NCBI GenBank assembly: GCA_016218545.1
Contig: JACRDQ010000030.1
Span: 256,172 to 320,171 of the forward strand
Length of the DNA stretch: 64,000 nucleotides
Direction: 5' to 3'
From: Elusimicrobiota bacterium
GTDB taxonomy: Bacteria; Elusimicrobiota; Elusimicrobia; UBA1565; UBA9628
Positions 1 through 64,000 of the stretch are shown here, one piece after another. Numbering within the stretch: the first letter of the stretch is position 1; each line of letters begins with the position of its first letter. The notes below the pieces were generated by a model. That model ran no database searches, was not told the DNA's origin, and saw only the letters and a list, made by a program, of their open reading frames with translations. A program made the position numbers and the translations under genes.

Positions 1-380
1 GCCCCACCACGCTCCCGTGGGGCCTGAGCATGGGCGGACACCCCCTCTGCACCACGCCCCATGAGCTCTGGGGCGTCCCCCTGCATCCAGCACAGCTCTA
101 CGAGGCCCTGGGCAACGCCGCCATCGCCCTGGTGCTCGTCAAAGCGGTCCTGCCGCGGGTCCGTTCCGGCCCCGGCCCGGGCCGCTGGCCCGCCGGCTCG
201 GCCTTCCTCGCCTACCTCGCCGCGTATTCTTGCCTGAGGTTCGGCGTCGAGGCCTTCAGGGGGGATGACCGCGGCATGTCGTGGGGCTTGTCCGTGGCGC
301 AGTGGACCGCAGGGGCCTGCTTGATCGCGGCCGTCGCGGCCGGAGCTCTGCTCCGGAGGAACACGGGAGGGAGAGCATGA
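1..380 (+). CDS. lgt: Prolipoprotein diacylglyceryl transferase Lgt, C-terminal fragment. The gene starts upstream of the window and stays in frame from position 3.
   Basis: The translation contains HPAQLYEALGN and LRFGVEAFRGDDRG, matching the Lgt C-terminal signature (HPSQLYE ... FRIIVEFFRQPD in E. coli). There is no in-frame stop between position 3 and the listed ORF start at 30. Confidence 0.6.
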   Translation, partial: PTTLPWGLSMGGHPLCTTPHELWGVPLHPAQLYEALGNAAIALVLVKAVLPRVRSGPGPGRWPAGSAFLAYLAAYSCLRFGVEAFRGDDRGMSWGLSVAQWTAGACLIAAVAAGALLRRNTGGRA

Positions 381-1321
381 TCGGCATCGGCAAAGGCAGG
401 CCTCGCAAGCTCGTGTGTCCTGAATCGCTCGAAGGGGTGAGGCTGGACGAATTCCTGGCCAAGGAGCTGGGCGTGAGCCGCTCCCTGGCCAAGCGCCTCG
501 TGGAGGAGGGCCTCGCGACCGTGGACGGCGGCGTCCGGGCGGCCGACCTGCGCCTGCGGCCGGGCCAGGCCGTGGTCCTGTCCGCCAGGCCCGAGCCTCC
601 GCCCGCCTTCGGCCTGGAGGGGCGCGTGCTCCACGAGGACCGCGAGCTCCTCGTCTTGGACAAGCCCGCAGGCCTGCTCATGCATCCGCTGGGCACCACG
701 TGGCTCACCGATCCCATGGCGGCCCGCTGGGAGCCGGACCAGAACCTGGCAGGGCTCCTGCAGGTCCTGCGTCCCGGCATCGTGAAGGCCCGAGTCCCGC
801 GCTGCGGCATCGTCCATCGTCTCGACCGGCAGACCAGCGGCGTCCTGCTCGTGGCCAAGACGCCCGCCGCGTACGAACGTCTGACCGGGGCCTTCAAGGA
901 CCGGCAGATCTCCAAGGTCTACCGGGCCATCGTTCTGGGCGTTCCCACGGACCGGTCGACCTCGGTGGACGCGCCCGTGGGCCGCCCTCCTGGCAGGAGG
1001 ATGGTCAGGGTGACGCCTCTGGGCAAGACCTCCGTGACGCGCGTCCGGGTGGTGTCCTCCTGCGCGTCCGCGGCCCTCATCGAGGCCCGGCCCTTGACCG
1101 GAAGGACGCACCAGATCAGGGCCCACCTGACGCACCTCGGCCATCCCGTGCTCGGCGACCCCGAGGCCCAGTTCCCGGCCGGCTTTCCGAAGCCTCCGCG
1201 CCTGATGCTGCACGCCTGGCGCGTGGAGCTGGTCCATCCCTCCACCGGCCGCAAGGCGGCTTACGAGGCGCCGGTGCCCGCTGACTTCACCTCGTTCTGG
1301 GCGCGCCTGCGGAAGGGATAG
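379..1321 (+). CDS. rluD: RluA-family 23S rRNA pseudouridine synthase (RluD-like) with an N-terminal S4 RNA-binding domain
   Basis: The ATG at 379 gives MIGIGKGRPRK..VRLDEFLAKELGVSRSLAKRLVEEG, an S4-like domain. The core HRLDRQTSGVLLVAKT motif is typical of the RluA family. The longer ORF beginning at 281 is an N-terminal run-on. Confidence 0.8.
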
Positions 1322-2798
1322 CGAAGACCGAGGCGCCTTCCGCGTCGTCGCGGAAGACCGGGGCTCCCAGGCTGGACTCAGCCCAGGCCCCGATGAGGGC
1401 TCCCATGTCCCTTGCCCCGGCCGGCACGAAGCCTCCGGGCAGGAAGGAGTGCTCCACGTGGATATGGGTGACTCCAGCCTGGCGCGAGGTCTCGACCCAT
1501 TCCCGCGGTCCGGAAGAGCCGAGCGGCGGGGGGAGGCACTGTCGTCCGGTCAGGAGCATCACCGTGTTGAACTTGAGGCTTTCGACGACCGCGTCCGGAG
1601 GGCTGTTGAGGCGGACCCACTCCATGGTCCGGGCCTGATAGGAGGCCGGCCTGGTCAGGGACGCTGACACCAGCCTTGCGTCCTGCCGGAGCGCGGCCAG
1701 GGCCAGGAGTGCCAGCGCGGCCCGGCCCAACCAGGCCTGTGCCGGCCGGTCCGAGGGGGAGAGGGACCCGATCGCGGAGGCCGCGAAGAGCCAGACCAAG
1801 GGCGCGAGGGGGATGACGTAGCGGGAGTCCTCGGGGCTCCAGGTCAAGTGCAGGACCAGGACCAGGACGGTGTAGGCGGCCATGGCGAAGACCAGGGGCG
1901 TCTCCTCCCTGGAGCTCGTCATGAGGCGCCCTGCGCCCCACGCAGCGCAGCTCGCCAGGGCCAGACCCGCGGCCAAGACCAGCCAGCCCGGAGCCTGGGC
2001 GCCGGCCAGCCCGTCTCCGAAGAAGGAGGCGATGACGGCCAGGGCGTGGCTTCCCTGCGCCCCGGGTTCGCCGAGCAGGGCGACTTGGCTGCGCCAGTTC
2101 ACGGCGTATCCGGTCGAGACCCCGGCCGCGAGCTTGTTGCGCAGGAGCCAGAGGCCAAGGGGCGCCAGGCTCGAGAGGAGGAACGCGCCCTGGCGCCTGC
2201 GGCCGGGAGTGGCGAGGGCTCCTGCGGCCAGGGCCAGGCACAGGAGGCCGCCGTGCGGACGGATGAGACCCGCCCAAGCAGCCGCGGCCCACGCGCAGCC
2301 GGTCAGGGCCCAGGAGCCGGACCGGGTCCCCAGGTCCAGGGCCATGAGCGTCAAGGCCAGGTAGGGGATGTCCGGGAGCACGAGCCCGGAGTGGCGCACG
2401 AAGACGGGAGAGAGCGCGGTCAGGCCGGCCGCTGCCAGGGGCCACGGGGCCGGCAGGAGCCTCCAGCCCAGCCGCCAGGTGAAGAAGACGGCCAGGACCA
2501 TGGCGGCCAGCGGCACGCCGCGCAGGAGGCCCCACCGCGGCTCCGCCAGCCAGACCGGGCCCAGGAGCAGCGCCGCGTAGCCTGGCAGCGGGTCGCTGAC
2601 GGGCACGCCCTGGGCGTCGGGAAGGGCGAAGCCTCCGTGCCGCAGGGAGCGGGCGAGCAGGACCTGGACCGAGTCGTCCTCGATGAGCCCCACGGGGTTG
2701 CCTTTCGAGGCCGCGAGATGAAGGCAGAGCAGCGCGGCTGCGGCCGGCAGGATGAGGCGCGTTCTCACGGCCCGGGCTCCTCTGCGGAAAGCGCGCAC
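1287..2798 (-). CDS. Polytopic membrane protein of the GT-C glycosyltransferase type (family 39/83-like, ArnT/PMT_2-like)
   Basis: A 503-aa hydrophobic protein. Its N-terminus LIEDDSVQVLLARSLRHGGFAL..DPLPGYAALLLGPVWL is paralogous to the next gene upstream. Confidence 0.5.
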   Translation of the reverse strand: MRAFRRGARAVRTRLILPAAAALLCLHLAASKGNPVGLIEDDSVQVLLARSLRHGGFALPDAQGVPVSDPLPGYAALLLGPVWLAEPRWGLLRGVPLAAMVLAVFFTWRLGWRLLPAPWPLAAAGLTALSPVFVRHSGLVLPDIPYLALTLMALDLGTRSGSWALTGCAWAAAAWAGLIRPHGGLLCLALAAGALATPGRRRQGAFLLSSLAPLGLWLLRNKLAAGVSTGYAVNWRSQVALLGEPGAQGSHALAVIASFFGDGLAGAQAPGWLVLAAGLALASCAAWGAGRLMTSSREETPLVFAMAAYTVLVLVLHLTWSPEDSRYVIPLAPLVWLFAASAIGSLSPSDRPAQAWLGRAALALLALAALRQDARLVSASLTRPASYQARTMEWVRLNSPPDAVVESLKFNTVMLLTGRQCLPPPLGSSGPREWVETSRQAGVTHIHVEHSFLPGGFVPAGARDMGALIGAWAESSLGAPVFRDDAEGASVFAIPSAGAPRTR

Positions 2799-4393
2799 GC
2801 CAGGCTCGGCTCGAGCTCGAGCGCGGCCTTGAGCCTGCGGCGGAGGATCTTGGACGACGCGCCTGAGGCGGGGTCGCGGGCATGGAGGCAGGCCGTGTAG
2901 GCCTCGAAGTAGCGGCCGGGAGCCGGGTGGTGGATGCGGAACACGGCCGTGCCTTCCCTCGGGTTCGCATAGAGCTCGGAGGCATAGGGCGTCTGGCGAG
3001 CCCAGGACTCCAGGGTGGGGAGCTTGAGGTACGGCAGTGAAGGGTAGGCGAACTCTCCGGACAGAAGGCCCCTGGAGACATGCAGGTGGGTGACCCCGCG
3101 CGCCAGGGCGGAGGCGAGCCAGGCGTGCCGGTCGTAGACGGTCAAACCCGGCGGGACCGTGCGCCGTCCCGTGAAGAGCTCCACGGTGTGGAAGGCCAGG
3201 CTCTCCACGCGCGCTTCAGCCGGGAGGTTCTCGGCCAGCCAGGCCATGGTCTCCGGCTCGAAGGCCGGCCGCGGGCCCAGCCCCCTAGCCGCAAAGCCCA
3301 GGTCATGGCGCAGGAGGGCTGCGGAGAAGGCCAGCAGCAGGAGGCCGGCGGCCAGGGGTCTGCGCTCCAGCCAGATCCTCAGTGAGGCCATGATGAGGAT
3401 GACGACGAACGGGAGCAGGGCGATGAGATACCTGGCCTCCTTCAGGGGCCAGGTGGAGTGCATGGCGAGCACGAAGATGACGTAGGTCGCCATGGCCGCG
3501 GCCGGGACGCCTTCGCTGCCCCGCGCCAGGCGCACCGAGCCGTGAGCGACGAGGGCCAGGCATCCCAGCCCGGCCGCGGCGCTCAGGGCCTCCGGGCCCG
3601 TGACCCCGGCCAGGCCCTGGCCGAAGAGCGCGCCCAGGAGCCCAAGGACATGTCCGGCCTGCTGGAGCGGGTCGGCGAACAGGAAGGACTGGGACTTCCA
3701 GTTCGCGACGAAGCCGGTGACCGTGTCTCCTGCGAGGAGGTTGCGGAGCATCCAGCCCGCCAGGGGGAGGAAGGCTCCGGCCAGGAAGGCAAGTCCGCGG
3801 CCCCACCCCAGCCTCAGCCACACGGCCATGCCCAGGCTCAGGCCGAGGATGCTGCCCTGGGGCCTGGTCAGGCACCCTAGAGCGGCGGCCAAGGACAGGG
3901 CCGGCAGGGCCCAAGCAGGACTTCCGGGAGCCAGGGCCGCGGCTCCGAGGAAGAGGGCCAGGGACAGGGCGAGATAGGGGATGTCCGCGATCACGAGCCC
4001 GTCGAGGCCCACCAGCACGGGGTTGAGGGCCACGACTAGGGCCGCGGCCAGGGCCCAGCCCGGGGAGAGGAAGCGCAAGGCCAGGCGCCAGGTCAGCCAG
4101 ACCGAGAGCAGGGCGAAGGCGACGATCATGGGCTGGAGCAGGTGCCAGCGAGGCTCGACCAGCCAGGACGGGATGAGGAGCAGGGCCGCAAACCCCGGCA
4201 GGGGATCGGTCACGGCGGCGCCGTCCGCCAAGGCGAAGGCGCCGGTCCTCAGGGACTTGGAGAGGAGGATGAAGAAGGCGTCGTCGTTGAACGCTCCCAC
4301 GGCGAAGCGCCGGGCCGCGAGCAGGTGGAGGCCTGCCAGGGCCAGGCAGGCAGGCGCCAAGAGCCATGCCATGGGGAACGCTCGTCTCTTCAT
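2765..4393 (-). CDS. Tandem paralog of the 1287-2798 gene (GT-C glycosyltransferase-like membrane protein)
   Basis: The N-terminus AFNDDAFFILLSKSLRTGAFALADGAAVTDPLPGFAALLLIPSWLVEPRW is clearly homologous to 1287-2798. The two genes overlap by 34 nt. Confidence 0.5.
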   Translation of the reverse strand: MKRRAFPMAWLLAPACLALAGLHLLAARRFAVGAFNDDAFFILLSKSLRTGAFALADGAAVTDPLPGFAALLLIPSWLVEPRWHLLQPMIVAFALLSVWLTWRLALRFLSPGWALAAALVVALNPVLVGLDGLVIADIPYLALSLALFLGAAALAPGSPAWALPALSLAAALGCLTRPQGSILGLSLGMAVWLRLGWGRGLAFLAGAFLPLAGWMLRNLLAGDTVTGFVANWKSQSFLFADPLQQAGHVLGLLGALFGQGLAGVTGPEALSAAAGLGCLALVAHGSVRLARGSEGVPAAAMATYVIFVLAMHSTWPLKEARYLIALLPFVVILIMASLRIWLERRPLAAGLLLLAFSAALLRHDLGFAARGLGPRPAFEPETMAWLAENLPAEARVESLAFHTVELFTGRRTVPPGLTVYDRHAWLASALARGVTHLHVSRGLLSGEFAYPSLPYLKLPTLESWARQTPYASELYANPREGTAVFRIHHPAPGRYFEAYTACLHARDPASGASSKILRRRLKAALELEPSLACALSAEEPGP

Positions 4394-4443
4394 AGGGCGC
4401 CGGTGAAGGGGCCTGGAACGGGTGCATTATATTAATTAGGCCG

Positions 4444-4452
4444 TGGTATAAT
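4444..4452 (+). promoter_or_regulatory. Extended -10 element TGGTATAAT 6 nt upstream of the ATG at 4459, suggesting a leaderless transcript
   Basis: An AT-rich island in an otherwise GC-rich region, gtgcattatattaattaggccgtggtataatgccttcATG. There is no SD sequence between the -10 box and the ATG. Confidence 0.3.
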
Positions 4453-4458
4453 GCCTTC

Positions 4459-5097
4459 ATGATGAAGATGAGGGGTCCTCTCAAGCCGGTCTTCCTGGCC
4501 GCCGTGCTGGGTATGTGCGGCGCTTCCGCTCAGGCGGAGTCCCAGCGACGCTTCGTGAGCGGGCAGATATGGAAGAACGGCTCCCACTCCTTTTCCATCA
4601 ACGAGTACTCCCTGGGCATCAGCCTCTGGGTCAATGCCTCGGGCTCGAACCTCTATTTCAGCGGCAGGCCCTTCTCCGGTTCGGTGTGGGGCTCCGGGAC
4701 GTACATGACCATCAGCGGCTCCGGCGTCCAGGCGACCGTCAGCAAGTGGGGGAGCAACTATTCCGTCAGGGGCACGTTCCACCCGGCGGCCGGCGGGCAG
4801 GCGGTGCGCGTGGACTTCACCATGCACGCTCTGGGCCGGGAGGACGACCCGGTGCGTCCTCCCTCCTACAGCGTCTACGACGGCGCCTCGGGTGCGAACC
4901 TCAACCTCAACCCCTCGGGCGCAGACGGCTACAGCATCTCAGGCTGGGTGGATACGGAGAAGTTCGGGGCCCACGGCACCTCCCTGGTCGCGCTGGTGGC
5001 CAGCGCCAGCCTCGAGGCCAGGCCCGAGCCCAAGGCCGCGCAAGAGCCGGCGAAGCTGCCCGGGGCCAGGCTGGCCCCCCTGCCTTCTCCTCTCTAG
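4459..5097 (+). CDS. Hypothetical secreted protein with an N-terminal signal peptide
   Basis: MMKMRGPLKPVFLAAVLGMCGASAQA is a signal peptide. The protein is Ser/Gly-rich with no recognisable domain. Confidence 0.55.
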   Translation: MMKMRGPLKPVFLAAVLGMCGASAQAESQRRFVSGQIWKNGSHSFSINEYSLGISLWVNASGSNLYFSGRPFSGSVWGSGTYMTISGSGVQATVSKWGSNYSVRGTFHPAAGGQAVRVDFTMHALGREDDPVRPPSYSVYDGASGANLNLNPSGADGYSISGWVDTEKFGAHGTSLVALVASASLEARPEPKAAQEPAKLPGARLAPLPSPL

Positions 5098-5157
5098 CTC
5101 CCCTTCGCCAGCGGGATCCTGACGCCCTGCCCCGCGCTCCCGGGTCCCGCGGCCGGA

Positions 5158-6405
5158 TCAGGCGCCATAGCGGCCGACGAGCTCCTCTTTCGTCTTGCCC
5201 AGGATCCCGTGCTTCCTGCCGACCTTGACGAAGGCCTCCAGCGCGCGGTCGAGGTGGCTCGTCTCGTGGCCGGCCGAGATCTGCGTGCGGATGCGGGCCG
5301 TGCCCGGCGGCACCACGGGGTAGAAGAACCCCACGGCGTAGACGCCCTCGTCGAAGAGGTCCCGGGAGAAGTCCTGGGAGAGCTTGGCGTTGAAGAGCAT
5401 GACCGGCACGATGGGGGTGTCGCCCTCCTTGAGGATGAACCCGGCCTCGGCGAGGCCCTTGCGCCAGTAGGCGGCGTTCCTCTCGAGCTTGTCGCGCCGC
5501 TCCGTGCTCTGGGTCAGCATGTCCAGGACCCGCAGGACCCCGGCGACGACGACCGGCGCGATGGTGTTGGAGAAGAGGTAGGGCCGCGCGCGCTGGCGGC
5601 ACATCTCCACGAGCTCCCGGCGGCCGGAGACGCAGCCGCCCGAGGCGCCGCCCAGGGCCTTGCCGAAGGTCGTGGTGATGAGGTCGACCTTGCCCCGGAC
5701 CCCGTACTTCTCCGGCGTGCCCCGGCCGGTCCTGCCGATGAACCCGGTCGCGTGGGAGTCGTCTACGAAGAGCAGCGCCCCATGAGCCTCGCAGAGGCGC
5801 TCCAGCTCGTCGAGCGGCGCGCAGTCGCCGTCCATGGAGAAGACGCCGTCCGTGATGACGACCTTGAGCCTCCTGCCCGCGTGCTTCTCGAGCAGGGAGG
5901 CCAGGTGCGCCATGTCGCAGTGCTGGTAGATGTCGCGCTGGGCCTTGCAGAGCCGGACGCCGTCGATGATGGAGGCGTGGACGAGCCGGTCCGAGATCAT
6001 GACGTCGCGCTCGCCGAGGACGGCCTCGAAGACGCCGGCGTTGGCGTCCATGCAGGAGGGGAAGAGGATGGTGTCCTCGGTGCCCAGGAACTCGGTCATG
6101 CGGGCCTCGAGCTCCTTGTGGATGTCCTGCGTGCCGCAGATGAAGCGCACGGAGGACATGCCGTAGCCGCGGGCGTCCAGGCCCGCGTGCGCCGCCTTGA
6201 CGACCTCGGGGTGGCTGGAGAACCCGAGGTAGTTGTTGGCGCACATGTTGATGACCTTCCTGGGAGAGGCGCCCGCCGGGAACTCCACTTCGATGTCCGC
6301 GGCCTGGGGGGAGCGGATGAAGCGCTCGGCCTTGAAGAGCCCGGAAGCCCTGATGCCCTCGAGCTCCTTCTGGAATCCCTGACGAACCGTCTCGGTGAAA
6401 GCCAT
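5158..6405 (-). CDS. kbl: Glycine C-acetyltransferase (2-amino-3-ketobutyrate CoA ligase), a PLP-dependent enzyme
   Basis: From MAFTETVRQG it aligns end to end with E. coli Kbl, including SVRFICGTQDIHKELE, SDRLVHASIIDGVRLCKA, DGVFSMDGD, TFGKALGGASGG and FFYPVVPPGTARIRTQISAGH. No tdh gene lies next to it. Confidence 0.85.
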   Translation of the reverse strand: MAFTETVRQGFQKELEGIRASGLFKAERFIRSPQAADIEVEFPAGASPRKVINMCANNYLGFSSHPEVVKAAHAGLDARGYGMSSVRFICGTQDIHKELEARMTEFLGTEDTILFPSCMDANAGVFEAVLGERDVMISDRLVHASIIDGVRLCKAQRDIYQHCDMAHLASLLEKHAGRRLKVVITDGVFSMDGDCAPLDELERLCEAHGALLFVDDSHATGFIGRTGRGTPEKYGVRGKVDLITTTFGKALGGASGGCVSGRRELVEMCRQRARPYLFSNTIAPVVVAGVLRVLDMLTQSTERRDKLERNAAYWRKGLAEAGFILKEGDTPIVPVMLFNAKLSQDFSRDLFDEGVYAVGFFYPVVPPGTARIRTQISAGHETSHLDRALEAFVKVGRKHGILGKTKEELVGRYGA

Positions 6406-6602
6406 GGTCCCTCCCGGTCCTCCGCGCCCCAAGACTACCATGATTGGCCGACGGAATCAACCTCGCGCGGGGCCCTGCCCGGGGCGGTTAGGTAGAACTA
6501 CGGAGTGCCCCTTGGGGCTGCCACGGATTGTGTCCCGGCCGGGGGTTGGGGTACCATGAAGTACCGCCCGGCTCCTCGACACGGCCGGGCAGGAGGACCT
6601 CG

Positions 6603-7295
6603 ATGGACTTCTCAAAGCCGCTCTCCATGACCCCTGAAGGACTCGGTCCGCACGCGCACGCCGCCCTCATCCACCTCTCCCGCCAGGAACAGCTCTCCTT
6701 CGTCGTGCCCTATCACCGCTCAGGGCTCGAGCGCGGGGAGAAGTGCGTCTGTGTGGCCGACGCCGACGGCGTCGAGGCCCTGTGGGCCGCCTTGAGGGCC
6801 GCCGGGGTCGACGCGGCCGGGGCCCTGGCCAAGGGGCAGCTCGCGAGCCTCTCCCCCGAGGAGGTCTACCTGAAGGACGGCCGCTTCGACCCTGCCCCGA
6901 CCTTGGCCGTGTTTCGGGGAGCCATCGAGGAGGCTCGCCGGCAGGGGTTCTCCGGGCTGCGGGTTTCCGCGGACATGACCTGGTCCTGCGGCGGGGCCGC
7001 GGCCATGCCGCTCCTGGCGGACTACGAGGCCGAGGTCAACCGCCTCTTCGAGGACCACCCCTTCGGCGCGGTCTGCCAATACGAATACGGCCGCTTCTCC
7101 GCGGACGCCCTGACCAGGGTCGTCTATACCCACCCCTTGGTGATCTTCGGCGGCAGGGTGCACTGGAACCCCTTCTTCATCCCGCCGAACGAGTACCTCA
7201 GGCCGCGGGACCCCGACGCGGAGCTCACGCGCGTGCTGAGCATGCTCTGCCGGGCGTCCTCCATGCGGGAGCGGCCCGTCCCCGTCGTCGTCTGA
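6603..7295 (+). CDS. MEDS-domain sensory protein (methanogen/methylotroph DcmR sensory domain)
   Basis: Translation starts at MDFSKP after a strong AGGAGG SD. Motifs HAALIHLSRQEQLSFVVPY..GEKCVCVAD..LRVSADMTW..YEYGRF match my memory of the MEDS family. Confidence 0.5.
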   Translation: MDFSKPLSMTPEGLGPHAHAALIHLSRQEQLSFVVPYHRSGLERGEKCVCVADADGVEALWAALRAAGVDAAGALAKGQLASLSPEEVYLKDGRFDPAPTLAVFRGAIEEARRQGFSGLRVSADMTWSCGGAAAMPLLADYEAEVNRLFEDHPFGAVCQYEYGRFSADALTRVVYTHPLVIFGGRVHWNPFFIPPNEYLRPRDPDAELTRVLSMLCRASSMRERPVPVVV

Positions 7296-7314
7296 CGGTC
7301 GGGCCCCCCCGCCG

Positions 7315-8064
7315 ATGAGTTATAATGGAAGGGTGACCCCTGGCAAGGCCGACACGAGCGGGCAGGAGGGGATCCGCTATAAGATCCTGACGGTGGATGA
7401 CGACGCCGAGTGCCTCTCCATGCTGCGGGTCTGCCTGAGCCGAGCCGGCCACACGGTGCTGGCCGCGCGCTCCGCCCGCGAAGCCCTGCTGGCCGCTGTG
7501 GACTCCGGTCCGGACCTCGTCATCTCGGACGTCCAGATGGCGGGCGATGACGGCTTCGAGCTCTCGCGCCGCCTCAAGGCCGGCCCCGCGACCGCGCGCA
7601 TCCCCATCATCCTCCTGTCCGGCGCCAGCAAGGATGTCCGGGACCAGCTCGAGGGCTTCGGCCTCGGGGTCGACGACTATCTGATCAAGCCTTTCGAGCC
7701 GGCCCTCCTCCTGGCCAAGGTCCACGCGGTCCTGCGGCGCTACGCCGTCGCCGAGGAGCTGCGGGACGTGGTGAAGTCCAGGGGCGTGGAGCTCGACGTG
7801 CAGGCGCGCACCGTGTCCTGCTCGGGGTCCCCGGTCGCGCTCAGCCGCAAGGAGTTCGACCTGCTCATCACCCTCATCCGCAAGCGGGGCCATGTCTTGA
7901 GCCCGTCGTTCCTCCTGGAATCGGTCTGGAGCCAGGACCTCGCGGAATACAACGATCCGCGCACGGTGAAGGTCCACATCTCGTCCCTGCGAAAGAAGCT
8001 GCCGCCCGCCGTGGCGCGGCGCATCATGACCGTGCCCGGCTCCGGCTACCGCTTCGACGCCTAG
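7315..8064 (+). CDS. OmpR/PhoB-family response regulator (receiver plus winged-helix domains)
   Basis: The receiver has ILTVDDD ... DLVISDVQMAGDDGFEL ... DDYLIKPF. The C-terminal winged helix has LSRKEFDLLITLI..RTVKVHISSLRKKL. Confidence 0.85.
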   Translation: MSYNGRVTPGKADTSGQEGIRYKILTVDDDAECLSMLRVCLSRAGHTVLAARSAREALLAAVDSGPDLVISDVQMAGDDGFELSRRLKAGPATARIPIILLSGASKDVRDQLEGFGLGVDDYLIKPFEPALLLAKVHAVLRRYAVAEELRDVVKSRGVELDVQARTVSCSGSPVALSRKEFDLLITLIRKRGHVLSPSFLLESVWSQDLAEYNDPRTVKVHISSLRKKLPPAVARRIMTVPGSGYRFDA

Positions 8065-8170
8065 GCGCCGGCGGGCTTCTGCCGTCGACCGCGTCCCTGG
8101 CTTGACCTTTTTTTTACCGCCATCCGGCACACTATGATTGGGGACGGCGGACGTCGCGCCGTACGATGCC

Positions 8171-10285
8171 ATGGAAGAAGACAAGAACAAGAAACTGGCC
8201 TTACGCATCGCCTCGTTGTTGGACGACGTCTCGGAAACGCCGGAGCCCCGGGGCTCCGGCGCTCCGAGCCAGCCGGTCATCTCGCTGAGACCCGCCGTGG
8301 TGGAGGCCCTCCCCGCGGGCGCGGATCTCGGCTCTCCCGCGGTCCAGGCCCCTTCCGAGGTCCTGGCCTCGCCCGAGGTCGGGTCCGCTGTGATGGATAT
8401 CCTGCCCATCTGGGCTGACCCCGACTTTCCTGCGGAGCAGGCCGTGCCCGCGCCGGCCGAAGGGGCCGCGGCCAGCGCGGCCCCCAAGAGGTCCGTGCTG
8501 GTGGTCGACGATGACCGGGACTACCGGCGGATGGTCCGGGCCCTGCTTTCCGGCAACGGCTATGACGTCTACGAGGCCGAGGATGGGCGCCGGGCTCTGC
8601 AGTTGATCGCGCTGCACCGTCCGGACCTGGTGCTCGTGGACTTCAACATGCCGCGGATGAACGGCTACGAGATGATCCAGGAGGTGCGGAGCCGGTTCGA
8701 GACCCGCGCCATTCCGATCATCATGTTCACCGGCGCTTCCAACCGGAGCCACCTGCGGAGCCTGGGCATGGCTATCTCGGATTTCCTGGAGAAGCCGGTG
8801 TCCAATGTCAGGCTGCTGGAGAGCATCTCCAGCGTGCTCGGCGCGGAGCCGTCTCCCGAGCTCATGGGAGCGGAGTCCGCCCCGTCTCCCCGGATCGTTG
8901 CGCCGCCGAAGGCTCCGGAGACGACGCCGTCCCCGAAAGTCGTCGCAGCCGAAACCATGGCTGAGAAGCCTCCGGCGGCGCCGGCGGAGCCCGCTCCGAC
9001 GGGCCTGCCGCCGGAGCCGCTCGAAGAAGGGGACGAGGACGGGACCGAGCTCCTGCAGATCGAGGAGGAGAAGAAGGAGGAGGAGAGGCAGGAGGTCATC
9101 AGCCTCGAGCACCAGGCCAATGAGTCCCCGGTCATCAGCCAGGTGAACCGCATCCTCGTCAAGGCCGTGGGGATGCGCGCCTCCGACATCCACATCGAGC
9201 CTCAGGAGAAGCACATCACGGTCCGCGTGAGGGTCGACGGCACTCTCAAGCTCCTGTGCACCCTGCCCCTCTCCATCCATCCCCGCCTGAGCGCCCGCAT
9301 CAAGATCATGTCCAGCCTGGTCATCACGGAGAGACGCCTTCCCCAGGACGGGCAGTTCAAGACCCAGATCAGGGGCAGCCGGGTCGAGTTCCGGGTGAGC
9401 ACGCTCCCGTGCCTGCACGGCGAGAAGATCGTCATGCGCATCTTGGGCACCAGCAAGCTCAACGCCGATCTGGCCCAGATGAGCCTCCGTCCCCGCGACC
9501 TGGGCTGCGTGGAGAGGGCGCTCAGGACCCCTCACGGCCTCATCCTCGTGACCGGCCCCACCGGGAGCGGCAAGACCACCACCCTCTACACCATGATCAG
9601 CGTCCTCAACAAGCCCGAAGTCAACATCCTGACCGCCGAGGACCCCGTGGAGTACGAGGTGCCGGACATCTCGCAGGTCAAGGTCCTGCCGTCCATCGGC
9701 CTGACCTTCGAGTCCGCTCTGCGGGCCTTCCTGAGGCAGGACCCGGACATCATGCTCATCGGCGAGATCCGCGACCTGGAGACGGCCAACATCGCGGTCA
9801 AGGCCTCTATCACCGGACACCTGGTCTTCTCCACCCTGCATACCAACGGCGCCGTCGCCACCGTGACGAGGCTCGTCCACATGGGGGTGGCGCCCTATCT
9901 CGTCGCGGCCAGCGTCAAGCTCGTGGCGGCCCAGCGCCTGGTCCGGGACCTCTGCCCGTCCTGCAAGGTCCCCGGCGAGGTCTCCGACGACGAGAAGAAG
10001 TTCCTCGCGGAGGAGGAGGTCGCCAGGCTCCGATCCGTCTGGCGGAGCGCGGGGTGTCCCGCCTGCCATCAGACGGGGTACTCGGGGCGCTCGGCCCTCT
10101 TCGAGATCATGCCCCTGGACTCGGCGGCCATGCGCCAGCTCATCTGCGCCGGAGACAAGGCGGAGGAGCTCAACCGTCTGGCCCTTGCGGAGGGCATGAC
10201 CACCCTGCGGCAAGCCGCCTTGGAGGCGGTGGCGCGGGGCACGACCTCGTTGAGCGAGGCGCTCAAGGTCATGCTGGGGGGATGA
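8171..10285 (+). CDS. GspE/PilB-family secretion ATPase with an N-terminal disordered segment and a receiver (REC) domain
   Basis: The REC domain is VLVVDDDRDYRRMV..DLVLVDFNMPRMNGYE..EKP. The ATPase core has SDIHIEP, Walker A GPTGSGKTTT, DIMLIGEIRD, and the tetracysteine CPSC..CPAC. The start could instead be the TTG at 8138; the ATG at 8171 is used here. Confidence 0.8.
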   Translation: MEEDKNKKLALRIASLLDDVSETPEPRGSGAPSQPVISLRPAVVEALPAGADLGSPAVQAPSEVLASPEVGSAVMDILPIWADPDFPAEQAVPAPAEGAAASAAPKRSVLVVDDDRDYRRMVRALLSGNGYDVYEAEDGRRALQLIALHRPDLVLVDFNMPRMNGYEMIQEVRSRFETRAIPIIMFTGASNRSHLRSLGMAISDFLEKPVSNVRLLESISSVLGAEPSPELMGAESAPSPRIVAPPKAPETTPSPKVVAAETMAEKPPAAPAEPAPTGLPPEPLEEGDEDGTELLQIEEEKKEEERQEVISLEHQANESPVISQVNRILVKAVGMRASDIHIEPQEKHITVRVRVDGTLKLLCTLPLSIHPRLSARIKIMSSLVITERRLPQDGQFKTQIRGSRVEFRVSTLPCLHGEKIVMRILGTSKLNADLAQMSLRPRDLGCVERALRTPHGLILVTGPTGSGKTTTLYTMISVLNKPEVNILTAEDPVEYEVPDISQVKVLPSIGLTFESALRAFLRQDPDIMLIGEIRDLETANIAVKASITGHLVFSTLHTNGAVATVTRLVHMGVAPYLVAASVKLVAAQRLVRDLCPSCKVPGEVSDDEKKFLAEEEVARLRSVWRSAGCPACHQTGYSGRSALFEIMPLDSAAMRQLICAGDKAEELNRLALAEGMTTLRQAALEAVARGTTSLSEALKVMLGG

Positions 10286-10286
10286 T

Positions 10287-11048
10287 ATGCCCGGCATGCC
10301 GTTGGTCGAGGCCTTTCGGGGCGACCTCACGACCCAGGAGCTCTGTCGTCGGGGACGCCTCAAGCTCAGGCGTTTCGATCCTCCCGGCTACGCGGAGGCC
10401 GTCGCCTTCTTCTCGGACGCGCGGGAAGGCGATCCGGAGTGCGCGGTCTCCGTGGCCGCCCTGGCCGAAGCCTACTCGCACTGGGGTTTCGCGAGGAAGC
10501 TCATAGGGCAGGAGAGCGAGAGCTATTTCCTCCTGGCTTTCGAGAACGCCTGCTTGGCGCTGGAGATGGCCCCTGAACTCGCCGAGACGCACCGGGCCAT
10601 GGCCGTCTGCCTGAGGCACCGGCCGCGCCGCGGCCCCGAGCAGGGACTCGCCGAGGCGTCGGCAGCGGTGAGGATCAACCCTTACGACGCCATGTCCTGC
10701 TACGAGCTCTGGCGGGCGATGGGCCATGACCCCGAGTCACCCATGATCCACAAGGCCCTGGCGCTCGATCCCGCGCTGCTGACCGTCAACAATGACCTGG
10801 CGGTGTCGCTCATGGAAGCGGAGCGCGCCCAAGAGGCCGGCTTCCATCTGCGCCAGTGCCTGCGGGTCAATTACGAGAACGCGGTGGCCCGATACAACAT
10901 GGTCCTGCTCCTCGCCTGCCGCGGCAAGACCGAGCAGGCGCAGACCCTGCTCGAGGCCTGGCTGAAGGGGCCCGATTTCGAGCCGCTGGTGCGCAGCGGG
11001 AACGCGTCGCTGGCTGACCCGCGCTCCACGGGGGGGATCCTCTTATGA
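10287..11048 (+). CDS. TPR-like repeat protein
   Basis: A helical repeat protein whose start is coupled to the GspE stop and whose end overlaps the kinase start. Confidence 0.55.
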   Translation: MPGMPLVEAFRGDLTTQELCRRGRLKLRRFDPPGYAEAVAFFSDAREGDPECAVSVAALAEAYSHWGFARKLIGQESESYFLLAFENACLALEMAPELAETHRAMAVCLRHRPRRGPEQGLAEASAAVRINPYDAMSCYELWRAMGHDPESPMIHKALALDPALLTVNNDLAVSLMEAERAQEAGFHLRQCLRVNYENAVARYNMVLLLACRGKTEQAQTLLEAWLKGPDFEPLVRSGNASLADPRSTGGILL

Positions 11049-13216
11049 ATCGCTTCCAATCTCCGAGCCAAGATGCCGGGGGCAAGACGCCCGATCAACT
11101 CGGCGCAGAGTTCGTCCTCGAGTTGGGAAGGGCCGTCAAGGTCGTGTCCCTGTACTACGCGAACCACCCGACCGCCCTTCAGACCCTCCGGCAAGTCCAC
11201 GCCATCCTGGAGCGGCTGTTGACCGGCCTTTCCGCGGGGCGCGTCACCTTCTCCCTGGCGGCCGGACGCTGGCTCAGGGATGGTTCCCCCCTGCCTGCCC
11301 CGGGTCCGGGCGCGGACTCCCTGCTCGGCGTGTTCGAGACCCACTCCATCGAGAGCCTCACCTTCCTGGGAGGCATCAGGCCCTTCGAGCTGGTCGCTCT
11401 GGCCGAGGTCGCGGCTTCCGTCCCGACGCGTCCGGGCCGCGCCGCGCTCCAGGAGTTCCTCCAGCAGAGAGGAGTGACCCACATCAAAGCGGACATCGAG
11501 CACTATTCCAAGGAGTCGGCTCCGCAGGGCTCGGACGGTTCCCTGGCGTCCGGCTTGCCGGCCGCCTCCTCGTCCGCTGCCAAGCCCCCTGTCGCGCCTT
11601 CCGTTCTCAGGCCTGCCGCGCCTGCGCCCGCTGGCAAGCCTTCAGCGCCTGCGTCCGCTGCCAAGCCCTCCGCGCCTGCGCCCGCTGGCAAGCCTTCGTC
11701 GCCTGCGCCCGCTGCCAAGCCCTCCGCGCCTGCGCCCGCTGGCAAGCCTTCGTCGCCTGCGCCCGCTGCCAAGCCCTCCGCGCCTGCGTCTGCTGCCAAG
11801 CTTGCCGCGCCGTCGCCTTCGGTCGCTCACAGCGTCCCGGCGCAGCCTCCCAAGCCGGCTCTCCCGCCCGTAGAGGTCCGTGCCTCCGCGGCCGGGATGT
11901 GGGGCCCGCCGTCGAGCCCTGCTCCCGACTCTCACGGGGACAGGCTTGGCGTCAGTTTCGGCAGCGTGCTTCGCAAGCTCGTGGAGACCGCGGTGCAGGA
12001 TCCCGACGAGAGGTCCCACATCTACGAGGACGTGGTGGCCATGGTCAAGGAGACCTTGGACCGCCACGTCGACCAGGCGACGCAGGCGCTCTCGGAGGAG
12101 AAGGCGCGCATCGTCAGGCAGGCCGCCAGGACCGAACGGGTGCTCACCACGGTGGCGGACGGAAAGTTCACCGTGGATAAAGAGGGAAGGGTCCTCATGA
12201 TGAACGCCAGCGCCGAGATGATCACGGGAAAGCGTCTGGCCGACCTCGCGGGCAAGCACATCACCGAGGGCGTCAAGGAGGGGGAGCACATGGTCGCGCT
12301 CGCCGAGGACCTGGCGTCCCCGGCCGTGGACGGAGCAGGGGTCACGGTCGTGGCCGATGAGGCGGTGGGCGGCGCCATGCGCCGCTCCCTGGCCCTGGTC
12401 CGAGACGACGCGGGCCGCGTGGTCGGCACGTACGCCTCCCTCCCCGACGCCGCCAAGTTCAAGGAAGCCCAGCGCCTGCAGGAGGAGTTCCTCTCCCGGG
12501 TGACGCACGACCTCCAGTCCCCGCTGGCCGCCATCTGCAGCGGACTCGAGCTCCTCGCGGACAAGGTCAGCTCCGTGGGCGGTCCCGAGACGGCCCAGTA
12601 CATCGACATCTGCATGCGCAACAGCCGTCACCTCTCGGGGATGATCCGCGAGATCCTCGATTTCTCGAAGCTCGACTCGGGCAAGATGACGGTGCACCCG
12701 GCCCCTGTCTCGGCCTCAAGCCTCCTCAAGGAGGCGGTGGAGAGCCTCCAGCCCTGGGCCAAGACCAGGAAGCTCCGCCTGGAAGCGCGTTCTGCCCACG
12801 CGGATTTCTCGGTGCTGGCGGACCAGCCGCGCGTCGTCCAGGTGCTGACCAACCTCATCTCGAACGCGGTCAAGTCCACAAAGGAAGGGGGCTCGATCAC
12901 CGTGGCGGCGGTCCCGGCAGCGGAGGACGGGCAGGGGATCTTCGCGGTGAAGGACACGGGGAGCGGGATCTCCCCTGAGGACCTCGGCCGCATCTTCGAG
13001 AAGTTCGTCCAGGTCGGGGACGGCCGCAGGGACGGGGTGGGACTCGGGCTTTCCATCGTCCAGGAGTTCGTCCGATTGCACGGCGGCGCGGTCTGGGCCG
13101 AGAGCGAGCCCGGCAAGGGTTCGGTGTTCTACTTCACGCTCCCCTTGTCGCAAGCCGGAGTCATCGGCCCCGCGGCGCAGGAGGTCCTGCCGCCTTCGGG
13201 GCGGCCCCGGCACTGA
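11045..13216 (+). CDS. Sensor histidine kinase with an N-terminal domain, a Pro/Ala-rich repeat linker, a PAS-like region, HisKA and HATPase_c
   Basis: H-box SRVTHDLQSPLAAI, N-box NLISNAVKST, and G-boxes DTGSGI and GVGLGLSIV. It shares an operon with the regulator, the REC-GspE fusion and the TPR protein. Confidence 0.8.
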   Translation: MNRFQSPSQDAGGKTPDQLGAEFVLELGRAVKVVSLYYANHPTALQTLRQVHAILERLLTGLSAGRVTFSLAAGRWLRDGSPLPAPGPGADSLLGVFETHSIESLTFLGGIRPFELVALAEVAASVPTRPGRAALQEFLQQRGVTHIKADIEHYSKESAPQGSDGSLASGLPAASSSAAKPPVAPSVLRPAAPAPAGKPSAPASAAKPSAPAPAGKPSSPAPAAKPSAPAPAGKPSSPAPAAKPSAPASAAKLAAPSPSVAHSVPAQPPKPALPPVEVRASAAGMWGPPSSPAPDSHGDRLGVSFGSVLRKLVETAVQDPDERSHIYEDVVAMVKETLDRHVDQATQALSEEKARIVRQAARTERVLTTVADGKFTVDKEGRVLMMNASAEMITGKRLADLAGKHITEGVKEGEHMVALAEDLASPAVDGAGVTVVADEAVGGAMRRSLALVRDDAGRVVGTYASLPDAAKFKEAQRLQEEFLSRVTHDLQSPLAAICSGLELLADKVSSVGGPETAQYIDICMRNSRHLSGMIREILDFSKLDSGKMTVHPAPVSASSLLKEAVESLQPWAKTRKLRLEARSAHADFSVLADQPRVVQVLTNLISNAVKSTKEGGSITVAAVPAAEDGQGIFAVKDTGSGISPEDLGRIFEKFVQVGDGRRDGVGLGLSIVQEFVRLHGGAVWAESEPGKGSVFYFTLPLSQAGVIGPAAQEVLPPSGRPRH
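11630..11819 (+). repeat. Seven tandem 27-nt units, including a perfect 54-bp duplication, encoding (A/G)KPS(A/S)PAPA inside the kinase gene
   Basis: Segments 11658-11711 and 11712-11765 are identical in sequence. Flanking units are degenerate copies. Confidence 0.7.
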
Positions 13217-13298
13217 CGCTCCCGGCCGGCCCGGCGCGGGCCTCCGGGCGACGTCATTGCGGGGGCGGGAACAAGTATGTTACCTTGAAGCCTCCCGC

Positions 13299-14021
13299 AT
13301 GAGCGATACCTGGTACCAGGAACTGGCCCTCCAGTTCGAGGACGGCACGACGGAGTCCGTTTTCCTGGACATGACCCGCAGCGGCAGGCACAAGCCGCGC
13401 GTGGCGGCCATGCCCGCCCCGTGGACGAAGCTGGAGTTCGAGCGCTGCCCGAGCTGCACGCTTCCTCCGGAGGCGGGCTGGTGCCCGGCCGCCCTCTCGC
13501 TGGAGGAGACCATCTCCAGGCTGAGCCAGCGGACCTCCATCGAGATCGTCACCGCGACCTCGGTGGACAGCGAGAACCGCTGTACGACCGTGAAGTGGCC
13601 CCTCCAGCAGGTGGGAGCGGCCTTCGTCCAGATCGCGGTCTTCTCCAGCGGGTGTCCGGTGGGAGCGCAGTTCCGGTCCATGCTCCAGGACCTGCGGCCC
13701 TTCTCCACGACCAAGGAGGTCGGCCGCCACATCGTGCTCAAGCACCTGCTGCGCCACGCCGGCTCGGTCGATGGGGCCAAGGCCGCGGTCCTCGCGAGGC
13801 TGGGGCCGCTCCGGGAGGTCTTCGGTCAGCTCTTCAAGCGCATCCAGGGCATCCCCCGCGGGGCCTCCCAGGACGCCATCCCGAACTCGATCGTGCACGT
13901 GCACGCCATGACCCAGCATCTGGAGCTCATGGTGGAGGACCTCGTGGAGGACCTCCTCAGGGAGACCCAGGTGCCGCCGACTCCGCAGCCCAAGAAGCCT
14001 CCGCCGGATCCGTCGACTTGA
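13299..14021 (+). CDS. Hypothetical protein with CPSC..WCPAA and GCPVG cysteine motifs
   Basis: MSDTWYQELALQFEDG... has no domain I recognise. The track's TTG start at 13257 is less likely than the ATG at 13299. Confidence 0.4.
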   Translation: MSDTWYQELALQFEDGTTESVFLDMTRSGRHKPRVAAMPAPWTKLEFERCPSCTLPPEAGWCPAALSLEETISRLSQRTSIEIVTATSVDSENRCTTVKWPLQQVGAAFVQIAVFSSGCPVGAQFRSMLQDLRPFSTTKEVGRHIVLKHLLRHAGSVDGAKAAVLARLGPLREVFGQLFKRIQGIPRGASQDAIPNSIVHVHAMTQHLELMVEDLVEDLLRETQVPPTPQPKKPPPDPST

Positions 14022-15177
14022 ACTTCCGCTGGTTGTAGTCCGCCCGCGTCACCGTGATGAACCTCTTGGTGGTGTCGCCCTTGTGGTCGAAGACGATCGT
14101 CCCCATCATGCTCTCGTGGCGGATCTCCCTGAGGACGTCGAGGAGCGGCTTGCGGCGCTCGAGCGAGACGGCCAGGGCCGAGACGACCAGGCGTCCCGCC
14201 TCGTAGGCGTAGTGGTCGAAGGTCCTCGGCCCGGCGCCGCCCTCGGGGCGCTCCCGCCGGTAGCGCTCGACGAAGTCCCCGGCGCTGGGCAGGTGCTCCA
14301 CCGGGATGCCGCCCACCGTGAAGTACGCTCCGTGGACCGCGGGGCCGGCGATCTTGAAGATCTCGGGGGCCTTGGCGCCGTCGCCGGTCATGAAGGCTGC
14401 GGTCATGCCCTGGCCGCGCGCCTCCTTGACGATGCGCCCGGCCTCGTTGTAGTCCCCGCCGAAGAAGATGCCGTCCGGCTTGAACCGGGAGGCCCACTCG
14501 ACGACTTCCCTGAAATCCGCGGCGCCCTTGGCCACGGCCTCGGCCGCCACCACGCGGCCTCCCTTCTCCGTGAAGCGCTTGGAGAACTCCTCGGACAGGC
14601 CGCGGCCGTAGGCGGTGCCGTCGTGGAGGACCGCGAAGGCCCTGAGGTTGAGGCGGTCGTAGGCGAACTCCGCGGTGAAGGAGCCCTGGATGTCGTCGGC
14701 AGGCGGCAGGCGGAAGACCACGCGGGGCCAGGACCAGTCCGGCTTGGTCTGCTGGACCGTGAGTTCCGGGTTCGTGGCCGAGGGGGTGATCATGGGGATC
14801 CCGGCCTTGGCGTAGACGCGGGAGGCGGCCAAAGAGCAGCCCGAGGTGAGGTGGCCCACCACGGCCTTGACCTTCGGGTCGGCGGCGATGCGCTCCGCCA
14901 CCCGCACGGCCTCCTCGGGCCGGGCCTGGTCGTCGAAGGCGCTGACCTCGATGCGGGTGGGGGGGAACTCGATGGGCTTGGCCTCGGCTGCGGCCATGCG
15001 CACCGCGGCCAGGAGGCCCTCGCCGTCGGCCGCCAATGGGCCGCTCAGGGGTGCTGCCACCGCGATGCGGACCGTCTTGGGCTCCCCGCCGCCGCAGGCC
15101 GCCAGCAGGGCCGCGAGCGCCAGGGCCTTGGCCCAGGCTGGCTGCGGCCGGCCGGCGGGGCGGGGGGGAGGCTTCAT
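13957..15177 (-). CDS. Periplasmic substrate-binding lipoprotein of the LivJ/LivK branched-chain amino acid family (Peripla_BP_6)
   Basis: A signal peptide and lipobox (LAALLAACGGG), then VRIAVAAPLSGPLAADGEG..KVKAVVGHLTSG..AGIPMITPSATNPELT. No permease or ATPase genes are adjacent. Confidence 0.8.
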   Translation of the reverse strand: MKPPPRPAGRPQPAWAKALALAALLAACGGGEPKTVRIAVAAPLSGPLAADGEGLLAAVRMAAAEAKPIEFPPTRIEVSAFDDQARPEEAVRVAERIAADPKVKAVVGHLTSGCSLAASRVYAKAGIPMITPSATNPELTVQQTKPDWSWPRVVFRLPPADDIQGSFTAEFAYDRLNLRAFAVLHDGTAYGRGLSEEFSKRFTEKGGRVVAAEAVAKGAADFREVVEWASRFKPDGIFFGGDYNEAGRIVKEARGQGMTAAFMTGDGAKAPEIFKIAGPAVHGAYFTVGGIPVEHLPSAGDFVERYRRERPEGGAGPRTFDHYAYEAGRLVVSALAVSLERRKPLLDVLREIRHESMMGTIVFDHKGDTTKRFITVTRADYNQRKFKSTDPAEASWAAESAAPGSP

Positions 15178-15710
15178 CCCCTCAGGTAGAACCTCAGGTT
15201 CTCGACGAGGTCCACGGCCTTGCCGAGCTGGTACTGGCAGGACTCGAGCTCCTTGGCCAGCGAGTCCTCGGGGAGGCTCGCGCGCGCCTCCTCGGCCAGG
15301 AGTTTCAGCGAGGCCCCGGCGTTGACGAGGAGGCTCTTGAGCTCCCGGGTCATGACCGAGGCCGTCTGGTTGGCCGACTCCTCGCGCCGGGTCTGGTCGA
15401 GCGCGGTGTCGAAGGCCGTCTTCTGGGCCTGGGCCGCGGTCTCCTCGACCTCGGAGACCTTCATCCTGGAGGCGATGAGCGCGGCGTGCTCGCGCTCGAG
15501 GTCCCGGCGGACCTCGACGAGCTGGCTCTCGCAGCGCGCGACCTTGGCCCGGAGCTTGCCGATGAGCGCCTCGCGCTGGCGGATCGGGTCGAGGAGCTTG
15601 CGGATGCGCTCGACCGGGCCGCGGAGCGACTGGGGCAGGCGGCTGGAGAGCTCCTTGAGCGCGGCGTCGGCCCTCTCGAGCGCGGCCTGGCTGAACGCCA
15701 TGTTCATATT
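15174..15710 (-). CDS. Coiled-coil hypothetical protein
   Basis: MNMAFSQAALERADAALKEL... is predicted helical throughout. Its stop overlaps the substrate-binding protein start (ATGA). Confidence 0.45.
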   Translation of the reverse strand, partial: NMNMAFSQAALERADAALKELSSRLPQSLRGPVERIRKLLDPIRQREALIGKLRAKVARCESQLVEVRRDLEREHAALIASRMKVSEVEETAAQAQKTAFDTALDQTRREESANQTASVMTRELKSLLVNAGASLKLLAEEARASLPEDSLAKELESCQYQLGKAVDLVENLRFYLRG

Positions 15711-15839
15711 ATGGCAAAAATACCCGGGAAAATGGGGAAAAGCCCGCCGGGTCGGGAAAAACATGATTTCCGTCATTTGAATTAAACGTCCCAAACGGAT
15801 AAAATATGTTTTGCCCTTGAGTTCTTCCGGGGCCTTCCA

Positions 15840-16805
15840 GTGCCGACCCGAACGCAGACGACGACCAGCCTCGAGGCTTCCCTGGGACGGGTGCGCGCAG
15901 GCATGCAAGCCCGCGCCAAGCGCATCTCCGGCCGCGTGGGCTCCGCCCTGGCCGAGCACGTGTCCCGGCCGGGCAAGATGCTCCGGGCGAGGTTCGCGGT
16001 CCAGGTCGGGGCCGCCCTCGGGGTGGCGCCGGGAAAGACCGAGACGGTCGCCCGCGCCATGGAGCTGGCGCACAACGCCTCTCTCCTCCACGACGATTGC
16101 GTCGACGACGCCTCCCTGCGTCGGGGCCTGCCCACGCCCAACAGCGTCTACGGCTCGACCGTGGCGCTCCTCCTGGGGGACATCGCCTTCACCCAGTCGC
16201 TCGAGGAGGCGCTCGAACTCGGCCCCAAGGCCGTGGAGCGCCTCGTGAGCGCGGCGCGCGAGATGGCCATCGGCGAGCTCCAGGAGGAGTTCCTGCGCGG
16301 CTCCGTGGACGTGACCCTCGAGTCCTACATGGGGGTCGCGGCGCGCAAGACCGGGGCCCTCTTCGAGTGGGGCGGCTTGACGCTCTCGGACCTAAGCCCC
16401 CTCGAGCACGCGGCCGCCGACCCCGCCAGGCTGGGCTCGGCGCTCGGCATCCTCCTGCAGATGGTCGACGACATCCACGACTACACCCTGACGGACGCCG
16501 TGGCCGGCAAGGAGCGGGCCAAGGACGCCAAGATCGGGCGCGTGACCCTTCCCGGGGTCTTTGCGCTCGCGGACGCCTCCCGCCGGGGGCGCTTCCTCGA
16601 GTTGTGGGCCGCGCTGCGCCGGGACCCGCGCGCCGCCTCGGACCTGGCGCGCTTCCTCGACGAGAGCGGGTCGCTCGACGAGGCCCGCGCCGAGTGCCGC
16701 AAGGTGGTCGGGACCATCCTCGAGCTGACCCGGCGCCTGCCGGTCCGGGGAGAGGTCGACGAGGTGGCCGAGTTCGTCTCGGCCATGGCCGAGAGGGAAT
16801 TCTGA
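15840..16805 (+). CDS. Trans-polyprenyl diphosphate synthase (IspB/hepta- or octaprenyl-PP synthase family), or possibly a ComQ-like isoprenyl transferase
   Basis: GTG start. First Asp-rich motif LLHDDCVDDASLRRG, second motif MVDDIHDY, and GKERAKDAKIGRVTLP. It is the first gene of the radical-SAM operon. Confidence 0.85.
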   Translation: MPTRTQTTTSLEASLGRVRAGMQARAKRISGRVGSALAEHVSRPGKMLRARFAVQVGAALGVAPGKTETVARAMELAHNASLLHDDCVDDASLRRGLPTPNSVYGSTVALLLGDIAFTQSLEEALELGPKAVERLVSAAREMAIGELQEEFLRGSVDVTLESYMGVAARKTGALFEWGGLTLSDLSPLEHAAADPARLGSALGILLQMVDDIHDYTLTDAVAGKERAKDAKIGRVTLPGVFALADASRRGRFLELWAALRRDPRAASDLARFLDESGSLDEARAECRKVVGTILELTRRLPVRGEVDEVAEFVSAMAEREF

Positions 16806-17002
16806 TGGGCTACGCCGACCTCATCCGGCGGGCCTGGCGGACCGGGCGCTTCGCCGCCTCGGTCCGGTCGTCCGGGAAGAAGGGCGCCGCGGGCGTCCGT
16901 CCCGGGGAGAGCCGCGGCTCCATCCGCGGCGAGATGGAAGAGATCGTCCGCCGCGAGTCCGCCGACGCGCTCGGCTTCCTCGCGCCGCGCGGGGAGGGAA
17001 TC

Positions 17003-17254
17003 ATGAAGCTCGCACCGTTCGTGAAATTCCGTGAAGAGAAGTTCGGCGCGGTCCTGTTCGAGACCCGTTCCGAGAAGGTGTTCACCCTCAATCCGACGGC
17101 CGCGGACGTGGTGCGGGAGCTCCTCGCCGGCGCCTCGGAGGGCGAGATCGGAGAGCGCCTCAAGGGCCGCTACAGCGACCCCTCGGGCAGGCTCGCCGAC
17201 GAGGCCAAGGCCCTCGTGCGCCAGCTCCGCGACAAGGGGCTCATCGCGGACTAG
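17003..17254 (+). CDS. PqqD-family peptide chaperone (RiPP recognition element)
   Basis: MKLAPFVKFREEKFGAVLFETRSEKVFTLNPTAADVVRELLAGASEGEIGERL..LRDKGLI has the PqqD/MftB pattern. A strong SD (GGGGAGGG) sits 5 nt upstream of the ATG at 17003. The in-frame extension back to 16805 is possible but less likely. Confidence 0.7.
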   Translation: MKLAPFVKFREEKFGAVLFETRSEKVFTLNPTAADVVRELLAGASEGEIGERLKGRYSDPSGRLADEAKALVRQLRDKGLIAD

Positions 17255-17255
17255 C

Positions 17256-18254
17256 ATGGCTTCGAGGAAGGACGCGGTCAAGGCCGGAGGCCGGGCGTCC
17301 CGGGCGCCCTTGGAAGAGGCGTTGGCGCCCGGGATGCGGGCGCCGCTCTACATCGGCTGGCAGCTGACCAATGCCTGCGACCTGGCGTGCGTCCACTGCA
17401 TCGAGGAGTCCGGGCCGGGCCGCGCCTTCAAGGACGAGCTGACCCGGGAGCAGGCCTTCCGTATCCTCGAGCAGATCAAGACCGAGCAGGTGCCCTACGT
17501 CGCCTTCTCCGGGGGCGAGCCCTTCCTCCACCCGCACTTCCTGGAACTGGCCGCGTTCCTCGGAGACGCCGGGGTGTCGCTCAAGGTCGAGACCAACGGC
17601 CGCCACCTCACCGAGGCGGCCGCCTCGGCGCTGCGGGACCACGGAGTCCGGGCCGTGCAGGTCAGCCTCGACGGCGCCACCCCCGAGGCCTACCGCAAGG
17701 TGCGGCCCTCCGGCGACCACGCCCGGGTCCTGGCAGGCATCCGCCTCCTGCGCTCCAGGGGCGTGGAGGTGGAGGTCAACTTCGTCCCGACGCGGCACAA
17801 CGTCCATGAGATCGGAGCCGCCGTGGACCTGGCCTTCAGCGAGGGGGTCTCCGGCTTCTACACGGGCAGGCTCATCCTGGCCGGCCACGCCGCCAAGGCG
17901 CGGGACCTGGCCCCGACCCAGGAGCAGTACGACGCCTTCTTCGCGTGCCTCAAGGCCAAGGCCCAGGAGTACAAGGGCCGCATGACCGTGCGCTATCACG
18001 AGCTGGGCATCGCGCAGGAGGTCCGCTACCGCATGGCCAACCCCGCGGCCCTCTTCGTCATCCTGCCCGACGGCAGGGTGAAGCTCCTCAACGCCCTGCC
18101 GTTCGTGTGCGGCGACCTGCGCGAGCAGAGCCTCACCGAGGTCTGGAAGGCCTTCCTCGCGGGCTGGAAGTCGCCGCGGGTGGCCGACTTCGTCGGCCGC
18201 CTGGAGGCCGACCCCGGGCTCCTGCAAGGACTGCACCGATGGATCCCTTTGTGA
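17256..18254 (+). CDS. Radical-SAM enzyme, PqqE/MftC-like core without the full SPASM cysteine set (paralog 1)
   Basis: WQLTNACDLACVHC is a CxxxCxxC motif. FSGGEPFLHPHF is the SAM-binding motif. The C-terminus ILPDGRVKLLNALPFVCGDL looks like a vestigial half-SPASM with a single Cys. Confidence 0.85.
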   Translation: MASRKDAVKAGGRASRAPLEEALAPGMRAPLYIGWQLTNACDLACVHCIEESGPGRAFKDELTREQAFRILEQIKTEQVPYVAFSGGEPFLHPHFLELAAFLGDAGVSLKVETNGRHLTEAAASALRDHGVRAVQVSLDGATPEAYRKVRPSGDHARVLAGIRLLRSRGVEVEVNFVPTRHNVHEIGAAVDLAFSEGVSGFYTGRLILAGHAAKARDLAPTQEQYDAFFACLKAKAQEYKGRMTVRYHELGIAQEVRYRMANPAALFVILPDGRVKLLNALPFVCGDLREQSLTEVWKAFLAGWKSPRVADFVGRLEADPGLLQGLHRWIPL

Positions 18255-19198
18255 CCGAGTCCGGCGTGGAGACCGACGGCCGCGCCGCTCCGGCCCGCGG
18301 CGGCGGGAGCGGGCGGCCGAATCTGGCCCTGCGGATGGCGTCTGCGGTGCGCTACCGCTTCTTCCTGTACGCGGGACTCCTCCCGTACTTCCTCGGCGCG
18401 GCCTGGGCCCTGCGCATGGAGGGAGCCTTCGCGCCCGGCCGCTTCTGGCTGGGCCTGCTGGGCATCGGCCTGTCCGTCGTGGGTGTTGAGTCCTTCAACG
18501 AGTACTTCGACGCGCGCATGGGCACGGACCGCGTCTTCAACCCTTCCGACGACGAGTACATCCCCGCCTGGATGCTCTGGCTGGGGGTCGCGGCGTTCGC
18601 GGCCGCGGCGTGCGTGGGCATGGCCCTGGCCCATGCCGGAGGCTGGCCCATCCTCCTCTACATGGGGCTGGGCGGCATGGCCGCGGCCTTCTACGTGGGC
18701 CCGCCTTTCCGCTGGGCCTACCTGGGCCTCGGCGAGACCTCGATCGCCTTGTCCTACGGGCCCTGGATGACCCTGGGCAGCATCCACCTGCACACGGGCG
18801 CTTTCTCCTGGCGCGGCCTGGCGGCCGCGCTCGTGCCCGGCTTGCTGGTGGCGTCGCTCGCCGTGGTCAACGAGATCCCGGATTTCCACCAGGACCGGCT
18901 CGTGGGCAAGCGCAACCTCGTGGTGCGGCTGGGCCGCAGGAACGGGGTCGCCCTGTACCTCGCCCTGGCCGGGGCGGGCTTGGCCGCGTGCTTCGCAGGC
19001 GCGGCCGCGGGCTGGTTCCCGGTCGCGTGCGGCCTGGCCGGGGCCCTGGGCCTGCCGTGCTGGTTCTCGAGCGCTCGGACCGCGGTCAAGGCGTGGGACA
19101 CGCCGCGGCTTTTCGTGCCCGCGGTGCGGGACATCGTGCAGTGCTATCTCGTGACCGTGAGCGCCTTCATCATGGCGCTCGCCGTGAGGCTGCCGTGA
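18239..19198 (+). CDS. UbiA-family membrane prenyltransferase (MenA/UbiA-like)
   Basis: A polytopic protein. NEYFDARMGTD is an NxxxDxxxD-like Asp-rich motif, and a second motif is VNEIPDFHQD. It overlaps the upstream radical-SAM gene by 16 nt and the downstream one by 4 nt. Confidence 0.75.
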   Translation: MDPFVTESGVETDGRAAPARGGGSGRPNLALRMASAVRYRFFLYAGLLPYFLGAAWALRMEGAFAPGRFWLGLLGIGLSVVGVESFNEYFDARMGTDRVFNPSDDEYIPAWMLWLGVAAFAAAACVGMALAHAGGWPILLYMGLGGMAAAFYVGPPFRWAYLGLGETSIALSYGPWMTLGSIHLHTGAFSWRGLAAALVPGLLVASLAVVNEIPDFHQDRLVGKRNLVVRLGRRNGVALYLALAGAGLAACFAGAAAGWFPVACGLAGALGLPCWFSSARTAVKAWDTPRLFVPAVRDIVQCYLVTVSAFIMALAVRLP

Positions 19199-20109
19199 GG
19201 ATCGCGTCCTTCGACGTTCCCCTGGCCGCTGCCTGGCGCCTGACCGACCGGTGCGACCTCTCCTGCCGGCACTGCCTCAACGCTTCCGGGCCCAAGGCTG
19301 ACACGGCCGCCGAGCTCTCCCGGCCCGAGGCTCTCAAGCTGGCCCGGAGCATCGGCTCAGCCCAGGTCCCCTACGTCATCCTCTGCGGGGGCGAGCCCAT
19401 GCTGAGCCCCGACTTCTGGCAGGCGGCCGAGACCCTGGGCGAGGCAGGCGCGTGGCTCAAGGTGGAGACGCACGGCCAGAACCTCGGGCGCACCCAGGCG
19501 GAGCGCCTGGCCAAGCTCCCCATCCGCTCGGTCCAGGTCTCTCTCGACGGGGTCACCCAGCAGGCTTACGAGTCCCTGCGGCCAGGGGCCTCCCTGGCCA
19601 AGACCTTGGAAGCTTGCCGCGAGGTGCGGCGTCAAGGCATGCCCCTCGAGATCTCCTTCGTCCCGGTCCAGGGCAACATCCACGAGGCTCCGGCGGTCAT
19701 CGACCTGGCCCTGGACCTGGGCGCCTTCCGGTTCAACACCGGGACCCTCATCAAGCGCGGCCGCGCCGCAGCCGCTTGGAAGAAGCTCCTTCCTGATGCC
19801 GAGTCCATGGCAGGCTTGCTCGCGGTCCTCACCCGTCGCGAAGCCACCCTGGCCGGGAGGCTCGAGCTCTGCTTCAGGCCTTTCAATTTCGAAGACCAGG
19901 TCCGCGCCGAACGCGCGGAGCCCTCAGGCACGCTCACGATCCTGCCTGACGGCAAGGTCCCTGTCTCGGCCTCCTCGGACGTCGTCTGCGCCGACCTTCG
20001 GACGCAGACGGTCAGGGAGGCCTGGCGCGCTTACTTGGCGGCGCACGGCAAGGGGCCACGATCGGAAAGATGGGTCGGCTCGTGTCTTGAGCCGGCTACC
20101 CGGTCCTAG
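19195..20109 (+). CDS. Radical-SAM enzyme, paralog 2
   Basis: The GTG start overlaps the UbiA stop (GTGA), with GAGG 5 nt upstream. Motifs WRLTDRCDLSCRHC, CGGEPMLSPDF, KVETHG, VQVSLDG, LPDGKVP..VVCADL. Confidence 0.75.
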   Translation: MRIASFDVPLAAAWRLTDRCDLSCRHCLNASGPKADTAAELSRPEALKLARSIGSAQVPYVILCGGEPMLSPDFWQAAETLGEAGAWLKVETHGQNLGRTQAERLAKLPIRSVQVSLDGVTQQAYESLRPGASLAKTLEACREVRRQGMPLEISFVPVQGNIHEAPAVIDLALDLGAFRFNTGTLIKRGRAAAAWKKLLPDAESMAGLLAVLTRREATLAGRLELCFRPFNFEDQVRAERAEPSGTLTILPDGKVPVSASSDVVCADLRTQTVREAWRAYLAAHGKGPRSERWVGSCLEPATRS

Positions 20110-20129
20110 GCCGGGATTTAGGAGACAGC

Positions 20130-20255
20130 ATGAGAGACAAGAAGAACGTGACGGATGGAAAGGCGAAGGCCGACAAGAAGCCCGTGTGGCAGACCCCTTC
20201 TCTCGAAGAGGTCACCGAGCGTGTCATGGCCCAGCCGTACATCAGGTTCACGTGA
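20130..20255 (+). CDS. Candidate 41-aa RiPP precursor peptide
   Basis: MRDKKNVTDGKAKADKKPVWQTPSLEEVTERVMAQPYIRFT. GGAGA lies 5 nt upstream of the ATG. It is the only gap in an otherwise overlapping operon, and its TGA stop overlaps the GTG of the next radical-SAM gene. Confidence 0.5.
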   Translation: MRDKKNVTDGKAKADKKPVWQTPSLEEVTERVMAQPYIRFT

Positions 20256-21226
20256 CGCACCCGAGGGGGGCGGCGGTAGGAGACTACCGCGCCCCCCTCT
20301 TTGTCGCGTGGCAACTCACCAACCGCTGCCGCGGCCGCTGCCTGGCCTGCTGCGAGGAATCCGGTCCGGGCAAGGGAATCCGCCAAGGCGGGTCCTGGCA
20401 GGCTGAGCTCACCAAGCAGGAAGCCCTCCGCGTCAGCCGCGACATCGCGGCCTCCGGGGTCTCCTACGTGGCGTTCGGCGGGGGGGAACCCATGGAGGTG
20501 CCGCACTTCTGGGACATCCTCTCCATCCTCTCCAAGGGCGGGGTCCGCATCAAGATCGAGACCAACGGCGGGACCATCGGCCGCTCCCAGGCCAAGCGCC
20601 TCTCCGCCTTGGGCGTGTCCTCCATCCAGATCAGCCTCGACGGCCCCACGGCCCGCGAGCACGAGGCCTTGAGGCCCGGCTCGAGCTTCAACAAAGCGGT
20701 CCGGGCGGTCCGCTGTCTGGCTGAGGAAGGGCTCGGGCCTGAGGTCGTGTTCATCCCCATGAAGAGGAACGTGGGCCAGGCCGTCAAGGTCTACCGATTG
20801 GCGGCCAGTCTCGGAGCCAGGGTGCTTGCGACCGGCCCTCTCATGCGCCTGGGACGCGCCGGAGCAGCATGGAAGGAACTCGCCCCGTCGGCCGGGCGAT
20901 GGCGGACCGCGGTCCGGGCGCTCAAGGCCGAGGCCGCCCGTGCCAAGGCAGGGCCCAAGCTCTCCATCTATCCCTGGGGCATCCAGAGGGAGATCGAGAC
21001 CAGGCTCGAGCATCCCCAGGCCATGGTCCTCGTGGTGCCTGACGGCAAGGTCAAGCTCCTCAATGCCCTCCCTTTTGCTCCAGGCGACCTGCGGCGACAC
21101 TCCCTGGCCCAGGCCTGGACGCGCTGCCTCGGAGCTTGGCGCGACCCCAAGGTGCGGGCTTTCTGCCGCAAGGCCGTGAAGGACCCCGGGCTCCTGGCGC
21201 ACGCCAACGAATGCTGGCCCGCCTAA
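20252..21226 (+). CDS. Radical-SAM enzyme, paralog 3, closest to paralog 1
   Basis: WQLTNRCRGRCLACC is a CxxxCxxC motif. Also FGGGEPMEVPHF, KIETNG, IQISLDG, VVPDGKVKLLNALPFAPGDLRRHSLAQAW. The start is inferred as the GTG at 20252; no alternative in-frame start follows the downstream GGAGAC. Confidence 0.7.
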   Translation: MTHPRGAAVGDYRAPLFVAWQLTNRCRGRCLACCEESGPGKGIRQGGSWQAELTKQEALRVSRDIAASGVSYVAFGGGEPMEVPHFWDILSILSKGGVRIKIETNGGTIGRSQAKRLSALGVSSIQISLDGPTAREHEALRPGSSFNKAVRAVRCLAEEGLGPEVVFIPMKRNVGQAVKVYRLAASLGARVLATGPLMRLGRAGAAWKELAPSAGRWRTAVRALKAEAARAKAGPKLSIYPWGIQREIETRLEHPQAMVLVVPDGKVKLLNALPFAPGDLRRHSLAQAWTRCLGAWRDPKVRAFCRKAVKDPGLLAHANECWPA

Positions 21227-22286
21227 TCCAAGCAGGCTGAGAAGAGCGCGGGGAGCTCGCCGAGCCTGCCCGCCTCGGCGAGCTTGCCCAGGTCGAAGAG
21301 GATGAGGCCTCCGGAGCCTCCCTGCCAGGCGGCGTCGGCGGCGGCCCTGAGCTCGCCGGGTCCGAGGGGATGCTCCGCGTCTCCCACGAAGATGATGGGC
21401 CAGACCGGCTTGCCCGAATCGGCCTTGACGGCCATGGAGGCGTCCGTGATCCAGGACGCGGGCCTGCGCAGGAGCGCGTGGTACGCCATGGGCGAGACCA
21501 CGTCCGCTGCCCTGCCCATGAGGCGGTGGTCCTGGCCGAGGATCTCGAGGACGGCCCCGCGCTTCTCCGAGCGCTCCCAGGGCACGGCGAAGTAGCCCAC
21601 CAGGGCCGCGGGGTCGGCCGCGTGGACCGCGTCTGCGACCTCGCTGACGAGGCCCGCGATGCTCGCGGTCTTGAACGCGGTCCAGCGCTCCTTGTGGTCC
21701 GACAGGATCCAGCGCGCCTTCTCCCTGGCCGTGAGCTCCTCCGGGACCGCGACCCCGGTTTCCTTGCGGAACTCCCTCAGGCACACCGGGCAGAAGCAGG
21801 TCTGCTCGAGATGGGGCTCGGGGACCTCCCAGTGGCCGGGATAGCGGATGAAGTCGAGCCACACGCCGTCGACTTCCTGCTTGCGCACCAGGGACACGGC
21901 GCGCTTCTTGATGTCCAGCCTGAGCCAAGTCTGGTTGGGGCAGACGGCGGCGTACCACTTGACCTTGGCGAGGGGTTCGCCGACCTCGCTGACCGGCCTG
22001 CTCTCGGGCCGCGTCTTCCAATGACGCTCTCCCGCGAAGGCTGTGAGCTCCGCGAACACGCGGATGCCACGGCCGCGCAGGGCCTTGCGGAGGAGCGGGT
22101 CCTTGTAGCCGCCGAAGACCGCGTTCACGCCCCAGGAGGAGAGGGCCTCGGCGATCCGCTCCGGGGTCTTGCCCTTGAAGGCCGCGGACTTGGGGTCGAA
22201 GCCGTAGACCCCGCACACCGGTCCGGCGTCAGCGGCAAGAGCGGGCTGGACCGCGAGGATGAGGCCGGCGAGGATGAGGAGGAGCA

Positions 22287-22287
<1 letters not shown>
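21223..22287 (-). CDS. Secreted glycoside hydrolase-like protein (GHL10/YngK-like)
   Basis: The GTG start overlaps the purH stop. Signal peptide LLLILAGLILAVQPALAADA. GVWLDFIRYPGHWE resembles the D(Y/F)IRYP motif of the GHL10 family. This call rests on my memory of the family. Confidence 0.45.
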
Positions 22288-26296
<4,009 letters not shown>

Positions 26297-26316
26297 CTAC
26301 GATATTGCCCTTCCGG

Positions 26317-26961
26317 TCACAAGCGCGGGCGCTTCTGGATGGACTCGGCCAGGGCGGCGAGCTCGGCGCGGTGCCGGCTCTCAAGGGACGCCAGCGCGAG
26401 CCGGCGGGACTCGCGCTCGTGCGCGACCTGGTGCTCCAGCCGCTCGCGCTCCTCTTGGGCCAGGACCTGGACCTTGCGCACGGTCCGGCTGGCCGCCTCC
26501 TCGAGCGACTTCTTCAACGCCTCCAGCTCGGCCGCGTGCTCGGCTTTGAGGGCGGAGAGGCGCTCCTTGTAGGACTGCCGCAGGGAGAGCGCGCCGGCCC
26601 CGACCTCGGGGCTCTCCAGATCCTCGCGGGAGGGCGCCGCCGGAGCCTCCTCCGGGGCGGCCTCGGCCCGCGCGGTCTCCAGGCGTTCCGCCAGGGTCTT
26701 GGCAAGGACCTCGGACTCCTGGAGCTTGGCGGCGTAGTAGTTGAAGGTCCGCTGGAGGGCGCGCAGGTCCTCCAAGGCCGCCCGCTTCTCCCTGGACTCG
26801 GTCTCGGACTTGCCCCGTAGCGCGTCGCGCTCGCTCTCGACCGCCCGGATCCGCTCCAGGGCCCAGCGCAACGCCAGACGCGCGGTCTGGAGGTCCGCGA
26901 TGGCCTCGATCTCCGAGGAGTCCTTGGGCAGGAGGCGCCTGGGTTTGGGCGATTCTTCCAT
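26317..26961 (-). CDS. Coiled-coil hypothetical protein, the C-terminal real part of an 895-aa spurious ORF
   Basis: Starts MEESPKPRRLLP. Helical heptad-rich sequence. Sits upstream of nusB on the same strand. Confidence 0.45.
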   Translation of the reverse strand: MEESPKPRRLLPKDSSEIEAIADLQTARLALRWALERIRAVESERDALRGKSETESREKRAALEDLRALQRTFNYYAAKLQESEVLAKTLAERLETARAEAAPEEAPAAPSREDLESPEVGAGALSLRQSYKERLSALKAEHAAELEALKKSLEEAASRTVRKVQVLAQEERERLEHQVAHERESRRLALASLESRHRAELAALAESIQKRPRL

Positions 26962-27087
26962 GGGAGCTAAGCCCTGGAATGGTAGCCTTTTGGTGTTAAA
27001 TTTTTTAGGTCCCTTCCCCGGGAGGGGTCCCCCCGGGGCGGACGACGCTTCTCCCGTCGACGATCCGCCTTTTGCGGCTGGGGTTTT

Positions 27088-27095
27088 TGTATAAT
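27088..27095 (+). promoter_or_regulatory. Extended -10 TGTATAAT 7 nt upstream of the speA ATG, suggesting a leaderless transcript
   Basis: gggtttttgtataatctccgtcATG. There is no SD. An AT-rich divergent region separates the coiled-coil gene from speA. Confidence 0.3.
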
Positions 27096-27102
27096 CTCCG
27101 TC

Positions 27103-29076
27103 ATGGCAAAGACCACGTGGACCATCGAAGACTCGGCGCAGACCTACAACCTCAAGGGTTGGGGGCTCAAGCATTTCGGGATCAACGAGGACGGGAACCT
27201 CGTGGTCTACCCGCGCCGGACCCCGGACCGCGCCATCGACATCAAGCGGGTGGTCGACGACGTGGTCAGCCGCGGCATCAAGCTTCCGGTGCTCGTGCGC
27301 TTCCAGGACATCCTGCGCCACCGCGTGGAGCAGCTCAACCGCGCCTTCCGGGAGGCCATCGAGGAGCACAAATACAGCGGCAAGTACACGGGCGTCTATC
27401 CCATCAAGGTCAACCAGCTCCGCGAGGTCGTCGAGGAGATCCTCGACGCCGGCGAGCCCTTCCAGTACGGCCTGGAGGCGGGCAGCAAGGGCGAGCTCAT
27501 GGCGGTCATCGCCATGAACGGGACCGAGAACCTCACGGTCGTCAACGGCTACAAGGACGAGTCGGTCATGCGCCTGGCCGCGGTGGGCCTGAAGATGGGC
27601 AAGAAGGTCATCGTGGTGGTGGAGAAGCTCAACGAGCTCGCGGCCCTCGTCAAGATCTGCAAGGAGATGGGCGTGCGCCCCCTCATCGGCCTGCGCTGCC
27701 GCCTCCAGACCCAGGGCAGCGGCAAGTGGAGGGGCTCGACCGGCGACGCGGCCAAGTTCGGGCTCACCACGCCCGACATCCTGCGCGCGGTCCAGGACCT
27801 CAAGGCCGAGGGCTTGGGCGACTGCGTCAAGCTCCTGCACTTCCACATCGGCTCGCAGATCACGGACATCCAGGCCGTCAAGGACGCGGTGAAAGAGGGT
27901 TCCCGGATGTACGCCAAGCTCCGGAAGATGGGGCTCGGCCTGGAGTACGTGGACTGCGGCGGCGGACTCGGGGTGGACTACGACGGCACGCACACCACGG
28001 GCCTGCACTCCATGAACTACACCCTGCGCGAGTACGTCAGCGGCGTGGTCTACACGATGCACGAGATCTGCAAGCAGGAGAAGGTGCCCGAGCCCAACAT
28101 CGTCACCGAGTCGGGCCGCTCCATCGTGGCGCACCACTCCCTGCTCGTGGTCAACGTCTTCGGCTCCATCCAGGCGGGCTCGGCCCCCGTGGACTTCGAG
28201 AAGACCCCGGAGGAGCACGAGGTCGTAGGCGAGATGCGCGACATCCTCGAGAACTTGAGCCCCCGGAACATCGAGGAAGCCTACCACGACGCCCAGCAGC
28301 GGCGCGAGGAGGCCTACTCCCTCTTCAAGCTCGGCTACCTCGGCATGGAGGAGCGGGCCAAGGTCGAGGCCATCTACTGGAAGACGTGCCTGGAGATCCA
28401 GCGCCTCCTGCCGCGCGCCAAGTTCGTCTCGGACGAGCTGGCCGAGATGACGAAGACCCTGACCGACCAGTACCTCTGCAACTTCTCGCTCTTCCAGTCC
28501 GTGCCCGACGCCTGGGCCATCGGCCAGGTCTTCCCGGTCATGCCGGTCCACCGGCTGACCGAGGAGCCCACGCGGGCCGCCACCCTGGTGGACATCACCT
28601 GCGACTCGGACGGCAAGATCTCGCAGTACGTGGGCAAGCGCGACGTGAGCTCCAGCATCCAGATGCACCCCTTGAACGGCGACCCCTACTACCTGGCCGT
28701 CTTCCTCGTGGGCGCCTACCAGGCCAGCATGGGCGACATCCACAACCTTTTCGGCCGGGTCAACGAGGTGCACGTGTTCGAGGACGCCGAGGAGCCGGGC
28801 GGCTACTACGTCGAGGAGGTCATCCACGGCCAGACCGTGCGCGACGTGCTGGCCTCCATCCAGTACAGCGAGTTCGAGCTGGCCCGCATGGTCAAGTCCG
28901 CCATCGACGTGCAGGTCAAGGCCGGGAACCTCAAGCCCCGCGAGGGCGTGGACCTCCTCAACCAGTACGAGGCCGTGATGCAGGAGTACACCTACATCGA
29001 CCACGAGGTCTCCACCAAGACCGACACCGCGGCGGGCAAGGCTCCCGCCCCGGTCCCGGTCGCCCAGCCGGCCTAG
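27103..29076 (+). CDS. speA: Biosynthetic arginine decarboxylase
   Basis: 657 aa. MAKTTWTIEDSAQTYNLKGWG..VRFQDILRHRV..YPIKVN is the SpeA N-terminus. It has a PLP fold-III decarboxylase core. Confidence 0.9.
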   Translation: MAKTTWTIEDSAQTYNLKGWGLKHFGINEDGNLVVYPRRTPDRAIDIKRVVDDVVSRGIKLPVLVRFQDILRHRVEQLNRAFREAIEEHKYSGKYTGVYPIKVNQLREVVEEILDAGEPFQYGLEAGSKGELMAVIAMNGTENLTVVNGYKDESVMRLAAVGLKMGKKVIVVVEKLNELAALVKICKEMGVRPLIGLRCRLQTQGSGKWRGSTGDAAKFGLTTPDILRAVQDLKAEGLGDCVKLLHFHIGSQITDIQAVKDAVKEGSRMYAKLRKMGLGLEYVDCGGGLGVDYDGTHTTGLHSMNYTLREYVSGVVYTMHEICKQEKVPEPNIVTESGRSIVAHHSLLVVNVFGSIQAGSAPVDFEKTPEEHEVVGEMRDILENLSPRNIEEAYHDAQQRREEAYSLFKLGYLGMEERAKVEAIYWKTCLEIQRLLPRAKFVSDELAEMTKTLTDQYLCNFSLFQSVPDAWAIGQVFPVMPVHRLTEEPTRAATLVDITCDSDGKISQYVGKRDVSSSIQMHPLNGDPYYLAVFLVGAYQASMGDIHNLFGRVNEVHVFEDAEEPGGYYVEEVIHGQTVRDVLASIQYSEFELARMVKSAIDVQVKAGNLKPREGVDLLNQYEAVMQEYTYIDHEVSTKTDTAAGKAPAPVPVAQPA

Positions 29077-29087
29077 GGAGCAGCGGC

Positions 29088-29675
29088 ATGCCTGCCGCCG
29101 CCCTCCTTTTCGACCTCGACGGCGTCCTCGTGGACACCTACGGGGTATGGGAGGGCCTCGTCCGCGACACGGCCGTGCTCCTGGGCTACGCTCCTCCCGG
29201 AGCCGGGGCCTTCCGCTCCTCCTGGGGCCAGGGCATCGAGGACGACGTGCGGACCTTCTTCACCCGCCACGCCGTAGACGAGGTGCGGGCCGCCTACGAG
29301 AAGGGCTACCCCGGCCACCTCGGCAGGGTCAAGGTGATGCCCGGTGCGCAGGCCGCTCTCGAGTCCCTGCCCCAGCCCAAGGCCGTGGTCTCCAACACCC
29401 CGAGCGCCCTGGTCGGGCTCACCCTGCGCCTGGCCGGCCTGGACCGCCATTTCAAGACCGCGCTCGGGCCCGACGACGTGGGAGCCTCCAAGCCCGCCCC
29501 GCAGATGCTGCTGGAGGCCTGCCGCAGGCTCGGGGCGCGGCCCCGGGACTCCCTGATGGTGGGGGACTCCGACTACGACGAGAAAGCCGCCCGGGCCGCC
29601 GGCGCGGCCTTCGTCCGCTTCCGAGGGGACTGGGCGCCGGTCCTGACCGCTACTCGAAGTAGCCGAATTCCTTGA
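29088..29675 (+). CDS. HAD-superfamily hydrolase (phosphatase-like)
   Basis: FDLDGVLVDT is HAD motif I. The C-terminus has MVGDSDYD. GGGAG lies 8 nt upstream of the ATG. Confidence 0.7.
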   Translation: MPAAALLFDLDGVLVDTYGVWEGLVRDTAVLLGYAPPGAGAFRSSWGQGIEDDVRTFFTRHAVDEVRAAYEKGYPGHLGRVKVMPGAQAALESLPQPKAVVSNTPSALVGLTLRLAGLDRHFKTALGPDDVGASKPAPQMLLEACRRLGARPRDSLMVGDSDYDEKAARAAGAAFVRFRGDWAPVLTATRSSRIP

Positions 29676-30537
29676 GGCTGCGCGGGTCCCTGCGCCAGTC
29701 CTTGCGGACCTTGATCTGAAGCTCGAGACGCACCCTGCGGCCGAGGAAGGCTTCCACCGCCCGGGTCGAGCGCTCGGAGAGCTCGCGGATCATGCGTCCG
29801 GCTTTGCCGATGAGGATGCCCTTCTGGGAATCGCGCTCCACGAAGACCGAGGCCATGATCTCGTCGGGCCTGCCCTTGGCCTCGCGGAAGAGCTCGATCT
29901 GCACCGCGCAGGCGTGCGGGACCTCCTCCTCGAAGAGCTCGAAGATCTTCTCCCGGATGATCTCGGAGACGAAGAAGCGCTCGTAGCGGTCCGAGAGGTT
30001 GTCGCGGTCGTAGAAGGGCTCGCCCTCGGGCATGAGGGCCTTGACCGCCTCCAGGAGCGCCGGGATCCCGTTCCCCTTCAGGGCCGAGACGCTCAAGACC
30101 GCCTTGGGAGAGAGGGCCTTGGCCCAGGCGGCTTCGACGTCCGCGAGCCCCGAGGCCTTGAGGTCCGACTTGTTCACGGCCACGATCAGGGGGATCTCAG
30201 GGTTCTTCAAGGCCGAGAGCTCGGAGACGAAGTCCGGGTCCGGAGCCGCCGGGTCGACGAGGAGCACGACCGCGTCCGCGTCGGAGCGCAGGGCGTTGCG
30301 CGCGGTCTTGAGCAGGGTCTTGCGCAGGTCGTCCTGCGGCCCGACCAGGAGGCCCGGGGTGTCGAGGAGGCAGATCTGGAAGTCCGGCCCGTTCAAGATG
30401 CCCAGGATCTTGTGGCGCGTGGTCTGGGGCTTGGCCGAGACGATGGAGAGCTTGGACCCGAGGAGCGCGTTGAGCAGGGTGGATTTGCCGGCATTGGGCC
30501 TGCCCGCGAGCACGGCGAAGCCTGATTTGAATCCCAT
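29650..30537 (-). CDS. era: GTPase Era
   Basis: G1 GRPNAGKSTL, G3 DTPG, G4 NKSD, and a KH domain C-terminus. The start overlaps the stop of the Wzy-like gene (ATGA). Confidence 0.9.
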   Translation of the reverse strand: MGFKSGFAVLAGRPNAGKSTLLNALLGSKLSIVSAKPQTTRHKILGILNGPDFQICLLDTPGLLVGPQDDLRKTLLKTARNALRSDADAVVLLVDPAAPDPDFVSELSALKNPEIPLIVAVNKSDLKASGLADVEAAWAKALSPKAVLSVSALKGNGIPALLEAVKALMPEGEPFYDRDNLSDRYERFFVSEIIREKIFELFEEEVPHACAVQIELFREAKGRPDEIMASVFVERDSQKGILIGKAGRMIRELSERSTRAVEAFLGRRVRLELQIKVRKDWRRDPRSLKEFGYFE

Positions 30538-32261
30538 CAGTCCCTCCTGCCAGGATGGATGACGCCGGGACGGCGGCGAGCACCGCCGCCGGCGGGGTCC
30601 GAGCCGGCCCGGCGCAGCTTCCGGCGCAGCGCGTCGAGCCTGTCCTTCCAGAACGGCCTGCCCCGCTCCAGGACGTCGGCCTGGTCGAGCGCGGCCAGGG
30701 CCTCCGCTGCCCTGCCGGAGGCCGCGAGGTAGGTTCCCAGCTCCAGCCGCAGGATGGGGTCGAGCGGGTTGAGCCCCACGGCGCGCTCCTGGCTGGCCAC
30801 GGCCTCGGCCAGGGCGGCCGTGTCGTCCGTGGCCGCGTGGCGCGCGGCATGGACCAGGGCCAGCCCGCGCTCGGGCTCGAAGTGGGGAGGCTGGACCTCG
30901 ATGGCGGCTGAAAAGGCCCGGGCCGCCCGGTCCAGGTCGCCCGCTTCCAGAGCCGCCCGGCCTTCGACGCAGAGCCTGCTGCCCATCCACGGGGACACGA
31001 CCCAGGGCAGGCTGGCGAGCAGCAGGGCCGACGCCACGAGCGCCGCGGACTTGCGGGGGGCCCACCACGGCTCAGCCGCCGGGGCCGCGAGCAGGGCCAG
31101 GCAGAGCGCGGCCGAGAGCAGGGTCGCGAGATACTCGGCTGCCACGTTGACCACGGCGAACGAGGCGAACAAGACGAGGCCCAGCAGGAAGGGCCAGCGG
31201 TCCGAGACCGCGGCCCAGCGCCGCTTGAGGCGCAGGGCCCACCAGGCGCAGAACGCGGCCAGGCTGCCTGCGCCGATGAGCCCGGTCTCGGCCAGGGAGC
31301 CGAGCACGAGGCTGTGGCTCGCCCGCACGTTGAGCGCGGCCGAGGGGTCCCTGAAGGCAGGGTAGGCGGAAGCGAAGCAATCGGGTCCCACGCCGAGCCA
31401 GGGGTGCGCGAGGAACATCTGCCACGCGCTGGCCCACCACTTGAGCCTCACGAAGTGCCCTCCGCTCGCCATGGCCGGGCCCGCCAGTTGGAAGCTGACG
31501 TGGAGCTTCTTCCAGAGGACCCACGCCAGGAAGACCGCGGCCGCTCCTGCCGCTGCCCCGGCTCCGACGCGATGCCGGGTGAGCCAGGACTTGAGGGGCC
31601 CGAGCCCGAGCATGAAGGGCGCGGCCAAGAGCACGCAGAGCAGGCCCCAGACGGACTCGGCCAGAGGGATGCAGGCCAGGGCGCCGGCGAGTCCCATGGC
31701 CCAGTACCAGCGCGGCGCGTTCCCCTGGCCGCTGCCGCCGAAGGTCCTCGCTGCGAGAGGAGGGATCCAGGGCAGGACGAAGGCCACGGCTCCGTGGGCG
31801 TTGGGGAAGGTGCCTGGAGCCTGGTGGTTGAACGGGTCCACCACCCTGGCGTGCTGGACGACCATGACGACCGCCTCGAAGGCCAGGAAGGGCGCCAGGC
31901 AGGCCAGGAAGACCTCGGCGGCCGAGGCTTCCCTGAAGGCCCTCAAGGCCGCGAAGAAGAGGACCAGGGCGCAGAGCCAGTCCGCCAGCCCGAGCAGGGA
32001 CTCTCCGGGATTGATCGAGAAGCGCCACGAGAGCGCCATGGCTGCGGCGACCAGCGCGGCCCAGGGCGCTGATGCCACAGGCAGGCCCGGGTCCTCGGTG
32101 GACCACGCCGAGAGCAGGAGAGTCGCGGCCAGGCCGAGCAGGGCCGCGACGTAGACCGCGGTGGAGGCCCACAGGTCATGCGCTCCTTGGGCGGCTCCGG
32201 AGGCCGCGAGGAGGAGTCCCAGCAGGGCTGCGCCGGAAGCGAATGAGACCTTGCGCTGCAT
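30537..32261 (-). CDS. O-antigen ligase/polymerase (Wzy_C)-like polytopic membrane protein with a C-terminal TPR region
   Basis: RASHSLVLGSLAETGLIGAG is the Wzy_C H..E.G motif. The tail has TPR-like helical repeats. Confidence 0.6.
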   Translation of the reverse strand: MQRKVSFASGAALLGLLLAASGAAQGAHDLWASTAVYVAALLGLAATLLLSAWSTEDPGLPVASAPWAALVAAAMALSWRFSINPGESLLGLADWLCALVLFFAALRAFREASAAEVFLACLAPFLAFEAVVMVVQHARVVDPFNHQAPGTFPNAHGAVAFVLPWIPPLAARTFGGSGQGNAPRWYWAMGLAGALACIPLAESVWGLLCVLLAAPFMLGLGPLKSWLTRHRVGAGAAAGAAAVFLAWVLWKKLHVSFQLAGPAMASGGHFVRLKWWASAWQMFLAHPWLGVGPDCFASAYPAFRDPSAALNVRASHSLVLGSLAETGLIGAGSLAAFCAWWALRLKRRWAAVSDRWPFLLGLVLFASFAVVNVAAEYLATLLSAALCLALLAAPAAEPWWAPRKSAALVASALLLASLPWVVSPWMGSRLCVEGRAALEAGDLDRAARAFSAAIEVQPPHFEPERGLALVHAARHAATDDTAALAEAVASQERAVGLNPLDPILRLELGTYLAASGRAAEALAALDQADVLERGRPFWKDRLDALRRKLRRAGSDPAGGGARRRPGVIHPGRRD

Positions 32262-33523
32262 CAGCGGCTCCCCGCGGCCCGCCGGGAAGCCGCGAGGTCG
32301 TAGAGCCAGAGCGCTCCCCTCGCGGTCAGGATCAGGACGAAGGGCATCACGGTCAGCCTGTAGCGGATGACGGATTGGCTGATGGAGAAGCTCATGGTCA
32401 AGACGAGCACGAAGACCCCCATCCAGCGGACCCCGGGCCTGCTCCAGCCGAGGACGAGCCCTGCCAGGGCCAGGGGCAGGACCCAGCCGTCGGAGAGCAG
32501 GGCCAGCAGGCGCACGGCCGAGGTCCGGTGGGTGTAGGCCCGGTCGCGCGGGACGATCCTCCAGAGGCCGAAGAACCTGCCGGCGCAGTCCATGGCGAAG
32601 CTCCAGGGCCGGGCCGCGGCCAGGCGCAGGGCGGCCAGGACGTAGGCGCGGTTGCTCTCGAGCTCAGGCAGGACCGAGATCCTCTGAAACTCGGTGTCGT
32701 CTCCGGGCCTTCCCAGGATGCGGTCCTGCTCCGGCGTGCCCCGGATCTCATAGGGAACGCTGAAGGCGACGTACATCTCCACGCCGAGGGAGGTCGAGGT
32801 CGGGATGAACGCCTTCATCACGAGGGCGTTGCGGAGCAGCCAGCCTCCCATCAGGCTTCCGGCCACGAGCGCGAAGGCCAGGAGACCCTTCCAGCGCCGG
32901 GCCGGCTCCTGCTGCCAGGCCAGGAAGGCCCCGAAGGCCGCGGTCAGCGGGGTCAGGGCCGTGTTCGTGAGGCACATCCACCCTGCCAGGCCGCCTGCGC
33001 CGGCCCCTGCTCCTACGCCGCTGGAGCGGAGCGACACGAAGAAGGCAGCGGAGGCCAGGAAGGGCAGCAGGGTCTCCCGGAAGAGGAAGCCCGGGTAGTA
33101 GCAGAAGTAGGGATAGAAGCTCGCGATCCATAGGGCGGCGCGGCTCGTCCGGGGGTCGAAGATGAGCAGGGCCAGGCGGAAGACCAGGTAGACCGTGGCC
33201 GTGGACAAGGCCGCCTGCGCTGCCAGCACCGCCCAGGGGCTCTGGCCTGAGAGGGCGTAGAGGCCGGCGATGAAGAGCGGGTAGCCCGGCTCCCGGACCG
33301 CCATGGGCGCGGGAGGGACGAGGGTGTAGACCCCGTGGCGCAGGATGTTGATCCCGATCTGCTCGTAGTCCAGGCTGCCGAAGATCTGCCTGCCGTCGAA
33401 GGAATAGGCCGCGAATCCGAAGCGCAGCAGGAGCGCTGCAGCCAGGCACAAGAGGAGCTCACAGCGGCTCGGTCCTCCCGCTTGGGGGGAGCCGACGGAC
33501 CCCTCAGAAGCGTCCGGTGACAT
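32261..33523 (-). CDS. GT-C-type membrane glycosyltransferase-like protein, third copy
   Basis: Polytopic. Starts MSPDASEGSV. Its stop overlaps the Wzy-like start. Confidence 0.5.
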   Translation of the reverse strand: MSPDASEGSVGSPQAGGPSRCELLLCLAAALLLRFGFAAYSFDGRQIFGSLDYEQIGINILRHGVYTLVPPAPMAVREPGYPLFIAGLYALSGQSPWAVLAAQAALSTATVYLVFRLALLIFDPRTSRAALWIASFYPYFCYYPGFLFRETLLPFLASAAFFVSLRSSGVGAGAGAGGLAGWMCLTNTALTPLTAAFGAFLAWQQEPARRWKGLLAFALVAGSLMGGWLLRNALVMKAFIPTSTSLGVEMYVAFSVPYEIRGTPEQDRILGRPGDDTEFQRISVLPELESNRAYVLAALRLAAARPWSFAMDCAGRFFGLWRIVPRDRAYTHRTSAVRLLALLSDGWVLPLALAGLVLGWSRPGVRWMGVFVLVLTMSFSISQSVIRYRLTVMPFVLILTARGALWLYDLAASRRAAGSR

Positions 33524-33946
33524 GAGGAGGCAAGGGGTTCGTCGGTGGCATGGGCTGGTCGTGGAGGGGTCCGCCAGGCGAGAAAGTACCAAATCCACGG
33601 CAGGGGCGCAAACGCAGTCCTTCAGCCGTTCCTCATGGTCCAAGCCTGCGCCTGATATCGTCCACCCGCCGCCTGATCTCCTCCTCGCTGGGGAGCTGCA
33701 CCTTGCCTGGATCTGCCTCCGGGCCATCCGCGTTTGAAGGCCCTGACGGGTTCGGCCGTGCCGCAGGGTACTTTGCCGTGAGCTGGACGGAAACCGTGTT
33801 GAAGAGCTCCTGCCATGTGCCTCCCGGGGGAGTCTTGCCGAACTGTCCTGTCCAAGTGTAGCAGCCGCAGAGGCCGCAGTCAGGGGTCTCCAGACCCAAG
33901 GATGCAATCGGATCAGGACCCAGGGGGCATGGGCCCTGCGTTCGCC

Positions 33947-33976
33947 TTGATAACGGCGTTGGATTTTTGAGAGAAT
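33947..33976 (+). promoter_or_regulatory. Sigma70-like promoter candidate for the SPFH gene: TTGATA, an 18-nt spacer, then GAGAAT
   Basis: The TTGATA hexamer is at 33947-33952 and GAGAAT at 33971-33976. GGAGG lies 9 nt before the ATG at 34011. Confidence 0.25.
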
Positions 33977-34010
33977 GAAGCGACAATCCCATCGGCGGAG
34001 GTCCAAAGAA

Positions 34011-34754
34011 ATGTTCCAGAGCACGTCGTCCGTCCTCATCATCCTCGTGGTCGCGGCGTTCCTGTCCATCAAGCTGGTCAATGAGTACGACCGGGTGGTG
34101 GTCTTCGTCCTGGGCCGGCTCTGGAAGGTCTGCGGCCCCGGGCCCATCATCGTGGTGCCCGGCATCATGCGCGGCCAGCTGGTGAGCCTCCGGACCGTGG
34201 TCCTCGACGTGCCCCCGCAGGACGTCATCACCAAGGACAACGTCTCCATCAAGGTCAACGCCGTCGTCTATCTGCGGGTGGTGGACGCGCAGCGGGCGGT
34301 CATCCAGGTGGAGAACTACCTCTATGCCACGAGCCAGTGGGCGCAGACGACCCTGCGCTCGATCCTGGGCAAGTCCGAGGTCGACGAGATCCTGGCGCAC
34401 CGCGACAAGATCAACAACGAGCTCCAGCAGATCCTCGACGCCCACACCGAGCCGTGGGGCGTGAAGGTCTCCAACGTCGAGATCAAGAACGTGGACTTCG
34501 CGCAGGAGATGCTGCGCGCCATGGCCAAGCAGGCCGAGGCCGAGCGCGAGCGCCGCGCCAAGGTCATCCACGCGGAAGGCGAGCTCCAGGCCTCCGAGAA
34601 GCTGGGACAGGCCGCCAAGGTCCTGTCGGCCGACCCGGCCTCCATCCAGCTCCGGTACCTGCAGACGCTCTCTGAGATCGCGATCGACAAGAACTCCACC
34701 ACCATCTTCCCGGTGCCGGTGGACGTGATCTCGATGTTCGTCAAGAAGACTTGA
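34011..34754 (+). CDS. SPFH/band-7 (stomatin-like) membrane protein
   Basis: An N-terminal TM helix followed by the stomatin core [36 protein letters not shown]. Confidence 0.8.
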
Positions 34755-35857
34755 GCGACGCCGGGCTGTACGTCCACGTCCCGTTCTGCTCGGGGAAGTG
34801 CTCCTATTGCGACTTCGTCTCCTTCCCCGGCAGGGCGGCGTCGGTCCCAGGGTACCTGAAGGCCCTCGAGGCTGAGGCGGGGCTGCGGCCTGCCGCGCGT
34901 CCTGAGACCCTCTACGTGGGCGGGGGCACGCCCACGGAGCTCTCGGCGGAGGACCTGGCCGCGCTCCTGGGGTCGGTCCGGCGGTCGTACCCCGGCCCTG
35001 TCTTCGAGGAGGCCACGGTCGAGGCCAATCCCGAGAGCCTCACGCCTGAGAAGGCCGCGGCCTTGAGGGAGGGCGGGGTCACCCGCCTGAGCCTGGGACT
35101 GCAGACCACGGACGATCGTCTCCTCGAGCGCATCGGCAGGAGACACCGCTTCTCCGACGCGGTCCGAGCCTTCCGGCTCGGCCGGGACGCGGGCTTCGAC
35201 ATGAGCGTGGACCTCATGTTCGGCCTTCCGGGCCAGACCCTGGAGGGCCTGGAGCGGAGCCTCTCTACAGTGCTGGCCATGCGGCCGGAGCACCTGTCGG
35301 TCTACGGGCTCGACGTGCACGAGGACACGCCCTTCGGCCGGGAGGGCGTGGTCCACGACGAGGACCTGGGACGCGCCATGTTCGAGCTCGTCATCGTCCG
35401 CGCGAGAGCCGCGGGCTACCACCACTACGAGATCTCGAACTTCGCCCTGCCCGGGCGCGAGTGCCGCCACAACATGCTCTATTGGAGGAACGAGGACTAC
35501 CTCGGCCTGGGCCCGGCCGCGGTCTCCCATCAGGACGGAGAGCGCTCCACGAACTCCCCGGGCTTGGACGAGTACCGTTCCGGCGTCCTCGCGGGCAGGC
35601 GGCCCCTGGCCCATGCCGAGCGCCTGGAGGGCAAGGAGAAGCTGGGCGAGACGGCGATGCTGGGCTTGAGGCTCCTCGACGGCGCGGAGCTCGGGCCCGA
35701 GCTCGAGGAGGCGTTCGCCCGGGAGCTTGAGTCCCTGGCGGAGCGCGGCCTCATCCTGCGCGATGGGAGGAGGACGAGGCTCTCCTCCGAGGGGCTCTTC
35801 ATGGCCAACGTCGTGGCGTCCGAGTTCGTCGCGCCGTTCGCGGAGGCGGCATGCTAG
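34751..35857 (+). CDS. hemW: Radical-SAM HemW (HemN-like heme chaperone)
   Basis: [16 protein letters not shown] is a CxxxCxxC motif. TTG start overlapping the SPFH stop. Confidence 0.8.
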
Positions 35858-38526
35858 ACAAGACCTACGATCCCCAGCCGGTCGAGAGCAAGTGGTGCGG
35901 CGCGTGGCGCCGGAGCAAGCTCTTCGGCTCCCAGGCGGCCGCTTCCTCCGGCCCCAAGCCCTTCGTGGTCGTCATCCCGCCGCCGAACGTGACCGGCGCC
36001 CTGCACATCGGGCACGCCCTCAACAACACCCTGCAGGACATCCTGGTGCGCTGGCACAAGCTCCACGGCCGGCCCGTGTGCTGGGTGCCCGGCACGGACC
36101 ACGGCGGCATCGCGACGCAGAACGTCAAGGAGCGCCAGCTCAAGGCCGAGAACAAGACCCGGCATGACCTCGGCCGCGAGGCGTTCGTCTCTTCCATGCA
36201 GTCCTGGTCCTCCGAATGCAAGAAGACCATCCTCGGCCAGCTCGAGCGGCTCGGCTGCGGCCTGGATTGGGACCGCGAGGCCTTCACCATGGACGCGGCC
36301 CGGGCCAAGGCCGTGCACGCGGCCTTCGAGAGCTACTGGAAGAAGGGACTCATCTACCGCGGCGAGCGCATGGTCAACTGGTGCGTCCGCTGCGGGACCG
36401 CGCTCTCGGACATCGAGGTCGAGTACGAGGAGCGCAAGGGCCACCTCTGGCACATCCACTACCCCTTGAAGGGCGGGGGCGAGGGCCTGACCGTGGCCAC
36501 GACCCGGCCCGAGACCATGCTGGGGGACACCGCCGTGGCCGTGCATCCCAAGGACGCCCGGTACGCGGGCCTCATCGGCAAGTCCCTGACCCTGCCCCTC
36601 ATGGAACGGGACATCCCGGTCGTGGCCGACGACGTCGTGGAGTCCTCCTTCGGCACCGGGGCGGTCAAGGTGACGCCCGCCCACGACCCCAACGACTTCG
36701 AGATCGGCGGCCGCCACGGACTGGCCCTCATCAAGGTCATCGGCCCGGACGGCAAGATGACGTCCGAGGCGGGCGCGTACGCGGGCCTCTCCCGGGAGAA
36801 GGCCAGGGACAAGGTCCTCGAGGACCTCAAGGCCGGCGGCCGCCTCGTCAAGACCGAGGACCACCGGCACAGCGTGGGCGTCTGCTACCGCTGCATGTCC
36901 GCGGTCGAGCCCTTGGTCTCCAAGCAGTGGTTCGTGCGCATGAAGGACCTCGCGGCCCCGGCTCTGAAGGCCGTGGAGGAGGGCCGGTTCCGTATCTACC
37001 CCGAATCCTGGACCAAGCCCTACGTCGAGTGGCTCTCCAACATCCGCGACTGGTGCGTGTCGCGCCAGATCTGGTGGGGCCACCGGATCCCGGTCTGGTA
37101 CTGCGCGGCCTGCCGGGAGAAGGACGGCTACAAGCCCCAGGTGGGGGCCTCCCAGCCGGCCTCGTGCCCGGACTGCGGGGGGACGGTCCTCGAGCAGGAC
37201 CCCGACGTGCTCGACACCTGGTTCTCCTCGGCCCTCTGGCCGTTCTCCGTCTTCGGCTGGCCCGACCAGGGGCCGGACCTCTCCTTCCATTATCCCACGA
37301 GCGTGCTCGTGACGGGCTATGAGATCCTCTACCTATGGGTCGCGCGCATGCAGATGTCGGGCCTCGAGGCCCTCGGCCAGGTCCCCTTCGAGCACGCCGT
37401 CATCCACGGCATCGTCCGCGACAAGAAGGGCAAGAAGATGTCGAAGTCCCTGGGCAACGTCATCGACCCGCTCGTGATGATGGACAAGTACGGCACCGAC
37501 GCCCTGCGCTTCTCGCTGGCGGTCCAGGCCCACCCGGGCCGGGACATCCCGTTCTCCGAGGAGTCTCTCACCGGCTCGCGGAACTTCGCCAACAAGCTCT
37601 GGAACTCCACGCGCTTCGTGCTCATGAACCTGCCGGAGACCGCGCCCGAGGGCGGGCTCTCCCTGAAGGGCTTCGCCCCGGAGGCCCTCGACCTCTGCGA
37701 CCGCTGGATCCTGGCCGAGTACGCTCAGACCCTTTCCCGCTGCCGCGGGCTCATGAAGGAATACGAGGTCGCGGCCGCCGCGGACGTCCTCTACGGCTTC
37801 CTCTGGGACCGCTTCTGCGACTGGTACGTCGAGCTGGCCAAGATCCGCCTCCAGGGCGCCGACGAGGCCGCCAAGGCCGCGCCGCGCGCGGTCCTGGCGC
37901 ACGTGCTGACCGGGACCCTCAAGATGCTCCACCCCTTCATGCCCTACATCACCGAGGAGCTCTACGCGAGCCTCAAGCCCTTCGTGGGCGAGCATGCGGA
38001 CTTCCTCCTGCGGTCCGGGGCGCCGGAGCCGGGGTCCGAGTGGGAGTCCGCGGGCGCGATCCGGGAGATGGGACGGCTCATCGACGTGGTCAAGGCCCTG
38101 CGGACCTTGCGCTCCGAGATGTGCGTGCCTCCGGGCCTGAGGATCTCTGCCATCGCCGAGGGCGGGGAGTCCCGCGACCGGGACCTCCTCTTCAAGTACG
38201 GCGAGTACGTGAGGTTCCTCGCCAGGCTCTCGGAGCTCAAGCCCTCGCACGACGGCGAGCGGCCCCCGCACAGCGCCACGGCCGTGGCCTCGGGCATGAC
38301 CTTCTTCGTGCCCCTGGAGGGCGTCATCGACCTCTCCAAGGAGCGTCAGCGCCTGGAGAAGGAGGTCGGACGGCTGGAGGTCGAGGCCGCGCGGCTGGCC
38401 GCCAAGCTGGGCGACGCCGTGTTCATGGAGCGCGCGCCCCGCGAGCAGGTGGACCTCTCCCGCTCCCAGCACGCGGACGCGAACGCCCGCCTGGGCCGGC
38501 TCAAGGACGTCCTGAAGTCCCTCTGA
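35851..38526 (+). CDS. valS: Valine--tRNA ligase
   Basis: HIGH motif (ALHIGHA), KMSKS motif, CP1 editing domain and coiled-coil C-terminus. 891 aa. Confidence 0.95.
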   Translation: MLDKTYDPQPVESKWCGAWRRSKLFGSQAAASSGPKPFVVVIPPPNVTGALHIGHALNNTLQDILVRWHKLHGRPVCWVPGTDHGGIATQNVKERQLKAENKTRHDLGREAFVSSMQSWSSECKKTILGQLERLGCGLDWDREAFTMDAARAKAVHAAFESYWKKGLIYRGERMVNWCVRCGTALSDIEVEYEERKGHLWHIHYPLKGGGEGLTVATTRPETMLGDTAVAVHPKDARYAGLIGKSLTLPLMERDIPVVADDVVESSFGTGAVKVTPAHDPNDFEIGGRHGLALIKVIGPDGKMTSEAGAYAGLSREKARDKVLEDLKAGGRLVKTEDHRHSVGVCYRCMSAVEPLVSKQWFVRMKDLAAPALKAVEEGRFRIYPESWTKPYVEWLSNIRDWCVSRQIWWGHRIPVWYCAACREKDGYKPQVGASQPASCPDCGGTVLEQDPDVLDTWFSSALWPFSVFGWPDQGPDLSFHYPTSVLVTGYEILYLWVARMQMSGLEALGQVPFEHAVIHGIVRDKKGKKMSKSLGNVIDPLVMMDKYGTDALRFSLAVQAHPGRDIPFSEESLTGSRNFANKLWNSTRFVLMNLPETAPEGGLSLKGFAPEALDLCDRWILAEYAQTLSRCRGLMKEYEVAAAADVLYGFLWDRFCDWYVELAKIRLQGADEAAKAAPRAVLAHVLTGTLKMLHPFMPYITEELYASLKPFVGEHADFLLRSGAPEPGSEWESAGAIREMGRLIDVVKALRTLRSEMCVPPGLRISAIAEGGESRDRDLLFKYGEYVRFLARLSELKPSHDGERPPHSATAVASGMTFFVPLEGVIDLSKERQRLEKEVGRLEVEAARLAAKLGDAVFMERAPREQVDLSRSQHADANARLGRLKDVLKSL

Positions 38527-38536
38527 CCCGGCGGGC

Positions 38537-40666
38537 TCAGCGCGCGATGCGGAAGCCCACGCGCGAGTCGCCGCTCGACATGCCCTCGCGGTGCGTGGTG
38601 GTGGCCTTGGAAGCGCCGTAGCGCCAGACCCCGCCGCGGATCATCGTGGAACTGCCCGACGTGGTCCAGGCTCCGGCGTTCGAGGGCGCCCCGCTGTACG
38701 TGTCGTGGAAGAGGTCCTCGACCCACTCGTAGACGTTGCCCGCCATGTCGCAGACCCCGTGGACCGTCACGTCCCTCTTGGAGCAGGGCGGCCAGGGCAC
38801 GTTCCTGCCGCAGCCGTCACCCGCCACGTCCGTGACCGCGTGATCGCAGGTGAGGGCCTCGTTCCCCCAGGGGTACTTCCAGTCCTTCCCGCCCCCGCGG
38901 GCGGCGTATTCCCACTCGGCCTCGGAGGGCAGGCGGCCGCCCGCCCACCGGGCGAAGGCCTGGGCCTGGTCCTGGTTGATGCACACGACCGGGAGCTCGT
39001 CCTGCATGAATTGGCTCAGCGTGGCCGCCCCGAACACGGTGCAGGAGGCGTTGGTCGGGGTGCAGGCCCCGGCTCCGACGCACTCCTTGTACTGCCCCAG
39101 GGTGACCTCGGTCTTGGAGAGCTGGAACGAGGGCACGGTGACCATGTGGACCGGCTTCTCGGTGCCGTCGTCGTTGGAGCCCATCATGAACGTCCCGCCC
39201 GGAATCGGGACCCACACGATCCCGCTCCTGCCCTTGACGGGCGCGGACTTGAGCGCCTCCGGCGGGACCGTGCCCGCCGGCAGAAGGGGGGCCAGCTCCG
39301 AGAGGAAGGGGTTGTCCTCGCTCGTGCGGCCGTAGGCCTGGACGAACATCATGGCCCAGCGCTTCTTGTCCTTGTCCGGGATGACGGAGAGGCTCAGCAG
39401 CCTGCGGAGCTTGCTCCAGTCCTTGTCCCGGGCCTCGGCGCGGCGCGCGCGCGCCTCCTCGGCCGCCTTCTTGGCCTCGGAGAACTTCTTCCACTCCTCG
39501 GCGCGGCGGTTGGCTTTGTCGGCGAACTGCGGGCTCGACTGCGCCAGGGCCAGCCACCGGGCGGCCTTGTCCTCGGCCGAGGCCTCGCCCTTGTCGAAGG
39601 CGATGGCCGCGTCGTACTTCTCCAGGGCGTCCACGTCGAGGTCGCGCCAGTCCGCGGTGTCCGCGTCGGAGGCGAGGGCCTCGGGCGCCGAGACCGCGGG
39701 CACCGTGGGCAGCTCGCTGATCTGGAACATCTCCGCGGTGGAGCGGCCCGCGGACTCCTTGGCGAGGACCGACAGGTCCGGGCCGGCCTCGCCGGCCGAG
39801 GTCCCGAAGACGGCGGCGGTCTTGCCGGTGAGCTCCGGGGTCTGCTCGCGGCCCCTGAGGGTCGCGCGCAGGGCCTCGTCCGCGAAGCTGAAGATCTCGC
39901 CGGCCGTCACCTTGCCGTCGTGGTCGGAGTCGGCCCAGCCGCGCAGCGCTCCGAGGAGCAGGTAGCTGAAGGCGGGCCTCTTGGCTCCGGGGAGGGGGCC
40001 GGCGAACTGGTTGCCCTTGGCCGCGGTGAGCACCACGAAGCGCGCGTCCTGCGGAGGGGTGAGCGCGGCCAGGACCAGGGGCTGGAGGCCCTCCACCAGG
40101 GCGCCGGCCTCGGTCCTGCCTGAGAAGCACGCGTCGATGACGACGTTCACCTGGCTCGCCTTGGTCGAGCCGAGCAGGCGCAGGACCTCTCCCCTGGGGA
40201 GGCTCCGGGCGTAGAGGCTGGCGGCCTTCTGCTGGGCGTCCACGCCCACGAGGACCCCGTCCTTGGCGTCCTGGCCGGGGGCTCCGTGGCCGATGAAGAC
40301 GAACCAGAGGGTCCCTCCCTGCGCGGCGCGCACGGCGCTCTCGACCGCGGCCTGGCGGATCTCCTCGACGGTCCCGTCCGACTCGAGGAGGAGGCGGATG
40401 TTGGCGGGCTTGAGCCCCCGGGTCTTGGTGAGGTAGTCGTACCAGGCCCGGGCGTTGTCTCCGGCCCCTTTGACCGGGGACACGAACGCGTAGCGCTCGA
40501 TGCCCACGATGACCGCGGCGTCGCTCTCTCCACCGCCGATGGAGGCGGCGGGCTTGCCGAGGTCCGGCCAGGAGACCTTCGCCCACGCCTCCGGCGCGGC
40601 GCAGAGCGCGGCGGCGGCGAGCAGCAAGGTCGCGCGGATCACGCGGGGGCGGAAGGTCTTGTCCAT
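38537..40666 (-). CDS. Secreted fusion protein: N-terminal caspase-like peptidase C14 domain plus C-terminal FGE-sulfatase (SUMF1/formylglycine-generating enzyme-like) domain
   Basis: A signal peptide. IGHGAPG..VVIDACFSG is the caspase His/Cys dyad context. The C-terminus has GGTFMMGSNDDG..RLPSEAEWEYAARGG..GNVYEWVED..RGGVWRYG..RVGFRIAR. AGGAG SD before the ATG at 40666. Confidence 0.75.
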   Translation of the reverse strand: MDKTFRPRVIRATLLLAAAALCAAPEAWAKVSWPDLGKPAASIGGGESDAAVIVGIERYAFVSPVKGAGDNARAWYDYLTKTRGLKPANIRLLLESDGTVEEIRQAAVESAVRAAQGGTLWFVFIGHGAPGQDAKDGVLVGVDAQQKAASLYARSLPRGEVLRLLGSTKASQVNVVIDACFSGRTEAGALVEGLQPLVLAALTPPQDARFVVLTAAKGNQFAGPLPGAKRPAFSYLLLGALRGWADSDHDGKVTAGEIFSFADEALRATLRGREQTPELTGKTAAVFGTSAGEAGPDLSVLAKESAGRSTAEMFQISELPTVPAVSAPEALASDADTADWRDLDVDALEKYDAAIAFDKGEASAEDKAARWLALAQSSPQFADKANRRAEEWKKFSEAKKAAEEARARRAEARDKDWSKLRRLLSLSVIPDKDKKRWAMMFVQAYGRTSEDNPFLSELAPLLPAGTVPPEALKSAPVKGRSGIVWVPIPGGTFMMGSNDDGTEKPVHMVTVPSFQLSKTEVTLGQYKECVGAGACTPTNASCTVFGAATLSQFMQDELPVVCINQDQAQAFARWAGGRLPSEAEWEYAARGGGKDWKYPWGNEALTCDHAVTDVAGDGCGRNVPWPPCSKRDVTVHGVCDMAGNVYEWVEDLFHDTYSGAPSNAGAWTTSGSSTMIRGGVWRYGASKATTTHREGMSSGDSRVGFRIAR

Positions 40667-40742
40667 GGGGGCTCCTTGTCCGACCCTCTCATTATAGGAG
40701 CGAGAGGAGGGTCCCGTCAATGACGCCGGACACGTCCGGGGG

Positions 40743-40830
40743 CTAGTCCTTGCGGAACAGGGCCAGCCAGGAGACGGTCACGATGGGGATCACGGACGCG
40801 GCCAGGAGCGCGATGGTGCGCCAGGTCATG
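40743..40830 (-). CDS. Possible 29-aa single-TM micropeptide (MTWRTIALLAASVIPIVTVSWLALFRKD)
   Basis: A small ORF 3 nt downstream of the BON gene stop. Hydrophobic helix with a polar tail. Confidence 0.25.
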
Positions 40831-40833
40831 AGG

Positions 40834-41133
40834 TCATTCCTTGATGACGAGGTTGTCGACCACCTGCTCGACGCCCCGCGCGTCCTTGGCCGCGCGGCGG
40901 ATGGCCTCTTTCTGTTCCCAGGTGTCCACGAGGCCGGAGAGGGTCACGATCCGGGCGTGCACGTCGATGCTGACGGTGCCGGGCTTGACGCCCCGCTGGC
41001 TGGCCAGGACGCTCTCGATGTTGGCGAGGATGCCGGGGTCCGAGATGTCCGCGTCCCCGGCAGCGGGCATGCCGACGCAGGCGCACAGGCCTGCCAGGCC
41101 GGCGGCCGCGAGCAGGCGGAGGAGAACGCTCAC
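40834..41133 (-). CDS. BON-domain (OsmY-like) lipoprotein
   Basis: Signal peptide and lipobox. HARIVTLSGLVDTWEQKEAIRRAAKDARGVEQVVDNLVI is a BON domain. Confidence 0.7.
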   Translation of the reverse strand: MSVLLRLLAAAGLAGLCACVGMPAAGDADISDPGILANIESVLASQRGVKPGTVSIDVHARIVTLSGLVDTWEQKEAIRRAAKDARGVEQVVDNLVIKE

Positions 41134-41198
41134 GGAAGAAATGGTAACATTTACGGACGCCCAATGGAACCCGCTCGGGGCCTCGGGCTCCCTGGAAG

Positions 41199-43493
41199 AT
41201 GACGATGAGGATCCTGCTGGCCACCCGGAACCGCCACAAGGCGCGGGAGCTCGCGGCCATGACCGCGGGCAGCGGCGTCGCGTTCGCCCTGCTCGACGAG
41301 TTCCCAGCGTTCCCCGAGACCGTCGAGGACCTCCCCACCGTGGAGGGCAACGCCTCCAAGAAGGCCCGTGAGGCGGCGCTGCGCCTCAAGATGTGGACCT
41401 TGGCCGACGACACGGGGCTCGAGGTCGAGGCGCTCGGCGGGGCTCCCGGCGTCAGAGCCGCGCGCTTCGCGGGCCCGGGCTGCACCTACGCGGACAACAA
41501 CGCCAAGCTCCTCGCCTCCCTCCGGGGGGTGGAAGGTCCGCGCCGCAAGGCGGTCTTCCGCACGGTCATGGCCTTGAGCGATCCGGAGGGCAGGGTCACG
41601 CTCGAGGAGGGCAGGCTCCCCGGCTCCATCGCGTCCGGACCCAGGGGTTCGGCCGGCTTCGGCTACGACCCGCTCTTCCTCGTGGAGGACACGGGCCGGA
41701 CCCTGGCGGAGCTCTCCGACGAGGAGAAGAACCGGGTGAGCCACCGGCGGCGCGCCATGGAGAGGATGCTCCCTCACCTGGCGCGCGTCGCGGCCCTGGG
41801 GCTGGCGCTCCTCTGCTCCTGGACCGCCCCTGCCGCGGCGGGGCGGACCGAGCCGGGGCAGGAGACGATCTGGGACCAGATCATGGCGACCCAGGCCAAC
41901 CGCGGGATGCGGGCCGGGACCCGGCACATGGACGCGCAGCAGTATGACCTGGCCGAGGCCGAGTTCGCCAAGGCCGTGCACTCCAGCCCCAACGACGCCA
42001 ACGCCCACATGCTCCTGGGCGCCGCCTACTACTGGCGCGGCAAGGTGGACATGGCTCTCGGGGAGTTCCGCAAGGCCATCGAGCTCGACGACCGCAACGC
42101 CCAGGCCTGGATGCTCCTGGGCATCGCCATGGCCTGGAAGGGGGAGGCCCTGCCCGCGTACGAGGCGTTCCGCAAGGCGGGCGAGCTCGACGGCGCGCGC
42201 GCCGACATCCAGATGAACATGGGCTCGATCCTGGAGACCATGGGGCGCAACCAGGAGGCCCTCGGCCACTTCCGCAAGGCCGTGAACCTCGAGCCCACGC
42301 ACCCGCTCTACCATTTCCAGCTGGGCATGCTTTACCGGAGGCTCGGCCGCGACGGGGACGCCATCGAGTGCATGAAGGACGCCCTCAAGCTCTACCCGCA
42401 GTACGAGGACGCCCTCCTCGAGTTGGGGGCCGCCGAGGAGCGGCTGGGCCAGGACAAGGCCGCGTCGCACAGCTTCCGGAAGGCCGTCTCCCTCAAGTCG
42501 AAGGACGCGGTCGCCCGGTTCCGGCTGGGCAGACTCCTGCTGCGCGCCGGACAGCGGGCCGAGGCGCGGTCCGTCTTCTCCGACGCCTTCCACCTCACCC
42601 CCGAGGGCGAGGGGGGCGGCCTTCAGCTCTCGGTGGCCTATACCGGGGGCAAGAAGAAGCTCGCGGCCGGGGGCGGCGGGGGCTCCCCCTCGGGCTCCCA
42701 GCCGCCCGGGGAGCCTCCGCCTGCCGACGACCCGCTCTCCGTCTTCGCGCGCAACCTCGAGCGCATCCCGCTCGAGCAGGGCGCGGTCATGAACGTGGAC
42801 GTCGCCATGGTCCCCAAGCCCAAGCTCACCAAGGCCGACGACATCGAGAGCCGCGCTTCTCTCAAGCGCGCCCTGGAGAAGGGGATGAAGCCCGAGCGCT
42901 CCTCCATGAAGCTGGTGCGGCGGGAGTACGACCTGCCCGCGGGGCCGGAGTCGGCCCGGCAGGCCCAGATCAAGAAGATCCTCAACGACCTCTCCGACGT
43001 GGTCAAGAGCGCGCCTCCGGACTCGGACGTGCGCCTGGGCATGAACCTGACCTACAAGCGCCTCACCGACGCCGGGGCCCGGCGCGGGGCGGCCGAGAGC
43101 GCGGCCAAGGTCTCCTTCCAGCCCCGGGAGGTCGGCAACGACATGGGGCTCTGGGTCATCGGCACGGGCTGGATGACCCTCGTCGAGGAGATGCTGCCCG
43201 AGGCCGGGGCCGAGCTCCCGCGGAGCGACGACTCGGACTGGTGGGTGGCCCTGGGCCTGGGCTACGCCACCCTCGGCGACGGCCAGCGCGCCATGACGGC
43301 CTTCGAGCACGCGCTCCGGCACGACGCCCGGCATGAGGTCGCCCTGCTCGGTCGGGGCGTGGCCGCGGTCATGACCGGAGACGAGGCTCGGGCCCTGGCC
43401 GACTACCGCCGGGTCCTCCAGCTCAACCCGGCCAACCGCGCCGCGGCCGAGGGGCTCAAGTGGCTCCTGCGGCCTGTCAGGAGGAAGCAGTGA
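41199..43493 (+). CDS. In-frame fusion: RdgB/Ham1 non-canonical NTP pyrophosphatase domain, then a hydrophobic segment, then a TPR-repeat domain
   Basis: N-terminus MRILLATRNRHKARE..FGYDPLF is RdgB. From MERMLPHLARVAALGLALLCSWTAPAAA a signal-peptide-like segment precedes multiple TPRs. No stop separates the two parts. Confidence 0.6.
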   Translation: MTMRILLATRNRHKARELAAMTAGSGVAFALLDEFPAFPETVEDLPTVEGNASKKAREAALRLKMWTLADDTGLEVEALGGAPGVRAARFAGPGCTYADNNAKLLASLRGVEGPRRKAVFRTVMALSDPEGRVTLEEGRLPGSIASGPRGSAGFGYDPLFLVEDTGRTLAELSDEEKNRVSHRRRAMERMLPHLARVAALGLALLCSWTAPAAAGRTEPGQETIWDQIMATQANRGMRAGTRHMDAQQYDLAEAEFAKAVHSSPNDANAHMLLGAAYYWRGKVDMALGEFRKAIELDDRNAQAWMLLGIAMAWKGEALPAYEAFRKAGELDGARADIQMNMGSILETMGRNQEALGHFRKAVNLEPTHPLYHFQLGMLYRRLGRDGDAIECMKDALKLYPQYEDALLELGAAEERLGQDKAASHSFRKAVSLKSKDAVARFRLGRLLLRAGQRAEARSVFSDAFHLTPEGEGGGLQLSVAYTGGKKKLAAGGGGGSPSGSQPPGEPPPADDPLSVFARNLERIPLEQGAVMNVDVAMVPKPKLTKADDIESRASLKRALEKGMKPERSSMKLVRREYDLPAGPESARQAQIKKILNDLSDVVKSAPPDSDVRLGMNLTYKRLTDAGARRGAAESAAKVSFQPREVGNDMGLWVIGTGWMTLVEEMLPEAGAELPRSDDSDWWVALGLGYATLGDGQRAMTAFEHALRHDARHEVALLGRGVAAVMTGDEARALADYRRVLQLNPANRAAAEGLKWLLRPVRRKQ

Positions 43494-43528
43494 GGGTCTT
43501 CAGGAAAGGCGCCGAGCTTCCCGGCAAC

Positions 43529-44899
43529 ATGGGTTCCTTCATCCGGCGCGTCCACTTCGTGGGCATCGGCGGGGTCGGGATGAGCGGCATCGCCGAGGTC
43601 CTGCGCAACCTGGGCTACGAGGTCTCCGGCTCGGACCTCAAGGAAACGGAGGTGACCCGCCGGCTCGCCGGGCTGGGCGTCACGGTGCGTCTGGGCCACG
43701 CCGCGTCCCACATCCGGGGCGCCGAGGTGGTGGTCGTCAGCTCCGCCGTGGGCCCGGACAACCCGGAGGTGGCCGCGGCCCGGGAGCAGGGCATCCCGGT
43801 CGTCCAGCGGGCCCTGATGCTCGCCGAGCTCGGCCGCATGAAGAAGACGGTCACCGTGGCCGGGAGCCACGGCAAGACCACCACCACCTCCATGGTCGCC
43901 ATGGCCCTGCGTTCCGCCGGGGCGGACCCGACCATGGTCGTGGGCGGGCAGATCAAGGACATCCGCTCCAACGCCCGCCTGGGCGTGGGCGACTACCTCG
44001 TGGCCGAGGCCGACGAGTCCGACGGGTCCTTCCTGCACCTCTCGCCCTTGGTGGCCGTGGTGACCAACGTGGACGACGACCACCTCGACTTCCACAAGAC
44101 CGTCGAGCGGCTCCGGGAGGCCTTCGCCGAGCATCTGCGCCGGCTCCCCTTCTACGGCGCCGCGGTGCTGTGCGCGGACGACCCTCCCCTCATGGCCCTG
44201 GCTCGCGGCCTCGACCGCCGCGTCATCACCTACGGCTTCGCGAAGTCCGCCCAGTGGCGGGCCGCGGACCTCAAGCTCGCGAGCGCGGGGAGTTCCTTCT
44301 CCGTGCTCTGCCGGGGCCGCCGCCTGGGGACGCTGCGCATGCGGGTGCCGGGAAGGCACAACGTGCTCAACGCCCTGGGCGCCCTGGCGGCCGGGAGCTT
44401 CCTGGGCCTGCCGTTCCGGCGCCTGGCCGCGGGGCTTGCGGAGTTCCGCGGCGTGGGCCGCCGCCTCGACGTCCTCGGCTCGGCCTCGGGCATCGTGTTC
44501 GTGGACGACTACGGCCACCACCCCACGGAGATCGCCGCCACCCTCGACGCCCTGCGCCTCTGGAAGGGCCGGCGCGTGGTGGTCTTCCAGCCGCACCGCT
44601 ACTCCCGGACCAAGCTCCTTGCCCGCCGCTTCGGACCCGCCTTCAAGGCCGCGGACCTCGTCTACGTCATGGACATCTACGCGGCCGGCGAGAAGCCCAT
44701 GCCCGGCGTGACCTCGAGGCTCATCCTCGACTCCCTGCGCCGGGCCCGGGTGCGCTGCGCCCCCTTCGTCTCGGCCCTGGACACCGCGCGCGAGCTGGCG
44801 GCGGGCGACGTCGTCTTGACCCTGGGGGCCGGAGACGTCTGGAAGATCGGCGAGGACCTCCTGCGGCGCAGCCGCAGCCGGTTCACCAGCCCGGTCTGA
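43529..44899 (+). CDS. murC: UDP-N-acetylmuramate--L-alanine ligase
   Basis: VHFVGIGGVGMSGIA, GSHGKTTTTSM, Mur ligase middle and C-terminal domains. Confidence 0.9.
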   Translation: MGSFIRRVHFVGIGGVGMSGIAEVLRNLGYEVSGSDLKETEVTRRLAGLGVTVRLGHAASHIRGAEVVVVSSAVGPDNPEVAAAREQGIPVVQRALMLAELGRMKKTVTVAGSHGKTTTTSMVAMALRSAGADPTMVVGGQIKDIRSNARLGVGDYLVAEADESDGSFLHLSPLVAVVTNVDDDHLDFHKTVERLREAFAEHLRRLPFYGAAVLCADDPPLMALARGLDRRVITYGFAKSAQWRAADLKLASAGSSFSVLCRGRRLGTLRMRVPGRHNVLNALGALAAGSFLGLPFRRLAAGLAEFRGVGRRLDVLGSASGIVFVDDYGHHPTEIAATLDALRLWKGRRVVVFQPHRYSRTKLLARRFGPAFKAADLVYVMDIYAAGEKPMPGVTSRLILDSLRRARVRCAPFVSALDTARELAAGDVVLTLGAGDVWKIGEDLLRRSRSRFTSPV

Positions 44900-44905
44900 C
44901 GGCCC

Positions 44906-45685
44906 ATGGGAGCCAGGCTCGGCCAGCATTTCCTCAAGGACCCGGTCGTGCGCGGCCGCATCCTCGCCGCGGCGCGCATCCAGCGGGGGGACTCGGTCGT
45001 GGAGATCGGCCCTGGCCGCGGGTTCCTGACCCGGGAGCTCCTGCGCCTCTCGGACCTGACCGCGGTGGAGATGGACGAGCGCCTGGCCGAGTCCCTGCGC
45101 CTGGAGTTGGGCGCGGAGAGCGGCCTGCGCCTCATCGCCTCCGACTTCCTCAAGGTCGAGCCCGCGGCCCTGGGCAGGCCTCCGCTCAAGTTCGTGGCGA
45201 ACCTCCCCTACTCGGTCGCCACGCCTATCCTGCAGAGGATCCTCTCCTGGGACTGCTGGAGCTCCGCGGTGCTCATGTTCCAGAAGGAGGTCGCCCTGCG
45301 CATCACGGCCGGGCCGGGCAGCCGCGACTACGGGCTCCTCACCCTGTCTGCGGCGATCAAGGCCGAGGCCGAGCTCGTGGCCGCGGCCCCTGCCGAGTCC
45401 TTCTCTCCCAAGCCCAAGGTGGAGTCCGCGGTGGTGCTCCTCAGGCGCAGGGCCGCGCCGCTGGTGAGGCCCGAGCGGGAGGACGGCTTCTTCCGCGTGG
45501 CGCGCGCCGCCTTCAGCCAGCGGCGCAAGACCGTCCTCCATCCCCTGTGCGGGGGCCTGGGCATCGGCCGGGAAACCGCCCTGGCCGCGCTCGAGCGCTG
45601 CGGCATCCCGTCCCGGGCCCGGGCCGAGGAGATCCCGCTCGAGGGCTTCCTTAAGCTGGCCGACATCCTGGGCCGACCCGGCTGA
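44906..45685 (+). CDS. rsmA: 16S rRNA (adenine1518/1519-N6)-dimethyltransferase
   Basis: LGQHFLKD, VVEIGPGRGFLT and NLPYSV motifs. Confidence 0.85.
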   Translation: MGARLGQHFLKDPVVRGRILAAARIQRGDSVVEIGPGRGFLTRELLRLSDLTAVEMDERLAESLRLELGAESGLRLIASDFLKVEPAALGRPPLKFVANLPYSVATPILQRILSWDCWSSAVLMFQKEVALRITAGPGSRDYGLLTLSAAIKAEAELVAAAPAESFSPKPKVESAVVLLRRRAAPLVRPEREDGFFRVARAAFSQRRKTVLHPLCGGLGIGRETALAALERCGIPSRARAEEIPLEGFLKLADILGRPG

Positions 45686-45725
45686 CGCCCGATTTTTCCC
45701 GTTCGTTCTTGATATACTCTGTGCC

Positions 45726-47462
45726 ATGGGCTTCCTCATCAGGGCGGAGTTCCCGGGCAAGCCGCCGGTCACCAAGGAGCTCGTCGAGGGCGGCCACCTC
45801 GTGCTCGGCCGCGCCAAGCAAGCCACCTTCAGGATCCCGGAGGACCTCGAGATGAGCCGCCTCCACGCCGAGGTCCTCGTGGACAACGGCCTGCTCGTGG
45901 TCCGGCGGAACCCCGAGTCCACCAACCCCGTGTTCCGCGACGGCCGCCCCATGGACGAGTTCGGCCTGGCTCCGGGGGAGAGCTTCCTCATCGGCAAGAC
46001 CAAGTTCACCTTCCTCATCCTCGACGCTCCGGCCGGGGCCGCTCCCGAGGCCGTGGCTCAGTCCCCGGCGGCAAAGAAGCCCTCCGGAGGGGGCGGCGCG
46101 GCCCCGGAGCACGTCGAGCTCCTGACCATGTCCGCCAAGGACCTCTACGCCATGGGCGACCCGGCGGGGAGGCTCAAGTACTCGCATCTCCTCGAGATCC
46201 CGGAGATCCTGCGCAAGCGCGACCGCAAGGACTCCTTCGCCCGCATCGCGGCCGTGCTCCGGGACTCCACGGACGGCGTCTTCGCGTGCGTCGTCACCGA
46301 GGAGGGCGGCGTGCTCGGCGAGGACCGCTCTGCCGGGGCGGTCCGGTACCAGCCGAGCAAGACCCTCATCCGGAAGGCCTGCGCCGAGGCCCCTCAGCCC
46401 ACGGTCTACTCGTGGTCCCAGCCCGCGGGAGAGGTCGCGACGCGGCAGGCCGGGCTCGACTGGGCCGTGTGCGCCGCGGCCCGCATCCCGCACGAGCCCT
46501 CCGTGGTCTTCTACGTGGCCGGGTCCCAGTCCTCGGCGGGCTCGGAGTCCCTCCAGCGCGAGCGCGCCCGTTTCGTGGGGCTCATCGCGGACATGGTCGG
46601 CCGGAGCATGGCCATGGACCGGCTGACCACCTGGGAGGGGCGCCTGGAGCGCTTCTTCGCCGGCCCGGTGGTGAACAAGATCCTGTCCTCGCCGGATCTC
46701 GGGGACATCGAGCCCAGGCTCGCGGTGAGCACCGTGATGTTCTTCGACATCCGCGGCTTCTCCAAGCGCACCGAGGAGAAGAACGAGGACATCCTCCAGT
46801 ACATCGGTGAGCTCCGGCGCGCCATGACGGCCATGACCGCCGTCATCCTCGAGGAGCAGGGCGTGGTGCTCCAGTACATGGGGGACGGCATCCTCGCCTG
46901 CTGGAACGTCCCGTTCCAGGACCTCTCGCACGTGGACCTGGCCTGCCGGGCGAGCCTTCGCATGGCGGAGGCCTTCTCCCGCCAGACCGGCGGCTGGCGC
47001 TGCGGCATCGGGCTCCACTCCGGGGAGGTCGTGGCCGGAGCCATCGGCTCGGAGCAGGTCTTCTCCTACGGGCTGCTGGGCGCCACCGTGAACCAGGCCT
47101 CCCGCGTGGAGGGCATCACCAAGGCCCTCGGCGTCGGGATCCTGGCCACCGAGGACGTGGCCTCCAAGGTCTCCCCTTCCGTGGCCATGCCCGTGCCCGT
47201 GGGACGCTTCCGGCCGGCCGGGATGTCGTCCGCCATCGACCTCTTCGAGCTCACCCCGGCTCCGGGCGACTCCAGGCGCAGGGAAGCGTTCCAGGGAGGG
47301 GTGGCCGCGCTCAAGAGCGGCGACTTCGCCGCCGCGAGCCTGGCCTTCGGCGCCCTGCCTGCCGAGGACAAGCCCGCGGCCTATCTGCGGTCCCTGGCGG
47401 ACAAGCTCTCCAGGACCCCTCCGCGCGATTGGGACGGGGTCATCGAACTCTCCCAAAAATGA
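45726..47462 (+). CDS. FHA-domain protein fused to a class III adenylate/guanylate cyclase catalytic domain
   Basis: FHA: LVLGRAKQATFRIPEDLEMSRLHAEV..NPVFRDG. Cyclase: VMFFDIRGFSKRTE..YMGDGILACW..GLHSGEVVAGAIGSE..YGLLGATVNQASRVEG. Confidence 0.8.
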   Translation: MGFLIRAEFPGKPPVTKELVEGGHLVLGRAKQATFRIPEDLEMSRLHAEVLVDNGLLVVRRNPESTNPVFRDGRPMDEFGLAPGESFLIGKTKFTFLILDAPAGAAPEAVAQSPAAKKPSGGGGAAPEHVELLTMSAKDLYAMGDPAGRLKYSHLLEIPEILRKRDRKDSFARIAAVLRDSTDGVFACVVTEEGGVLGEDRSAGAVRYQPSKTLIRKACAEAPQPTVYSWSQPAGEVATRQAGLDWAVCAAARIPHEPSVVFYVAGSQSSAGSESLQRERARFVGLIADMVGRSMAMDRLTTWEGRLERFFAGPVVNKILSSPDLGDIEPRLAVSTVMFFDIRGFSKRTEEKNEDILQYIGELRRAMTAMTAVILEEQGVVLQYMGDGILACWNVPFQDLSHVDLACRASLRMAEAFSRQTGGWRCGIGLHSGEVVAGAIGSEQVFSYGLLGATVNQASRVEGITKALGVGILATEDVASKVSPSVAMPVPVGRFRPAGMSSAIDLFELTPAPGDSRRREAFQGGVAALKSGDFAAASLAFGALPAEDKPAAYLRSLADKLSRTPPRDWDGVIELSQK

Positions 47463-49192
47463 CGACGGCGCCCGTCGCGGCCCTGCGCTCGAGGACACTC
47501 CGGCTCGGCCTCGTCCTCTCTTGCGCGGCCCTGCTCCCCGCTCCCTGCTCCGCCGGGTGCGACCAGGGCTCCTACGACGCGGCGTACGCCGCCTGCAACG
47601 CCGATCCCCCGGGGCCCCAGTGCGCCCCGGTCTACAACGAGATGCGCTCCGCCTGCGAGAGCGACCTCCAGAAGGCGATCGCGGCCGTGGACAAGTCCAA
47701 GCCCGCGGATAGGGACGCTGCGGTCGAGGCATTGAGCGACCTCCGCATGAAGATCTACTACGACATGGGCGGGTTCAAGAGCTACGGGATCCTGGGAAGC
47801 TCCGGCAAGCACATCACGGTCGGGGGAGAGAGCTTCAACACTTATGCGAACGAGGCGTGGGAACGCGCGGAGAAGACCTTCGACGATCACGGCTACGAGG
47901 TCTCCGATGACGGCGAGATCCTGGCCGGGCCCGGGGACGGCGAAGAGGCCGGCGACCCTGCCGCGGACCAGAAGCCCGGCGCCGCCGGCAAGCCTCGGTC
48001 CGGGGCGCAGGGTGAGGCCCAGCCGCGGAAGGAGCGGGTCGAGGCTCTGCTCGACCAAGGCAAGGCCGCGGAAGCCGAGGACCTGCTCGACGAGCTCCTG
48101 CAAGACGACCCGGAGAACCCGGAGCTCCTCGCCATGAGGTCCGTGGCCAGGCTCAACCAGGAGGACAAGTCGGGCGCTCTCTCGGATGCCAAGGCCTCCC
48201 TGAAGTCCGACCCTGAGAACAAGACCGCCCAGGAGGTGAAGGATTTCATCGAGCTCACGGGCAGAGCGGCCGGGGTGAGCCTCAAGCTCAAGGGGCCCAA
48301 GTGGGAGTCCAAGGACATGGGCTCCAGGTTCGACGGGAGCGGCGGGGACGGGGCGGCCGGAGCCGGCGGCAAGCTCATGGCCGGCGGAGGCTGGCGGAGC
48401 GGCGGCCCGAGCCGGGCCTCGGGCGGAGGCTACGACGCGGTGGACGCCGGCGGGTCAGGCTGGTCCGCCACGGGGAGCGGTCCCGGAGCAGGGGCCTATG
48501 CCCCGGGCGCGCAGGCCACCCTGCCCATGTCCCAGGGCCTGACCGGCTCGCAGGTGCTCGTGCGCGAGGCGCGCAAGAAGCTCAGGCTCGGGGACCTGAG
48601 CGGCGCCTTCCTCGAAGCCGCCCGCGCCCTGCAGGCCGACGCCAGGAACCCCGCGGCCTGGACCACGCGCGCCGCGGTGTCGAACAAGCTCAAGAACTTC
48701 GACGCCGCCATCGGCGACGCGACCGAGGCTTTGAAGCTCGAGCCCAAGAACGTGCCCGCCATGCTCGAGCGGGGCTACGCGCAGTACAACATGGGGAACC
48801 TCACGGCCGCGCTCGAGGACATCGGCTCAGCCATCAAGATCGAGCCCATGAACGCCCTGGCCTACCTCTACCGGGGCATGATCTTCGAGAAGATGACCCG
48901 CTACACCGAGGCCCTCGCGGATTACGAGACCGCGGCCCGCCTGGACCCCACGCTCCGACAGTTCTGGGAGGATGCCAAGACCCGCCTCCTGGGCGGCGGC
49001 AAGGGCAAGGGCAAGACCGGCCCAGGGGCGCGGAGGCCCGGCCGCGGGCTCTTCTGGCTCATCCCCTCGGGCCTCTCCCTGCTCATCCTCGTCATCTTCA
49101 TCCGCAGGAGGCTCAAGGAACGTGCGCAGCCGGCGGCGGAACCCGAGCCTCCGGCCGGGGCCGAGCCCGGCCAGCCCAAAGACGAGTCCTGA
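47459..49192 (+). CDS. Membrane-anchored TPR protein with a signal peptide, Cys-rich N-module, TPRs and a C-terminal TM helix (paralog 1 of 3)
   Basis: The ATG overlaps the cyclase stop (ATGA). C-terminal TM LFWLIPSGLSLLILVIFIRRR. Confidence 0.7.
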   Translation: MTTAPVAALRSRTLRLGLVLSCAALLPAPCSAGCDQGSYDAAYAACNADPPGPQCAPVYNEMRSACESDLQKAIAAVDKSKPADRDAAVEALSDLRMKIYYDMGGFKSYGILGSSGKHITVGGESFNTYANEAWERAEKTFDDHGYEVSDDGEILAGPGDGEEAGDPAADQKPGAAGKPRSGAQGEAQPRKERVEALLDQGKAAEAEDLLDELLQDDPENPELLAMRSVARLNQEDKSGALSDAKASLKSDPENKTAQEVKDFIELTGRAAGVSLKLKGPKWESKDMGSRFDGSGGDGAAGAGGKLMAGGGWRSGGPSRASGGGYDAVDAGGSGWSATGSGPGAGAYAPGAQATLPMSQGLTGSQVLVREARKKLRLGDLSGAFLEAARALQADARNPAAWTTRAAVSNKLKNFDAAIGDATEALKLEPKNVPAMLERGYAQYNMGNLTAALEDIGSAIKIEPMNALAYLYRGMIFEKMTRYTEALADYETAARLDPTLRQFWEDAKTRLLGGGKGKGKTGPGARRPGRGLFWLIPSGLSLLILVIFIRRRLKERAQPAAEPEPPAGAEPGQPKDES

Positions 49193-49213
49193 AGCATTTG
49201 ATATGATGGTCGG

Positions 49214-50872
49214 ATGAGGTCCCAAGCCTCGTTGTTTTCAAGGGGCTCCCTTGCTGGACTCATCTCCGCGTGCGTCGTCGTGCCTTCTTTCGCGGCGACC
49301 TGCACCATGGAGAGCTTCTCCTCGGCCATCGGCTGCGTGTGCAGGCGTGACCTCCCGCCGGGATGGGAAAAGCCCTTCGATTGCACGGCCTGCCTCCAAG
49401 GGGTCGAGCGGCTTCGGGCCGCGTGCGAGCAGGAGTACGAGCAAGGCATGGAGAAGGTCCAGGCTGCCAAGACCCCCGCGGAGGTCGAGGCTCAAAAGGA
49501 GGACCTCTATCGGGTTGCTGAGGTCGCGAGCAGAGGCGACATCGCCTTTGACGGCCGCCAGGAGAGGGGGAGGGTCCTCGAGGACCTTGTGCTGGTGGAG
49601 AGCATCCCCGAGCCCCATCAGGTCACGGCGGACATCAACGATATCCAGCAGGGGTTGGTGGATAAGGCCAAGAACGCCCAAGTGGAAGACAAGAAGATCG
49701 AGCCGGACCCCAGCGCTCTTGAAGCGAGGAATAAGAGCCTGGGCTTGGCCATGGACTTCCTGGGGGGGGCGAACATCGCCTTGGGCGGCAAGGATTCCGA
49801 CGGCGCGGTGGAGAGGACCGAGGCGGAGAGGACCGAAGCCGTGAGGACGGAGCAGGCCAAGAAGGACATGGAGGCGGGAAACTCCGAGGCTGCCGAGAAG
49901 TCCGTTGACCAGGCCCTGGCCTCGAACCCTAAGAACCGCGAGGCCCGCGAGGTCCGGGCCCTGGCGCGGATGAACCAGGGCAAGAACGAGGAGTCTCTCG
50001 CGGACGTCCATGAACTGCTCAGGCAGGATCCCAAGAACCAGGTCGCGCTCGACATGAAGACCTACATCGAGTCCTCAGGCCGCCTGGCAGGCAAGACCCT
50101 GAGTCTCAAGAGGCCTGATTTCGGAGGCCATGCCTCGAGAGAGGGTCTGGAAGCGGGTCTTGCCGCTGCCCTGCCTGGCGCCGAGGGCCGTTCTGGCCCT
50201 GGCACGGCCGAGGACGCGGTCCAAGCCGGGGGCCGGTCCTACCGCGGCACCCTGCCCTTGTCGCAGGGGCAGACCCAGGCCCAGGTTCTGGCCAGGGGAG
50301 CCGCCAAGAAGCTCAAGATGGGAGACTTGAGCGCGGCCTTGCTCGAGGCCACGCGCTCCATCAGGGCGGACAAGGGGCATGCCCCGGCCTGGGCCCTGCG
50401 CGCGGCTGTCGCCAACAAGCTCGCCAGGTACGACGCCGCCCTGGCTGACGCGACCGAGGCCCTCAAGCTCGAGCCGGACAACGTGACCGCGCTCCTGGAG
50501 CGGGGCTTAGCCCAGTACGGCATCGCCAACTACGCGGCCGCGCTCGAGGATGTCAGCCGCGCCCTGGCGCTCGAGCCCATGAACGCCCTGGGCTACCTGT
50601 ACCGCGGCATGATCTTCGAGAAGCTCTCCCGGTACAGCGAGGCCCTGTCCGACTACGAGACGGCCGCGCGCCTGGACCCGACTCTGCGCCAGCTCTGGGT
50701 GGACGCCAAGGCGCGCCTCTCGACCGGCAAGGAGACCTCGGTCCGGCGGGGGATCTCCTCGGAGACCGTGGCCTGGCTGGCCTGCGCGGCAGCTCTGGCA
50801 TCGGCAGCAGGCCTTGCCGCGGCCCTGGTCGTGACGCGCAGGAGAGTCCGGGCAGAGGAGAGCCCCTCATGA
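49214..50872 (+). CDS. Membrane-anchored TPR protein (paralog 2)
   Basis: Same architecture as paralog 1. The conserved C-terminal block reads EPMNALGYLYRGMIFEKLSRYSEALSDYETAARLDPTLRQ, against EPMNALAYLYRGMIFEKMTRYTEALADYETAARLDPTLRQ in paralog 1. Confidence 0.7.
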   Translation: MRSQASLFSRGSLAGLISACVVVPSFAATCTMESFSSAIGCVCRRDLPPGWEKPFDCTACLQGVERLRAACEQEYEQGMEKVQAAKTPAEVEAQKEDLYRVAEVASRGDIAFDGRQERGRVLEDLVLVESIPEPHQVTADINDIQQGLVDKAKNAQVEDKKIEPDPSALEARNKSLGLAMDFLGGANIALGGKDSDGAVERTEAERTEAVRTEQAKKDMEAGNSEAAEKSVDQALASNPKNREAREVRALARMNQGKNEESLADVHELLRQDPKNQVALDMKTYIESSGRLAGKTLSLKRPDFGGHASREGLEAGLAAALPGAEGRSGPGTAEDAVQAGGRSYRGTLPLSQGQTQAQVLARGAAKKLKMGDLSAALLEATRSIRADKGHAPAWALRAAVANKLARYDAALADATEALKLEPDNVTALLERGLAQYGIANYAAALEDVSRALALEPMNALGYLYRGMIFEKLSRYSEALSDYETAARLDPTLRQLWVDAKARLSTGKETSVRRGISSETVAWLACAAALASAAGLAAALVVTRRRVRAEESPS

Positions 50873-53259
50873 ACCGCCGCCTGCTGCTGGCCTGCCTCAT
50901 GCTCGCCTGGGCCGGGACCGCCCGGGCCGAGTGCAGCAGGAAGGCCTACACGGAGATGAAGGACTGCGAGGTCACAGCCGCGGGGAGCCATGTCGTCAAG
51001 AATCCGGACGGCACCCAGACCACGGTGGCGGACTACGACAGCAGCGCGTGCCTGCGACTCGTGGGCGACGTGGCGGACGAGTGCGGCGAGGCCTATGACA
51101 AGGCCCTCGAGGTCCTCAAGACGGCCAAGACCGAGGCTGAGATCAGCGCAAGCGAGGCGAAGCTCAAGGAGATCGCGGACATCGTCAAGGACGTCAAGAC
51201 CATCAAGGGCGTCACTCAGGACCCGAAGAACCCGCTCATGCCCTTGTCCGAGTTGGCCGAGCTGGACACCAGCGTCATCCCGGACGCGGTCAACGCGGCC
51301 AAGGAACGCCTCAAGGCTCCAAGCGTCGGCGGAACCCCTGACCCCAACGCGGTCCCTGGCCCGGCGCTGCCGCCGGTCCAGCAGGTCAGGGACCTCATCG
51401 AGGATGGGGACACCGCGGCCGCCCTGGACAAGCTCGACGGACTCATCGGGCCCGGCACCCAGGACCCGGACCTTTTCTCCATGCGCTCCTGGGGCCTGGC
51501 CAGATCCGGGGACCGCGCGGCCGCGCTCAGGGACGCGGAGGCTGCGCTCCAGCTCGACCCGAAGAACGAGCTCGCGGGCCAAGTCAAGGCTTACCTGGAG
51601 TCAGCGGGGAGCATGGGCAAGTCCAGGGTCGAGCTCAAGGCCCCGGATTTCTCGGGCCTCTCGTCCTCGAAGGGCAAGGACTCCTCGGCATGGCTCCAGG
51701 AGGGAGGGGCCCCTTCCGGAGGAGAGTGGATGTGGGGGAGCGGAGGAGCGGGCGCTCCGCCCAGGCCCGGGGGCGCCGCGGCCCAGGCCGCAGGCGCGGT
51801 CGGGCCGGCCGAGCCGCTGCTCAAGAGTTCCATGGCGAAGTTCCGCGTGGGCGACCTCAACGGAGCCCTCCTCGACGCCACGCGCGCGCTCCAGGCGGAC
51901 AAGTCCGACCTTCGGGCCCGGGCCATCCGGGCCGCCGTGGCCAACCGCCAGAAGAACCACGAGGGCGCGCTCTGGGAGGCGGGGGAGATCCTCAAGACCC
52001 ATCCCAACAACGTCCCGGCCTACCTGGAGAAGTCCCTGGCCGAGTACGGGCTCCTCCAGTACGACGCCGCGCTCGCCGACGTCGCGACCGCGTCCAAGCT
52101 CGACCCTTCCAATGCCCTGGCCAGGGTGTATGAAGGCATGATCCTCGAGAAGACCGGACGGGATGCAGAGGCGTTCGCGGCCTACGAGAGAGCGGCCGGG
52201 CTCGACTCCGGCATGGCCCGCTGCCTTGCGGACGCACGCAGCCGGCTGGAGCCCGGAGAGGCTCCGCAGGGCTTCGACTGGAAGAGACTGGCGCGTTGGG
52301 GCGGGCCCGTCGGCCTGGCCCTGGCTTTCGTCATCACCGGCGCTTGGTGGCGCTCCTCCGGCCCGGGCGCTGCTGCGGCGGGGGCAGGGACCGCGCCCCA
52401 GTCCTTTCCGGCGCGCGCAGCGGAGGGCCTGCGGACCTCAGCGGCCACGGTGGCCCAGGCTCCGGAGGGGGCCCTGCTGGCCGGGACGTACCGCGTGGTG
52501 CGGGAGCTGGGCAGCGGAGGCATGGGCGAGGTCTACGAGGCCGTCGACGAGAAGCTCCAGCGGTCCGTGGCGCTCAAGCGTCTCAAGAGGCAGGCCTATG
52601 CCTCGCCGGAGCTCAGGGACCGCTTTTTGAAGGAGGCGCGGCTCGTGGCCAAGCTGCGCCACCCGCACCTGGCCGAGATCTTCACCGTGGCCGGGGACGA
52701 GGAGCTCTACCTGGTCTTCGAGCTCGTGCAGGGAGAGGCCCTGGACAAGACCCTGTCTCGGCGCGGCCGCCTGGGGCTCGACGAGGCCCAGAGGATCGTG
52801 GGCGAGGTCTGCTCCGCGCTCGAGTACGCGCACGACGAGCATGTCATCCACCGGGACCTCAAGCCCTCCAACATCATGTTCGACGGCGAGGGCCGCGCCA
52901 AGGTCATGGATTTCGGCATCGCGCACGAGGCGCGGGGCTCGGCCGACCTGACGCAGACCGCCGCGTGGGGCACGCCTCCTTACATGGCTCCCGAGCAGGA
53001 GGGGGGCCGCGTGGGCCGCGAGTCGGACCTCTACGCCCTTGCCGTGATGGCCTACGAGATGCTCACCGGCAGCCGTCCCTTCCCCGGCCCCTATTTCCTG
53101 GAGAAGAAGCTCAAGAAGCAATACCCGGCTCCCACCGCGGTCAACGGCACCCTGCCGAGGTCCGTGGACGCGTTCTTCGCCAAGGCCCTTGAACCCGAGC
53201 CGGAGAAGCGCTACCGCACCGCGGCCGAGTTCGCGGCCGCGTTCCGCGGCCTTGCTTGA
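50869..53259 (+). CDS. TPR ectodomain (paralog 3), TM helix, and cytoplasmic Hanks-type Ser/Thr protein kinase
   Basis: Kinase subdomains LGSGGMGEVY, VALK, HRDLKPSN, DFG and APE. The N-terminal half is homologous to the two preceding genes. Confidence 0.85.
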   Translation: MNRRLLLACLMLAWAGTARAECSRKAYTEMKDCEVTAAGSHVVKNPDGTQTTVADYDSSACLRLVGDVADECGEAYDKALEVLKTAKTEAEISASEAKLKEIADIVKDVKTIKGVTQDPKNPLMPLSELAELDTSVIPDAVNAAKERLKAPSVGGTPDPNAVPGPALPPVQQVRDLIEDGDTAAALDKLDGLIGPGTQDPDLFSMRSWGLARSGDRAAALRDAEAALQLDPKNELAGQVKAYLESAGSMGKSRVELKAPDFSGLSSSKGKDSSAWLQEGGAPSGGEWMWGSGGAGAPPRPGGAAAQAAGAVGPAEPLLKSSMAKFRVGDLNGALLDATRALQADKSDLRARAIRAAVANRQKNHEGALWEAGEILKTHPNNVPAYLEKSLAEYGLLQYDAALADVATASKLDPSNALARVYEGMILEKTGRDAEAFAAYERAAGLDSGMARCLADARSRLEPGEAPQGFDWKRLARWGGPVGLALAFVITGAWWRSSGPGAAAAGAGTAPQSFPARAAEGLRTSAATVAQAPEGALLAGTYRVVRELGSGGMGEVYEAVDEKLQRSVALKRLKRQAYASPELRDRFLKEARLVAKLRHPHLAEIFTVAGDEELYLVFELVQGEALDKTLSRRGRLGLDEAQRIVGEVCSALEYAHDEHVIHRDLKPSNIMFDGEGRAKVMDFGIAHEARGSADLTQTAAWGTPPYMAPEQEGGRVGRESDLYALAVMAYEMLTGSRPFPGPYFLEKKLKKQYPAPTAVNGTLPRSVDAFFAKALEPEPEKRYRTAAEFAAAFRGLA

Positions 53260-53278
53260 ACCACGACGGAGGATCGCC

Positions 53279-54802
53279 ATGAAAGAGACAGCCGAGAAGA
53301 ACGGGACCGCCGGGGGCAAGGACGAGTACGCCCCTCCCAAAGGGTCGGTCACCTCGCACGCGTGCGTGCTGGCCGGCCGCGACCTCGAGTATGAGGCGCG
53401 CGCCGAGTGGCTGGTGCTCCGCAAGAAGGACAAGCCGCACGCCGAGATGTTCCACATCGCCTATCTGGAGAAGGGCAAGGAGCCCGGGGCCCGGCCCGTC
53501 ACTTTCGTCTTCAACGGGGGGCCGGGCGCCGCGTCCGCCTATCTGCACATGGGAGCCCTGGGCCCCTCCCGGGTCGTGTTCGAGCCCGCGGGCTCGGCGC
53601 CCAAGCCTCCGATGCGGCTCGTGCACAACGACGAGTCCTGGCTCGCCTTCACGGACCTGGTCTTCATCGACCCCATCGGCACGGGCTTCAGCAGGATGAT
53701 CGACGAGGAGGACCTCCCGAAGAAGGGGGGCGCCGAGAAGGACGGCAAGGCAGCGGAGGAGAAGCGCGACGAGAAGGAGTTCTACAAGCTCAACCGGGAC
53801 CTCGAGTCCCTGGGCGAGTTCGTCTCCAAGTTCCTCTCCAAGCACAAGAGATGGGAGTCCCCGGTCTTCGTGGCCGGGGAGAGCTACGGGGGCTTCCGCG
53901 CCGCCTGCATGGCCAAGCGCCTGCAGGAGGGCTTCGGCGTGGGCTTGAACGGGGTGGTCATCATCTCCCCTGCCATGGAGTTCACCCCGCTCAACCCCAG
54001 CGACTACGACCTCCAGGCCTGGATGGACGTCTTCCCCACCATGGCCGCGGCCGCGTCCCTGCACGGCAGGTCCAAGCGGTTCGGGCCGGACCTGGGCGCG
54101 GAGGAGGTCGCGAGGGCCGCGGAGGAGTTCGCCTCCTCGAGGATGTACCGCCTGCTCGCCCATGGAGACGCGCTGGCCGAGGACGAGAGCAAGGCGATCG
54201 TCCGCGAGATGTCCGAGATCATCGGCATCCCCGAGGACTACCTGAGGGACGCCTCCGGCAGGATCGCCCACTGGACGTTCTGCCGCAAGCTCTTGAAGGA
54301 CCGCAACCGGGTCTGCGGGCTCTACGACGCCTCCATCACCGCGGTCAACCCCTTCCCGGACCGCGAATGGGAGTTCGGCCCCGATCCGACCCTCTCCGGC
54401 ATCGAGAGGGTCTTCGCCGCCGGGATCAACACGCACCTGAGGAAGAACCTGGCGCTCGACTCGGAGCGCGACTACCATCTGCTCAGCGAGGAGGTCAGCA
54501 AGTCCTGGCAGGACGACCGCCAGCAGCACTTCTTCATGAGGCAGATCGGCGCGACCGACGAGCTCCGCTACGGCATGGCCCTCAACCCCCACATGAGGGT
54601 CTTCATCACGCACGGCTTCTACGACCTCGTGACCCCGTGCTGCTCCTCGAGCAGGCTGGTCCGCCAGATGCGGCTCGACGAGTCCCTGAGGGAGAACCTG
54701 ACCTTGAGGCACTTCAGGGGCGGCCACATGTTCTACACCTGGGAGGAGTCTCGCAAGGCCTTCAGGGCCGCCATGGCCGCCTTCTACGCTTCCGCGGTCT
54801 AG
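53279..54802 (+). CDS. Peptidase S10 (serine carboxypeptidase)-like protein
   Basis: FVFNGGPGAASAYLHMGALGP resembles the S10 NGGPGCSS block, and VAGESYGGF the GESYxG nucleophile motif. GGAGG SD. Confidence 0.65.
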   Translation: MKETAEKNGTAGGKDEYAPPKGSVTSHACVLAGRDLEYEARAEWLVLRKKDKPHAEMFHIAYLEKGKEPGARPVTFVFNGGPGAASAYLHMGALGPSRVVFEPAGSAPKPPMRLVHNDESWLAFTDLVFIDPIGTGFSRMIDEEDLPKKGGAEKDGKAAEEKRDEKEFYKLNRDLESLGEFVSKFLSKHKRWESPVFVAGESYGGFRAACMAKRLQEGFGVGLNGVVIISPAMEFTPLNPSDYDLQAWMDVFPTMAAAASLHGRSKRFGPDLGAEEVARAAEEFASSRMYRLLAHGDALAEDESKAIVREMSEIIGIPEDYLRDASGRIAHWTFCRKLLKDRNRVCGLYDASITAVNPFPDREWEFGPDPTLSGIERVFAAGINTHLRKNLALDSERDYHLLSEEVSKSWQDDRQQHFFMRQIGATDELRYGMALNPHMRVFITHGFYDLVTPCCSSSRLVRQMRLDESLRENLTLRHFRGGHMFYTWEESRKAFRAAMAAFYASAV

Positions 54803-54826
54803 CCTGTGGTAGAATAGAGTTCGGAC

Positions 54827-56104
54827 ATGCGCGCGCTCCTGCTCTGCCTTGCCGGCTTCCTGGCCGGACCTGCCCTGGCCGCCGAGTGGCCGCCCGAGGT
54901 CCCGGAGTGGGCCAGGCTGCGCGTGACGGCGCCCAAGGCCGCGGGCTCCGAGTGTCCGCCCGGCTCGCCGCGCCGCAGGCCGGTCCGGACCCTGTCCGAG
55001 GAGCCCTCCTTCGAGGTCAAGGAGCTCAAGCCCTGGGCCGAGGTGCCCCTGCCCCAAGACGACCTGGCCGCGTCCTCGGCGGTGGAGGCGGCGGAGAAGA
55101 CCCGCGCCTACTGGGCCGCCAGGCCCGGAGACGAGAAGGTCGCAGTGGGAGGCCTGACCTACACCGCGGCGCACATGGTCCGGAGCTTCTCTGCCCTGGC
55201 CGCGCTGCTCTCCCAGGGCCTGCCGGCCAAGGAGCTCAAGGCGCGGCTCGAGCGGGACTTCGACGTGTACCAGGCGGTCAAACCCGACGGCGGCCTCTCA
55301 GGCACCATGACCGCGTACTACGACCCGGAGATCCCCGTCTCAGGCGTGGGCCAGGCCGGCGTGCCCATCCACGCCAGGCCCGCGGACCTCGTCCGGGTGG
55401 ACCCTGCCTCGGGCCTGTCCTTCGACTGGGGCAGGCCCGACGGTCACGGCGGGCTCGCGCCTCACGCCTCGCGCAGGGAGGTCGACGCGGGCGCGCTCGC
55501 GGGCCAGGGGCTGGAGCTCTACTCCACGAGGCACCCGACCGACCTCCTCAACCTCCAGACCGAGGGCTCGGGCTGGGGCGTGCTCCCGGGCGGCCGCAGG
55601 GTCCGCCTGGCCTTCAACGGCGCCAACGGCCACGTGTTCAAGTCCGTGGGCAAGACCCTCATCGACTGCGGCCTCCTCCCGGCCGGCACCGGCTCCTTCG
55701 CCATCCTCGACTATCTCAAGTCCCAGACCCTCGAGCGGGAGCTGGAGCTCGTGGGCTTCAACCCGCGCTACGTCTACTTCAAGGAGGTCGCCTCGACCGG
55801 CGGGCCATGGGGCGCCACCGGAGTCGAGCTCGTGGCCGGCCGCTCCGTGGCCTCGGACCCCAAGCAGGTGCGCCTCGGCCTGGCCGGCATCCTCGTGTCC
55901 CGCAAGCCGGTCGCGGCCGAGGACGGGACCTTCCAGGGCTTCTCGGACTTCACGCGCTTCGTCTTCACCCACGACGTGGGCTCCGCCATCCGGGGCCCGG
56001 TCCGGCTCGACGTGTTCTGGGGCCGCGGGGCCAAGGCCGAGTCCGAGGCGCACCGCATGCTGTTCCCGGGCAAGCTCACCATCATCGTCCTCAAGCAGCG
56101 CTAG
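54827..56104 (+). CDS. mltA: Membrane-bound lytic murein transglycosylase A
   Basis: Signal peptide. TAYYDPEIPVSG resembles the MltA domain. The C-terminal 3D domain has FVFTHDVGSAIRGPVRLDVFWG. Confidence 0.7.
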   Translation: MRALLLCLAGFLAGPALAAEWPPEVPEWARLRVTAPKAAGSECPPGSPRRRPVRTLSEEPSFEVKELKPWAEVPLPQDDLAASSAVEAAEKTRAYWAARPGDEKVAVGGLTYTAAHMVRSFSALAALLSQGLPAKELKARLERDFDVYQAVKPDGGLSGTMTAYYDPEIPVSGVGQAGVPIHARPADLVRVDPASGLSFDWGRPDGHGGLAPHASRREVDAGALAGQGLELYSTRHPTDLLNLQTEGSGWGVLPGGRRVRLAFNGANGHVFKSVGKTLIDCGLLPAGTGSFAILDYLKSQTLERELELVGFNPRYVYFKEVASTGGPWGATGVELVAGRSVASDPKQVRLGLAGILVSRKPVAAEDGTFQGFSDFTRFVFTHDVGSAIRGPVRLDVFWGRGAKAESEAHRMLFPGKLTIIVLKQR

Positions 56105-56284
56105 CCTGGAATCCCCAGTTGGACGCGGGATTCGACGAAGGCTGCCGGGACATTTCTATGCAAAATCTCGCGACCGTAGCTACGGCTACGCTCGCGAGAT
56201 TTTGCGTCGACCTGTCCTCGGCATCCTTCGTCTCGGTCCACGCGCCAACTGGGGATTCCAGGCTAGCCGAGGAGCGGCTCTTCA
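56100..56284. repeat. Roughly 185-bp long inverted repeat with 23-bp perfect outer arms (gctagcctggaatccccagttgg), imperfect inner arms and a palindromic centre (cgtagctacg)
   Basis: Read directly from the sequence. It lies between the convergent mltA gene, whose stop falls inside the left arm, and the minus-strand gene ending at 56308. Confidence 0.7.
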
Positions 56285-56307
56285 CAAGAAGAGTCTGTGG
56301 ATAACTC

Positions 56308-56955
56308 CTAGGGCTGCTGCGGAGCGGGCACGGGCGCGGAGACCTTGCGCAGGATCTCGTCGGCCTCGCGGTGGCTGTCGCGGATGTCGCGCTCGACGTC
56401 CGCGGAGTACCGGGAGATGTCCCAGGCCTCCATGGAGAAGCCCGCGCGGCGGATGTCCCACTCGGCCCAGCGGGCCTCGCTGGCCAGCCAGCCGATCTCG
56501 CTCTCGGTCCAGGTGAAGGAGTCCGTGAAGCGGCGGGCCGATTGGATCTGCCCCGGATCGGGGCGGGCCTGCATGGCGAGGCGTTCTGCGTCCATGCGCA
56601 CGCGCTGGACCGCCCACTGCAGGTCCCGGAGGGCCCACACCGCGCGGTTGAGGTCGTTGCGGAAGAAGGGGTCGTTGTTCGGCTGGCCCGGCTGGATGCG
56701 CTGGGCGCGGCGGCGCAGGTCCTGCAGGTCGGACTTCAGGCGCTGGGCCGTCCACTGGAAGCCGCGCACGTCGGAGGCGAGGCGGTCGAGGTCATAGGCG
56801 GCCTGGAGGTTCTTCGCCTCGATGCGTTCGGCCTTGGCGGCGAGGATGTTCGCGCGCAGTCCGGTCAAGGCGGCCTCGAAGCCCGGCAGGGCCGGGACCA
56901 CGGCGGCATGGGCCGAGCAGGTCAGGGATACGAGCAGGGTAGCGACGAGCATCAT
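56308..56955 (-). CDS. Hypothetical secreted protein
   Basis: MMLVATLLVSLTCSAHAA is a signal peptide. Its ATG overlaps the stop of the upstream kinase (ATGA). Confidence 0.5.
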   Translation of the reverse strand: MMLVATLLVSLTCSAHAAVVPALPGFEAALTGLRANILAAKAERIEAKNLQAAYDLDRLASDVRGFQWTAQRLKSDLQDLRRRAQRIQPGQPNNDPFFRNDLNRAVWALRDLQWAVQRVRMDAERLAMQARPDPGQIQSARRFTDSFTWTESEIGWLASEARWAEWDIRRAGFSMEAWDISRYSADVERDIRDSHREADEILRKVSAPVPAPQQP

Positions 56956-58145
56956 GGACGTCCTCCTTGGGGTAGGGCCGAGGGGCCCTCGGGGTCGGGC
57001 TGACGCGGAGCGGCCGGGACGGCCGCCGCCAGAGGGATCGTGAAGGAGAAGGTAGCACCCGCCCCGGGATGGGACTCCGCCCAGATGCGGCCGCCGTGCA
57101 GCTCGACGAGCGAGCGGCAGATGTTGAGGCCCAAGCCGAGGCCCTTGTTCTGCTGCCGGTCGGCGTCCTCCTGATAGAAGCGGTCGAAGACGTGCGGCAG
57201 GCCCTCGGGAGAGATGCCCTTTCCCGTGTCGCGCACCTGGAAGCGCGCGAAGGCGCCCTCGCGGCACAGCGAGATGGTCACCGAGCCGCCTTCGGGGGTG
57301 AACTTCATGGCGTTGCCCACGAGGTTGGCGAGGATCTGGTGGAGGCGGCCGTCGTCGGCCCGCACGGTCAGGCCTTCCCCGGCCCGGGCGTCGAGCTGCA
57401 GCTCGATGCCGCGGCGGCCGGCCTCGAGCTTGGAGTTCTCGAAGGCGTCGCGGACCGCGCGGGCCGCGGAGAGCTCGCCGCGGTCGAGCTCGACCTTGTG
57501 CTGCGCCAGCCGGGTGGACTCGAGGAGCTCCTCGAGGAGCACGGAGAGCCGCTCCGCGTTCCTGTTGATGGACTCGAGGTTGCGGCGGAGCTCCGCGGGG
57601 TTCTGGTCCTCGGCCTTCTGCCTCAGGAGGAAGGTGCTGTAGCCGTAGACCACGGTGAGGGGGTTCTTGAGCTCGTGCGAGGCGTCCTGGATGAGCTGGG
57701 TCTTGGCCTCGAGCTGGCGCTGGACCTTCTCGAGCATGGAGGTCTTCTGCAGCAGGGCCTTGTTGAGGCGGAAGTGCTCCATGCCGCGGCGGACGGCGGC
57801 GAGCATGGCCTCGGTGTGCACGGGTTTGTTGATGTAGTCGTAGACGCCCTCGCGCAGGGCCTCCATCGCGGAGTCCACCGAGCCGTGGGCCGTGACGATG
57901 AGGCCCACGGTCGTGGGGTCGGCCTTGCGCGCGGCCGCGAGCACGTCGAGGCCCGACATGTCCGGGAGGCGCAGGTCCGCGAGGACCATGCACAGGCGCG
58001 ATTGGGCGATGAGGCGGCAGGCCGCGGTCCCCGTCGAGGCGGAGAGGAGCTCGCAGCCTAGGGGCTTCAAGGCGGCGCGGAGGTACTTGAGGAACTCCTC
58101 ATCGTCGTCGACGATGAGCAGGGTCTCGGCTGAGTCGGCGTTCAT
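56952..58145 (-). CDS. Cytoplasmic hybrid protein: N-terminal receiver domain followed by HisKA and HATPase_c
   Basis: REC: LLIVDDDEEFL..MVLADLRLPDMSGLDV..NKP. H-box ASHELKNPLT. N/G boxes NLVGNAMKFT, DTGKGI, GLGLGL. No TM segment. Confidence 0.8.
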   Translation of the reverse strand: MNADSAETLLIVDDDEEFLKYLRAALKPLGCELLSASTGTAACRLIAQSRLCMVLADLRLPDMSGLDVLAAARKADPTTVGLIVTAHGSVDSAMEALREGVYDYINKPVHTEAMLAAVRRGMEHFRLNKALLQKTSMLEKVQRQLEAKTQLIQDASHELKNPLTVVYGYSTFLLRQKAEDQNPAELRRNLESINRNAERLSVLLEELLESTRLAQHKVELDRGELSAARAVRDAFENSKLEAGRRGIELQLDARAGEGLTVRADDGRLHQILANLVGNAMKFTPEGGSVTISLCREGAFARFQVRDTGKGISPEGLPHVFDRFYQEDADRQQNKGLGLGLNICRSLVELHGGRIWAESHPGAGATFSFTIPLAAAVPAAPRQPDPEGPSALPQGGRP

Positions 58146-58267
58146 CTTCAGCAGTAGTGTGGGTCCCCTGACCCTCCCGCGACAGGGCCCATGGGCCCAG
58201 GAGCGGGTGGGACTTTGGTCCCAGGACCCCATCTTACCATATCCCGGGGCCGATGTTGTATAATCAT

Positions 58268-58293
58268 CCGCCGCCTCGTCCCGGCGGCGGACG
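58268..58293 (-). terminator. Stem-loop ccgccgcc/ggcggcgg immediately downstream of the GT9 gene stop, followed by an A/U-rich tract on the minus strand
   Basis: A perfect 8-bp GC stem with a 7-8-nt loop, then auGAUUAUACAACAU. Confidence 0.3.
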
Positions 58294-59331
58294 TCAGGCC
58301 GCGGGCGGGCGGAGGCCGTCGAGGACCGTCCGGAGCGCGGTGAAGGCGTCGTCGACGGAGACGCTCCGGCAGGAGTCCCAGGCCGCCGCGACCAGGCCCG
58401 TGTGCGCCGGCCCTCGCGGCCTCCAGACCTTGTCGGCGTAGCCGGAGTAGAACCCGAAGGTCGGGGTCCCGACGGCGGCGGCCAGGTGCATCGTCCCGGT
58501 GCAGTTGACGACGGCCAGGTCGAATCTGGCCAGCACGGCGGCCGTCACGCCGATGGGGCCGGGGGCGACGAGAGGGACGGCGGCGCCGGTCAGGGCGAGG
58601 ATCTCCCGGACCCGGGCCTCCTCGCCGGGGCCGGCGAGGAAGACGGGACGGACGTCAGGTTCTTTGAGCAGGCGACGGGTCAGGGCCGCGAACTTCTCCT
58701 CCGGCCAGCGGTGGTCGTATTTCTTGAAGTTGCCCGGATGGATGAGGACGTTGCGCTTGTCGGGCAGGACGCCGGCTTCCATCAGCAGCCAGCCGGCGGC
58801 CTTCTCGTGCTCGGGGCGCAGGACCAGCTCGGTCCGATCCTCGAAGACGCCGCCGAACGCCGAAGCGAGGCGGCGGTAGCGGTCGAGCATGTGCTCGGAC
58901 TCCCCGGCCGGGGCGACCTGCCGGGTGAAGGCGGCGTCGAGCCTTCCCTTGCGCAAGGAGAGCTTCTCGGTCGCCCGGGCGAGGAAGGCCAGGGCCGCCG
59001 AGGTCCTGGAGAAGGACGGGTTGAGGTCGATGAGCAGGTCCCAGCGCCGGCCCAGCAGGGAGGCGGCCAGCCGGGCCGTGGCGAGGGGACGGGCGAGGCC
59101 GCCGTGGACCGCGACCTCGTCGACGAAGGGGATGAGACGGGCTGTGTCGGCGCAGCGTTCGCCGACGACGAGCAGGATGCGGGCGCCCGGATGGGCCCGC
59201 CGGAGGGAGCGCAGGACGGGAGTCGAGATGATGAGGTCTCCCACCCTGCCGAGCCAGAGGGCCGCGGCGCTCCGGACTTGCGCCGAGGGCGCAGGGGCCG
59301 AGGCCCCCGAAGACGCGCCGATTCCGTGCAT
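58294..59331 (-). CDS. Glycosyltransferase family 9 (heptosyltransferase-like)
   Basis: GDLIISTPVLRSLRRAHPGARILLVVG is the GT9 N-terminal signature. Start MHGIGASS. Only 16 bp separate it from the divergent efp start. Confidence 0.7.
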   Translation of the reverse strand: MHGIGASSGASAPAPSAQVRSAAALWLGRVGDLIISTPVLRSLRRAHPGARILLVVGERCADTARLIPFVDEVAVHGGLARPLATARLAASLLGRRWDLLIDLNPSFSRTSAALAFLARATEKLSLRKGRLDAAFTRQVAPAGESEHMLDRYRRLASAFGGVFEDRTELVLRPEHEKAAGWLLMEAGVLPDKRNVLIHPGNFKKYDHRWPEEKFAALTRRLLKEPDVRPVFLAGPGEEARVREILALTGAAVPLVAPGPIGVTAAVLARFDLAVVNCTGTMHLAAAVGTPTFGFYSGYADKVWRPRGPAHTGLVAAAWDSCRSVSVDDAFTALRTVLDGLRPPAA

Positions 59332-59347
59332 GGGGTGATTGTAACAA

Positions 59348-59911
59348 ATGATAACGACAGCTGAATTGAAGCCGGGGGTGGTCATCGAGGATGCGGGAGA
59401 GTGGCTGGAGGTCCTCCACGCGCAGCACCACCGCAAGTCCCAGGCCGCGGCCGTCTATCGCGCCACCCTGCGGAACCTCAACACCGGGGGCGTGGTGGAG
59501 CGGTCCTATTCCTCGGGCACCAAGTTCAAGGAGATCCCGGTCAACCGCCGGGAGAAGTCCTACATCTACGACGAGGGCGAGAACGGCGTGTTCATGGACC
59601 TCGAGACCTACGAGCAGGTGTCTTTCCCCAAGAAGAAGCTGGGAGAGCAGGCGCGCTTCCTCAAGGAGAACCTGCAGGTCCTGGGGGTCTACATCAACAA
59701 CGTGCTCGCCGCCATCGAGCTTCCGGCCAACGTGGTGCTCGTCGTGACCTCCACGGTCCCGGGCGTCAAGGGAGACTCGGTCTCGAACATGGTCAAGCCC
59801 GCGACCCTCGACACGGGCCTGGAGATCAACGTCCCGCTCTTCATCAAGGAGGGGGACAAGATCAGGGTGGACACCCGGACCTGCCAGTACGTCGAGAGGG
59901 TCAGAGAATAA
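59348..59911 (+). CDS. efp: Elongation factor P
   Basis: 187 aa. KPATLDTGLEINVPLF..VDTRTCQYVERV. Confidence 0.9.
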   Translation: MITTAELKPGVVIEDAGEWLEVLHAQHHRKSQAAAVYRATLRNLNTGGVVERSYSSGTKFKEIPVNRREKSYIYDEGENGVFMDLETYEQVSFPKKKLGEQARFLKENLQVLGVYINNVLAAIELPANVVLVVTSTVPGVKGDSVSNMVKPATLDTGLEINVPLFIKEGDKIRVDTRTCQYVERVRE

Positions 59912-59915
59912 GGCC

Positions 59916-60611
59916 GTGATCAAGGCCGTCATCTTCGACGTCGACAACACGCTCACCGACTTCATGAAGACGAAGCGGGCGGCCGTGGATTCGGCCGTGG
60001 ACGCCATGATCGGCGCGGGCCTGCGGGTCGAGAAGGCCTCCATGGTCGAGAAGGTCTTCGAGATCTACTGGAAGGACGGGGTCGAGGACCAGCGCATCCT
60101 CGACAAGGTCCTCCTCAAGGAGCTCGGCCGCATCGACTACAAGATCCTCGCGGCCGGCATCCTCGGCTACCGCCGCGCCAAGTCGGGCTCCATGACCCTC
60201 TACCCCAAAGTCGAGATGACCTTGATCGAGCTCACGCGCATGGGCGTCCGGATGGGGGCCCTCTCGGACGCTCCGAGGCTGGAGGCCTGGCTGAGGGTGG
60301 TGGGCCTCGGCCTGCACCATTTCTTCGAGCACGTGGTGACCGCCGAGGACGCGGGCGCGCGCAAGCCCGCGCCCGAGCCCTTCCGCAAGGCCCTCGAGCT
60401 CCTGGGCTCCAAGCCCTCCGAGACCCTCATGGTCGGAGACTGGGCGGAGCGCGACGTGGCCGGGGCCAAGAGGCTGGGCATCCGCACCGCCTGGGCCAAG
60501 TACGGGGACACCCACGACACCCAGGACTCGGGGGCCGAGTTCGTGCTCCAGGACATCCACGGGCTCGTGGACATCATCCGCAGGGAGAACGGCGCCCGCG
60601 CCAAGGTATGA
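59916..60611 (+). CDS. HAD-superfamily hydrolase
   Basis: GTG start. VIFDVDNTLTDF is HAD motif I. MVGDWAERDVAGAKRLG is motif IV. Confidence 0.7.
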   Translation: MIKAVIFDVDNTLTDFMKTKRAAVDSAVDAMIGAGLRVEKASMVEKVFEIYWKDGVEDQRILDKVLLKELGRIDYKILAAGILGYRRAKSGSMTLYPKVEMTLIELTRMGVRMGALSDAPRLEAWLRVVGLGLHHFFEHVVTAEDAGARKPAPEPFRKALELLGSKPSETLMVGDWAERDVAGAKRLGIRTAWAKYGDTHDTQDSGAEFVLQDIHGLVDIIRRENGARAKV

Positions 60612-62221
60612 GGTCTGCTTCAGCGGTGTGGTGGGCGTGCGTCGTCTCAGCCGTGCTTCCGAGCCTTTCCTGGGCCATCCGCGTCGAGACCCTGACCGGG
60701 GTCCTGGCGGACGGGAGGCCCGTGGAGGTCGTGGCCGGCCAGGTCCTGGTGCGCTTCTCCACGGCCGCGGCTCACGCCCAGGCCCGGGCCGCGGCGCTCG
60801 AGAGCAGGGGCGGCCGCGACCGCGGGAGCGTGGGCGGGACGGATTGGGCCCTCGTGGACCTGCCTCCGGGCATGAAGGTCAGCGAGGGTCTGGGCTGGGT
60901 CAAGGCCCTGCCTGGCGCGCTCGCAGCGGAGCCCAACCATGTCATGCGGCCCAACAGGACCCCCAACGACCCGATCGTCTCCTCGCAGTGGGCCCTGAGG
61001 GCGGTCAATGCCTTCGGAGCGTGGGAGTATGAGACAGGAGGCTCCTCCCGGGTCACGGTCGCGGTCATCGACGCGGGCATCGACGCTGTCCATCCCGACC
61101 TGAGCGGCAAGCTCGTGGGCACGAGCCGCTTCTACGACCCTGACCTGGGCGACGGGGACCAGAGCGGGGTCAACCAGCCTCCGACTCCTGCCTGCAACCA
61201 CGCCACCCGCGTGGCGGGCGTGGCAGGCGCCTCCTCGGACAACGGGCTGGGCATCGCGGGCATGTCCTGGGGCGCGGGGCTGCTGTCCCTCAAGGTCTTC
61301 GAGGACAACGACTGCGACCTCACCGACTCCGGGTGCGGGCTCAGCGGGTGCGCCACCTCGATCGCGGCCGTGGTCGCCGCCCTCAACTACGCCAGGACCC
61401 TCCACAACACCGCGGCCATCGGCAAGATCGTGGTGAACATGAGCATCGGCGACGCCGTGACTTGTCCCGGGGCCCTGCAGGCCGGCGTCACCGACGCGGT
61501 CAACGACGGGCTCCTCCTCGTGGCCTCGGCCGGCAACGACGGCAGCGGCGTGATGTCTCCGGCCAACTGCACGGGAGTCATGCCCGTGGGAGCCACGGAC
61601 GAGAACAACGCGGTCGCTTCCTTCTCCTCGCGCGGCTCGGCCATGGCTTCCTACGGCCTGGTGGCCCCGGGCGTGATCGTGGTGACCTCGACCTTGGGCG
61701 ACACCTACGCGGGCGCGACCGGCACTTCCTTCTCCGCTCCCATGGTATCGGGCGCCGCTGCCCTGGTCTGGTCCGCCAGGCCGGAGTTCACGGCGGAGCA
61801 GGTCAAGCAGACCCTGAGGCTTTCCGCGGACAACATCGGCGCCATGGGGTTGGCGAGCGTCGGGTCACGGGTCATGGGCGATGCGAGCGGGGCAGGCAGG
61901 CTCAACGCCTTCCGGGCCATGCGCCTGGCCGTGAGAGGCACGCTCGCGGACTTCGAAGGCGACGCCAAGGCCATCGCGTTCCCGAACCCCTTCCGTCCCG
62001 GGGCCGACGGCCAGACGACCCTCACGGTCCCGCTCGAGGTCCAGGGGAGCCGGCTTTCCATCAAGGTCTACGACGCGGCCGGCAGGCTCGTGCGGGAGTT
62101 GAGCTCCACGAGCTGGGACGGCAAGAACACCGCGGGCGCGCGGGTGGCCTCCGGGGTCTACACCTTCTTCGTGAGCACGGACAAGGGCTCGGCCCTGGGC
62201 CGGCTGACCGTGGTCCGCTAG
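60608..62221 (+). CDS. Secreted subtilisin-like serine protease (peptidase S8) with a C-terminal beta-sandwich sorting-like domain
   Basis: Asp: VAVIDAGID. His: NHATRVAG. Ser: GTSFSAPMVSGAAAL. The C-terminus FPNPFRPG..GVYTFFV resembles FlgD-Ig/T9SS-type tails. Confidence 0.85.
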   Translation: MRSASAVWWACVVSAVLPSLSWAIRVETLTGVLADGRPVEVVAGQVLVRFSTAAAHAQARAAALESRGGRDRGSVGGTDWALVDLPPGMKVSEGLGWVKALPGALAAEPNHVMRPNRTPNDPIVSSQWALRAVNAFGAWEYETGGSSRVTVAVIDAGIDAVHPDLSGKLVGTSRFYDPDLGDGDQSGVNQPPTPACNHATRVAGVAGASSDNGLGIAGMSWGAGLLSLKVFEDNDCDLTDSGCGLSGCATSIAAVVAALNYARTLHNTAAIGKIVVNMSIGDAVTCPGALQAGVTDAVNDGLLLVASAGNDGSGVMSPANCTGVMPVGATDENNAVASFSSRGSAMASYGLVAPGVIVVTSTLGDTYAGATGTSFSAPMVSGAAALVWSARPEFTAEQVKQTLRLSADNIGAMGLASVGSRVMGDASGAGRLNAFRAMRLAVRGTLADFEGDAKAIAFPNPFRPGADGQTTLTVPLEVQGSRLSIKVYDAAGRLVRELSSTSWDGKNTAGARVASGVYTFFVSTDKGSALGRLTVVR

Positions 62222-62568
62222 TGGAGGCCTTCGACGCTGCCCGCGGCCGCACCGTGGCCTCCCGGGTCGTCAAGGCCGAGGCCCTCCTCGACCGCATGCG
62301 AGGCCTGCTGGGCAAAGACTCCCTTCCCGAGGGCGAGGGGCTCTGGATCATCCCCTGCCCTCAGATCCACACCTTCTTCATGCGCTTTCCCATCGACGTC
62401 CTCTTCCTCGACCGCGGCCTCAAGGTCGTGCTGGTCAAGGAGCGCCTCGGGCCCTGGCGGCTTGCGCCCTGGCTGCCGTGGACCTGCGACGCGCACAGCG
62501 TGCTCGAGCTGGCGGCCGGGGCGCTCAGGGGCTCGGTCGAGGTCGGCGACCGGCTGGAGTTCCGCTGA
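62221..62568 (+). CDS. DUF192 (COG1430) family protein
   Basis: LWIIPCPQIHTFFMRFPIDVLFLDRGLKVV matches the DUF192 core. The GTG start overlaps the S8 stop (TAGTG). Confidence 0.55.
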   Translation: MEAFDAARGRTVASRVVKAEALLDRMRGLLGKDSLPEGEGLWIIPCPQIHTFFMRFPIDVLFLDRGLKVVLVKERLGPWRLAPWLPWTCDAHSVLELAAGALRGSVEVGDRLEFR

Positions 62569-62589
62569 CGGCTTGCGACATTGAACCGG

Positions 62590-62611
62590 CGAGGCGTTTT
62601 TTAGTAAGAAA
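62590..62611 (+). terminator. Possible operon end: a GC-rich segment followed by a T6 run
   Basis: ccggcgaggcgttttttag lies downstream of the DUF192 stop. No convincing stem. Confidence 0.2.
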
Positions 62612-62671
62612 TGTAAGATAAGGGCCGGGCCGCCCCTCGGGGCGGCTCCAGCGGGCCCAGGGAGAGCCAGT

Positions 62672-64000
<1,329 letters not shown>

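What the first reader, a model, noticed from the sequence alone, without database searches (positions are those of the whole stretch)
18239..19198. UbiA-family prenyltransferase embedded between radical-SAM genes with 16-nt and 4-nt overlaps. A prenylation step inside a peptide-maturation operon.
UbiA enzymes normally prenylate small aromatic acceptors (4-HB, DHNA, heme, homogentisate). Placement inside a PqqD/rSAM operon, downstream of a dedicated polyprenyl-PP synthase at 15840-16805, implies the acceptor is made by the radical-SAM steps. That is a lipidated peptide-derived aromatic.

Alternatively the IspB-like enzyme could act like ComQ (the ComX Trp-isoprenylating enzyme, which is synthase-like), and the UbiA enzyme could play a different role.
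Basis: inference. Interest (0 to 1): 0.65.

Follow-up and report, generated by a model that had tools for sequence, protein, structure and literature searches.

The report
Peptide-derived polyprenyl cofactor operon
This operon appears to attach a long isoprenoid lipid tail to a tiny, strongly conserved PQQ-precursor-like peptide, and relatives of the operon sit inside respiratory-enzyme operons, so it may make an undescribed membrane electron carrier.

Summary
A UbiA-family gene (18239-19198) overlaps the radical-SAM gene before it by 16 nt and the one after it by 4 nt. The operon also holds an IspB-like synthase and a PqqD.

Its last ten residues, VMAQPYIRFT, are invariant in 73 loci despite synonymous codon changes. 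Its layout mirrors PqqA.

The seven-gene order recurs in 80 genomes, mostly Elusimicrobiota plus some Proteobacteria. A minimal form (peptide, PqqD, one radical-SAM enzyme, UbiA, sometimes IspB) occurs in 24 of 26 informative metagenome loci.

That minimal form lies inside or beside Na+-NQR operons in 12 loci. It also follows nuoLMN and an ETF:quinone oxidoreductase. The seven-gene form abuts MtrCAB and formate dehydrogenase in Gammaproteobacteria.

No men, mqn or ubi genes are nearby. No curated family model claims any component. No paper I could search describes the system.

Best reading: a ribosomal peptide is modified by radical-SAM enzymes and polyprenylated into a membrane cofactor, probably redox-active. 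The chemistry is inferred.

The parts
15777..15805 (+). Promoter-like site (TTGAAT, 17 nt, TAAAAT) in the AT-rich gap upstream of the operon.
   Evidence: It is the only sigma-70-like match in 15500-21500, against 0.2 expected from shuffles. It lies 35 nt before the first start codon. This is a consensus match only.
15840..16805 (+). IspB-like trans-polyprenyl diphosphate synthase (321 aa), the presumed supplier of the prenyl donor.
   Evidence: PF00348 at 139 bits. Best NCBIfam similarities include solanesyl-, heptaprenyl- and octaprenyl-PP synthases, all below their cutoffs. Both Asp-rich motifs are present (LLHDDCVDD, MVDDIHD). The gene is adjacent in 55 of 80 genome loci.
16805..17254 (+). 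PqqD-family peptide chaperone (RRE) with a conserved ~65-aa N-terminal extension. Its ATG overlaps the synthase stop codon by 1 nt.
   Evidence: PF05402 at 43.9 bits on residues 80-145. The extension is in frame and conserved in relatives.
17256..18254 (+). Radical-SAM enzyme 1 (332 aa), the orthologue of the single radical-SAM enzyme in the minimal clusters.
   Evidence: PF04055 at 92 bits. CxxxCxxC is conserved, plus one Cys (C285), and there is no SPASM cysteine set. It is sister to the type A enzymes in a tree. The AF2 model has pLDDT 86 and is closest to SkfB, PqqE and SuiB.
18239..19198 (+). UbiA-superfamily intramembrane prenyltransferase of the MenA/UBIAD1 branch (319 aa). This is the finding itself.
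   Evidence: PF01040 at 56.6 bits. The best NCBIfam model is a MenA model at 102 bits against a cutoff of 264. The closest PDB sequence and fold is UBIAD1, 8djk. The motifs NEYFDxxxGTD and NEIPDFHQDRLVGKRN are conserved.
19195..20109 (+). Radical-SAM enzyme 2 (304 aa).
   Evidence: PF04055 at 71 bits. Closest PDB sequence is PqqE 6c8v, E = 2e-17. CxxxCxxC is conserved, plus three further Cys (C141, C226, C265).
20130..20255 (+). Precursor peptide, 41 aa: MRDKKNVTDGKAKADKKPVWQTPSLEEVTERVMAQPYIRFT.
   Evidence: AGGAGA lies 4 nt upstream of the ATG. The ORF is present in 74 of 80 genome loci. The last 10 residues show no non-synonymous change in 73 loci, with 2-4 synonymous codons at most positions. 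A profile search finds 98 cluster representatives. The layout resembles PqqA.
20252..21226 (+). Radical-SAM enzyme 3 (324 aa). Its GTG start overlaps the peptide's stop codon by 4 nt.
   Evidence: PF04055 at 76 bits. CxxxCxxCC is conserved. Closest PDB sequences are SkfB, BlsE and PqqE. The 4-nt overlap with the peptide gene occurs in 36 of 67 loci.

Best explanation
The operon 15840-21226 encodes a conserved pathway that turns a ribosomally made, PqqA-like 41-aa peptide into a polyprenyl-bearing membrane molecule.

Proposed steps:
1. PqqD binds the leader motif W-x-x-P-x-hydrophobic-E-[ED]-V of the peptide.
2. Radical-SAM enzyme 1 is the ancestral enzyme. Together with its two paralogues it modifies the invariant C-terminal core, ...P-Y-I-R-F-T-COOH. 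The most likely chemistry is carbon-carbon cross-linking or oxidative tailoring around the Tyr ring, as PqqE, SkfB and SuiB do on their peptides.
3. The MenA/UBIAD1-like intramembrane prenyltransferase then alkylates the modified core. The donor is a probably long polyprenyl diphosphate made by the operon's own IspB-like synthase.

The product would be a lipid-anchored, peptide-derived cofactor. It is most probably a redox carrier that works with quinone-dependent respiratory enzymes.

Shown here: the genes, the peptide and its constraint, the conserved linkage of peptide, PqqD, radical-SAM enzyme and UbiA in two architectures, and the respiratory gene neighbourhoods.

Inferred: every chemical step, the acceptor atom, the chain length, any removal of the leader, and the redox role.
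For: Precursor peptide:
- It has a ribosome-binding site and is translationally coupled to rSAM3.
- Its core VMAQPYIRFT shows no non-synonymous change in 73 loci while synonymous codons vary.
- A profile search finds 98 representatives at 50% identity.

PqqA-like layout:
- The leader motif is the same. Tyr lies 17 residues after the Trp in both, and both peptides end 4 residues after that Tyr. This was checked against seven real PqqA sequences.
- hhalign aligns the leader motifs in register, P = 6e-4.

Linkage:
- The seven-gene order occurs in essentially all 80 genome loci, and the overlaps are conserved.
- The minimal order peptide-PqqD-rSAM-UbiA occurs in 24 of 26 metagenome loci that have at least 3 kb downstream. 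Six of these are followed by IspB. GC content ranges from 31% to 69%, and the UbiA is 37-50% identical to the window's.
- rSAM1 is the orthologue of the single rSAM of the minimal form.

Enzymes:
- The rSAM enzymes are closest to the peptide maturases PqqE, SkfB and SuiB.
- The UbiA is closest to MenA models and to UBIAD1 and keeps both Asp-rich motifs.

Respiratory context:
- The minimal module lies inside or beside nqr operons in 12 of 31 loci, for example nqrABCDE-pep-pqqD-rSAM-ubiA-nqrF.
- It follows nuoL-M-N in L104 and an ETF:quinone oxidoreductase in L158.
- MtrC/A/B and FdhE with a formate-dehydrogenase-like enzyme flank the seven-gene form in Gammaproteobacteria.
- A Coq10/RatA-like protein follows it in two Acetobacteraceae loci.
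Against: - No product has been observed, so all the chemistry is inferred.
- No protease, hydroxylase or oxidase is conserved with the cluster. A true quinone would need extra oxygen atoms from enzymes encoded elsewhere, and release from the leader is unexplained.
- Rare precursors have Phe in place of Tyr, and at least one of them (L088) keeps an adjacent UbiA. This argues against a simple 4-hydroxybenzoate-like attack on a phenol ring.
- The rSAM enzymes lack the auxiliary-cluster cysteines of PqqE and MftC, so their chemistry may differ from the models used here.
- In the window itself the neighbours are housekeeping genes, not respiratory genes.
- The similarity to PqqA is weak statistically (hhalign probability 28.6%; no Pfam or NCBIfam hit).
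- Some precursor genes are orphans with no maturase within 6 kb (L113, L119, L090).
Confidence: 0.6

Rival explanations
1. The modified, polyprenylated peptide is not a diffusible cofactor. It is a lipid-anchored small subunit or assembly factor of respiratory complexes such as Na+-NQR or complex I, and the invariant tail is a docking or cofactor-holding element.
For: The minimal module sits between nqrE and nqrF, or directly after nqrF or nuoN, in the same orientation and with short gaps. No protease is conserved with the cluster, so the leader may stay attached. The extreme invariance of ten residues fits a protein-protein interface.
Against: The seven-gene form in the window and in all the Elusimicrobiota loci has no nqr genes nearby. 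The partner enzyme differs between lineages: NQR, Nuo, ETF-QO, Mtr/Fdh. What these enzymes share is the quinone pool, not a subunit. The leader is highly variable in length and sequence, as in cleaved RiPP leaders.
Confidence: 0.15
2. Two separate functions are merely co-located. The peptide, PqqD and rSAM enzymes make a non-lipidated RiPP or cofactor. UbiA and IspB make an ordinary or variant isoprenoid quinone from a small aromatic acid made elsewhere.
For: The UbiA is nearest to MenA and UBIAD1, and annotation pipelines call its relatives DHNA octaprenyltransferase. The Phe-for-Tyr variants would not matter if the peptide is not the acceptor. Some clusters lack an adjacent UbiA (L087) and some peptides are orphans.
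Against: UbiA is wedged between rSAM genes with conserved 16-nt and 4-nt overlaps. It follows the rSAM gene in 24 of 26 minimal loci despite only 37-50% identity and a wide GC range. That persistence is hard to explain without a shared pathway. No gene for an aromatic head-group pathway lies in the window or among the conserved neighbours. The UbiA fails every curated MenA cutoff.
Confidence: 0.1
3. The cluster makes a lipopeptide secondary metabolite, such as an antibiotic or a signal like ComX, rather than a housekeeping cofactor.
For: It has RiPP-type genes. Prenylated peptide signals exist (ComX/ComQ, from established knowledge). A histidine kinase and response regulator pair often follows the minimal module.
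Against: The core is invariant across phyla, unlike the variable cores of antibiotics and pheromones. No exporter, immunity gene or leader protease is conserved. The window's operon lies among core housekeeping genes. Relatives are embedded in respiratory operons.
Confidence: 0.07
4. This is an ordinary menaquinone locus. The UbiA is the housekeeping MenA, the synthase is the housekeeping IspB, and the rSAM genes are futalosine-pathway-type enzymes.
For: MenA models are the best hits. Source databases name relatives MenA. Respiratory Elusimicrobia need a quinone (paper 10.1101/765248).
Against: The score is 63.3 against a cutoff of 102.15 for TIGR00751, and 102 against 264 for NF004751. Annotated MenA genes in the plasmid collection match only weakly (28.7-41.2% identity over 31-61% of the query, E 6e-5 to 8e-4). 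The rSAM enzymes are PqqE/MftC/SkfB-like peptide maturases working with a PqqD and a conserved precursor. No men or mqn genes are in the window or among the conserved neighbours in related loci.
Confidence: 0.03
5. The IspB-like protein acts like ComQ and prenylates the peptide directly, while UbiA has another role.
For: ComQ is homologous to polyprenyl synthases (established knowledge). The IspB gene is translationally coupled to PqqD, and the PqqD N-terminal extension co-occurs with it.
Against: IspB is absent next to the cluster in all the proteobacterial loci and in 18 of 24 complete minimal loci, while UbiA is retained. The protein keeps both DDxxD motifs typical of chain-elongating synthases.
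Confidence: 0.03
6. The pathway modifies a tetrapyrrole. AhbD/NirJ-like rSAM enzymes would act with a heme O synthase-like or chlorophyll synthase-like prenyltransferase.
For: AhbD and NirJ models score nearly as well as MftC for the rSAM enzymes. BchG and ChlG models give weak hits for the UbiA.
Against: A PqqD domain and an invariant precursor peptide have no role in tetrapyrrole tailoring. MenA models outscore chlorophyll synthase models by more than 20 orders of magnitude in E-value. No heme or chlorophyll genes are conserved nearby.
Confidence: 0.02

Closest known systems
Pyrroloquinoline quinone (PQQ) biosynthesis, PqqA/PqqD/PqqE
   Same: Both start from a small precursor with the leader motif W-x-x-P-x-hydrophobic-x-acidic-hydrophobic. 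In both, Tyr lies 17 residues after the Trp and the peptide ends 4 residues later. Both use a PqqD chaperone. The rSAM enzymes here are closest in sequence and fold to PqqE. Both cores are invariant, as expected for a cofactor.
   Different: The Glu that PqqE cross-links to Tyr is Met here, and PqqA's invariant Gly is Val. There is no PqqB, PqqC or PqqF. The rSAM enzymes lack the auxiliary-cluster cysteines. One to three rSAM paralogues are present. A membrane prenyltransferase and a polyprenyl-PP synthase are added. All curated PQQ models score below cutoff.
Mycofactocin biosynthesis, MftA/MftB/MftC
   Same: It is a peptide-derived redox cofactor whose C-terminal residues are tailored by a PqqD-type chaperone plus an rSAM enzyme. 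MftC is the top NCBIfam hit for all three rSAM enzymes.
   Different: Scores are 99-128 bits against a cutoff of 265, and only the N-terminal two thirds align. The C-terminus is IRFT rather than GVY. There is no MftD, MftE or MftF, and no glycosylation. A prenylation step is present instead.
MenA / UBIAD1 step of menaquinone synthesis with an IspB/HepT side-chain synthase
   Same: It has the UbiA fold with both Asp-rich motifs, and MenA models and UBIAD1 are its nearest relatives. It is paired with a polyprenyl-PP synthase. Relatives lie next to quinone-using respiratory enzymes.
   Different: It fails every MenA equivalog cutoff. It is not linked to men or mqn head-group genes. It is embedded in a RiPP-type operon, so the presumed acceptor is a modified peptide rather than DHNA or menadiol.
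ComX/ComQ and cyanobactin-type peptide prenylation
   Same: A ribosomal peptide receives an isoprenoid group.
   Different: Those systems use soluble ComQ or ABBA-fold enzymes and short C5-C15 donors, and they make secreted signals or toxins with variable cores (established knowledge). Here the transferase is an intramembrane UbiA enzyme, the donor synthase resembles long-chain enzymes, and the core is invariant.

Membership tests
MenA (1,4-dihydroxy-2-naphthoate polyprenyltransferase) | Scores above the curated equivalog cutoffs. | tested here: not met
   TIGR00751 scores 63.3 against 102.15. NF004751 scores 102.3 against 264. All other MenA models are lower.
MenA (1,4-dihydroxy-2-naphthoate polyprenyltransferase) | UbiA fold with two Asp-rich motifs. 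| tested here: met
   PF01040 scores 56.6 against 34.2. NEYFDxxxGTD and NEIPDFHQD are conserved. The AF2 model has pLDDT 82 and is closest to UBIAD1, DGGGPS and ApUbiA.
MenA (1,4-dihydroxy-2-naphthoate polyprenyltransferase) | Pathway context with men or mqn head-group genes. | tested here: not met
   None is found in the 64-kb window or among the conserved neighbours of the 80 genome loci and of the 36 metagenome loci of at least 5 kb. The whole genomes could not be searched.
MenA (1,4-dihydroxy-2-naphthoate polyprenyltransferase) | Prenylates DHNA. | not testable with these tools
   This needs an enzyme assay or complementation of a menA mutant.
PQQ biosynthesis (PqqABCDE) | PqqA precursor with the conserved Glu-x3-Tyr cross-link pair. 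| tested here: not met
   Tyr is in the same register, but Met occupies the Glu position. The peptide hits no Pfam or NCBIfam PqqA model.
PQQ biosynthesis (PqqABCDE) | PqqE equivalog with SPASM auxiliary clusters. | tested here: not met
   TIGR02109 scores 54-87 bits against 381. Only 1-3 conserved Cys lie outside CxxxCxxC.
PQQ biosynthesis (PqqABCDE) | PqqB and PqqC present. | tested here: not met
   Neither is in the operon or the window, and no such family is among the conserved neighbours.
PQQ biosynthesis (PqqABCDE) | PqqD peptide chaperone. | tested here: inconclusive
   The Pfam PqqD domain is met (43.9 against 23.4). The PQQ-specific TIGR03859 model scores 19.4 against 46.
Mycofactocin system | MftC, MftB and MftA equivalogs, and a C-terminal Gly-Val-Tyr. 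| tested here: not met
   MftC scores 99-128 against 265 and MftB 23.2 against 33. The peptide ends in IRFT.
RRE-dependent radical-SAM RiPP pathway (generic) | A short precursor gene with a variable leader and a conserved core, next to an RRE/PqqD and a CxxxCxxC rSAM enzyme. | tested here: met
RRE-dependent radical-SAM RiPP pathway (generic) | The peptide is actually modified by the rSAM enzymes. | not testable with these tools
   This needs in vitro reconstitution or mass spectrometry.
Long-chain trans-polyprenyl diphosphate synthase (IspB/HepT/SPS) | Polyprenyl synthase fold with two DDxxD motifs. | tested here: met
   PF00348 scores 139 against 27. LLHDDCVDD and MVDDIHD are in the translation.
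Long-chain trans-polyprenyl diphosphate synthase (IspB/HepT/SPS) | Product chain length of C30 or more. | tested here: inconclusive
   Among the best hits are the solanesyl-, heptaprenyl- and octaprenyl-PP synthase models. All score 96-104 bits, far below cutoffs of 383-456. The small residues Ala-Ser lie 5 and 4 positions before the first DDxxD. By the known chain-length rule this fits long products, but that is an inference.
ComQ/ComX peptide prenylation | A synthase-like enzyme is the obligatory peptide prenyltransferase. | tested here: not met
   The IspB-like gene is missing from the proteobacterial clusters and from most minimal clusters, which retain UbiA.

The most novel reading that the evidence does not exclude
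The product is a ribosomal-peptide-derived, polyprenylated quinone-type electron carrier. It would serve as the membrane quinone pool, or a low-potential part of it, for Na+-NQR, complex I, ETF-QO and Mtr/Fdh modules in Elusimicrobiota and other uncultured lineages. That would make ribosomal peptides a third source of respiratory quinone head groups, beside chorismate-derived aromatics and polyketides, and the first lipidated RiPP cofactor.
Probability: 0.35. Interest if true: 0.95.

Novelty: new variant of a known kind. Interest (0 to 1): 0.85.

Why it matters
Isoprenoid quinones are the hub of respiration, yet a recent survey of 26,264 genomes found many lineages with no recognisable quinone pathway. 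Its authors suggested that other quinones remain to be found (PMC13386864).

This operon joins two fields that have not met: peptide-derived cofactors such as PQQ and mycofactocin, and UbiA-type lipid head-group prenylation. It does so in a widespread system. The genome scan found 208 species-level loci, the metagenome scan 217 loci, and the profile search 98 precursor clusters.

Its relatives are wired into nqr and nuo operons and next to ETF-QO and Mtr genes. If the product is an electron carrier, that would change how respiration is reconstructed for groundwater Elusimicrobiota and similar uncultured bacteria.

There is also a practical point. Pipelines label this UbiA as DHNA octaprenyltransferase or simply prenyltransferase. 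That can create false menaquinone calls.

The system is directly testable by heterologous expression of seven small genes.

Tried and rejected
- Family models for the peptide and the PqqD extension: no Pfam or NCBIfam hit even at E = 10.
- Literature: five searches found nothing describing the system. They covered the motif strings and combinations of radical SAM, PqqD, UbiA, polyprenyl, RiPP and precursor peptide.
- Quinone genes in Elusimicrobia: the Meheust et al. preprint shows that groundwater lineages have complexes I, II and IV, but neither its text nor its held supplements list quinone genes. The 2026 quinone survey and the 2014 futalosine paper give no usable data for these lineages.
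Only the 64-kb window and the flanks of related loci could be checked.
- SPASM auxiliary clusters: rejected from the conserved-cysteine counts and the absence of a SPASM Pfam hit.
- Tyr phenol as an obligatory, 4-hydroxybenzoate-like prenyl acceptor: weakened by Phe variants that keep UbiA.
- Formal homology to PqqA: hhalign gives only P = 6e-4 and probability 28.6% over 11 columns. I therefore claim a shared layout, not proven homology.
- tblastn of the UbiA and the IspB-like protein against annotated plasmid records: only weak generic hits.
- Rfam and tRNA scans of the window: nothing.
- Nqr genes near the seven-gene form: none.
- Conserved extra tailoring, protease or export genes: none found in either architecture.
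Full report
**1.
The window is about 70% G+C. On the plus strand, ATG 18239 to TGA 19198 encodes a 319-aa protein that matches Pfam UbiA (PF01040, 56.6 bits, cutoff 34.2). The upstream radical-SAM (rSAM) gene stops at 18252-18254, which gives a 16-nt overlap. The downstream rSAM gene starts at GTG 19195 within GTGA, a 4-nt overlap. A polyprenyl synthase (15840-16805, PF00348, 139 bits) and a PqqD domain lie upstream. The only promoter-like site between 15500 and 21500 is at 15777-15805, just before the first gene. All junctions overlap or leave gaps of at most about 20 nt. This is one tightly coupled operon.

**2.
Between rSAM2 (stop at 20109) and rSAM3 lies a 41-codon ORF, 20130-20255, with AGGAGA 4 nt upstream of its ATG. 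It encodes MRDKKNVTDGKAKADKKPVWQTPSLEEVTERVMAQPYIRFT. Its stop codon overlaps the GTG start of rSAM3.

The ORF is present in 74 of 80 related genome loci. The N-terminal leader varies in length and sequence. The motif W-E-T-P-x-[LMI]-E-[ED]-V is conserved. The last ten residues, VMAQPYIRFT, are identical in 73 loci, while Val, Ala, Pro, Arg and Thr each use 3-4 different codons. That is purifying selection on the amino-acid sequence.

A profile search of 1.84 billion representative proteins found 98 precursor clusters. Nearly all carry [VI]MAQPYIRFT. Rare variants have Phe in place of Tyr, or read IVLRPYIRFT, VMARPYIRFT or ...IRFS. No Pfam or NCBIfam model recognises the peptide.

**3. The precursor is laid out like PqqA.**
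I verified the Klebsiella PqqA sequence and six others in annotated records. For example, Caballeronia PqqA reads MKWETPSFTDMRFGFEITMYIATR.

Both families share W-x-x-P-x-hydrophobic-x-acidic-hydrophobic. Both place a Tyr exactly 17 residues after the Trp, and both end four residues after that Tyr. Profile-profile comparison aligns the leader motifs in that register, but only weakly (P = 6e-4, probability 28.6%).

The Glu that PqqE couples to Tyr is Met here, and PqqA's invariant Gly is Val. The layout is therefore shared but the core chemistry cannot be the same.

**4. The enzymes.**
- *UbiA protein.* It is nearest to MenA models but far below their curated cutoffs (NF004751: 102 against 264; TIGR00751: 63 against 102). 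The closest solved sequence and fold is human UBIAD1. The Asp-rich motifs NEYFDxxxGTD and NEIPDFHQDRLVGKRN are conserved. Annotated MenA genes in the plasmid collection match only weakly. Public records call it "prenyltransferase" or "DHNA octaprenyltransferase".
- *The three rSAM proteins.* All keep CxxxCxxC. Their best matches are the mycofactocin maturase, AhbD/NirJ and PqqE models, all below cutoff. Among solved structures their best matches are PqqE, SkfB and BlsE. An AlphaFold model of rSAM1 (pLDDT 86) is closest to the RiPP maturases SkfB, PqqE and SuiB.
- *Auxiliary clusters.* None of the three has the seven-cysteine SPASM set. rSAM1 keeps a single invariant Cys, in PFVCGD. rSAM2 keeps three extra conserved Cys.
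- *The synthase.* It keeps both DDxxD motifs and resembles solanesyl-, heptaprenyl- and octaprenyl-PP synthases. A long chain is an inference.
- *PqqD.* It carries a conserved ~65-aa N-terminal extension wherever the synthase gene is adjacent.

**5. Two conserved architectures.**
*Type B, as in this window.* A genome scan found 208 loci. The 80 best come almost entirely from Elusimicrobiota MAGs, plus about a dozen Beta- and Gammaproteobacteria. Alphaproteobacterial examples turned up later. The order is [IspB]-PqqD-rSAM1-UbiA-rSAM2-peptide-rSAM3 throughout, with the same overlaps. IspB is adjacent in 55 of 80 loci and absent in the proteobacterial ones.

*Type A, a minimal form.* It came to light when I followed divergent precursors and scanned metagenomes with them (217 loci, 80 fetched). 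Of 26 loci with at least 3 kb downstream of the peptide, 24 read peptide-PqqD-rSAM(1-2)-UbiA. Six of these are followed by IspB. G+C ranges from 31% to 69%, and the UbiA is only 37-50% identical to the window's. The single rSAM of type A is sister to rSAM1.

Type B therefore looks like the core PqqD-rSAM1-UbiA with an added rSAM2-peptide-rSAM3 unit. The residues invariant across all UbiA-linked variants are P-[YF]-I-R-F-T at the C-terminus. The repeated, independent linkage of peptide, PqqD, rSAM and UbiA is the main evidence that prenylation belongs to the peptide pathway.

**6. Gene neighbourhoods point to respiration.**
In the window the flanks are housekeeping genes: ligA, purH, nusB, speA, era, valS, a Mur ligase, ksgA, efp and hemW. 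No men, mqn or ubi gene is present. No extra gene is conserved with type B in Elusimicrobiota. Elsewhere the picture is different.
- In 12 of 31 type A loci with at least 2 kb upstream, the module lies in or beside a Na+-NQR operon. The order is either nqrABCDE-peptide-pqqD-rSAM-ubiA-nqrF (L108, L133, L150, L163, with IspB before nqrA in two of them) or nqrABCDEF-peptide-....
- On L108, NqrC and NqrD pass their curated cutoffs and NqrB, NqrE and NqrF fall just below.
- In L104 the module directly follows nuoL-nuoM-nuoN.
- In L158 it follows an ETF:quinone oxidoreductase.
- In the gammaproteobacterial type B loci L055, L071 and L077, genes for MtrC-like, MtrA-like and MtrB proteins lie upstream. 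In L055 and L077, FdhE and a formate-dehydrogenase-like enzyme lie downstream. L080 has the MtrC-like and MtrA-like genes, and L078 the MtrC-like gene.
- In two Acetobacteraceae loci a Coq10/RatA-like lipid-binding protein follows rSAM3.

What these partners have in common is the membrane quinone pool.

**7. Most likely mechanism (confidence about 0.6 for the pathway logic, lower for the redox role).**
1. PqqD binds the PqqA-like leader.
2. rSAM1 and, in type B, its two paralogues modify the invariant C-terminal hexapeptide. The likeliest chemistry is carbon-carbon cross-linking or oxidative tailoring at or near the aromatic residue, by analogy with PqqE, SkfB and SuiB. The single conserved Cys in rSAM1 could serve as a hydrogen-atom donor.
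3. The MenA/UBIAD1-like enzyme, whose active site faces the cytoplasm in known relatives, transfers a polyprenyl chain from the IspB-like synthase's product.
4. The resulting lipid-anchored molecule acts with respiratory enzymes.

The genes, their conservation and their contexts are shown. Every chemical step is inferred.

Points against a simple picture:
- Phe can replace Tyr in some precursors that keep UbiA.
- No hydroxylase or protease is conserved, so a true quinone and leader removal would need enzymes encoded elsewhere.
- UbiA-superfamily enzymes can also alkylate hydroxyl, carboxylate or phosphate groups (established knowledge), so the C-terminal Thr or the carboxylate are alternative acceptors.

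**8. Rivals.**
- The product is a lipid-anchored small subunit or assembly factor of respiratory complexes (0.15). The placement inside nqr operons fits this. The variety of partner enzymes and the absence of nqr near type B do not.
- Two co-located but independent functions (0.10). This is hard to reconcile with the conserved overlaps and the 24 of 26 linkage.
- A secreted lipopeptide (0.07). The invariant core and the lack of export or immunity genes argue against it.
- An ordinary menaquinone locus (0.03).
- ComQ-like action of IspB (0.03).
- Tetrapyrrole tailoring (0.02).

**9. Comparison with known systems.**
It works most like the PQQ and mycofactocin pathways in the steps up to the rSAM reaction, and like the MenA/UBIAD1 step after that. 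It is a member of none of them. All equivalog cutoffs fail, the PqqA cross-link residue is absent, and PqqB/C and MftD/E/F are absent. It meets the generic definition of an RRE-dependent rSAM RiPP cluster.

I found no description of a UbiA-type intramembrane prenyltransferase in such a cluster. That search covers only open-access papers and bioRxiv.

**10. Verdict.**
I rate it a new variant of a known kind: a peptide-derived cofactor pathway with an unprecedented polyprenylation step. There is a substantial chance (about 0.35) that it makes a new class of respiratory electron carrier.

Noticed in passing
window 16805-17002: PqqD carries a conserved ~65-aa N-terminal extension (MGYxxLIRxxWxTGxF...). 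It is in frame with the PqqD domain and translationally coupled to the IspB-like gene. It is present in all 55 loci where that gene is adjacent (PqqD 121-171 aa). PqqD is mostly shorter (83-121 aa in most) where IspB is absent. It may dock the synthase or the membrane.
   Followed up: partly
L108, L133, L150, L163 (nqrE-pep...ubiA-nqrF); L110, L137, L165, L171 (after nqrF): The minimal peptide-PqqD-rSAM-UbiA module is inserted inside or directly after Na+-NQR operons in metagenome contigs with G+C from 31% to 61%. The NqrA-like subunit there has an RnfC-type Fe-S tail.
   Followed up: yes
L104 983-5819; L158 1561-3270: The minimal module directly follows nuoL-nuoM-nuoN (complex I) in one locus. 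In another it follows an ETF:quinone oxidoreductase that has a ubiquinone-binding domain.
   Followed up: partly
L055, L071, L077, L078, L080, L060: In gammaproteobacterial MAGs the seven-gene cluster, without IspB, sits next to genes for an MtrC-like multihaem cytochrome, MtrA and the MtrB/PioB porin. In L055 and L077 it also sits next to FdhE and a molybdopterin formate-dehydrogenase-like enzyme.
   Followed up: partly
L095 14100-15379; L096 14058-15337: In two Acetobacteraceae loci a Coq10/RatA-like SRPBCC protein lies right after rSAM3, and a convergent class I methyltransferase follows it. This may be inherited synteny rather than a functional link.
   Followed up: partly
L113, L119, L090: Some precursor genes are orphans, with no PqqD, rSAM or UbiA within about 6 kb. 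L090 (37% G+C) lies beside a diphthamide-synthase gene, which hints at an archaeal host.
   Followed up: no
L009 7971-9587: A 1.6-kb insertion separates the precursor gene from rSAM3 in one Elusimicrobiota-like MAG. Its content was not examined.
   Followed up: no
L101, L133, L143, L147, L148, L163, L171: A histidine kinase and response regulator pair recurs just downstream of the minimal module. It may regulate it.
   Followed up: no
window 11045-13216: A histidine kinase has a long Pro/Ala/Lys-rich tandem repeat (AAKPSAPAPAGKPSSPAP...) between its N-terminal domain and its PAS/kinase part.
   Followed up: no
window 6492-10285: A signalling group sits upstream of a TPR protein: a MEDS-domain protein, an OmpR-type response regulator, and a PilB/GspE-type ATPase fused to an N-terminal receiver domain. 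A second PilB-like ATPase runs off the window's end at 62585.
   Followed up: no
window 34676-35857: A fourth radical-SAM gene in the window is HemW, the heme chaperone (TIGR00539: 245 bits, above its cutoff of 205). It is unrelated to the operon but shows that the organism handles heme.
   Followed up: yes
window 1287-4426 (minus strand): Two long, high-GC3 ORFs of about 550-640 aa partly overlap and have no Pfam match.
   Followed up: no

Follow-up and report, generated by a model that had tools for sequence, protein, structure and literature searches.

Genes and features of the cassette

The window, i.e. the whole stretch of 64,000 nucleotides of Elusimicrobiota DNA that was analysed, carries a plus-strand cassette of seven genes, which are listed with their associated features in Table 1. 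The peptide gene between radical-SAM (rSAM) paralogues 2 and 3 translates as MRDKKNVTDGKAKADKKPVWQTPSLEEVTERVMAQPYIRFT. An earlier sequence-only reading had placed a precursor peptide here, and both the ORF and its translation were recovered exactly as it had given them. It was likewise correct that the stop codon overlaps the GTG start of rSAM paralogue 3 (TGA at 20253–20255 and GTG at 20252–20254, read as GTGA), and that the peptide lies in a frame of its own (20130 mod 3 = 0), distinct from those of the long ORFs 19796–21226 (+) and 20096–22216 (−). These two ORFs, which surround the peptide gene, are spurious, and third-position GC across the gap peaks in the peptide's own frame. The ribosome-binding site is present, with its spacing misjudged by one nucleotide: GGAGA had been reported 5 nt before the ATG and lies 4 nt before it, 5 nt being the distance of AGGAG. 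A start of rSAM paralogue 3 upstream of 20252, overlapping the peptide frame, was ruled out because orthologue starts and the alignment of N-termini agree. The same 4-nt overlap between the two genes is found at three other loci (L003, L004 and L005), and the orthologue begins 4–21 nt past the peptide stop in two more (L001 and L006).

Table 1. Coordinates of the cassette genes and associated features in the window.
Feature	Position	Strand	Evidence
Sigma-70-like promoter candidate, TTGAAT-17-TAAAAT	15777–15805	+	Consensus match only; 1 site vs 0.2 expected
Polyprenyl diphosphate synthase, 321 aa	15840–16805	+	Pfam PF00348, 2e-40
PqqD-family peptide-binding (RRE) protein, 149 aa	16805–17254	+	PF05402, 3.2e-11
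Radical-SAM paralogue 1, 332 aa, CX3CX2C	17256–18254	+	PF04055, 5e-26
MenA/UBIAD1-like membrane polyprenyltransferase, 319 aa	18239–19198	+	PF01040, 3e-15
Radical-SAM paralogue 2, 304 aa	19195–20109	+	PF04055, 1.8e-19
Ribosome-binding site of the peptide gene, AGGAGA	20120–20125	+	Sequence read directly
Precursor peptide gene, 41 aa + stop	20130 (ATG) to 20255 (TGA)	+	Direct reading, homologues and codon-level selection
Conserved leader motif, W20-Q-T-P-S-L-E-E-V-T29	20187–20216	+	Family position frequencies
Invariant C-terminal core, V32-M-A-Q-P-Y-I-R-F-T41	20223–20252	+	Codon test and position frequencies
Very stable RNA hairpin, directly 3′ of the peptide ORF	20248–20311	+	Folding energy and conservation
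Radical-SAM paralogue 3, 324 aa, CX3CX2CC	20252–21226	+	PF04055, 3.6e-21

The promoter candidate sits in a low-GC gap 5′ of the operon (GC dip at 15550–15999). For the polyprenyl diphosphate synthase, the best NCBIfam equivalogs were solanesyl, heptaprenyl, geranylgeranyl (IdsB) and octaprenyl synthases, all with scores below cutoff. Small residues (HNASLLHDDCVDD) precede its first DDxxD, like in medium-/long-chain synthases, and a medium- or long-chain polyprenyl product is predicted for it. The PqqD-family protein comprises an N-terminal extension of ~65 residues followed by the PqqD domain at residues 82–147, and gene calls for PqqD-like proteins at L001, L002 and L004 span 146–149 residues. 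Its top NCBIfam match was the lasso-peptide PqqD chaperone NF033530 (47 bits vs a cutoff of 70), and it scored 23.2 bits against the MftB model (cutoff 33).

MftC was the best NCBIfam match for all three rSAM proteins (99–128 bits, the highest being paralogue 1 with 128, vs a cutoff of 265), and the nearest solved structures to a cassette rSAM were SkfB, PqqE and SuiB. Neither a SPASM domain (Pfam) nor conserved auxiliary-cluster cysteines (alignment) were found in the cassette rSAMs, paralogue 1 having no Pfam SPASM match and no SPASM cysteine set. Only C26, C30, C33 and C34 were invariant in 43 orthologues of paralogue 3, the AlphaFold2 model of which had a pLDDT of 86.7. As judged from their sequences, the rSAMs keep the SAM cluster only and are nearest to RiPP maturases. 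Paralogue 2, the GTG start of which overlaps the prenyltransferase stop (GTGA), shares 48–49% identity with the second paralogue of Betaproteobacteria vs 34–43% with other paralogues, and by this measure is orthologous to the former.

The top NCBIfam matches of the prenyltransferase, and most of the list, were models of DHNA (1,4-dihydroxy-2-naphthoate) polyprenyltransferase, with a best score of 102.3 bits vs a cutoff of 264; the corresponding protein of locus L090 scored 109.8 bits against a MenA model with a cutoff of 277. Human UBIAD1 (8djk) was its sole sequence relative in the PDB. Both Asp-rich motifs, NEYFDARMGTD and PDFHQDRLVGKRN, are intact and kept across phyla. On these scores and motifs, the enzyme is classed as a UbiA-superfamily member that is MenA-like, but not MenA.

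Peptide family, selection and sequence motifs

The search for homologues of the small ORF and for conserved synteny, which the sequence-only reading had proposed, returned relatives in other genomes, and 80 of 80 Elusimicrobia species loci were collinear. There were 12 close homologues of the window peptide and 97 matches at E ≤ 0.001 among 50%-identity cluster representatives, 92 of which are short peptides of 30–78 residues that terminate in the motif. The family comprises thousands of homologues, grouped into 2711 clusters at 90% identity, which end in [VI]MAQPYIRFT preceded by the leader motif W-x-x-P-x-[LMI]-E-[DE]-V-[ST]. Its hosts are Elusimicrobiota, Betaproteobacteria, Planctomycetota and Thermodesulfobacteriota, and the sequence clusters come from groundwater, soil and sediment. 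GTDB species genomes, scanned with the pattern RVMAQPYI, gave 96 confirmed loci; this pattern is Elusimicrobia-specific, and the scan therefore returned that phylum only. Metagenomes contributed at least 540 confirmed loci. The peptide gene is absent from some genome annotations, e.g. that of CP019169, and a plasmid search for annotated, cultured examples yielded no match.

Selection was assessed on 69 distinct nucleotide versions from 87 loci. The last 23 codons accumulated 15540 synonymous vs 6310 non-synonymous pairwise codon differences, and the last 10 codons 7528 vs 0; a stop codon immediately follows the Thr in all versions. On this codon-level evidence, the peptide gene is judged to be real and translated, with a C-terminus under extreme purifying selection. 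Homologues, selection and conserved synteny together uphold the proposal that the ORF encodes a genuine precursor-type peptide for the neighbouring rSAM and PqqD genes, and it shows what is generically expected of RRE-dependent radical-SAM RiPP precursors, namely a short gene beside PqqD/RRE and rSAM genes in conserved synteny.

Residues 1–19 of the peptide form a variable N-terminal region, which is followed by the leader motif and the core. Family frequencies along the leader motif were 0.98 for W, 0.99 for P, 0.93 for E, 0.99 for D/E, 1.00 for V and 1.00 for S/T, and the motif is presumed to be the docking site for the PqqD-like protein. Every core position is conserved at 0.98 or above, save the first (V/I), and this decapeptide is the presumed modification site. 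A few members (P0208, P0221, P0222 and P0224) carry Phe in place of the core Tyr, and P0219 carries Cys there, which argues against an essential phenol.

Several elements of the window peptide that had been likened to known precursors did not extend to the family. The KKP box, taken for a PqqA-like element, is lineage-specific only, and the Lys-rich N-terminal half holds for the lineage of the window peptide but not family-wide, where the net charge of the N-terminal part spans −7 to +12. The KxxxW motif had suggested a streptide-type Lys–Trp pair, which is not conserved because Lys occurs at W-4 in just 42 of the 229 members examined (18%); the Trp is part of W-x-x-P-x-L-E-[DE]-V, the motif conserved in the leader, 12 residues before the invariant core. 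EVT and the downstream Tyr do not reproduce the Glu/Tyr pair of PqqA either, given that the acidic residues lie 10–11 positions before the Tyr, compared with E-x-x-x-Y in PqqA. Counted from the C-terminal side, the conserved acidic residues are at −16 and −15 and the Tyr at −5, and the residue seven positions before the Tyr is E in 50% and G in 32% of members. The window peptide was correctly described as devoid of Cys, and it is therefore not a SCIFF or sactipeptide; across the family, Cys is found within the last 22 residues in only 6 of 234 members.

Cassette architecture and genomic neighbourhood

Across its hosts, the peptide is constantly accompanied by a PqqD-like chaperone, one to three PqqE/MftC-like rSAMs and a MenA/UBIAD1-like prenyltransferase. 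Many cassettes, though not all, also include a polyprenyl-diphosphate synthase. Betaproteobacteria, including the complete genome CP019169, have an identical gene order to that of the window minus the synthase. Planctomycetota-type and Thermodesulfobacteriota loci show a minimal peptide-PqqD-rSAM-UbiA form, in which PqqD, not an rSAM, comes after the peptide gene. Sequence comparison indicates that the single rSAM was triplicated in the window lineage, with each of the three paralogues orthologous between Elusimicrobia and Betaproteobacteria.

The flanks of the Elusimicrobia loci, those in the window included, contain housekeeping genes that differ between loci, with no conserved neighbour outside the seven cassette genes. 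No leader protease, hydroxylase or methyltransferase was found in the cassette. At the loci examined, neither the cassette nor its immediate surroundings included a dedicated exporter, an immunity gene or a leader peptidase, and the UbiA-like gene had no other men, mqn or ubi gene beside it. A histidine kinase and a response regulator lie 3′ of the cassette in L090 and L091.

Loci with one rSAM were testable for an upstream neighbour if they had upstream sequence, which left 36, and in 19 of these nqrE or nqrF, genes of a Na+-NADH:quinone reductase-type complex, is located immediately upstream on the same strand. The cassette is placed between nqrE and nqrF in five loci (L091, L121, L133, L142 and L162), and in L091 and L121 nqrA is preceded on its 5′ side by the polyprenyl synthase gene. 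The NQR subunits were identified by model score, with NqrD above cutoff and NqrB, NqrE and NqrF slightly below. CymA/MtrAB-type genes are frequent neighbours in Betaproteobacteria. The cassette sits beside Mtr-type genes (MtrA and/or MtrB) in L006, L007, L089, L155 and L170, the first three of which also have a CymA-like gene next to it, and L088 has an upstream molybdopterin oxidoreductase together with an Fe-S subunit. Roughly one in two of the one-rSAM loci is away from nqr, as exemplified by L128, which is found amid TCA-cycle genes; in view of these loci and of the variable housekeeping flanks in Elusimicrobia, the respiratory link is frequent, not universal.

Comparison with known systems

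No Pfam or NCBIfam model covers the peptide/PqqD/rSAM/prenyltransferase system, and the window peptide had no significant match to any model of either collection. The searchable literature, queried also for the core sequence and for the combination of PqqD and prenyltransferase, contained no description of the system that we could find.

The cassette resembles the PQQ system in its short, ribosomally made peptide, of which the N-terminus varies and the reactive core is invariant, its PqqD-family chaperone, its cofactor-like conservation and its PqqE-like rSAM (6c8v is among the top structural matches). The leader of PqqA starts similarly, with W-x-x-P-x-hydrophobic-x-acidic, and PqqE cross-links the Glu and Tyr of E-x-x-x-Y in PqqA. 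The peptide contains neither E-x-x-x-Y nor a C-terminal Val-Tyr, and the PqqA model TIGR02107 did not match the window peptide (E up to 10) and matched just 1 of 64 family members (E = 0.035). There is no pqqB, pqqC or pqqF, a Pfam scan of the neighbours giving no PqqB or PqqC. Unlike in the PQQ system, the cassette rSAMs have no SPASM auxiliary-cluster cysteines, and a membrane prenyltransferase and a polyprenyl synthase form part of the unit. The resemblance to PqqA is thus considered, at the sequence level, generic (a leader for a PqqD-type domain plus an invariant core) and not a sign of membership.

Likeness to mycofactocin extends to MftC as the top match of the rSAMs, a weak MftB match and a core that ends at the exact C-terminus, as in MftA. 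A redox-cofactor role is inferred for both systems, with a prenyltransferase standing in place of the glycosyltransferase. The MftA model did not match, the C-terminus being IRFT in every member and not GVY; MftB and MftC scored below cutoff (23.2 vs 33 and 99–128 vs 265, respectively), and MftD, MftE and MftF were absent from the loci.

The lasso-precursor model NF033524 weakly matched 14 of 64 members through the leader (best E = 0.0043), in which aromatic-x-x-P-x-L-E-x-V..M-A resembles Y-x-x-P-x-L, and the top match of the chaperone was to the lasso-type RRE model mentioned above, below cutoff. No cyclase (Asn-synthetase-like) or B2 protease was found at any locus, rSAMs and a prenyltransferase being present instead of the cyclase and protease of paeninodin-family lasso clusters. 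Moreover, the core VMAQPYIRFT has no acidic residue and hence no former of a macrolactam ring. A streptide-type peptide was rejected because the Lys–Trp spacing is not conserved and the rSAMs lack the SPASM auxiliary Fe-S clusters of StrB and SuiB, and a SCIFF, sactipeptide or ranthipeptide because multiple conserved Cys are missing. SynChlorMet (ScmD 17 vs 100, ScmE/F up to 79 vs 400) and GeoRSP (rSAM up to 89 vs 400) were likewise discarded, on scores far short of the cutoffs.

The prenyltransferase is MenA/UBIAD1-like in being full-length, in having both Asp-rich motifs and in having UBIAD1 as its sole solved relative. As in the menaquinone route, it is paired with a synthase of medium-/long-chain type near quinone-dependent respiratory modules. 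It differs from MenA in its scores (102–110 bits vs cutoffs of 264–277) and in its constant partners, which are a peptide, an RRE and rSAMs; we know of no quinone pathway that uses such partners. A ribosomal peptide and prenyl transfer are also combined in cyanobactins and ComX, where soluble ABBA-type or ComQ-type enzymes act with C5–C15 donors on variable cores. Unlike these, the cassette has an integral-membrane UbiA-superfamily enzyme, a probable long-chain donor and an invariant core.

Proposed product and alternative explanations

We read the ORF, with a probability of about 0.7, as the precursor of an uncharacterised RiPP-type cassette that makes a membrane-anchored product, most likely a redox carrier. 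The surrounding genes hint at, but do not prove, a new electron carrier that has a lipid anchor and derives from a ribosomal peptide. A lipid-anchored redox carrier or cofactor of anaerobic respiratory chains is the most likely product because the core is invariant, the cassette occurs repeatedly in nqr operons, and genes for CymA/NapC-type quinol dehydrogenases and MtrAB modules are adjacent; the product is most likely neither an antibiotic nor a signal. By analogy with PqqA and MftA, the invariance of the core across phyla points to a cofactor precursor.

We infer every chemical step from homology and gene neighbourhood. The PqqD-like protein would bind the leader W-x-x-P-x-L-E-[DE]-V-[ST] and deliver [VI]MAQPYIRFT, the C-terminal decapeptide, to one or more of the rSAMs, followed by radical chemistry on the core, which might yield a C–C cross-link or an oxidative change at the Tyr/Phe ring or the free C-terminus. 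The MenA-like enzyme would then add a long polyprenyl chain to give the membrane-anchored product. No leader protease, hydroxylase or methyltransferase of the cassette could account for the release or redox activation of a small quinone-like head group, which counts against this reading. A polyprenyl mass shift, as the sequence-only reading had envisaged, would be in line with an operon that encodes both a MenA-like prenyltransferase and a polyprenyl synthase. The prenyl group might also go to an acceptor that is not the peptide. Tentatively, the C-terminal core may be the head-group precursor of a polyprenylated membrane carrier used by NQR-type and CymA/Mtr modules. It is conceivable, though we would not lean on it, that this carrier is in effect a lipoquinone of ribosomal origin or a peptide cofactor with a lipid anchor, built anaerobically in Planctomycetota, Betaproteobacteria, Thermodesulfobacteriota and Elusimicrobiota.

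To our knowledge, few cofactors derive from ribosomal peptides, PQQ and mycofactocin being examples, and no respiratory lipid carrier of such origin has been described. In the cassette, peptide recognition and radical-SAM chemistry of the usual RiPP kind are combined with a membrane prenyltransferase of the UbiA superfamily. If its product is a redox carrier, membrane electron carriers would gain a further class, made by a novel route that needs no oxygen, and this might explain how NQR-/CymA-type enzymes are supplied in some anaerobes. Even on a cautious view, the cassette defines a RiPP class of its own, marked by a core of 10 residues, a leader with a defined motif and a minimal set of four genes.

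The gene set is also compatible with a prenylated peptide natural product that has no redox role, be it a lipopeptide antibiotic, a signalling molecule or a peptide anchored in the membrane, for which the rSAMs would cross-link or otherwise tailor the core and the UbiA-like enzyme would lipidate it, on the model of ComX and cyanobactins. The absence of a protease from the cassette suits a product that stays peptidic, the Elusimicrobia neighbours give no respiratory hint, and Tyr-to-Phe variants are tolerated. We nevertheless regard such a product as unlikely: the cores of antibiotic and signalling RiPPs usually diversify, whereas this one does not vary among four phyla and thousands of clusters. 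Furthermore, the examined loci lack the dedicated exporter, immunity gene or leader peptidase that would speak for it, and the cassette is found in among nqr genes and beside CymA/Mtr modules.

One operon might also serve two products, namely a soluble peptide-derived cofactor in the style of PQQ or mycofactocin, from the peptide, PqqD and rSAM genes, and an ordinary isoprenoid quinone with a non-peptide head group, made independently by the UbiA-like enzyme and the polyprenyl synthase, which would account for a MenA-like prenyltransferase, for betaproteobacterial cassettes without their own polyprenyl synthase and for the lack of any cassette enzyme that obviously frees an aromatic head group from the peptide. 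This is improbable, given that peptide, PqqD, rSAM and UbiA constitute the minimal unit in two gene orders and at least four phyla, that no other men or ubi gene accompanies the UbiA-like gene at the examined loci, and that all MenA models scored far under their cutoffs.

Membership of a named family (PqqA, MftA, lasso peptide or streptide-type KxxxW) would be in keeping with the PqqD-family partner, rSAMs that best match MftC and PqqE, the EVT, Tyr and K-x-x-x-W of the window peptide and the weak lasso-model matches, yet it is hardly credible against the lack of a significant model, the absence of pqqB/C, mftD/E/F and a lasso cyclase or protease nearby, the 18% incidence of Lys at W-4 and rSAMs devoid of the auxiliary clusters of StrB, SuiB, PqqE and MftC. 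A regulatory uORF or a chance ORF in a GC-rich gap has a negligible probability: short ORFs abound in DNA of 70% GC and a strong hairpin over the downstream start could suggest translational control, but the core is under perfect purifying selection at the amino-acid level despite heavy synonymous change, and the peptide is kept across phyla, also in the other gene order with PqqD next to it.

The hairpin in question has a folding energy of −48.3 kcal/mol (z = −6.6), and the GTG start of rSAM paralogue 3 is buried within it. It is conserved across 75 distinct Elusimicrobia loci, with a median z of −3.9 vs ~0 in control windows (p = 4e-35), and compensatory double changes were found at four of its pairs. 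In the Elusimicrobia lineage of the window, it probably shifts the balance towards more precursor per enzyme.

The peptide gene and its operon

The operon layout was derived from frame analysis and domain searches, which placed the cassette genes in one operon on the + strand (table below), including the three radical-SAM paralogues rSAM1–rSAM3. The peptide ORF occupies the gap between the rSAM2 stop and the rSAM3 gene, and its direct translation matched exactly the peptide proposed in the sequence-only reading. In the window, with a GC content of 70%, third-position GC across this gap is maximal in the peptide's frame, and the long ORFs that cover it in other frames (19796–21226 + and 20096–22216 −) are GC-driven artefacts. 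Several junctions overlap: the UbiA prenyltransferase and rSAM2 genes share a GTGA (19195–19198), as do the peptide and rSAM3 genes (20252–20255), where the peptide TGA overlaps the rSAM3 start GTG 20252, and a TGATG (16803–16807) joins the polyprenyl synthase stop to the PqqD start. These overlaps suggest tight translational coupling along the operon. The rSAM3 orthologues start at the same point, with a 4-nt overlap in three loci and 4–21 nt past the peptide stop in others; rSAM3 therefore does not begin farther upstream, within the peptide ORF.

Features of the operon on the forward strand of the window
Feature	Position	Strand	Remark
Promoter-like site	15777–15805	+	Low-GC gap
Polyprenyl diphosphate synthase	15840–16805	+	
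PqqD-family protein	16805–17254	+	
rSAM1	17256–18254	+	
UbiA-superfamily, MenA-like prenyltransferase	18239–19198	+	
rSAM2	19195–20109	+	
Ribosome-binding site	20120–20125	+	AGGAGA, 4–5 nt ahead of the peptide ATG
Peptide	20130–20255	+	ATG to TGA
RNA hairpin	20248–20311	+	−48.3 kcal/mol, z = −6.6
rSAM3	20252–21226	+	

The operon is flanked upstream by divergent genes and downstream by convergent ones, namely an unknown protein and then purH. Farther upstream lies a signalling block (6492–13216, +) comprising a MEDS-domain protein, an OmpR-type response regulator, a TPR protein, a PAS histidine kinase and a T2SSE/PilB-like ATPase with an unusual fused N-terminal receiver domain (8138–10285); no link between this block and the cassette was evident. 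A HemN-like radical-SAM gene (Radical_SAM + HemN_C; 34676–35857, +), 13 kb downstream, is unrelated to the three cassette paralogues.

Family size and conservation

A search with the window peptide returned 12 small proteins with invariant W, P, EEV and C-terminal RVMAQPYIRFT. The derived profile matched 97 of 1.84 billion cluster representatives at E ≤ 0.001, 92 of them proteins of 30–78 aa with the motif at the end, and 2711 clusters among 5.8 billion clustered at 90% identity. Pattern scanning for the Elusimicrobia type in one genome per GTDB species yielded 96 confirmed loci, and a scan of metagenome contigs yielded at least 600 pattern matches, at least 540 of which were confirmed. The last 23 codons occur in 69 distinct nucleotide versions in 87 loci, with 15540 synonymous versus 6310 non-synonymous pairwise codon differences; for the last ten codons, the values are 7528 versus 0. 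The ORF is a genuine gene that evolves under strong selection, and its product is translated and strongly constrained.

Family members share the consensus W-x-x-P-x-[LMI]-E-[DE]-V-[ST]-x-x-[VI]-M-A-Q-P-Y-I-R-F-T-stop, in which core positions are conserved at ≥ 0.98. The N-terminal part is variable, with whole peptides spanning 29–78 aa and net charges from −7 to +12. In rare members the core Tyr is replaced by Phe or Cys, which bears on the identity of the modified residue; a small sub-clade among the homologues P0208, P0221, P0222, P0224 and P0219 carries Phe (…MAQPFIRFT), with Cys in one member.

In the complete genome of Betaproteobacteria bacterium GR16-43 (CP019169.1), a 51-aa homologue, MSEPKLSIDKPGVPQEPTTRKAIPSDKQPWETPKMEDVSEEVMAQPYIRFT, is encoded in a gap of ~170 nt between two rSAM genes (locus L006, 8842–8997) and is absent from the called genes, and the exact window peptide is on record from a Logan assembly only, not from NCBI, so that the family is under-annotated. 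MAG STD1_166, with L039 as its main cassette, contains a second and divergent peptide gene (L082, 906–1007; MERLKIDNETVSGCKPEWETPVIDEVTDRVMAQPYIRFT). No cassette genes were detected on the 4.6-kb contig carrying this copy, which may be an orphan extra precursor.

Gene orders across phyla

All 80 species-level Elusimicrobia loci keep the gene order of the window (51 complete, 25 cut by contig ends and 4 with only the paralogue label ambiguous). Flanking genes differ between these loci, so the seven window genes constitute a self-contained unit. In Betaproteobacteria, the order is PqqD-rSAM-UbiA-rSAM-peptide-rSAM, with the synthase missing, as seen in CP019169 and in MAGs of Usitatibacter and Casimicrobiaceae. 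A second architecture, with the order peptide-PqqD-rSAM-UbiA, contains one rSAM, occasionally two, and may or may not include the polyprenyl synthase; the peptides of the loci showing it are assigned to Planctomycetota and Thermodesulfobacteriota. From these gene orders, the minimal conserved set comprises the peptide, PqqD, one rSAM and the prenyltransferase, and the peptide is obligately associated with an RRE (PqqD-type peptide-binding) protein, rSAM maturase(s) and a MenA-like prenyltransferase. The three window rSAMs share 51, 48–49 and 53–57% identity with their betaproteobacterial counterparts, versus 34–46% between paralogues; each is thus orthologous between the two lineages, and the triplication is old.

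Of note, one Elusimicrobia MAG (L012) has a 500-aa Fic-domain gene (9214–10716) inserted between the peptide gene and rSAM3, with 75 nt similar to the 5′ end of rSAM3 remaining beside the peptide gene.

Enzymes and partner proteins

No NCBIfam model matched any cassette protein at its cutoff. Against the mycofactocin maturase model (cutoff 265), the three rSAMs reached 99–128 bits; the PqqD protein reached 47 bits against the lasso-peptide chaperone model (cutoff 70), and the prenyltransferase 102 bits against a 1,4-dihydroxy-2-naphthoate (DHNA) polyprenyltransferase model (cutoff 264). All rSAMs have ~320 aa with CX3CX2C, and no Pfam match to a SPASM domain was found in any. C26, C30, C33 and C34 are the only invariant cysteines in 43 rSAM3 orthologues, and a single further one, in LPF[VI]CGDLR, recurs across the paralogues, which makes auxiliary Fe-S clusters very unlikely. 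The AlphaFold2 model of rSAM3 (pLDDT 86.7) is closest in fold to the RiPP maturases SkfB, PqqE and SuiB, and a sequence search of solved structures found SkfB, PqqE and BlsE.

The prenyltransferase keeps both Asp-rich motifs in all lineages, and among proteins of solved structure its only relative is human UBIAD1. Medium- and long-chain polyprenyl synthases have small residues ahead of the first DDxxD; so does the window synthase, which is probably of this type. The 149-aa Elusimicrobia PqqD aligned by tblastn to L006 5570–6007 (44% identity over ~146 aa), at a position ~190 nt ahead of the 83-aa gene annotated in the betaproteobacterium; its N-terminal extension may therefore be conserved and that gene call mis-started.

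Comparison with known systems and proposed function

The cassette is classed as an RRE-dependent rSAM RiPP pathway. Like PqqA/PqqD/PqqE and MftA/MftB/MftC, it combines a leader and an invariant core with an RRE and an rSAM; membership in either system was rejected because the model scores, the spacing of the motifs, the C-terminus and the partner genes do not fit. When 64 family members were scanned leniently against NCBIfam, the PqqA model matched one (E = 0.035) and the paeninodin-family lasso precursor model matched 14 weakly (best E = 0.0043), with no match for the window peptide. Lasso peptides, streptides and Cys-rich rSAM peptides were each rejected, as were SynChlorMet and GeoRSP cassettes, which scored far under cutoff. 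No PqqD/rSAM/UbiA cassette was found in the searched literature, and its product has a substantial chance of representing a new class.

PqqD-like domains recognise lasso leaders by a Y-x-x-P-x-L motif. In the present family, W-x-x-P-x-L-E-[DE]-V would by analogy dock the PqqD-like protein, with [VI]MAQPYIRFT as the presumed core. RRE-guided radical chemistry would act on this C-terminal core, the membrane enzyme would polyprenylate the product, and the latter might serve as a membrane redox carrier or cofactor. Taken as a whole, the reading of the peptide as the precursor of a prenylated product has a probability of roughly 0.7; a role of this product as a new respiratory carrier is a tentative proposal, with less than even odds. 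Counting against the explanation are the missing protease, hydroxylase and methyltransferase in the unit, the Tyr-to-Phe variants of the core and the uninformative Elusimicrobia neighbours.

Respiratory gene neighbourhood

Marker genes were searched with tblastn in 80 metagenome loci and five loci fetched earlier. For 36 one-rSAM loci, 700 nt or more of sequence ahead of the cassette was available; in 19 of them it is directly preceded by nqrE or nqrF in the same orientation. In L091, L121, L133, L142 (92–8000) and L162, the cassette is inserted between nqrE and nqrF of an NQR-type operon, with the polyprenyl synthase 5′ of nqrA in L091 and L121. NCBIfam confirmed the NQR type (NqrD, 259 bits, cutoff 235), with NqrB, NqrE and NqrF slightly below their cutoffs. 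The operon is an NQR/RNF hybrid, because its NqrA-like subunit ends in an RnfC-like Fe-S domain with two [4Fe-4S] motifs. A gene of ~150 aa recurs after nqrF; its product in L091 (13199–13654) had no Pfam or NCBIfam match.

MtrA and/or MtrB porin-cytochrome genes adjoin five betaproteobacterial-type loci, three of which (L006, L007 and L089) also contain a gene for a CymA/NapC-type tetrahaem quinol dehydrogenase. In one Thermodesulfobacteriota locus, the cassette follows a molybdopterin oxidoreductase with its Fe-S subunit, and other loci have central-metabolism or housekeeping genes as neighbours. The cassette is recurrently embedded in quinone-dependent respiratory gene sets, a link that is frequent but not universal.

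A conserved RNA hairpin after the peptide gene

The hairpin begins in the last peptide codons and covers the GTG start of rSAM3; its inner stem, GAGGGGGGCG...CGCCCCCCTC, precedes a T-rich tail. The corresponding 100-nt window had a median z of −3.9 in 75 distinct Elusimicrobia loci, versus ~0 for three control windows from the same loci (p = 4e-35). A hairpin was also sought in the one-rSAM loci and is not general there. Four stem pairs show compensatory double changes, with covariation across Elusimicrobia. By comparison with other RiPP operons, the hairpin would raise the precursor-to-enzyme ratio; attenuation or stabilisation of the precursor transcript is a possible effect.

Follow-up and report, generated by a model that had tools for sequence, protein, structure and literature searches.

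The gene at 38537..40666 (minus strand) of the window – by which we mean the whole 64,000-nucleotide stretch of DNA that was analysed – raises the question of what a domain named after an enzyme does when it is joined to a protease-like half. The 709-aa product (the coding sequence is 709 aa plus stop) matches NCBI MBI5623935.1 residue for residue; the entry is named 'SUMF1/EgtB/PvdO family nonheme iron enzyme [Elusimicrobia bacterium]' and carries no annotation for its protease half. A wider puzzle has stood since 2012 and arose again for Thiomargarita: caspase-'FGE-sulfatase' fusions are frequent in bacteria with few sulfatases. The results given here add weight to one answer, namely that the fused domain is a lectin-fold binding module of the type found in diversity-generating retroelements (DGRs), and not an enzyme. 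The explanation that we favour, with a probability of about 0.6 for the whole, is that of an exported three-module protein – a caspase-like protease, a helical domain and a non-catalytic lectin-fold binding domain – whose binding segment is fixed.

A probably exported protease-like head and a conserved helical domain

The mechanically defined open reading frame has its 5' end at a TTG at position 40720. A sigma-70-like promoter site (TTGACG-18 nt-TATAAT; 40691..40720, minus strand) matches at 11/12 positions, one promoter-like site being observed between 38300 and 41300 against 0.1 expected from shuffles, and a Shine-Dalgarno sequence (AAGGAG; 40672..40677, minus strand) can be read 5 nt before an ATG. 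Because of these two signals the TTG is interpreted as the -35 box, and translation probably begins at the ATG at 40666. The motifs quoted in the original prediction can all be read in the 709-aa translation: IGHGAPG (residues 125-131), DACFSG (178-183), GGTFMMGS (490-497), RLPSEAEWEYAARGG (578-592), GNVYEWVED (643-651) and RVGFRIAR (702-709). A tblastn search of the 64-kb window revealed no paralog of the gene.

Residues 1-29 (MDKTFRPRVIRATLLLAAAALCAAPEAWA, followed by KVSWPDL; 40580..40666, minus strand) form a predicted Sec-type signal peptide, comprising a basic n-region, a hydrophobic core of 13 residues and an A-W-A site. The feature is family-wide: in 71 of 76 homologs a hydrophobic N-terminal core is followed by an AxA-like site immediately before a conserved WPD motif. 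The N-terminus was also read for a lipobox and for a twin-arginine motif, neither of which is present, and on these grounds export as a lipoprotein or by the Tat route was ruled out. The distribution of cysteines is telling in the same respect. Within the mature residues 30-480 the catalytic Cys is the sole Cys, while the FGE-like domain holds six conserved Cys, and the confinement of these six to one domain fits disulfides and hence export. Both the N-termini and the cysteines therefore bear out the earlier claim of a secreted or extracytoplasmic protein; the product is probably exported via Sec, and its final location would be the periplasm or the cell surface.

The protease domain, of the caspase-hemoglobinase fold, occupies residues 33-295 (39782..40570, minus strand), with the codon of the catalytic His127 at 40286-40288 and that of the catalytic Cys180 at 40127-40129 (both minus strand). 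Conservation of the dyad is close to complete (His127 in 80 and Cys180 in 79 of 81 homologs), and G128, D143, D178, S182 and G183 are invariant across the 81. Membership of peptidase family C14, as originally proposed, stands as far as the fold and the canonical His/Cys positions are concerned; it fails at the Pfam model PF00656 (Peptidase_C14), whose gathering score is not reached and which gave no match to the whole protein at E<=1 or to residues 31-310 at E<=10. The caspase assignment is kept despite this failure because of evidence from several other searches. The NCBIfam profile caspase_w_EACC1 (NF047832) matches with E 8e-19 and 67.9 bits, under its cut-off of 140, and the PADLOC caspase profile matches with E 9e-14; PF00656 itself matches 6 of 29 full-length homologs (best 2e-10) and several paralogs (about 1e-8 to 1e-9). 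A search of the PDB with the family profile returned metacaspases only, including Yca1 at 2e-4 with GHG and DxCxSG aligned, H127 and C180 falling on the GHG and DSCHSG motifs of Yca1. Invariant Asn71 aligns with the position of the S1-pocket Asp of metacaspases, which we take to be D95 in TbMCA2. Given this Asn and the failure of PF00656, specificity – and even activity – could differ from that of metacaspases. The domain is nevertheless probably an active cysteine protease of the caspase/metacaspase fold.

Behind the protease domain lie a conserved Pro-rich connector (residues 296-344) and then a conserved helical domain at residues 345-472 (39251..39634, minus strand). The model shows five helices, one of them 47 residues long, at a pLDDT of 90-97; K367, W371, R388, W392, D416, W417, L420, L424 and K434 are invariant. 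The region had been described as a long coiled or charged linker, a description that does not survive the finding of a conserved domain with invariant residues and pLDDT >90. No Pfam family matches it, and a search of 1.84 billion representatives found just 171 clusters at E<=1e-3. When ten proteins with the helical domain were scanned with Pfam, an FGE-like domain followed it in seven and PEGA in one, while Sel1 repeats followed it in 6 of 10 scanned paralogs from the window protein's family. The helical domain is almost confined to the protein family to which the window protein belongs.

An FGE-like domain that has lost the FGE cysteines

The C-terminal domain of the FGE-sulfatase type (C-type-lectin fold) spans residues 485-709 (38540..39214, minus strand). 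As the original prediction had it, a domain search identifies the family far above threshold: the PF03781 match covers profile positions 5-255 of 255 and scores 160 bits where the cut-off is 23.3 (E 1.1e-46). The fate of the catalytic, copper-binding Cys pair of FGE, a check suggested at the outset, is equally clear. In the alignment Y683 stands opposite the first catalytic Cys in Streptomyces coelicolor FGE (2q17/6muj), residues 640-709 of the window protein are free of Cys, and beyond residue 639 there is no column with Cys in at least 10% of the 81 homologs; the pair is absent from all 81. Moreover, conservation within the domain is lowest where the fold houses the FGE active site. Scores against the named families are low: NCBIfam PvdO gives 83.8 bits (cut-off 500), GldK/PorK 71.5 (350), SenA 69.2 (420) and EgtB 65 (360). 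Among solved structures PvdO and PorK come nearest by score, and neither is known to be a ligand receptor. With the FGE Cys missing and the EgtB, SenA and PvdO cut-offs far from reached, the database name of the protein is misleading.

The family is found mainly in metagenome-assembled genomes (MAGs) of Elusimicrobia and Myxococcota, which answers the suggestion that the architecture be sought in other taxa. Paralogs within the same MAGs keep the caspase and helical head and carry, in place of the FGE-like domain, Sel1 repeats, an OMP-barrel-like segment, a DUF3108-like domain or a kinase. Such an exchange of tails on one and the same head supports the reading of the FGE-like domain as a recognition module. 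The genes around the window gene are valS, a BON-domain gene (the upstream neighbour, identified by PF04972 in the syntenic ortholog), an rdgB-TPR fusion and murC. The order murC, rdgB-TPR, BON, target, valS is common only to the 77% relative, and the homologs P0007 and P0020 are surrounded by unrelated housekeeping genes. Since the neighbours are housekeeping genes that are unconserved past the 77% relative, they give no hint of an operon or of function.

The C-terminal segment and diversity-generating retroelements

Known DGRs serve to diversify ligand-binding sites. Analysis of the C-terminal 33 residues (677-709, RGGVWRYGASKATTTHREGMSSGDSRVGFRIAR; 38540..38638, minus strand) shows that the window protein has, on its C-type-lectin-fold domain, the scaffold of a DGR target: R677, G678, W681, R693, G704, F705 and R706 are conserved, with hypervariable columns between them. 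D, G, Y, S, N and F predominate in these columns, and the share of K, E, Q, M and W is 8.3% as against 19% in the other variable columns of the domain.

In two full-length homologs a DGR has this very segment as its variable region. The first, L017, is 50% identical to the window protein over 684 residues, shares its architecture and likewise has a signal peptide; the variable repeat of L017 and its template (126 nt) differ at 20 positions, 19 of which are template adenines, and between the repeats lie genes for HRDC, bAvd (PF22296, 1.4e-15) and RVT_1 (2e-18). The second, L030 (P0075), is 40% identical and has a repeat pair of 124 nt with 22 mismatches, about 21 of them (95%) at template adenines, together with an Avd homolog at the locus; its reverse transcriptase seems to have been lost. 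Template repeats were sought near 163 related loci (6-10 kb, both orientations) and were found at L017 and L030 only. DGR diversification is an exception among the window protein's homologs; the idea that the whole family is actively diversified was rejected, a template repeat being present at just 2 of the 163 loci. HRDC-like ORFs occur downstream of L028, L025 and L090-L092, and were considered as possible DGR remnants.

For the window gene itself, a search of the 64-kb window for a template repeat of 38537-38720 gave nothing beyond chance matches of 10-22 nt, and with the RT, Avd and HRDC of L017 as tblastn queries the window yielded no significant match (best E 0.011, a hit within the target gene itself). 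Compared with P0002 and P0003, identity is about 70% in the segment and 75-77% over the remainder of the protein, hence much the same. No variation in the variable-region equivalent was seen within any of eight clusters at 90% identity, which argues against ongoing diversification in those lineages. The window segment also holds K687, E694 and M696, residues that adenine mutagenesis cannot reach from AAC codons, and scaffold residues that the template repeats of L017 and L030 keep (R689, the PxxR motif) have been lost in the window protein's clade. Because neither template repeat nor RT was found within 64 kb, and because the segment is conserved in P0002 and P0003, the variable-region equivalent of the window gene looks like a fixed allele.

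Taken together, the loss of the FGE Cys, the variability of the active-site segment, the DGR targeting of two homologs and the swapped tails of paralogs provide computational support for what the original prediction had proposed: that the FGE-like domain may act in ligand binding or recognition and not as a formylglycine generator. An FGE-type lectin domain has likewise been treated as the ligand-binding domain of DGRs (PMC7159879; PMC10907252).

Alternative readings and proposed function

Were the C-terminal domain an enzyme (an FGE, a PvdO-like oxidoreductase or a nonheme iron enzyme), the protein would couple proteolysis with chemical modification, a coupling on which there was speculation in 2012 (PMC3501461). 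The strong PF03781 match, the position of PvdO as top PDB match by both sequence and fold, and the NCBI name all point this way; against it stand the missing Cu-binding Cys pair, the NCBIfam scores for PvdO, EgtB and SenA, and the active-site segment, in which the domain varies most and which DGRs rewrite in homologs, as a conserved catalytic site would not allow. In EgtB and OvoA, furthermore, the iron site sits in a DinB domain, which the window protein lacks. We consider an enzymatic role very unlikely. It is unlikely, though to a lesser degree, that the domain is a localisation or structural module, comparable to the PorK/GldK ring lipoprotein, that anchors the protease to an envelope structure: the GldK/PorK score is far from its cut-off, the lipobox is absent, one would not expect an anchoring surface to show hypervariability from lineage to lineage or to be targeted by DGRs, and the commonest alternative tail consists of Sel1 repeats, a protein-binding module. 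As to the segment itself, the window gene could still be an active DGR target served by a template repeat and RT elsewhere in the genome. There are true DGR targets among members of the family, remote targets are known in other bacteria ('RVP' entries, PMC7517822), and the search covered 64 kb of a 320-kb contig. Even so, this is quite improbable: template repeat, RT, Avd and HRDC homolog are all missing from the window, the segment is about as conserved in P0002 and P0003 as the rest of the protein, and the clade combines the loss of R689/PxxR with residues that are unreachable from AAC.

The head of the protein admits other readings as well. A pseudo-protease scaffold, as in the documented pseudo-orthocaspases (PMC6426788), would accord with the failure of Pfam C14 on the window protein and with the homolog P0084, in which the dyad His is replaced by Gln and the dyad Cys by Ser; we regard it as extremely unlikely, given that the dyad and GHG/DACFSG are kept in 79-80 of 81 homologs, the window protein included, and that the dyad aligns with the catalytic residues of Yca1. 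The chances are similarly slight that the protein works in the cytoplasm, as the effector or sensor of a conflict system for programmed cell death or against phages, for example as an EACC1-type caspase or a gasdermin-activating protease. The top caspase profiles (NCBIfam caspase_w_EACC1 and PADLOC) do come from such systems, and the combination of a constant caspase and a C-terminus that varies has a parallel in the EACC1 system (PMC7159879). Yet the caspase_w_EACC1 score is under its cut-off and the family conserves its signal peptide; upstream stands a gene for a BON-domain protein and not EACC1, kept only in the 77% relative, and the nearby genes are valS, murC and rdgB, with no gene for an NTPase, gasdermin or adaptor among them.

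We thus return to the exported protease with a non-catalytic binding domain. Its binding surface would be formed by the C-terminal 33 residues, the segment that is rewritten by DGRs in two relatives. As to mechanism, the lectin-fold domain would most likely bind one specific ligand – protein or glycan, of the envelope or foreign – and such binding would either select the cleavage target of the tethered protease or switch the protease on. A bolder extension, which we hold to be unlikely, is that the family comprises exported 'antigen-directed' proteases, consisting of frozen post-DGR receptors with Sel1-tailed proteins as germline-encoded alternatives, and amounts to a periplasmic immune-like repertoire of Elusimicrobia and Myxococcota. 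The caspase-like head would then be aimed at, or triggered by, molecules that invade the envelope (phage proteins, bacteriocins or the effectors of competitors, for instance) by way of the lectin-fold receptor; the specificity of that receptor would be made episodically by retroelement hypermutation and frozen upon loss of the DGR, and the window gene would be one frozen allele. Whatever the ligand, the window gene is itself an ordinary, apparently non-diversifying member of a compact exported family, a few members of which are still hypermutated, and such a family could suit study of the targets of extracytoplasmic bacterial caspase homologs.

Relation to known systems

The fusion had been presented as unusual, but in a survey of 2012 metacaspase-FGE-sulfatase was already the fifth commonest metacaspase architecture, with 33 of 671 sequences (Asplund-Samuelsson et al. 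2012, PMC3501461); further fusions of caspase and FGE-sulfatase were reported in 2016 (PMC4933709) and in a preprint on Ca. Thiomargarita magnifica (10.1101/2022.02.16.480423). The window protein resembles these metacaspase/orthocaspase-FGE-sulfatase fusions in having an N-terminal caspase fold with a His/Cys dyad and then a C-terminal PF03781 domain. Its clade differs from the published cases in the Sec signal peptide, in the helical domain between the modules and in a degree of divergence such that PF00656 misses most members (6/29 matched).

Among solved and well-known structures, the protein shares the caspase-hemoglobinase fold with Yca1 (4f6o), TbMCA2 (4af8), AtMC4/9, MALT1 and Geobacter GSU0716 (3bij). 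Its GHG and DxCxSG motifs, with an Asp two residues before the Cys, also lie where those of the metacaspases, the paracaspase MALT1 and GSU0716 do; the protein departs from them in its low identity (12-20%), in Asn71 at the position of the metacaspase S1 Asp, in its predicted export and in its fusion to helical and lectin-fold domains. Membership of the EACC1-associated caspases (NF047832; Kaur et al. 2020) is not indicated, the score being under the cut-off and the upstream gene being of the BON-domain type. PvdO (PDB 5hha) is a periplasmic pyoverdine-maturation protein of a single domain, encoded in a pyoverdine operon, a context that the window gene does not have.

As regards DGR targets, TvpA of Treponema denticola is a lipoprotein. 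It (PDB 2y3c) differs from the window protein in lacking any protease domain and in being actively diversified by a DGR. A closer likeness is offered by the DGR variable proteins of cyanobacteria, which combine an orthocaspase N-terminus with a C-type-lectin C-terminus and have many paralogs without a DGR (Vallota-Eastman et al. 2020, PMC7517822). L017 and L030 share with these targets a protease head, an FGE-type lectin tail and an adenine-mutagenised C-terminal variable region, whereas the window gene has neither template repeat nor RT within 64 kb and a segment that looks fixed; in addition, a cytosolic location is predicted for most of the cyanobacterial proteins (PMC7517822), and export for the window protein's family. 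The window protein is thus one further case added to the caspase-FGE fusions known since 2012 and to the orthocaspase-lectin DGR targets known since 2020; what is new here is the DGR variable-region scaffold in its C-terminal 33 residues, together with the full-length homologs in which DGRs target that segment.

Gene model and domain organization

The mechanical start of the open reading frame, a TTG at 40720, coincides with the opening bases of a promoter-like site of the type TTGACG-18-TATAAT (11/12 matches; 3 kb contain one such site, where 0.1 would be expected), and AAGGAG precedes an ATG at 40666 with a spacing of 5 nt: the gene therefore comprises the 709 codons at 38537-40666 (minus strand), as originally predicted, and all motifs quoted in that prediction lie at their implied positions. 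The product is identical (100%) to MBI5623935.1 of NCBI, from an Elusimicrobia MAG, recorded as a 'SUMF1/EgtB/PvdO family nonheme iron enzyme'. A small BON-domain gene precedes the gene in the same orientation, and the convergent valS has its stop codon 10 nt away. The order murC, rdgB-TPR, BON, target, valS is shared only with a relative of 77% identity (locus L001), and no functional clue was found in conserved neighbours. The BON gene (40834-41133, minus strand) encodes 99 aa whose N-terminus resembles that of a signal peptide or lipoprotein; it is the immediate upstream neighbour of the target, the promoter-like site falling between the two, and it holds this position in L001 only, being absent from it in more distant homologs. 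Beyond it, 41199-43493 (plus strand) encodes 764 aa, with a non-canonical NTP pyrophosphatase of the Ham1/RdgB type at the N-terminus, then a hydrophobic stretch and an extended TPR region; its 3' end overlaps the murC start (43460). In L001 the syntenic ortholog has 768 aa and matches PF01725 and many TPR families.

Of the two domain families originally named, FGE-sulfatase (PF03781) matches unambiguously at residues 485-709 (E = 1.1e-46); Pfam Peptidase_C14 does not match, even with the isolated domain at E≤10. Judged by the refuting condition that accompanied the original prediction, a failed match to either family, the finding thus fails on Pfam. The caspase fold itself is nevertheless upheld. 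The NCBIfam model 'caspase, EACC1-associated type' is aligned over its whole length (E = 8e-19, under the trusted cut-off), the PADLOC caspase model gives 9e-14, and PF00656 is reached by 6 of the 29 full-length homologs and by several paralogs. Searched against PDB sequences, a profile built from the N-terminal domains of the family finds metacaspases only (C. glabrata MCA1, 1.8e-4; Yca1, 2.2e-4; TbMCA2, 7e-3), placing GHG on GHG and DACFSG on DSCHSG. Together these matches argue that the module is a genuine, though divergent, caspase-fold domain. Among 81 homologs His127 is conserved in 80 and Cys180 in 79, while G128, D143, D178, S182 and G183 are invariant. The family differs from metacaspases in the S1 pocket: in place of their Asp (D95 of TbMCA2), the family profile has an invariant Asn71, and the P1 specificity of the predicted protease is therefore uncertain. 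In one homolog (P0084) the catalytic His is replaced by Gln and the catalytic Cys by Ser; this protein is likely a pseudo-protease.

What had been read as a coiled, charged linker is instead a conserved domain: residues 345-472 form five helices in the predicted structure (pLDDT >90), with nine invariant residues, three Trp among them. No Pfam family was found for this domain, which is rare (a search of 1.84 billion representatives gives 171 clusters at E≤1e-3). In ten scanned matching proteins it is followed by an FGE-like domain in seven and by PEGA in one; Sel1 repeats follow it in 6/10 scanned paralogs of the window family.

The N-terminus, MDKTFRPRVIR-ATLLLAAAALCAA-PEAWA/KV, resembles a Sec type-I signal peptide and has neither a lipobox nor a twin-arginine motif. 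In 71 of 76 homologs a hydrophobic core is followed by a small-x-small site immediately ahead of a conserved WPD motif: the sequence of the signal peptide is variable, the feature persistent. Both the Sec-like N-terminus and its retention support the extracytoplasmic location first suggested. The mature caspase-like and helical parts contain a single Cys, the catalytic one, and the FGE-like domain has six that are conserved (529, 535, 607, 619, 628, 639), a distribution that would be typical of exported proteins with disulfides.

The FGE-like tail among homologs

Judged from its alignment, the FGE-like domain is not a formylglycine-generating enzyme, in agreement with the original prediction. 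HMMER places the first catalytic Cys of the Streptomyces enzyme (2q17/6muj; ...RGGSYLCHD) opposite Y683; beyond residue 639 the window protein has no Cys, and no column among the 81 homologs has Cys at a frequency of 10% or more. The catalytic pair is thus absent from the window protein and lost from its homologs.

The last 33 residues (677-709; 38540-38638, minus strand) combine an invariant scaffold (R677, G678, W681, R693, G704, F705, R706) with intervening columns of entropy >3 bits, mostly D, G, Y, S, N and F, across the 81 homologs. This pattern matches the variable-region signature of FGE/C-type-lectin-class targets of diversity-generating retroelements (DGRs), in which a variable region is rewritten from a template repeat with mismatches at adenines. 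K, E, Q, M and W – which adenine mutagenesis cannot produce from AAC – make up 8.3% of residues in the hypervariable columns versus 19% in the domain's other high-entropy columns.

One homolog, from an uncultured Myxococcales MAG (locus L017), is 50% identical to the window protein across 684 residues and shares its signal peptide, its dyad and its helical domain. This homolog is the target of a complete DGR cassette (L017 5959-10444; CAIZWN010000068) in the order target, HRDC-domain gene, bAvd (PF22296, 1.4e-15), reverse transcriptase (RVT_1, 2e-18) and template repeat. The target's final 126 nt (7929-8054) recur 2.3 kb downstream (10319-10444) at 84% identity, and 19 of the 20 mismatches fall at adenines of the downstream copy. 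The template translates to RGGSWNNDAGNLRSANRNRNSPGNRNDNLGFR, its Asn codons coinciding with the hypervariable columns. A DsbD-like gene follows the cassette on the other strand.

A second homolog (P0075, 40% identity; locus L030, an Elusimicrobia MAG) has downstream (L030 8199-9100; JACRDO010000026) a 124-nt repeat pair whose two copies flank an Avd homolog; template adenines account for 95% of the 22 mismatches. Past the template come about 11 codons of a possible reverse transcriptase start (MAITYNRLYEQ), then unrelated sequence; tentatively, this would be a DGR that lost its reverse transcriptase. HRDC-like coding sequences also lie immediately downstream of family members at L028 (8155-8572), L025 (8404-8538) and L090-L092 (12404-12538), whose flanks contain no reverse transcriptase, Avd or template repeat. 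Because an HRDC gene opens the L017 cassette, such sequences may be what is left of lost cassettes.

The genome scan gave 276 relatives, mostly in Elusimicrobia and Myxococcota/'Deltaproteobacteria' MAGs with a few in Spirochaetaceae and Eisenbacteria, and there are several copies to a MAG (JACRDT has at least five; JACRNU and DMEZ have four each). In many paralogs the match is confined to residues 33-460 or 33-300, and the C-terminus is most commonly a Sel1 repeat array; an OMP-barrel-like segment, a DUF3108-like domain, a Ser/Thr kinase and MORN repeats also occur, and some tails have no recognisable domain. By these comparisons the FGE-like domain sits at a swappable tail position held elsewhere mostly by protein-binding repeats, which lends independent support to a recognition role. 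A 1038-aa paralog (L064 5491-8607, Elusimicrobia MAG, JACQWX010000051) has the caspase-like domain together with a C-terminal Ser/Thr protein kinase (PF00069, 1.7e-47), which links within one family both kinds of partner of FGE-like domains, caspase and kinase. Among the homologs, P0004 (L018) has two tandem FGE-like domains, and P0028 an additional C-terminal cyclophilin (PF00160).

An apparently fixed segment and a proposed mechanism

The DGRs of these relatives do not make an active target of the window gene: the 64-kb window contains neither a repeat of the variable-region equivalent nor reverse transcriptase, Avd or HRDC homologs, and the segment is conserved with the close relatives P0002 and P0003 (~70% identity, near the whole-protein 75-77%). 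This clade is without scaffold residues that templates keep (R689, PxxR) and has K687, E694 and M696. Template repeats occur within 6-10 kb, in either orientation, at only 2 of 163 related loci, and within eight clusters at 90% identity the segment shows no variation although other parts of the protein do (0/35 and 0/29 variable columns in two of them, for example). A remote yet active DGR acting on the window gene, for which the cassettes of relatives offer a precedent, is improbable on this evidence. The gene is an ordinary family member whose segment appears fixed. Across the family the predicted binding segment differs strongly between lineages, diversified by retroelements in a few and static in most, the window gene included.

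The comparisons above show the domains, the dyad, the lost FGE chemistry, the export signal, the DGR targeting of homologs and the modular tails; activity, binding, ligand and final location of the window protein are inferred. The most likely mechanism, with a probability of roughly 0.6, is the following. The protein would be exported; its lectin-fold tail would bind a ligand via the surface of residues 677-709, and binding would either present a substrate to the active site of the caspase-like domain or relieve an autoinhibited state, the helical domain acting as a rigid spacer or regulatory element. The recognition reading is favored by the lost catalytic Cys, DGR targeting in homologs and swappable tails. 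An enzymatic tail, suggested by the strong PF03781 match, is very improbable given that loss. A PorK-like anchor is unlikely beside a segment targeted by DGRs in relatives. That the caspase-like domain is a pseudo-protease can hardly be credited with the dyad so widely retained, the failed Pfam C14 match and the P0084 substitutions notwithstanding. Nor do we give appreciable credence to a cytoplasmic conflict-system effector in a protein with a persistent export signal. Overall, the observation behind the original prediction is confirmed and its interpretation supported, subject to three corrections, concerning the linker, the Pfam assignment and how common the fusion is.

Relation to known systems

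FGE-like domains had been said to occur usually alone or fused to kinases; fusion to a caspase is in fact common. In 2012 the Metacaspase/FGE-sulfatase architecture was reported for 33 of 671 prokaryotic metacaspases, whose authors speculated that proteolysis works in concert with fGly modification (PMC3501461), and it was later found in Baltic Sea metagenomes (PMC4933709); in Ca. Thiomargarita magnifica one third of caspase domains carry FGE-sulfatase, unexplained to its authors (10.1101/2022.02.16.480423). Cyanobacterial DGR variable proteins that combine an orthocaspase N-terminus with a lectin-fold C-terminus were described, along with many paralogs, by Vallota-Eastman et al.; most were cytosolic and a few secreted (PMC7517822). 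Kaur et al. (PMC7159879) and Doré et al. (PMC10907252) described FGE-type domains as DGR-diversified sensors of conflict systems. Given the published caspase-FGE fusions and orthocaspase-lectin DGR proteins, the window protein is of an already known type, distinguished by its export signal, rare helical domain, phyla and a divergent caspase domain that escapes Pfam. The link between an exported caspase family and DGRs, together with the findings that speak against an enzymatic function of the FGE-like domain, is a useful addition in line with published ideas.
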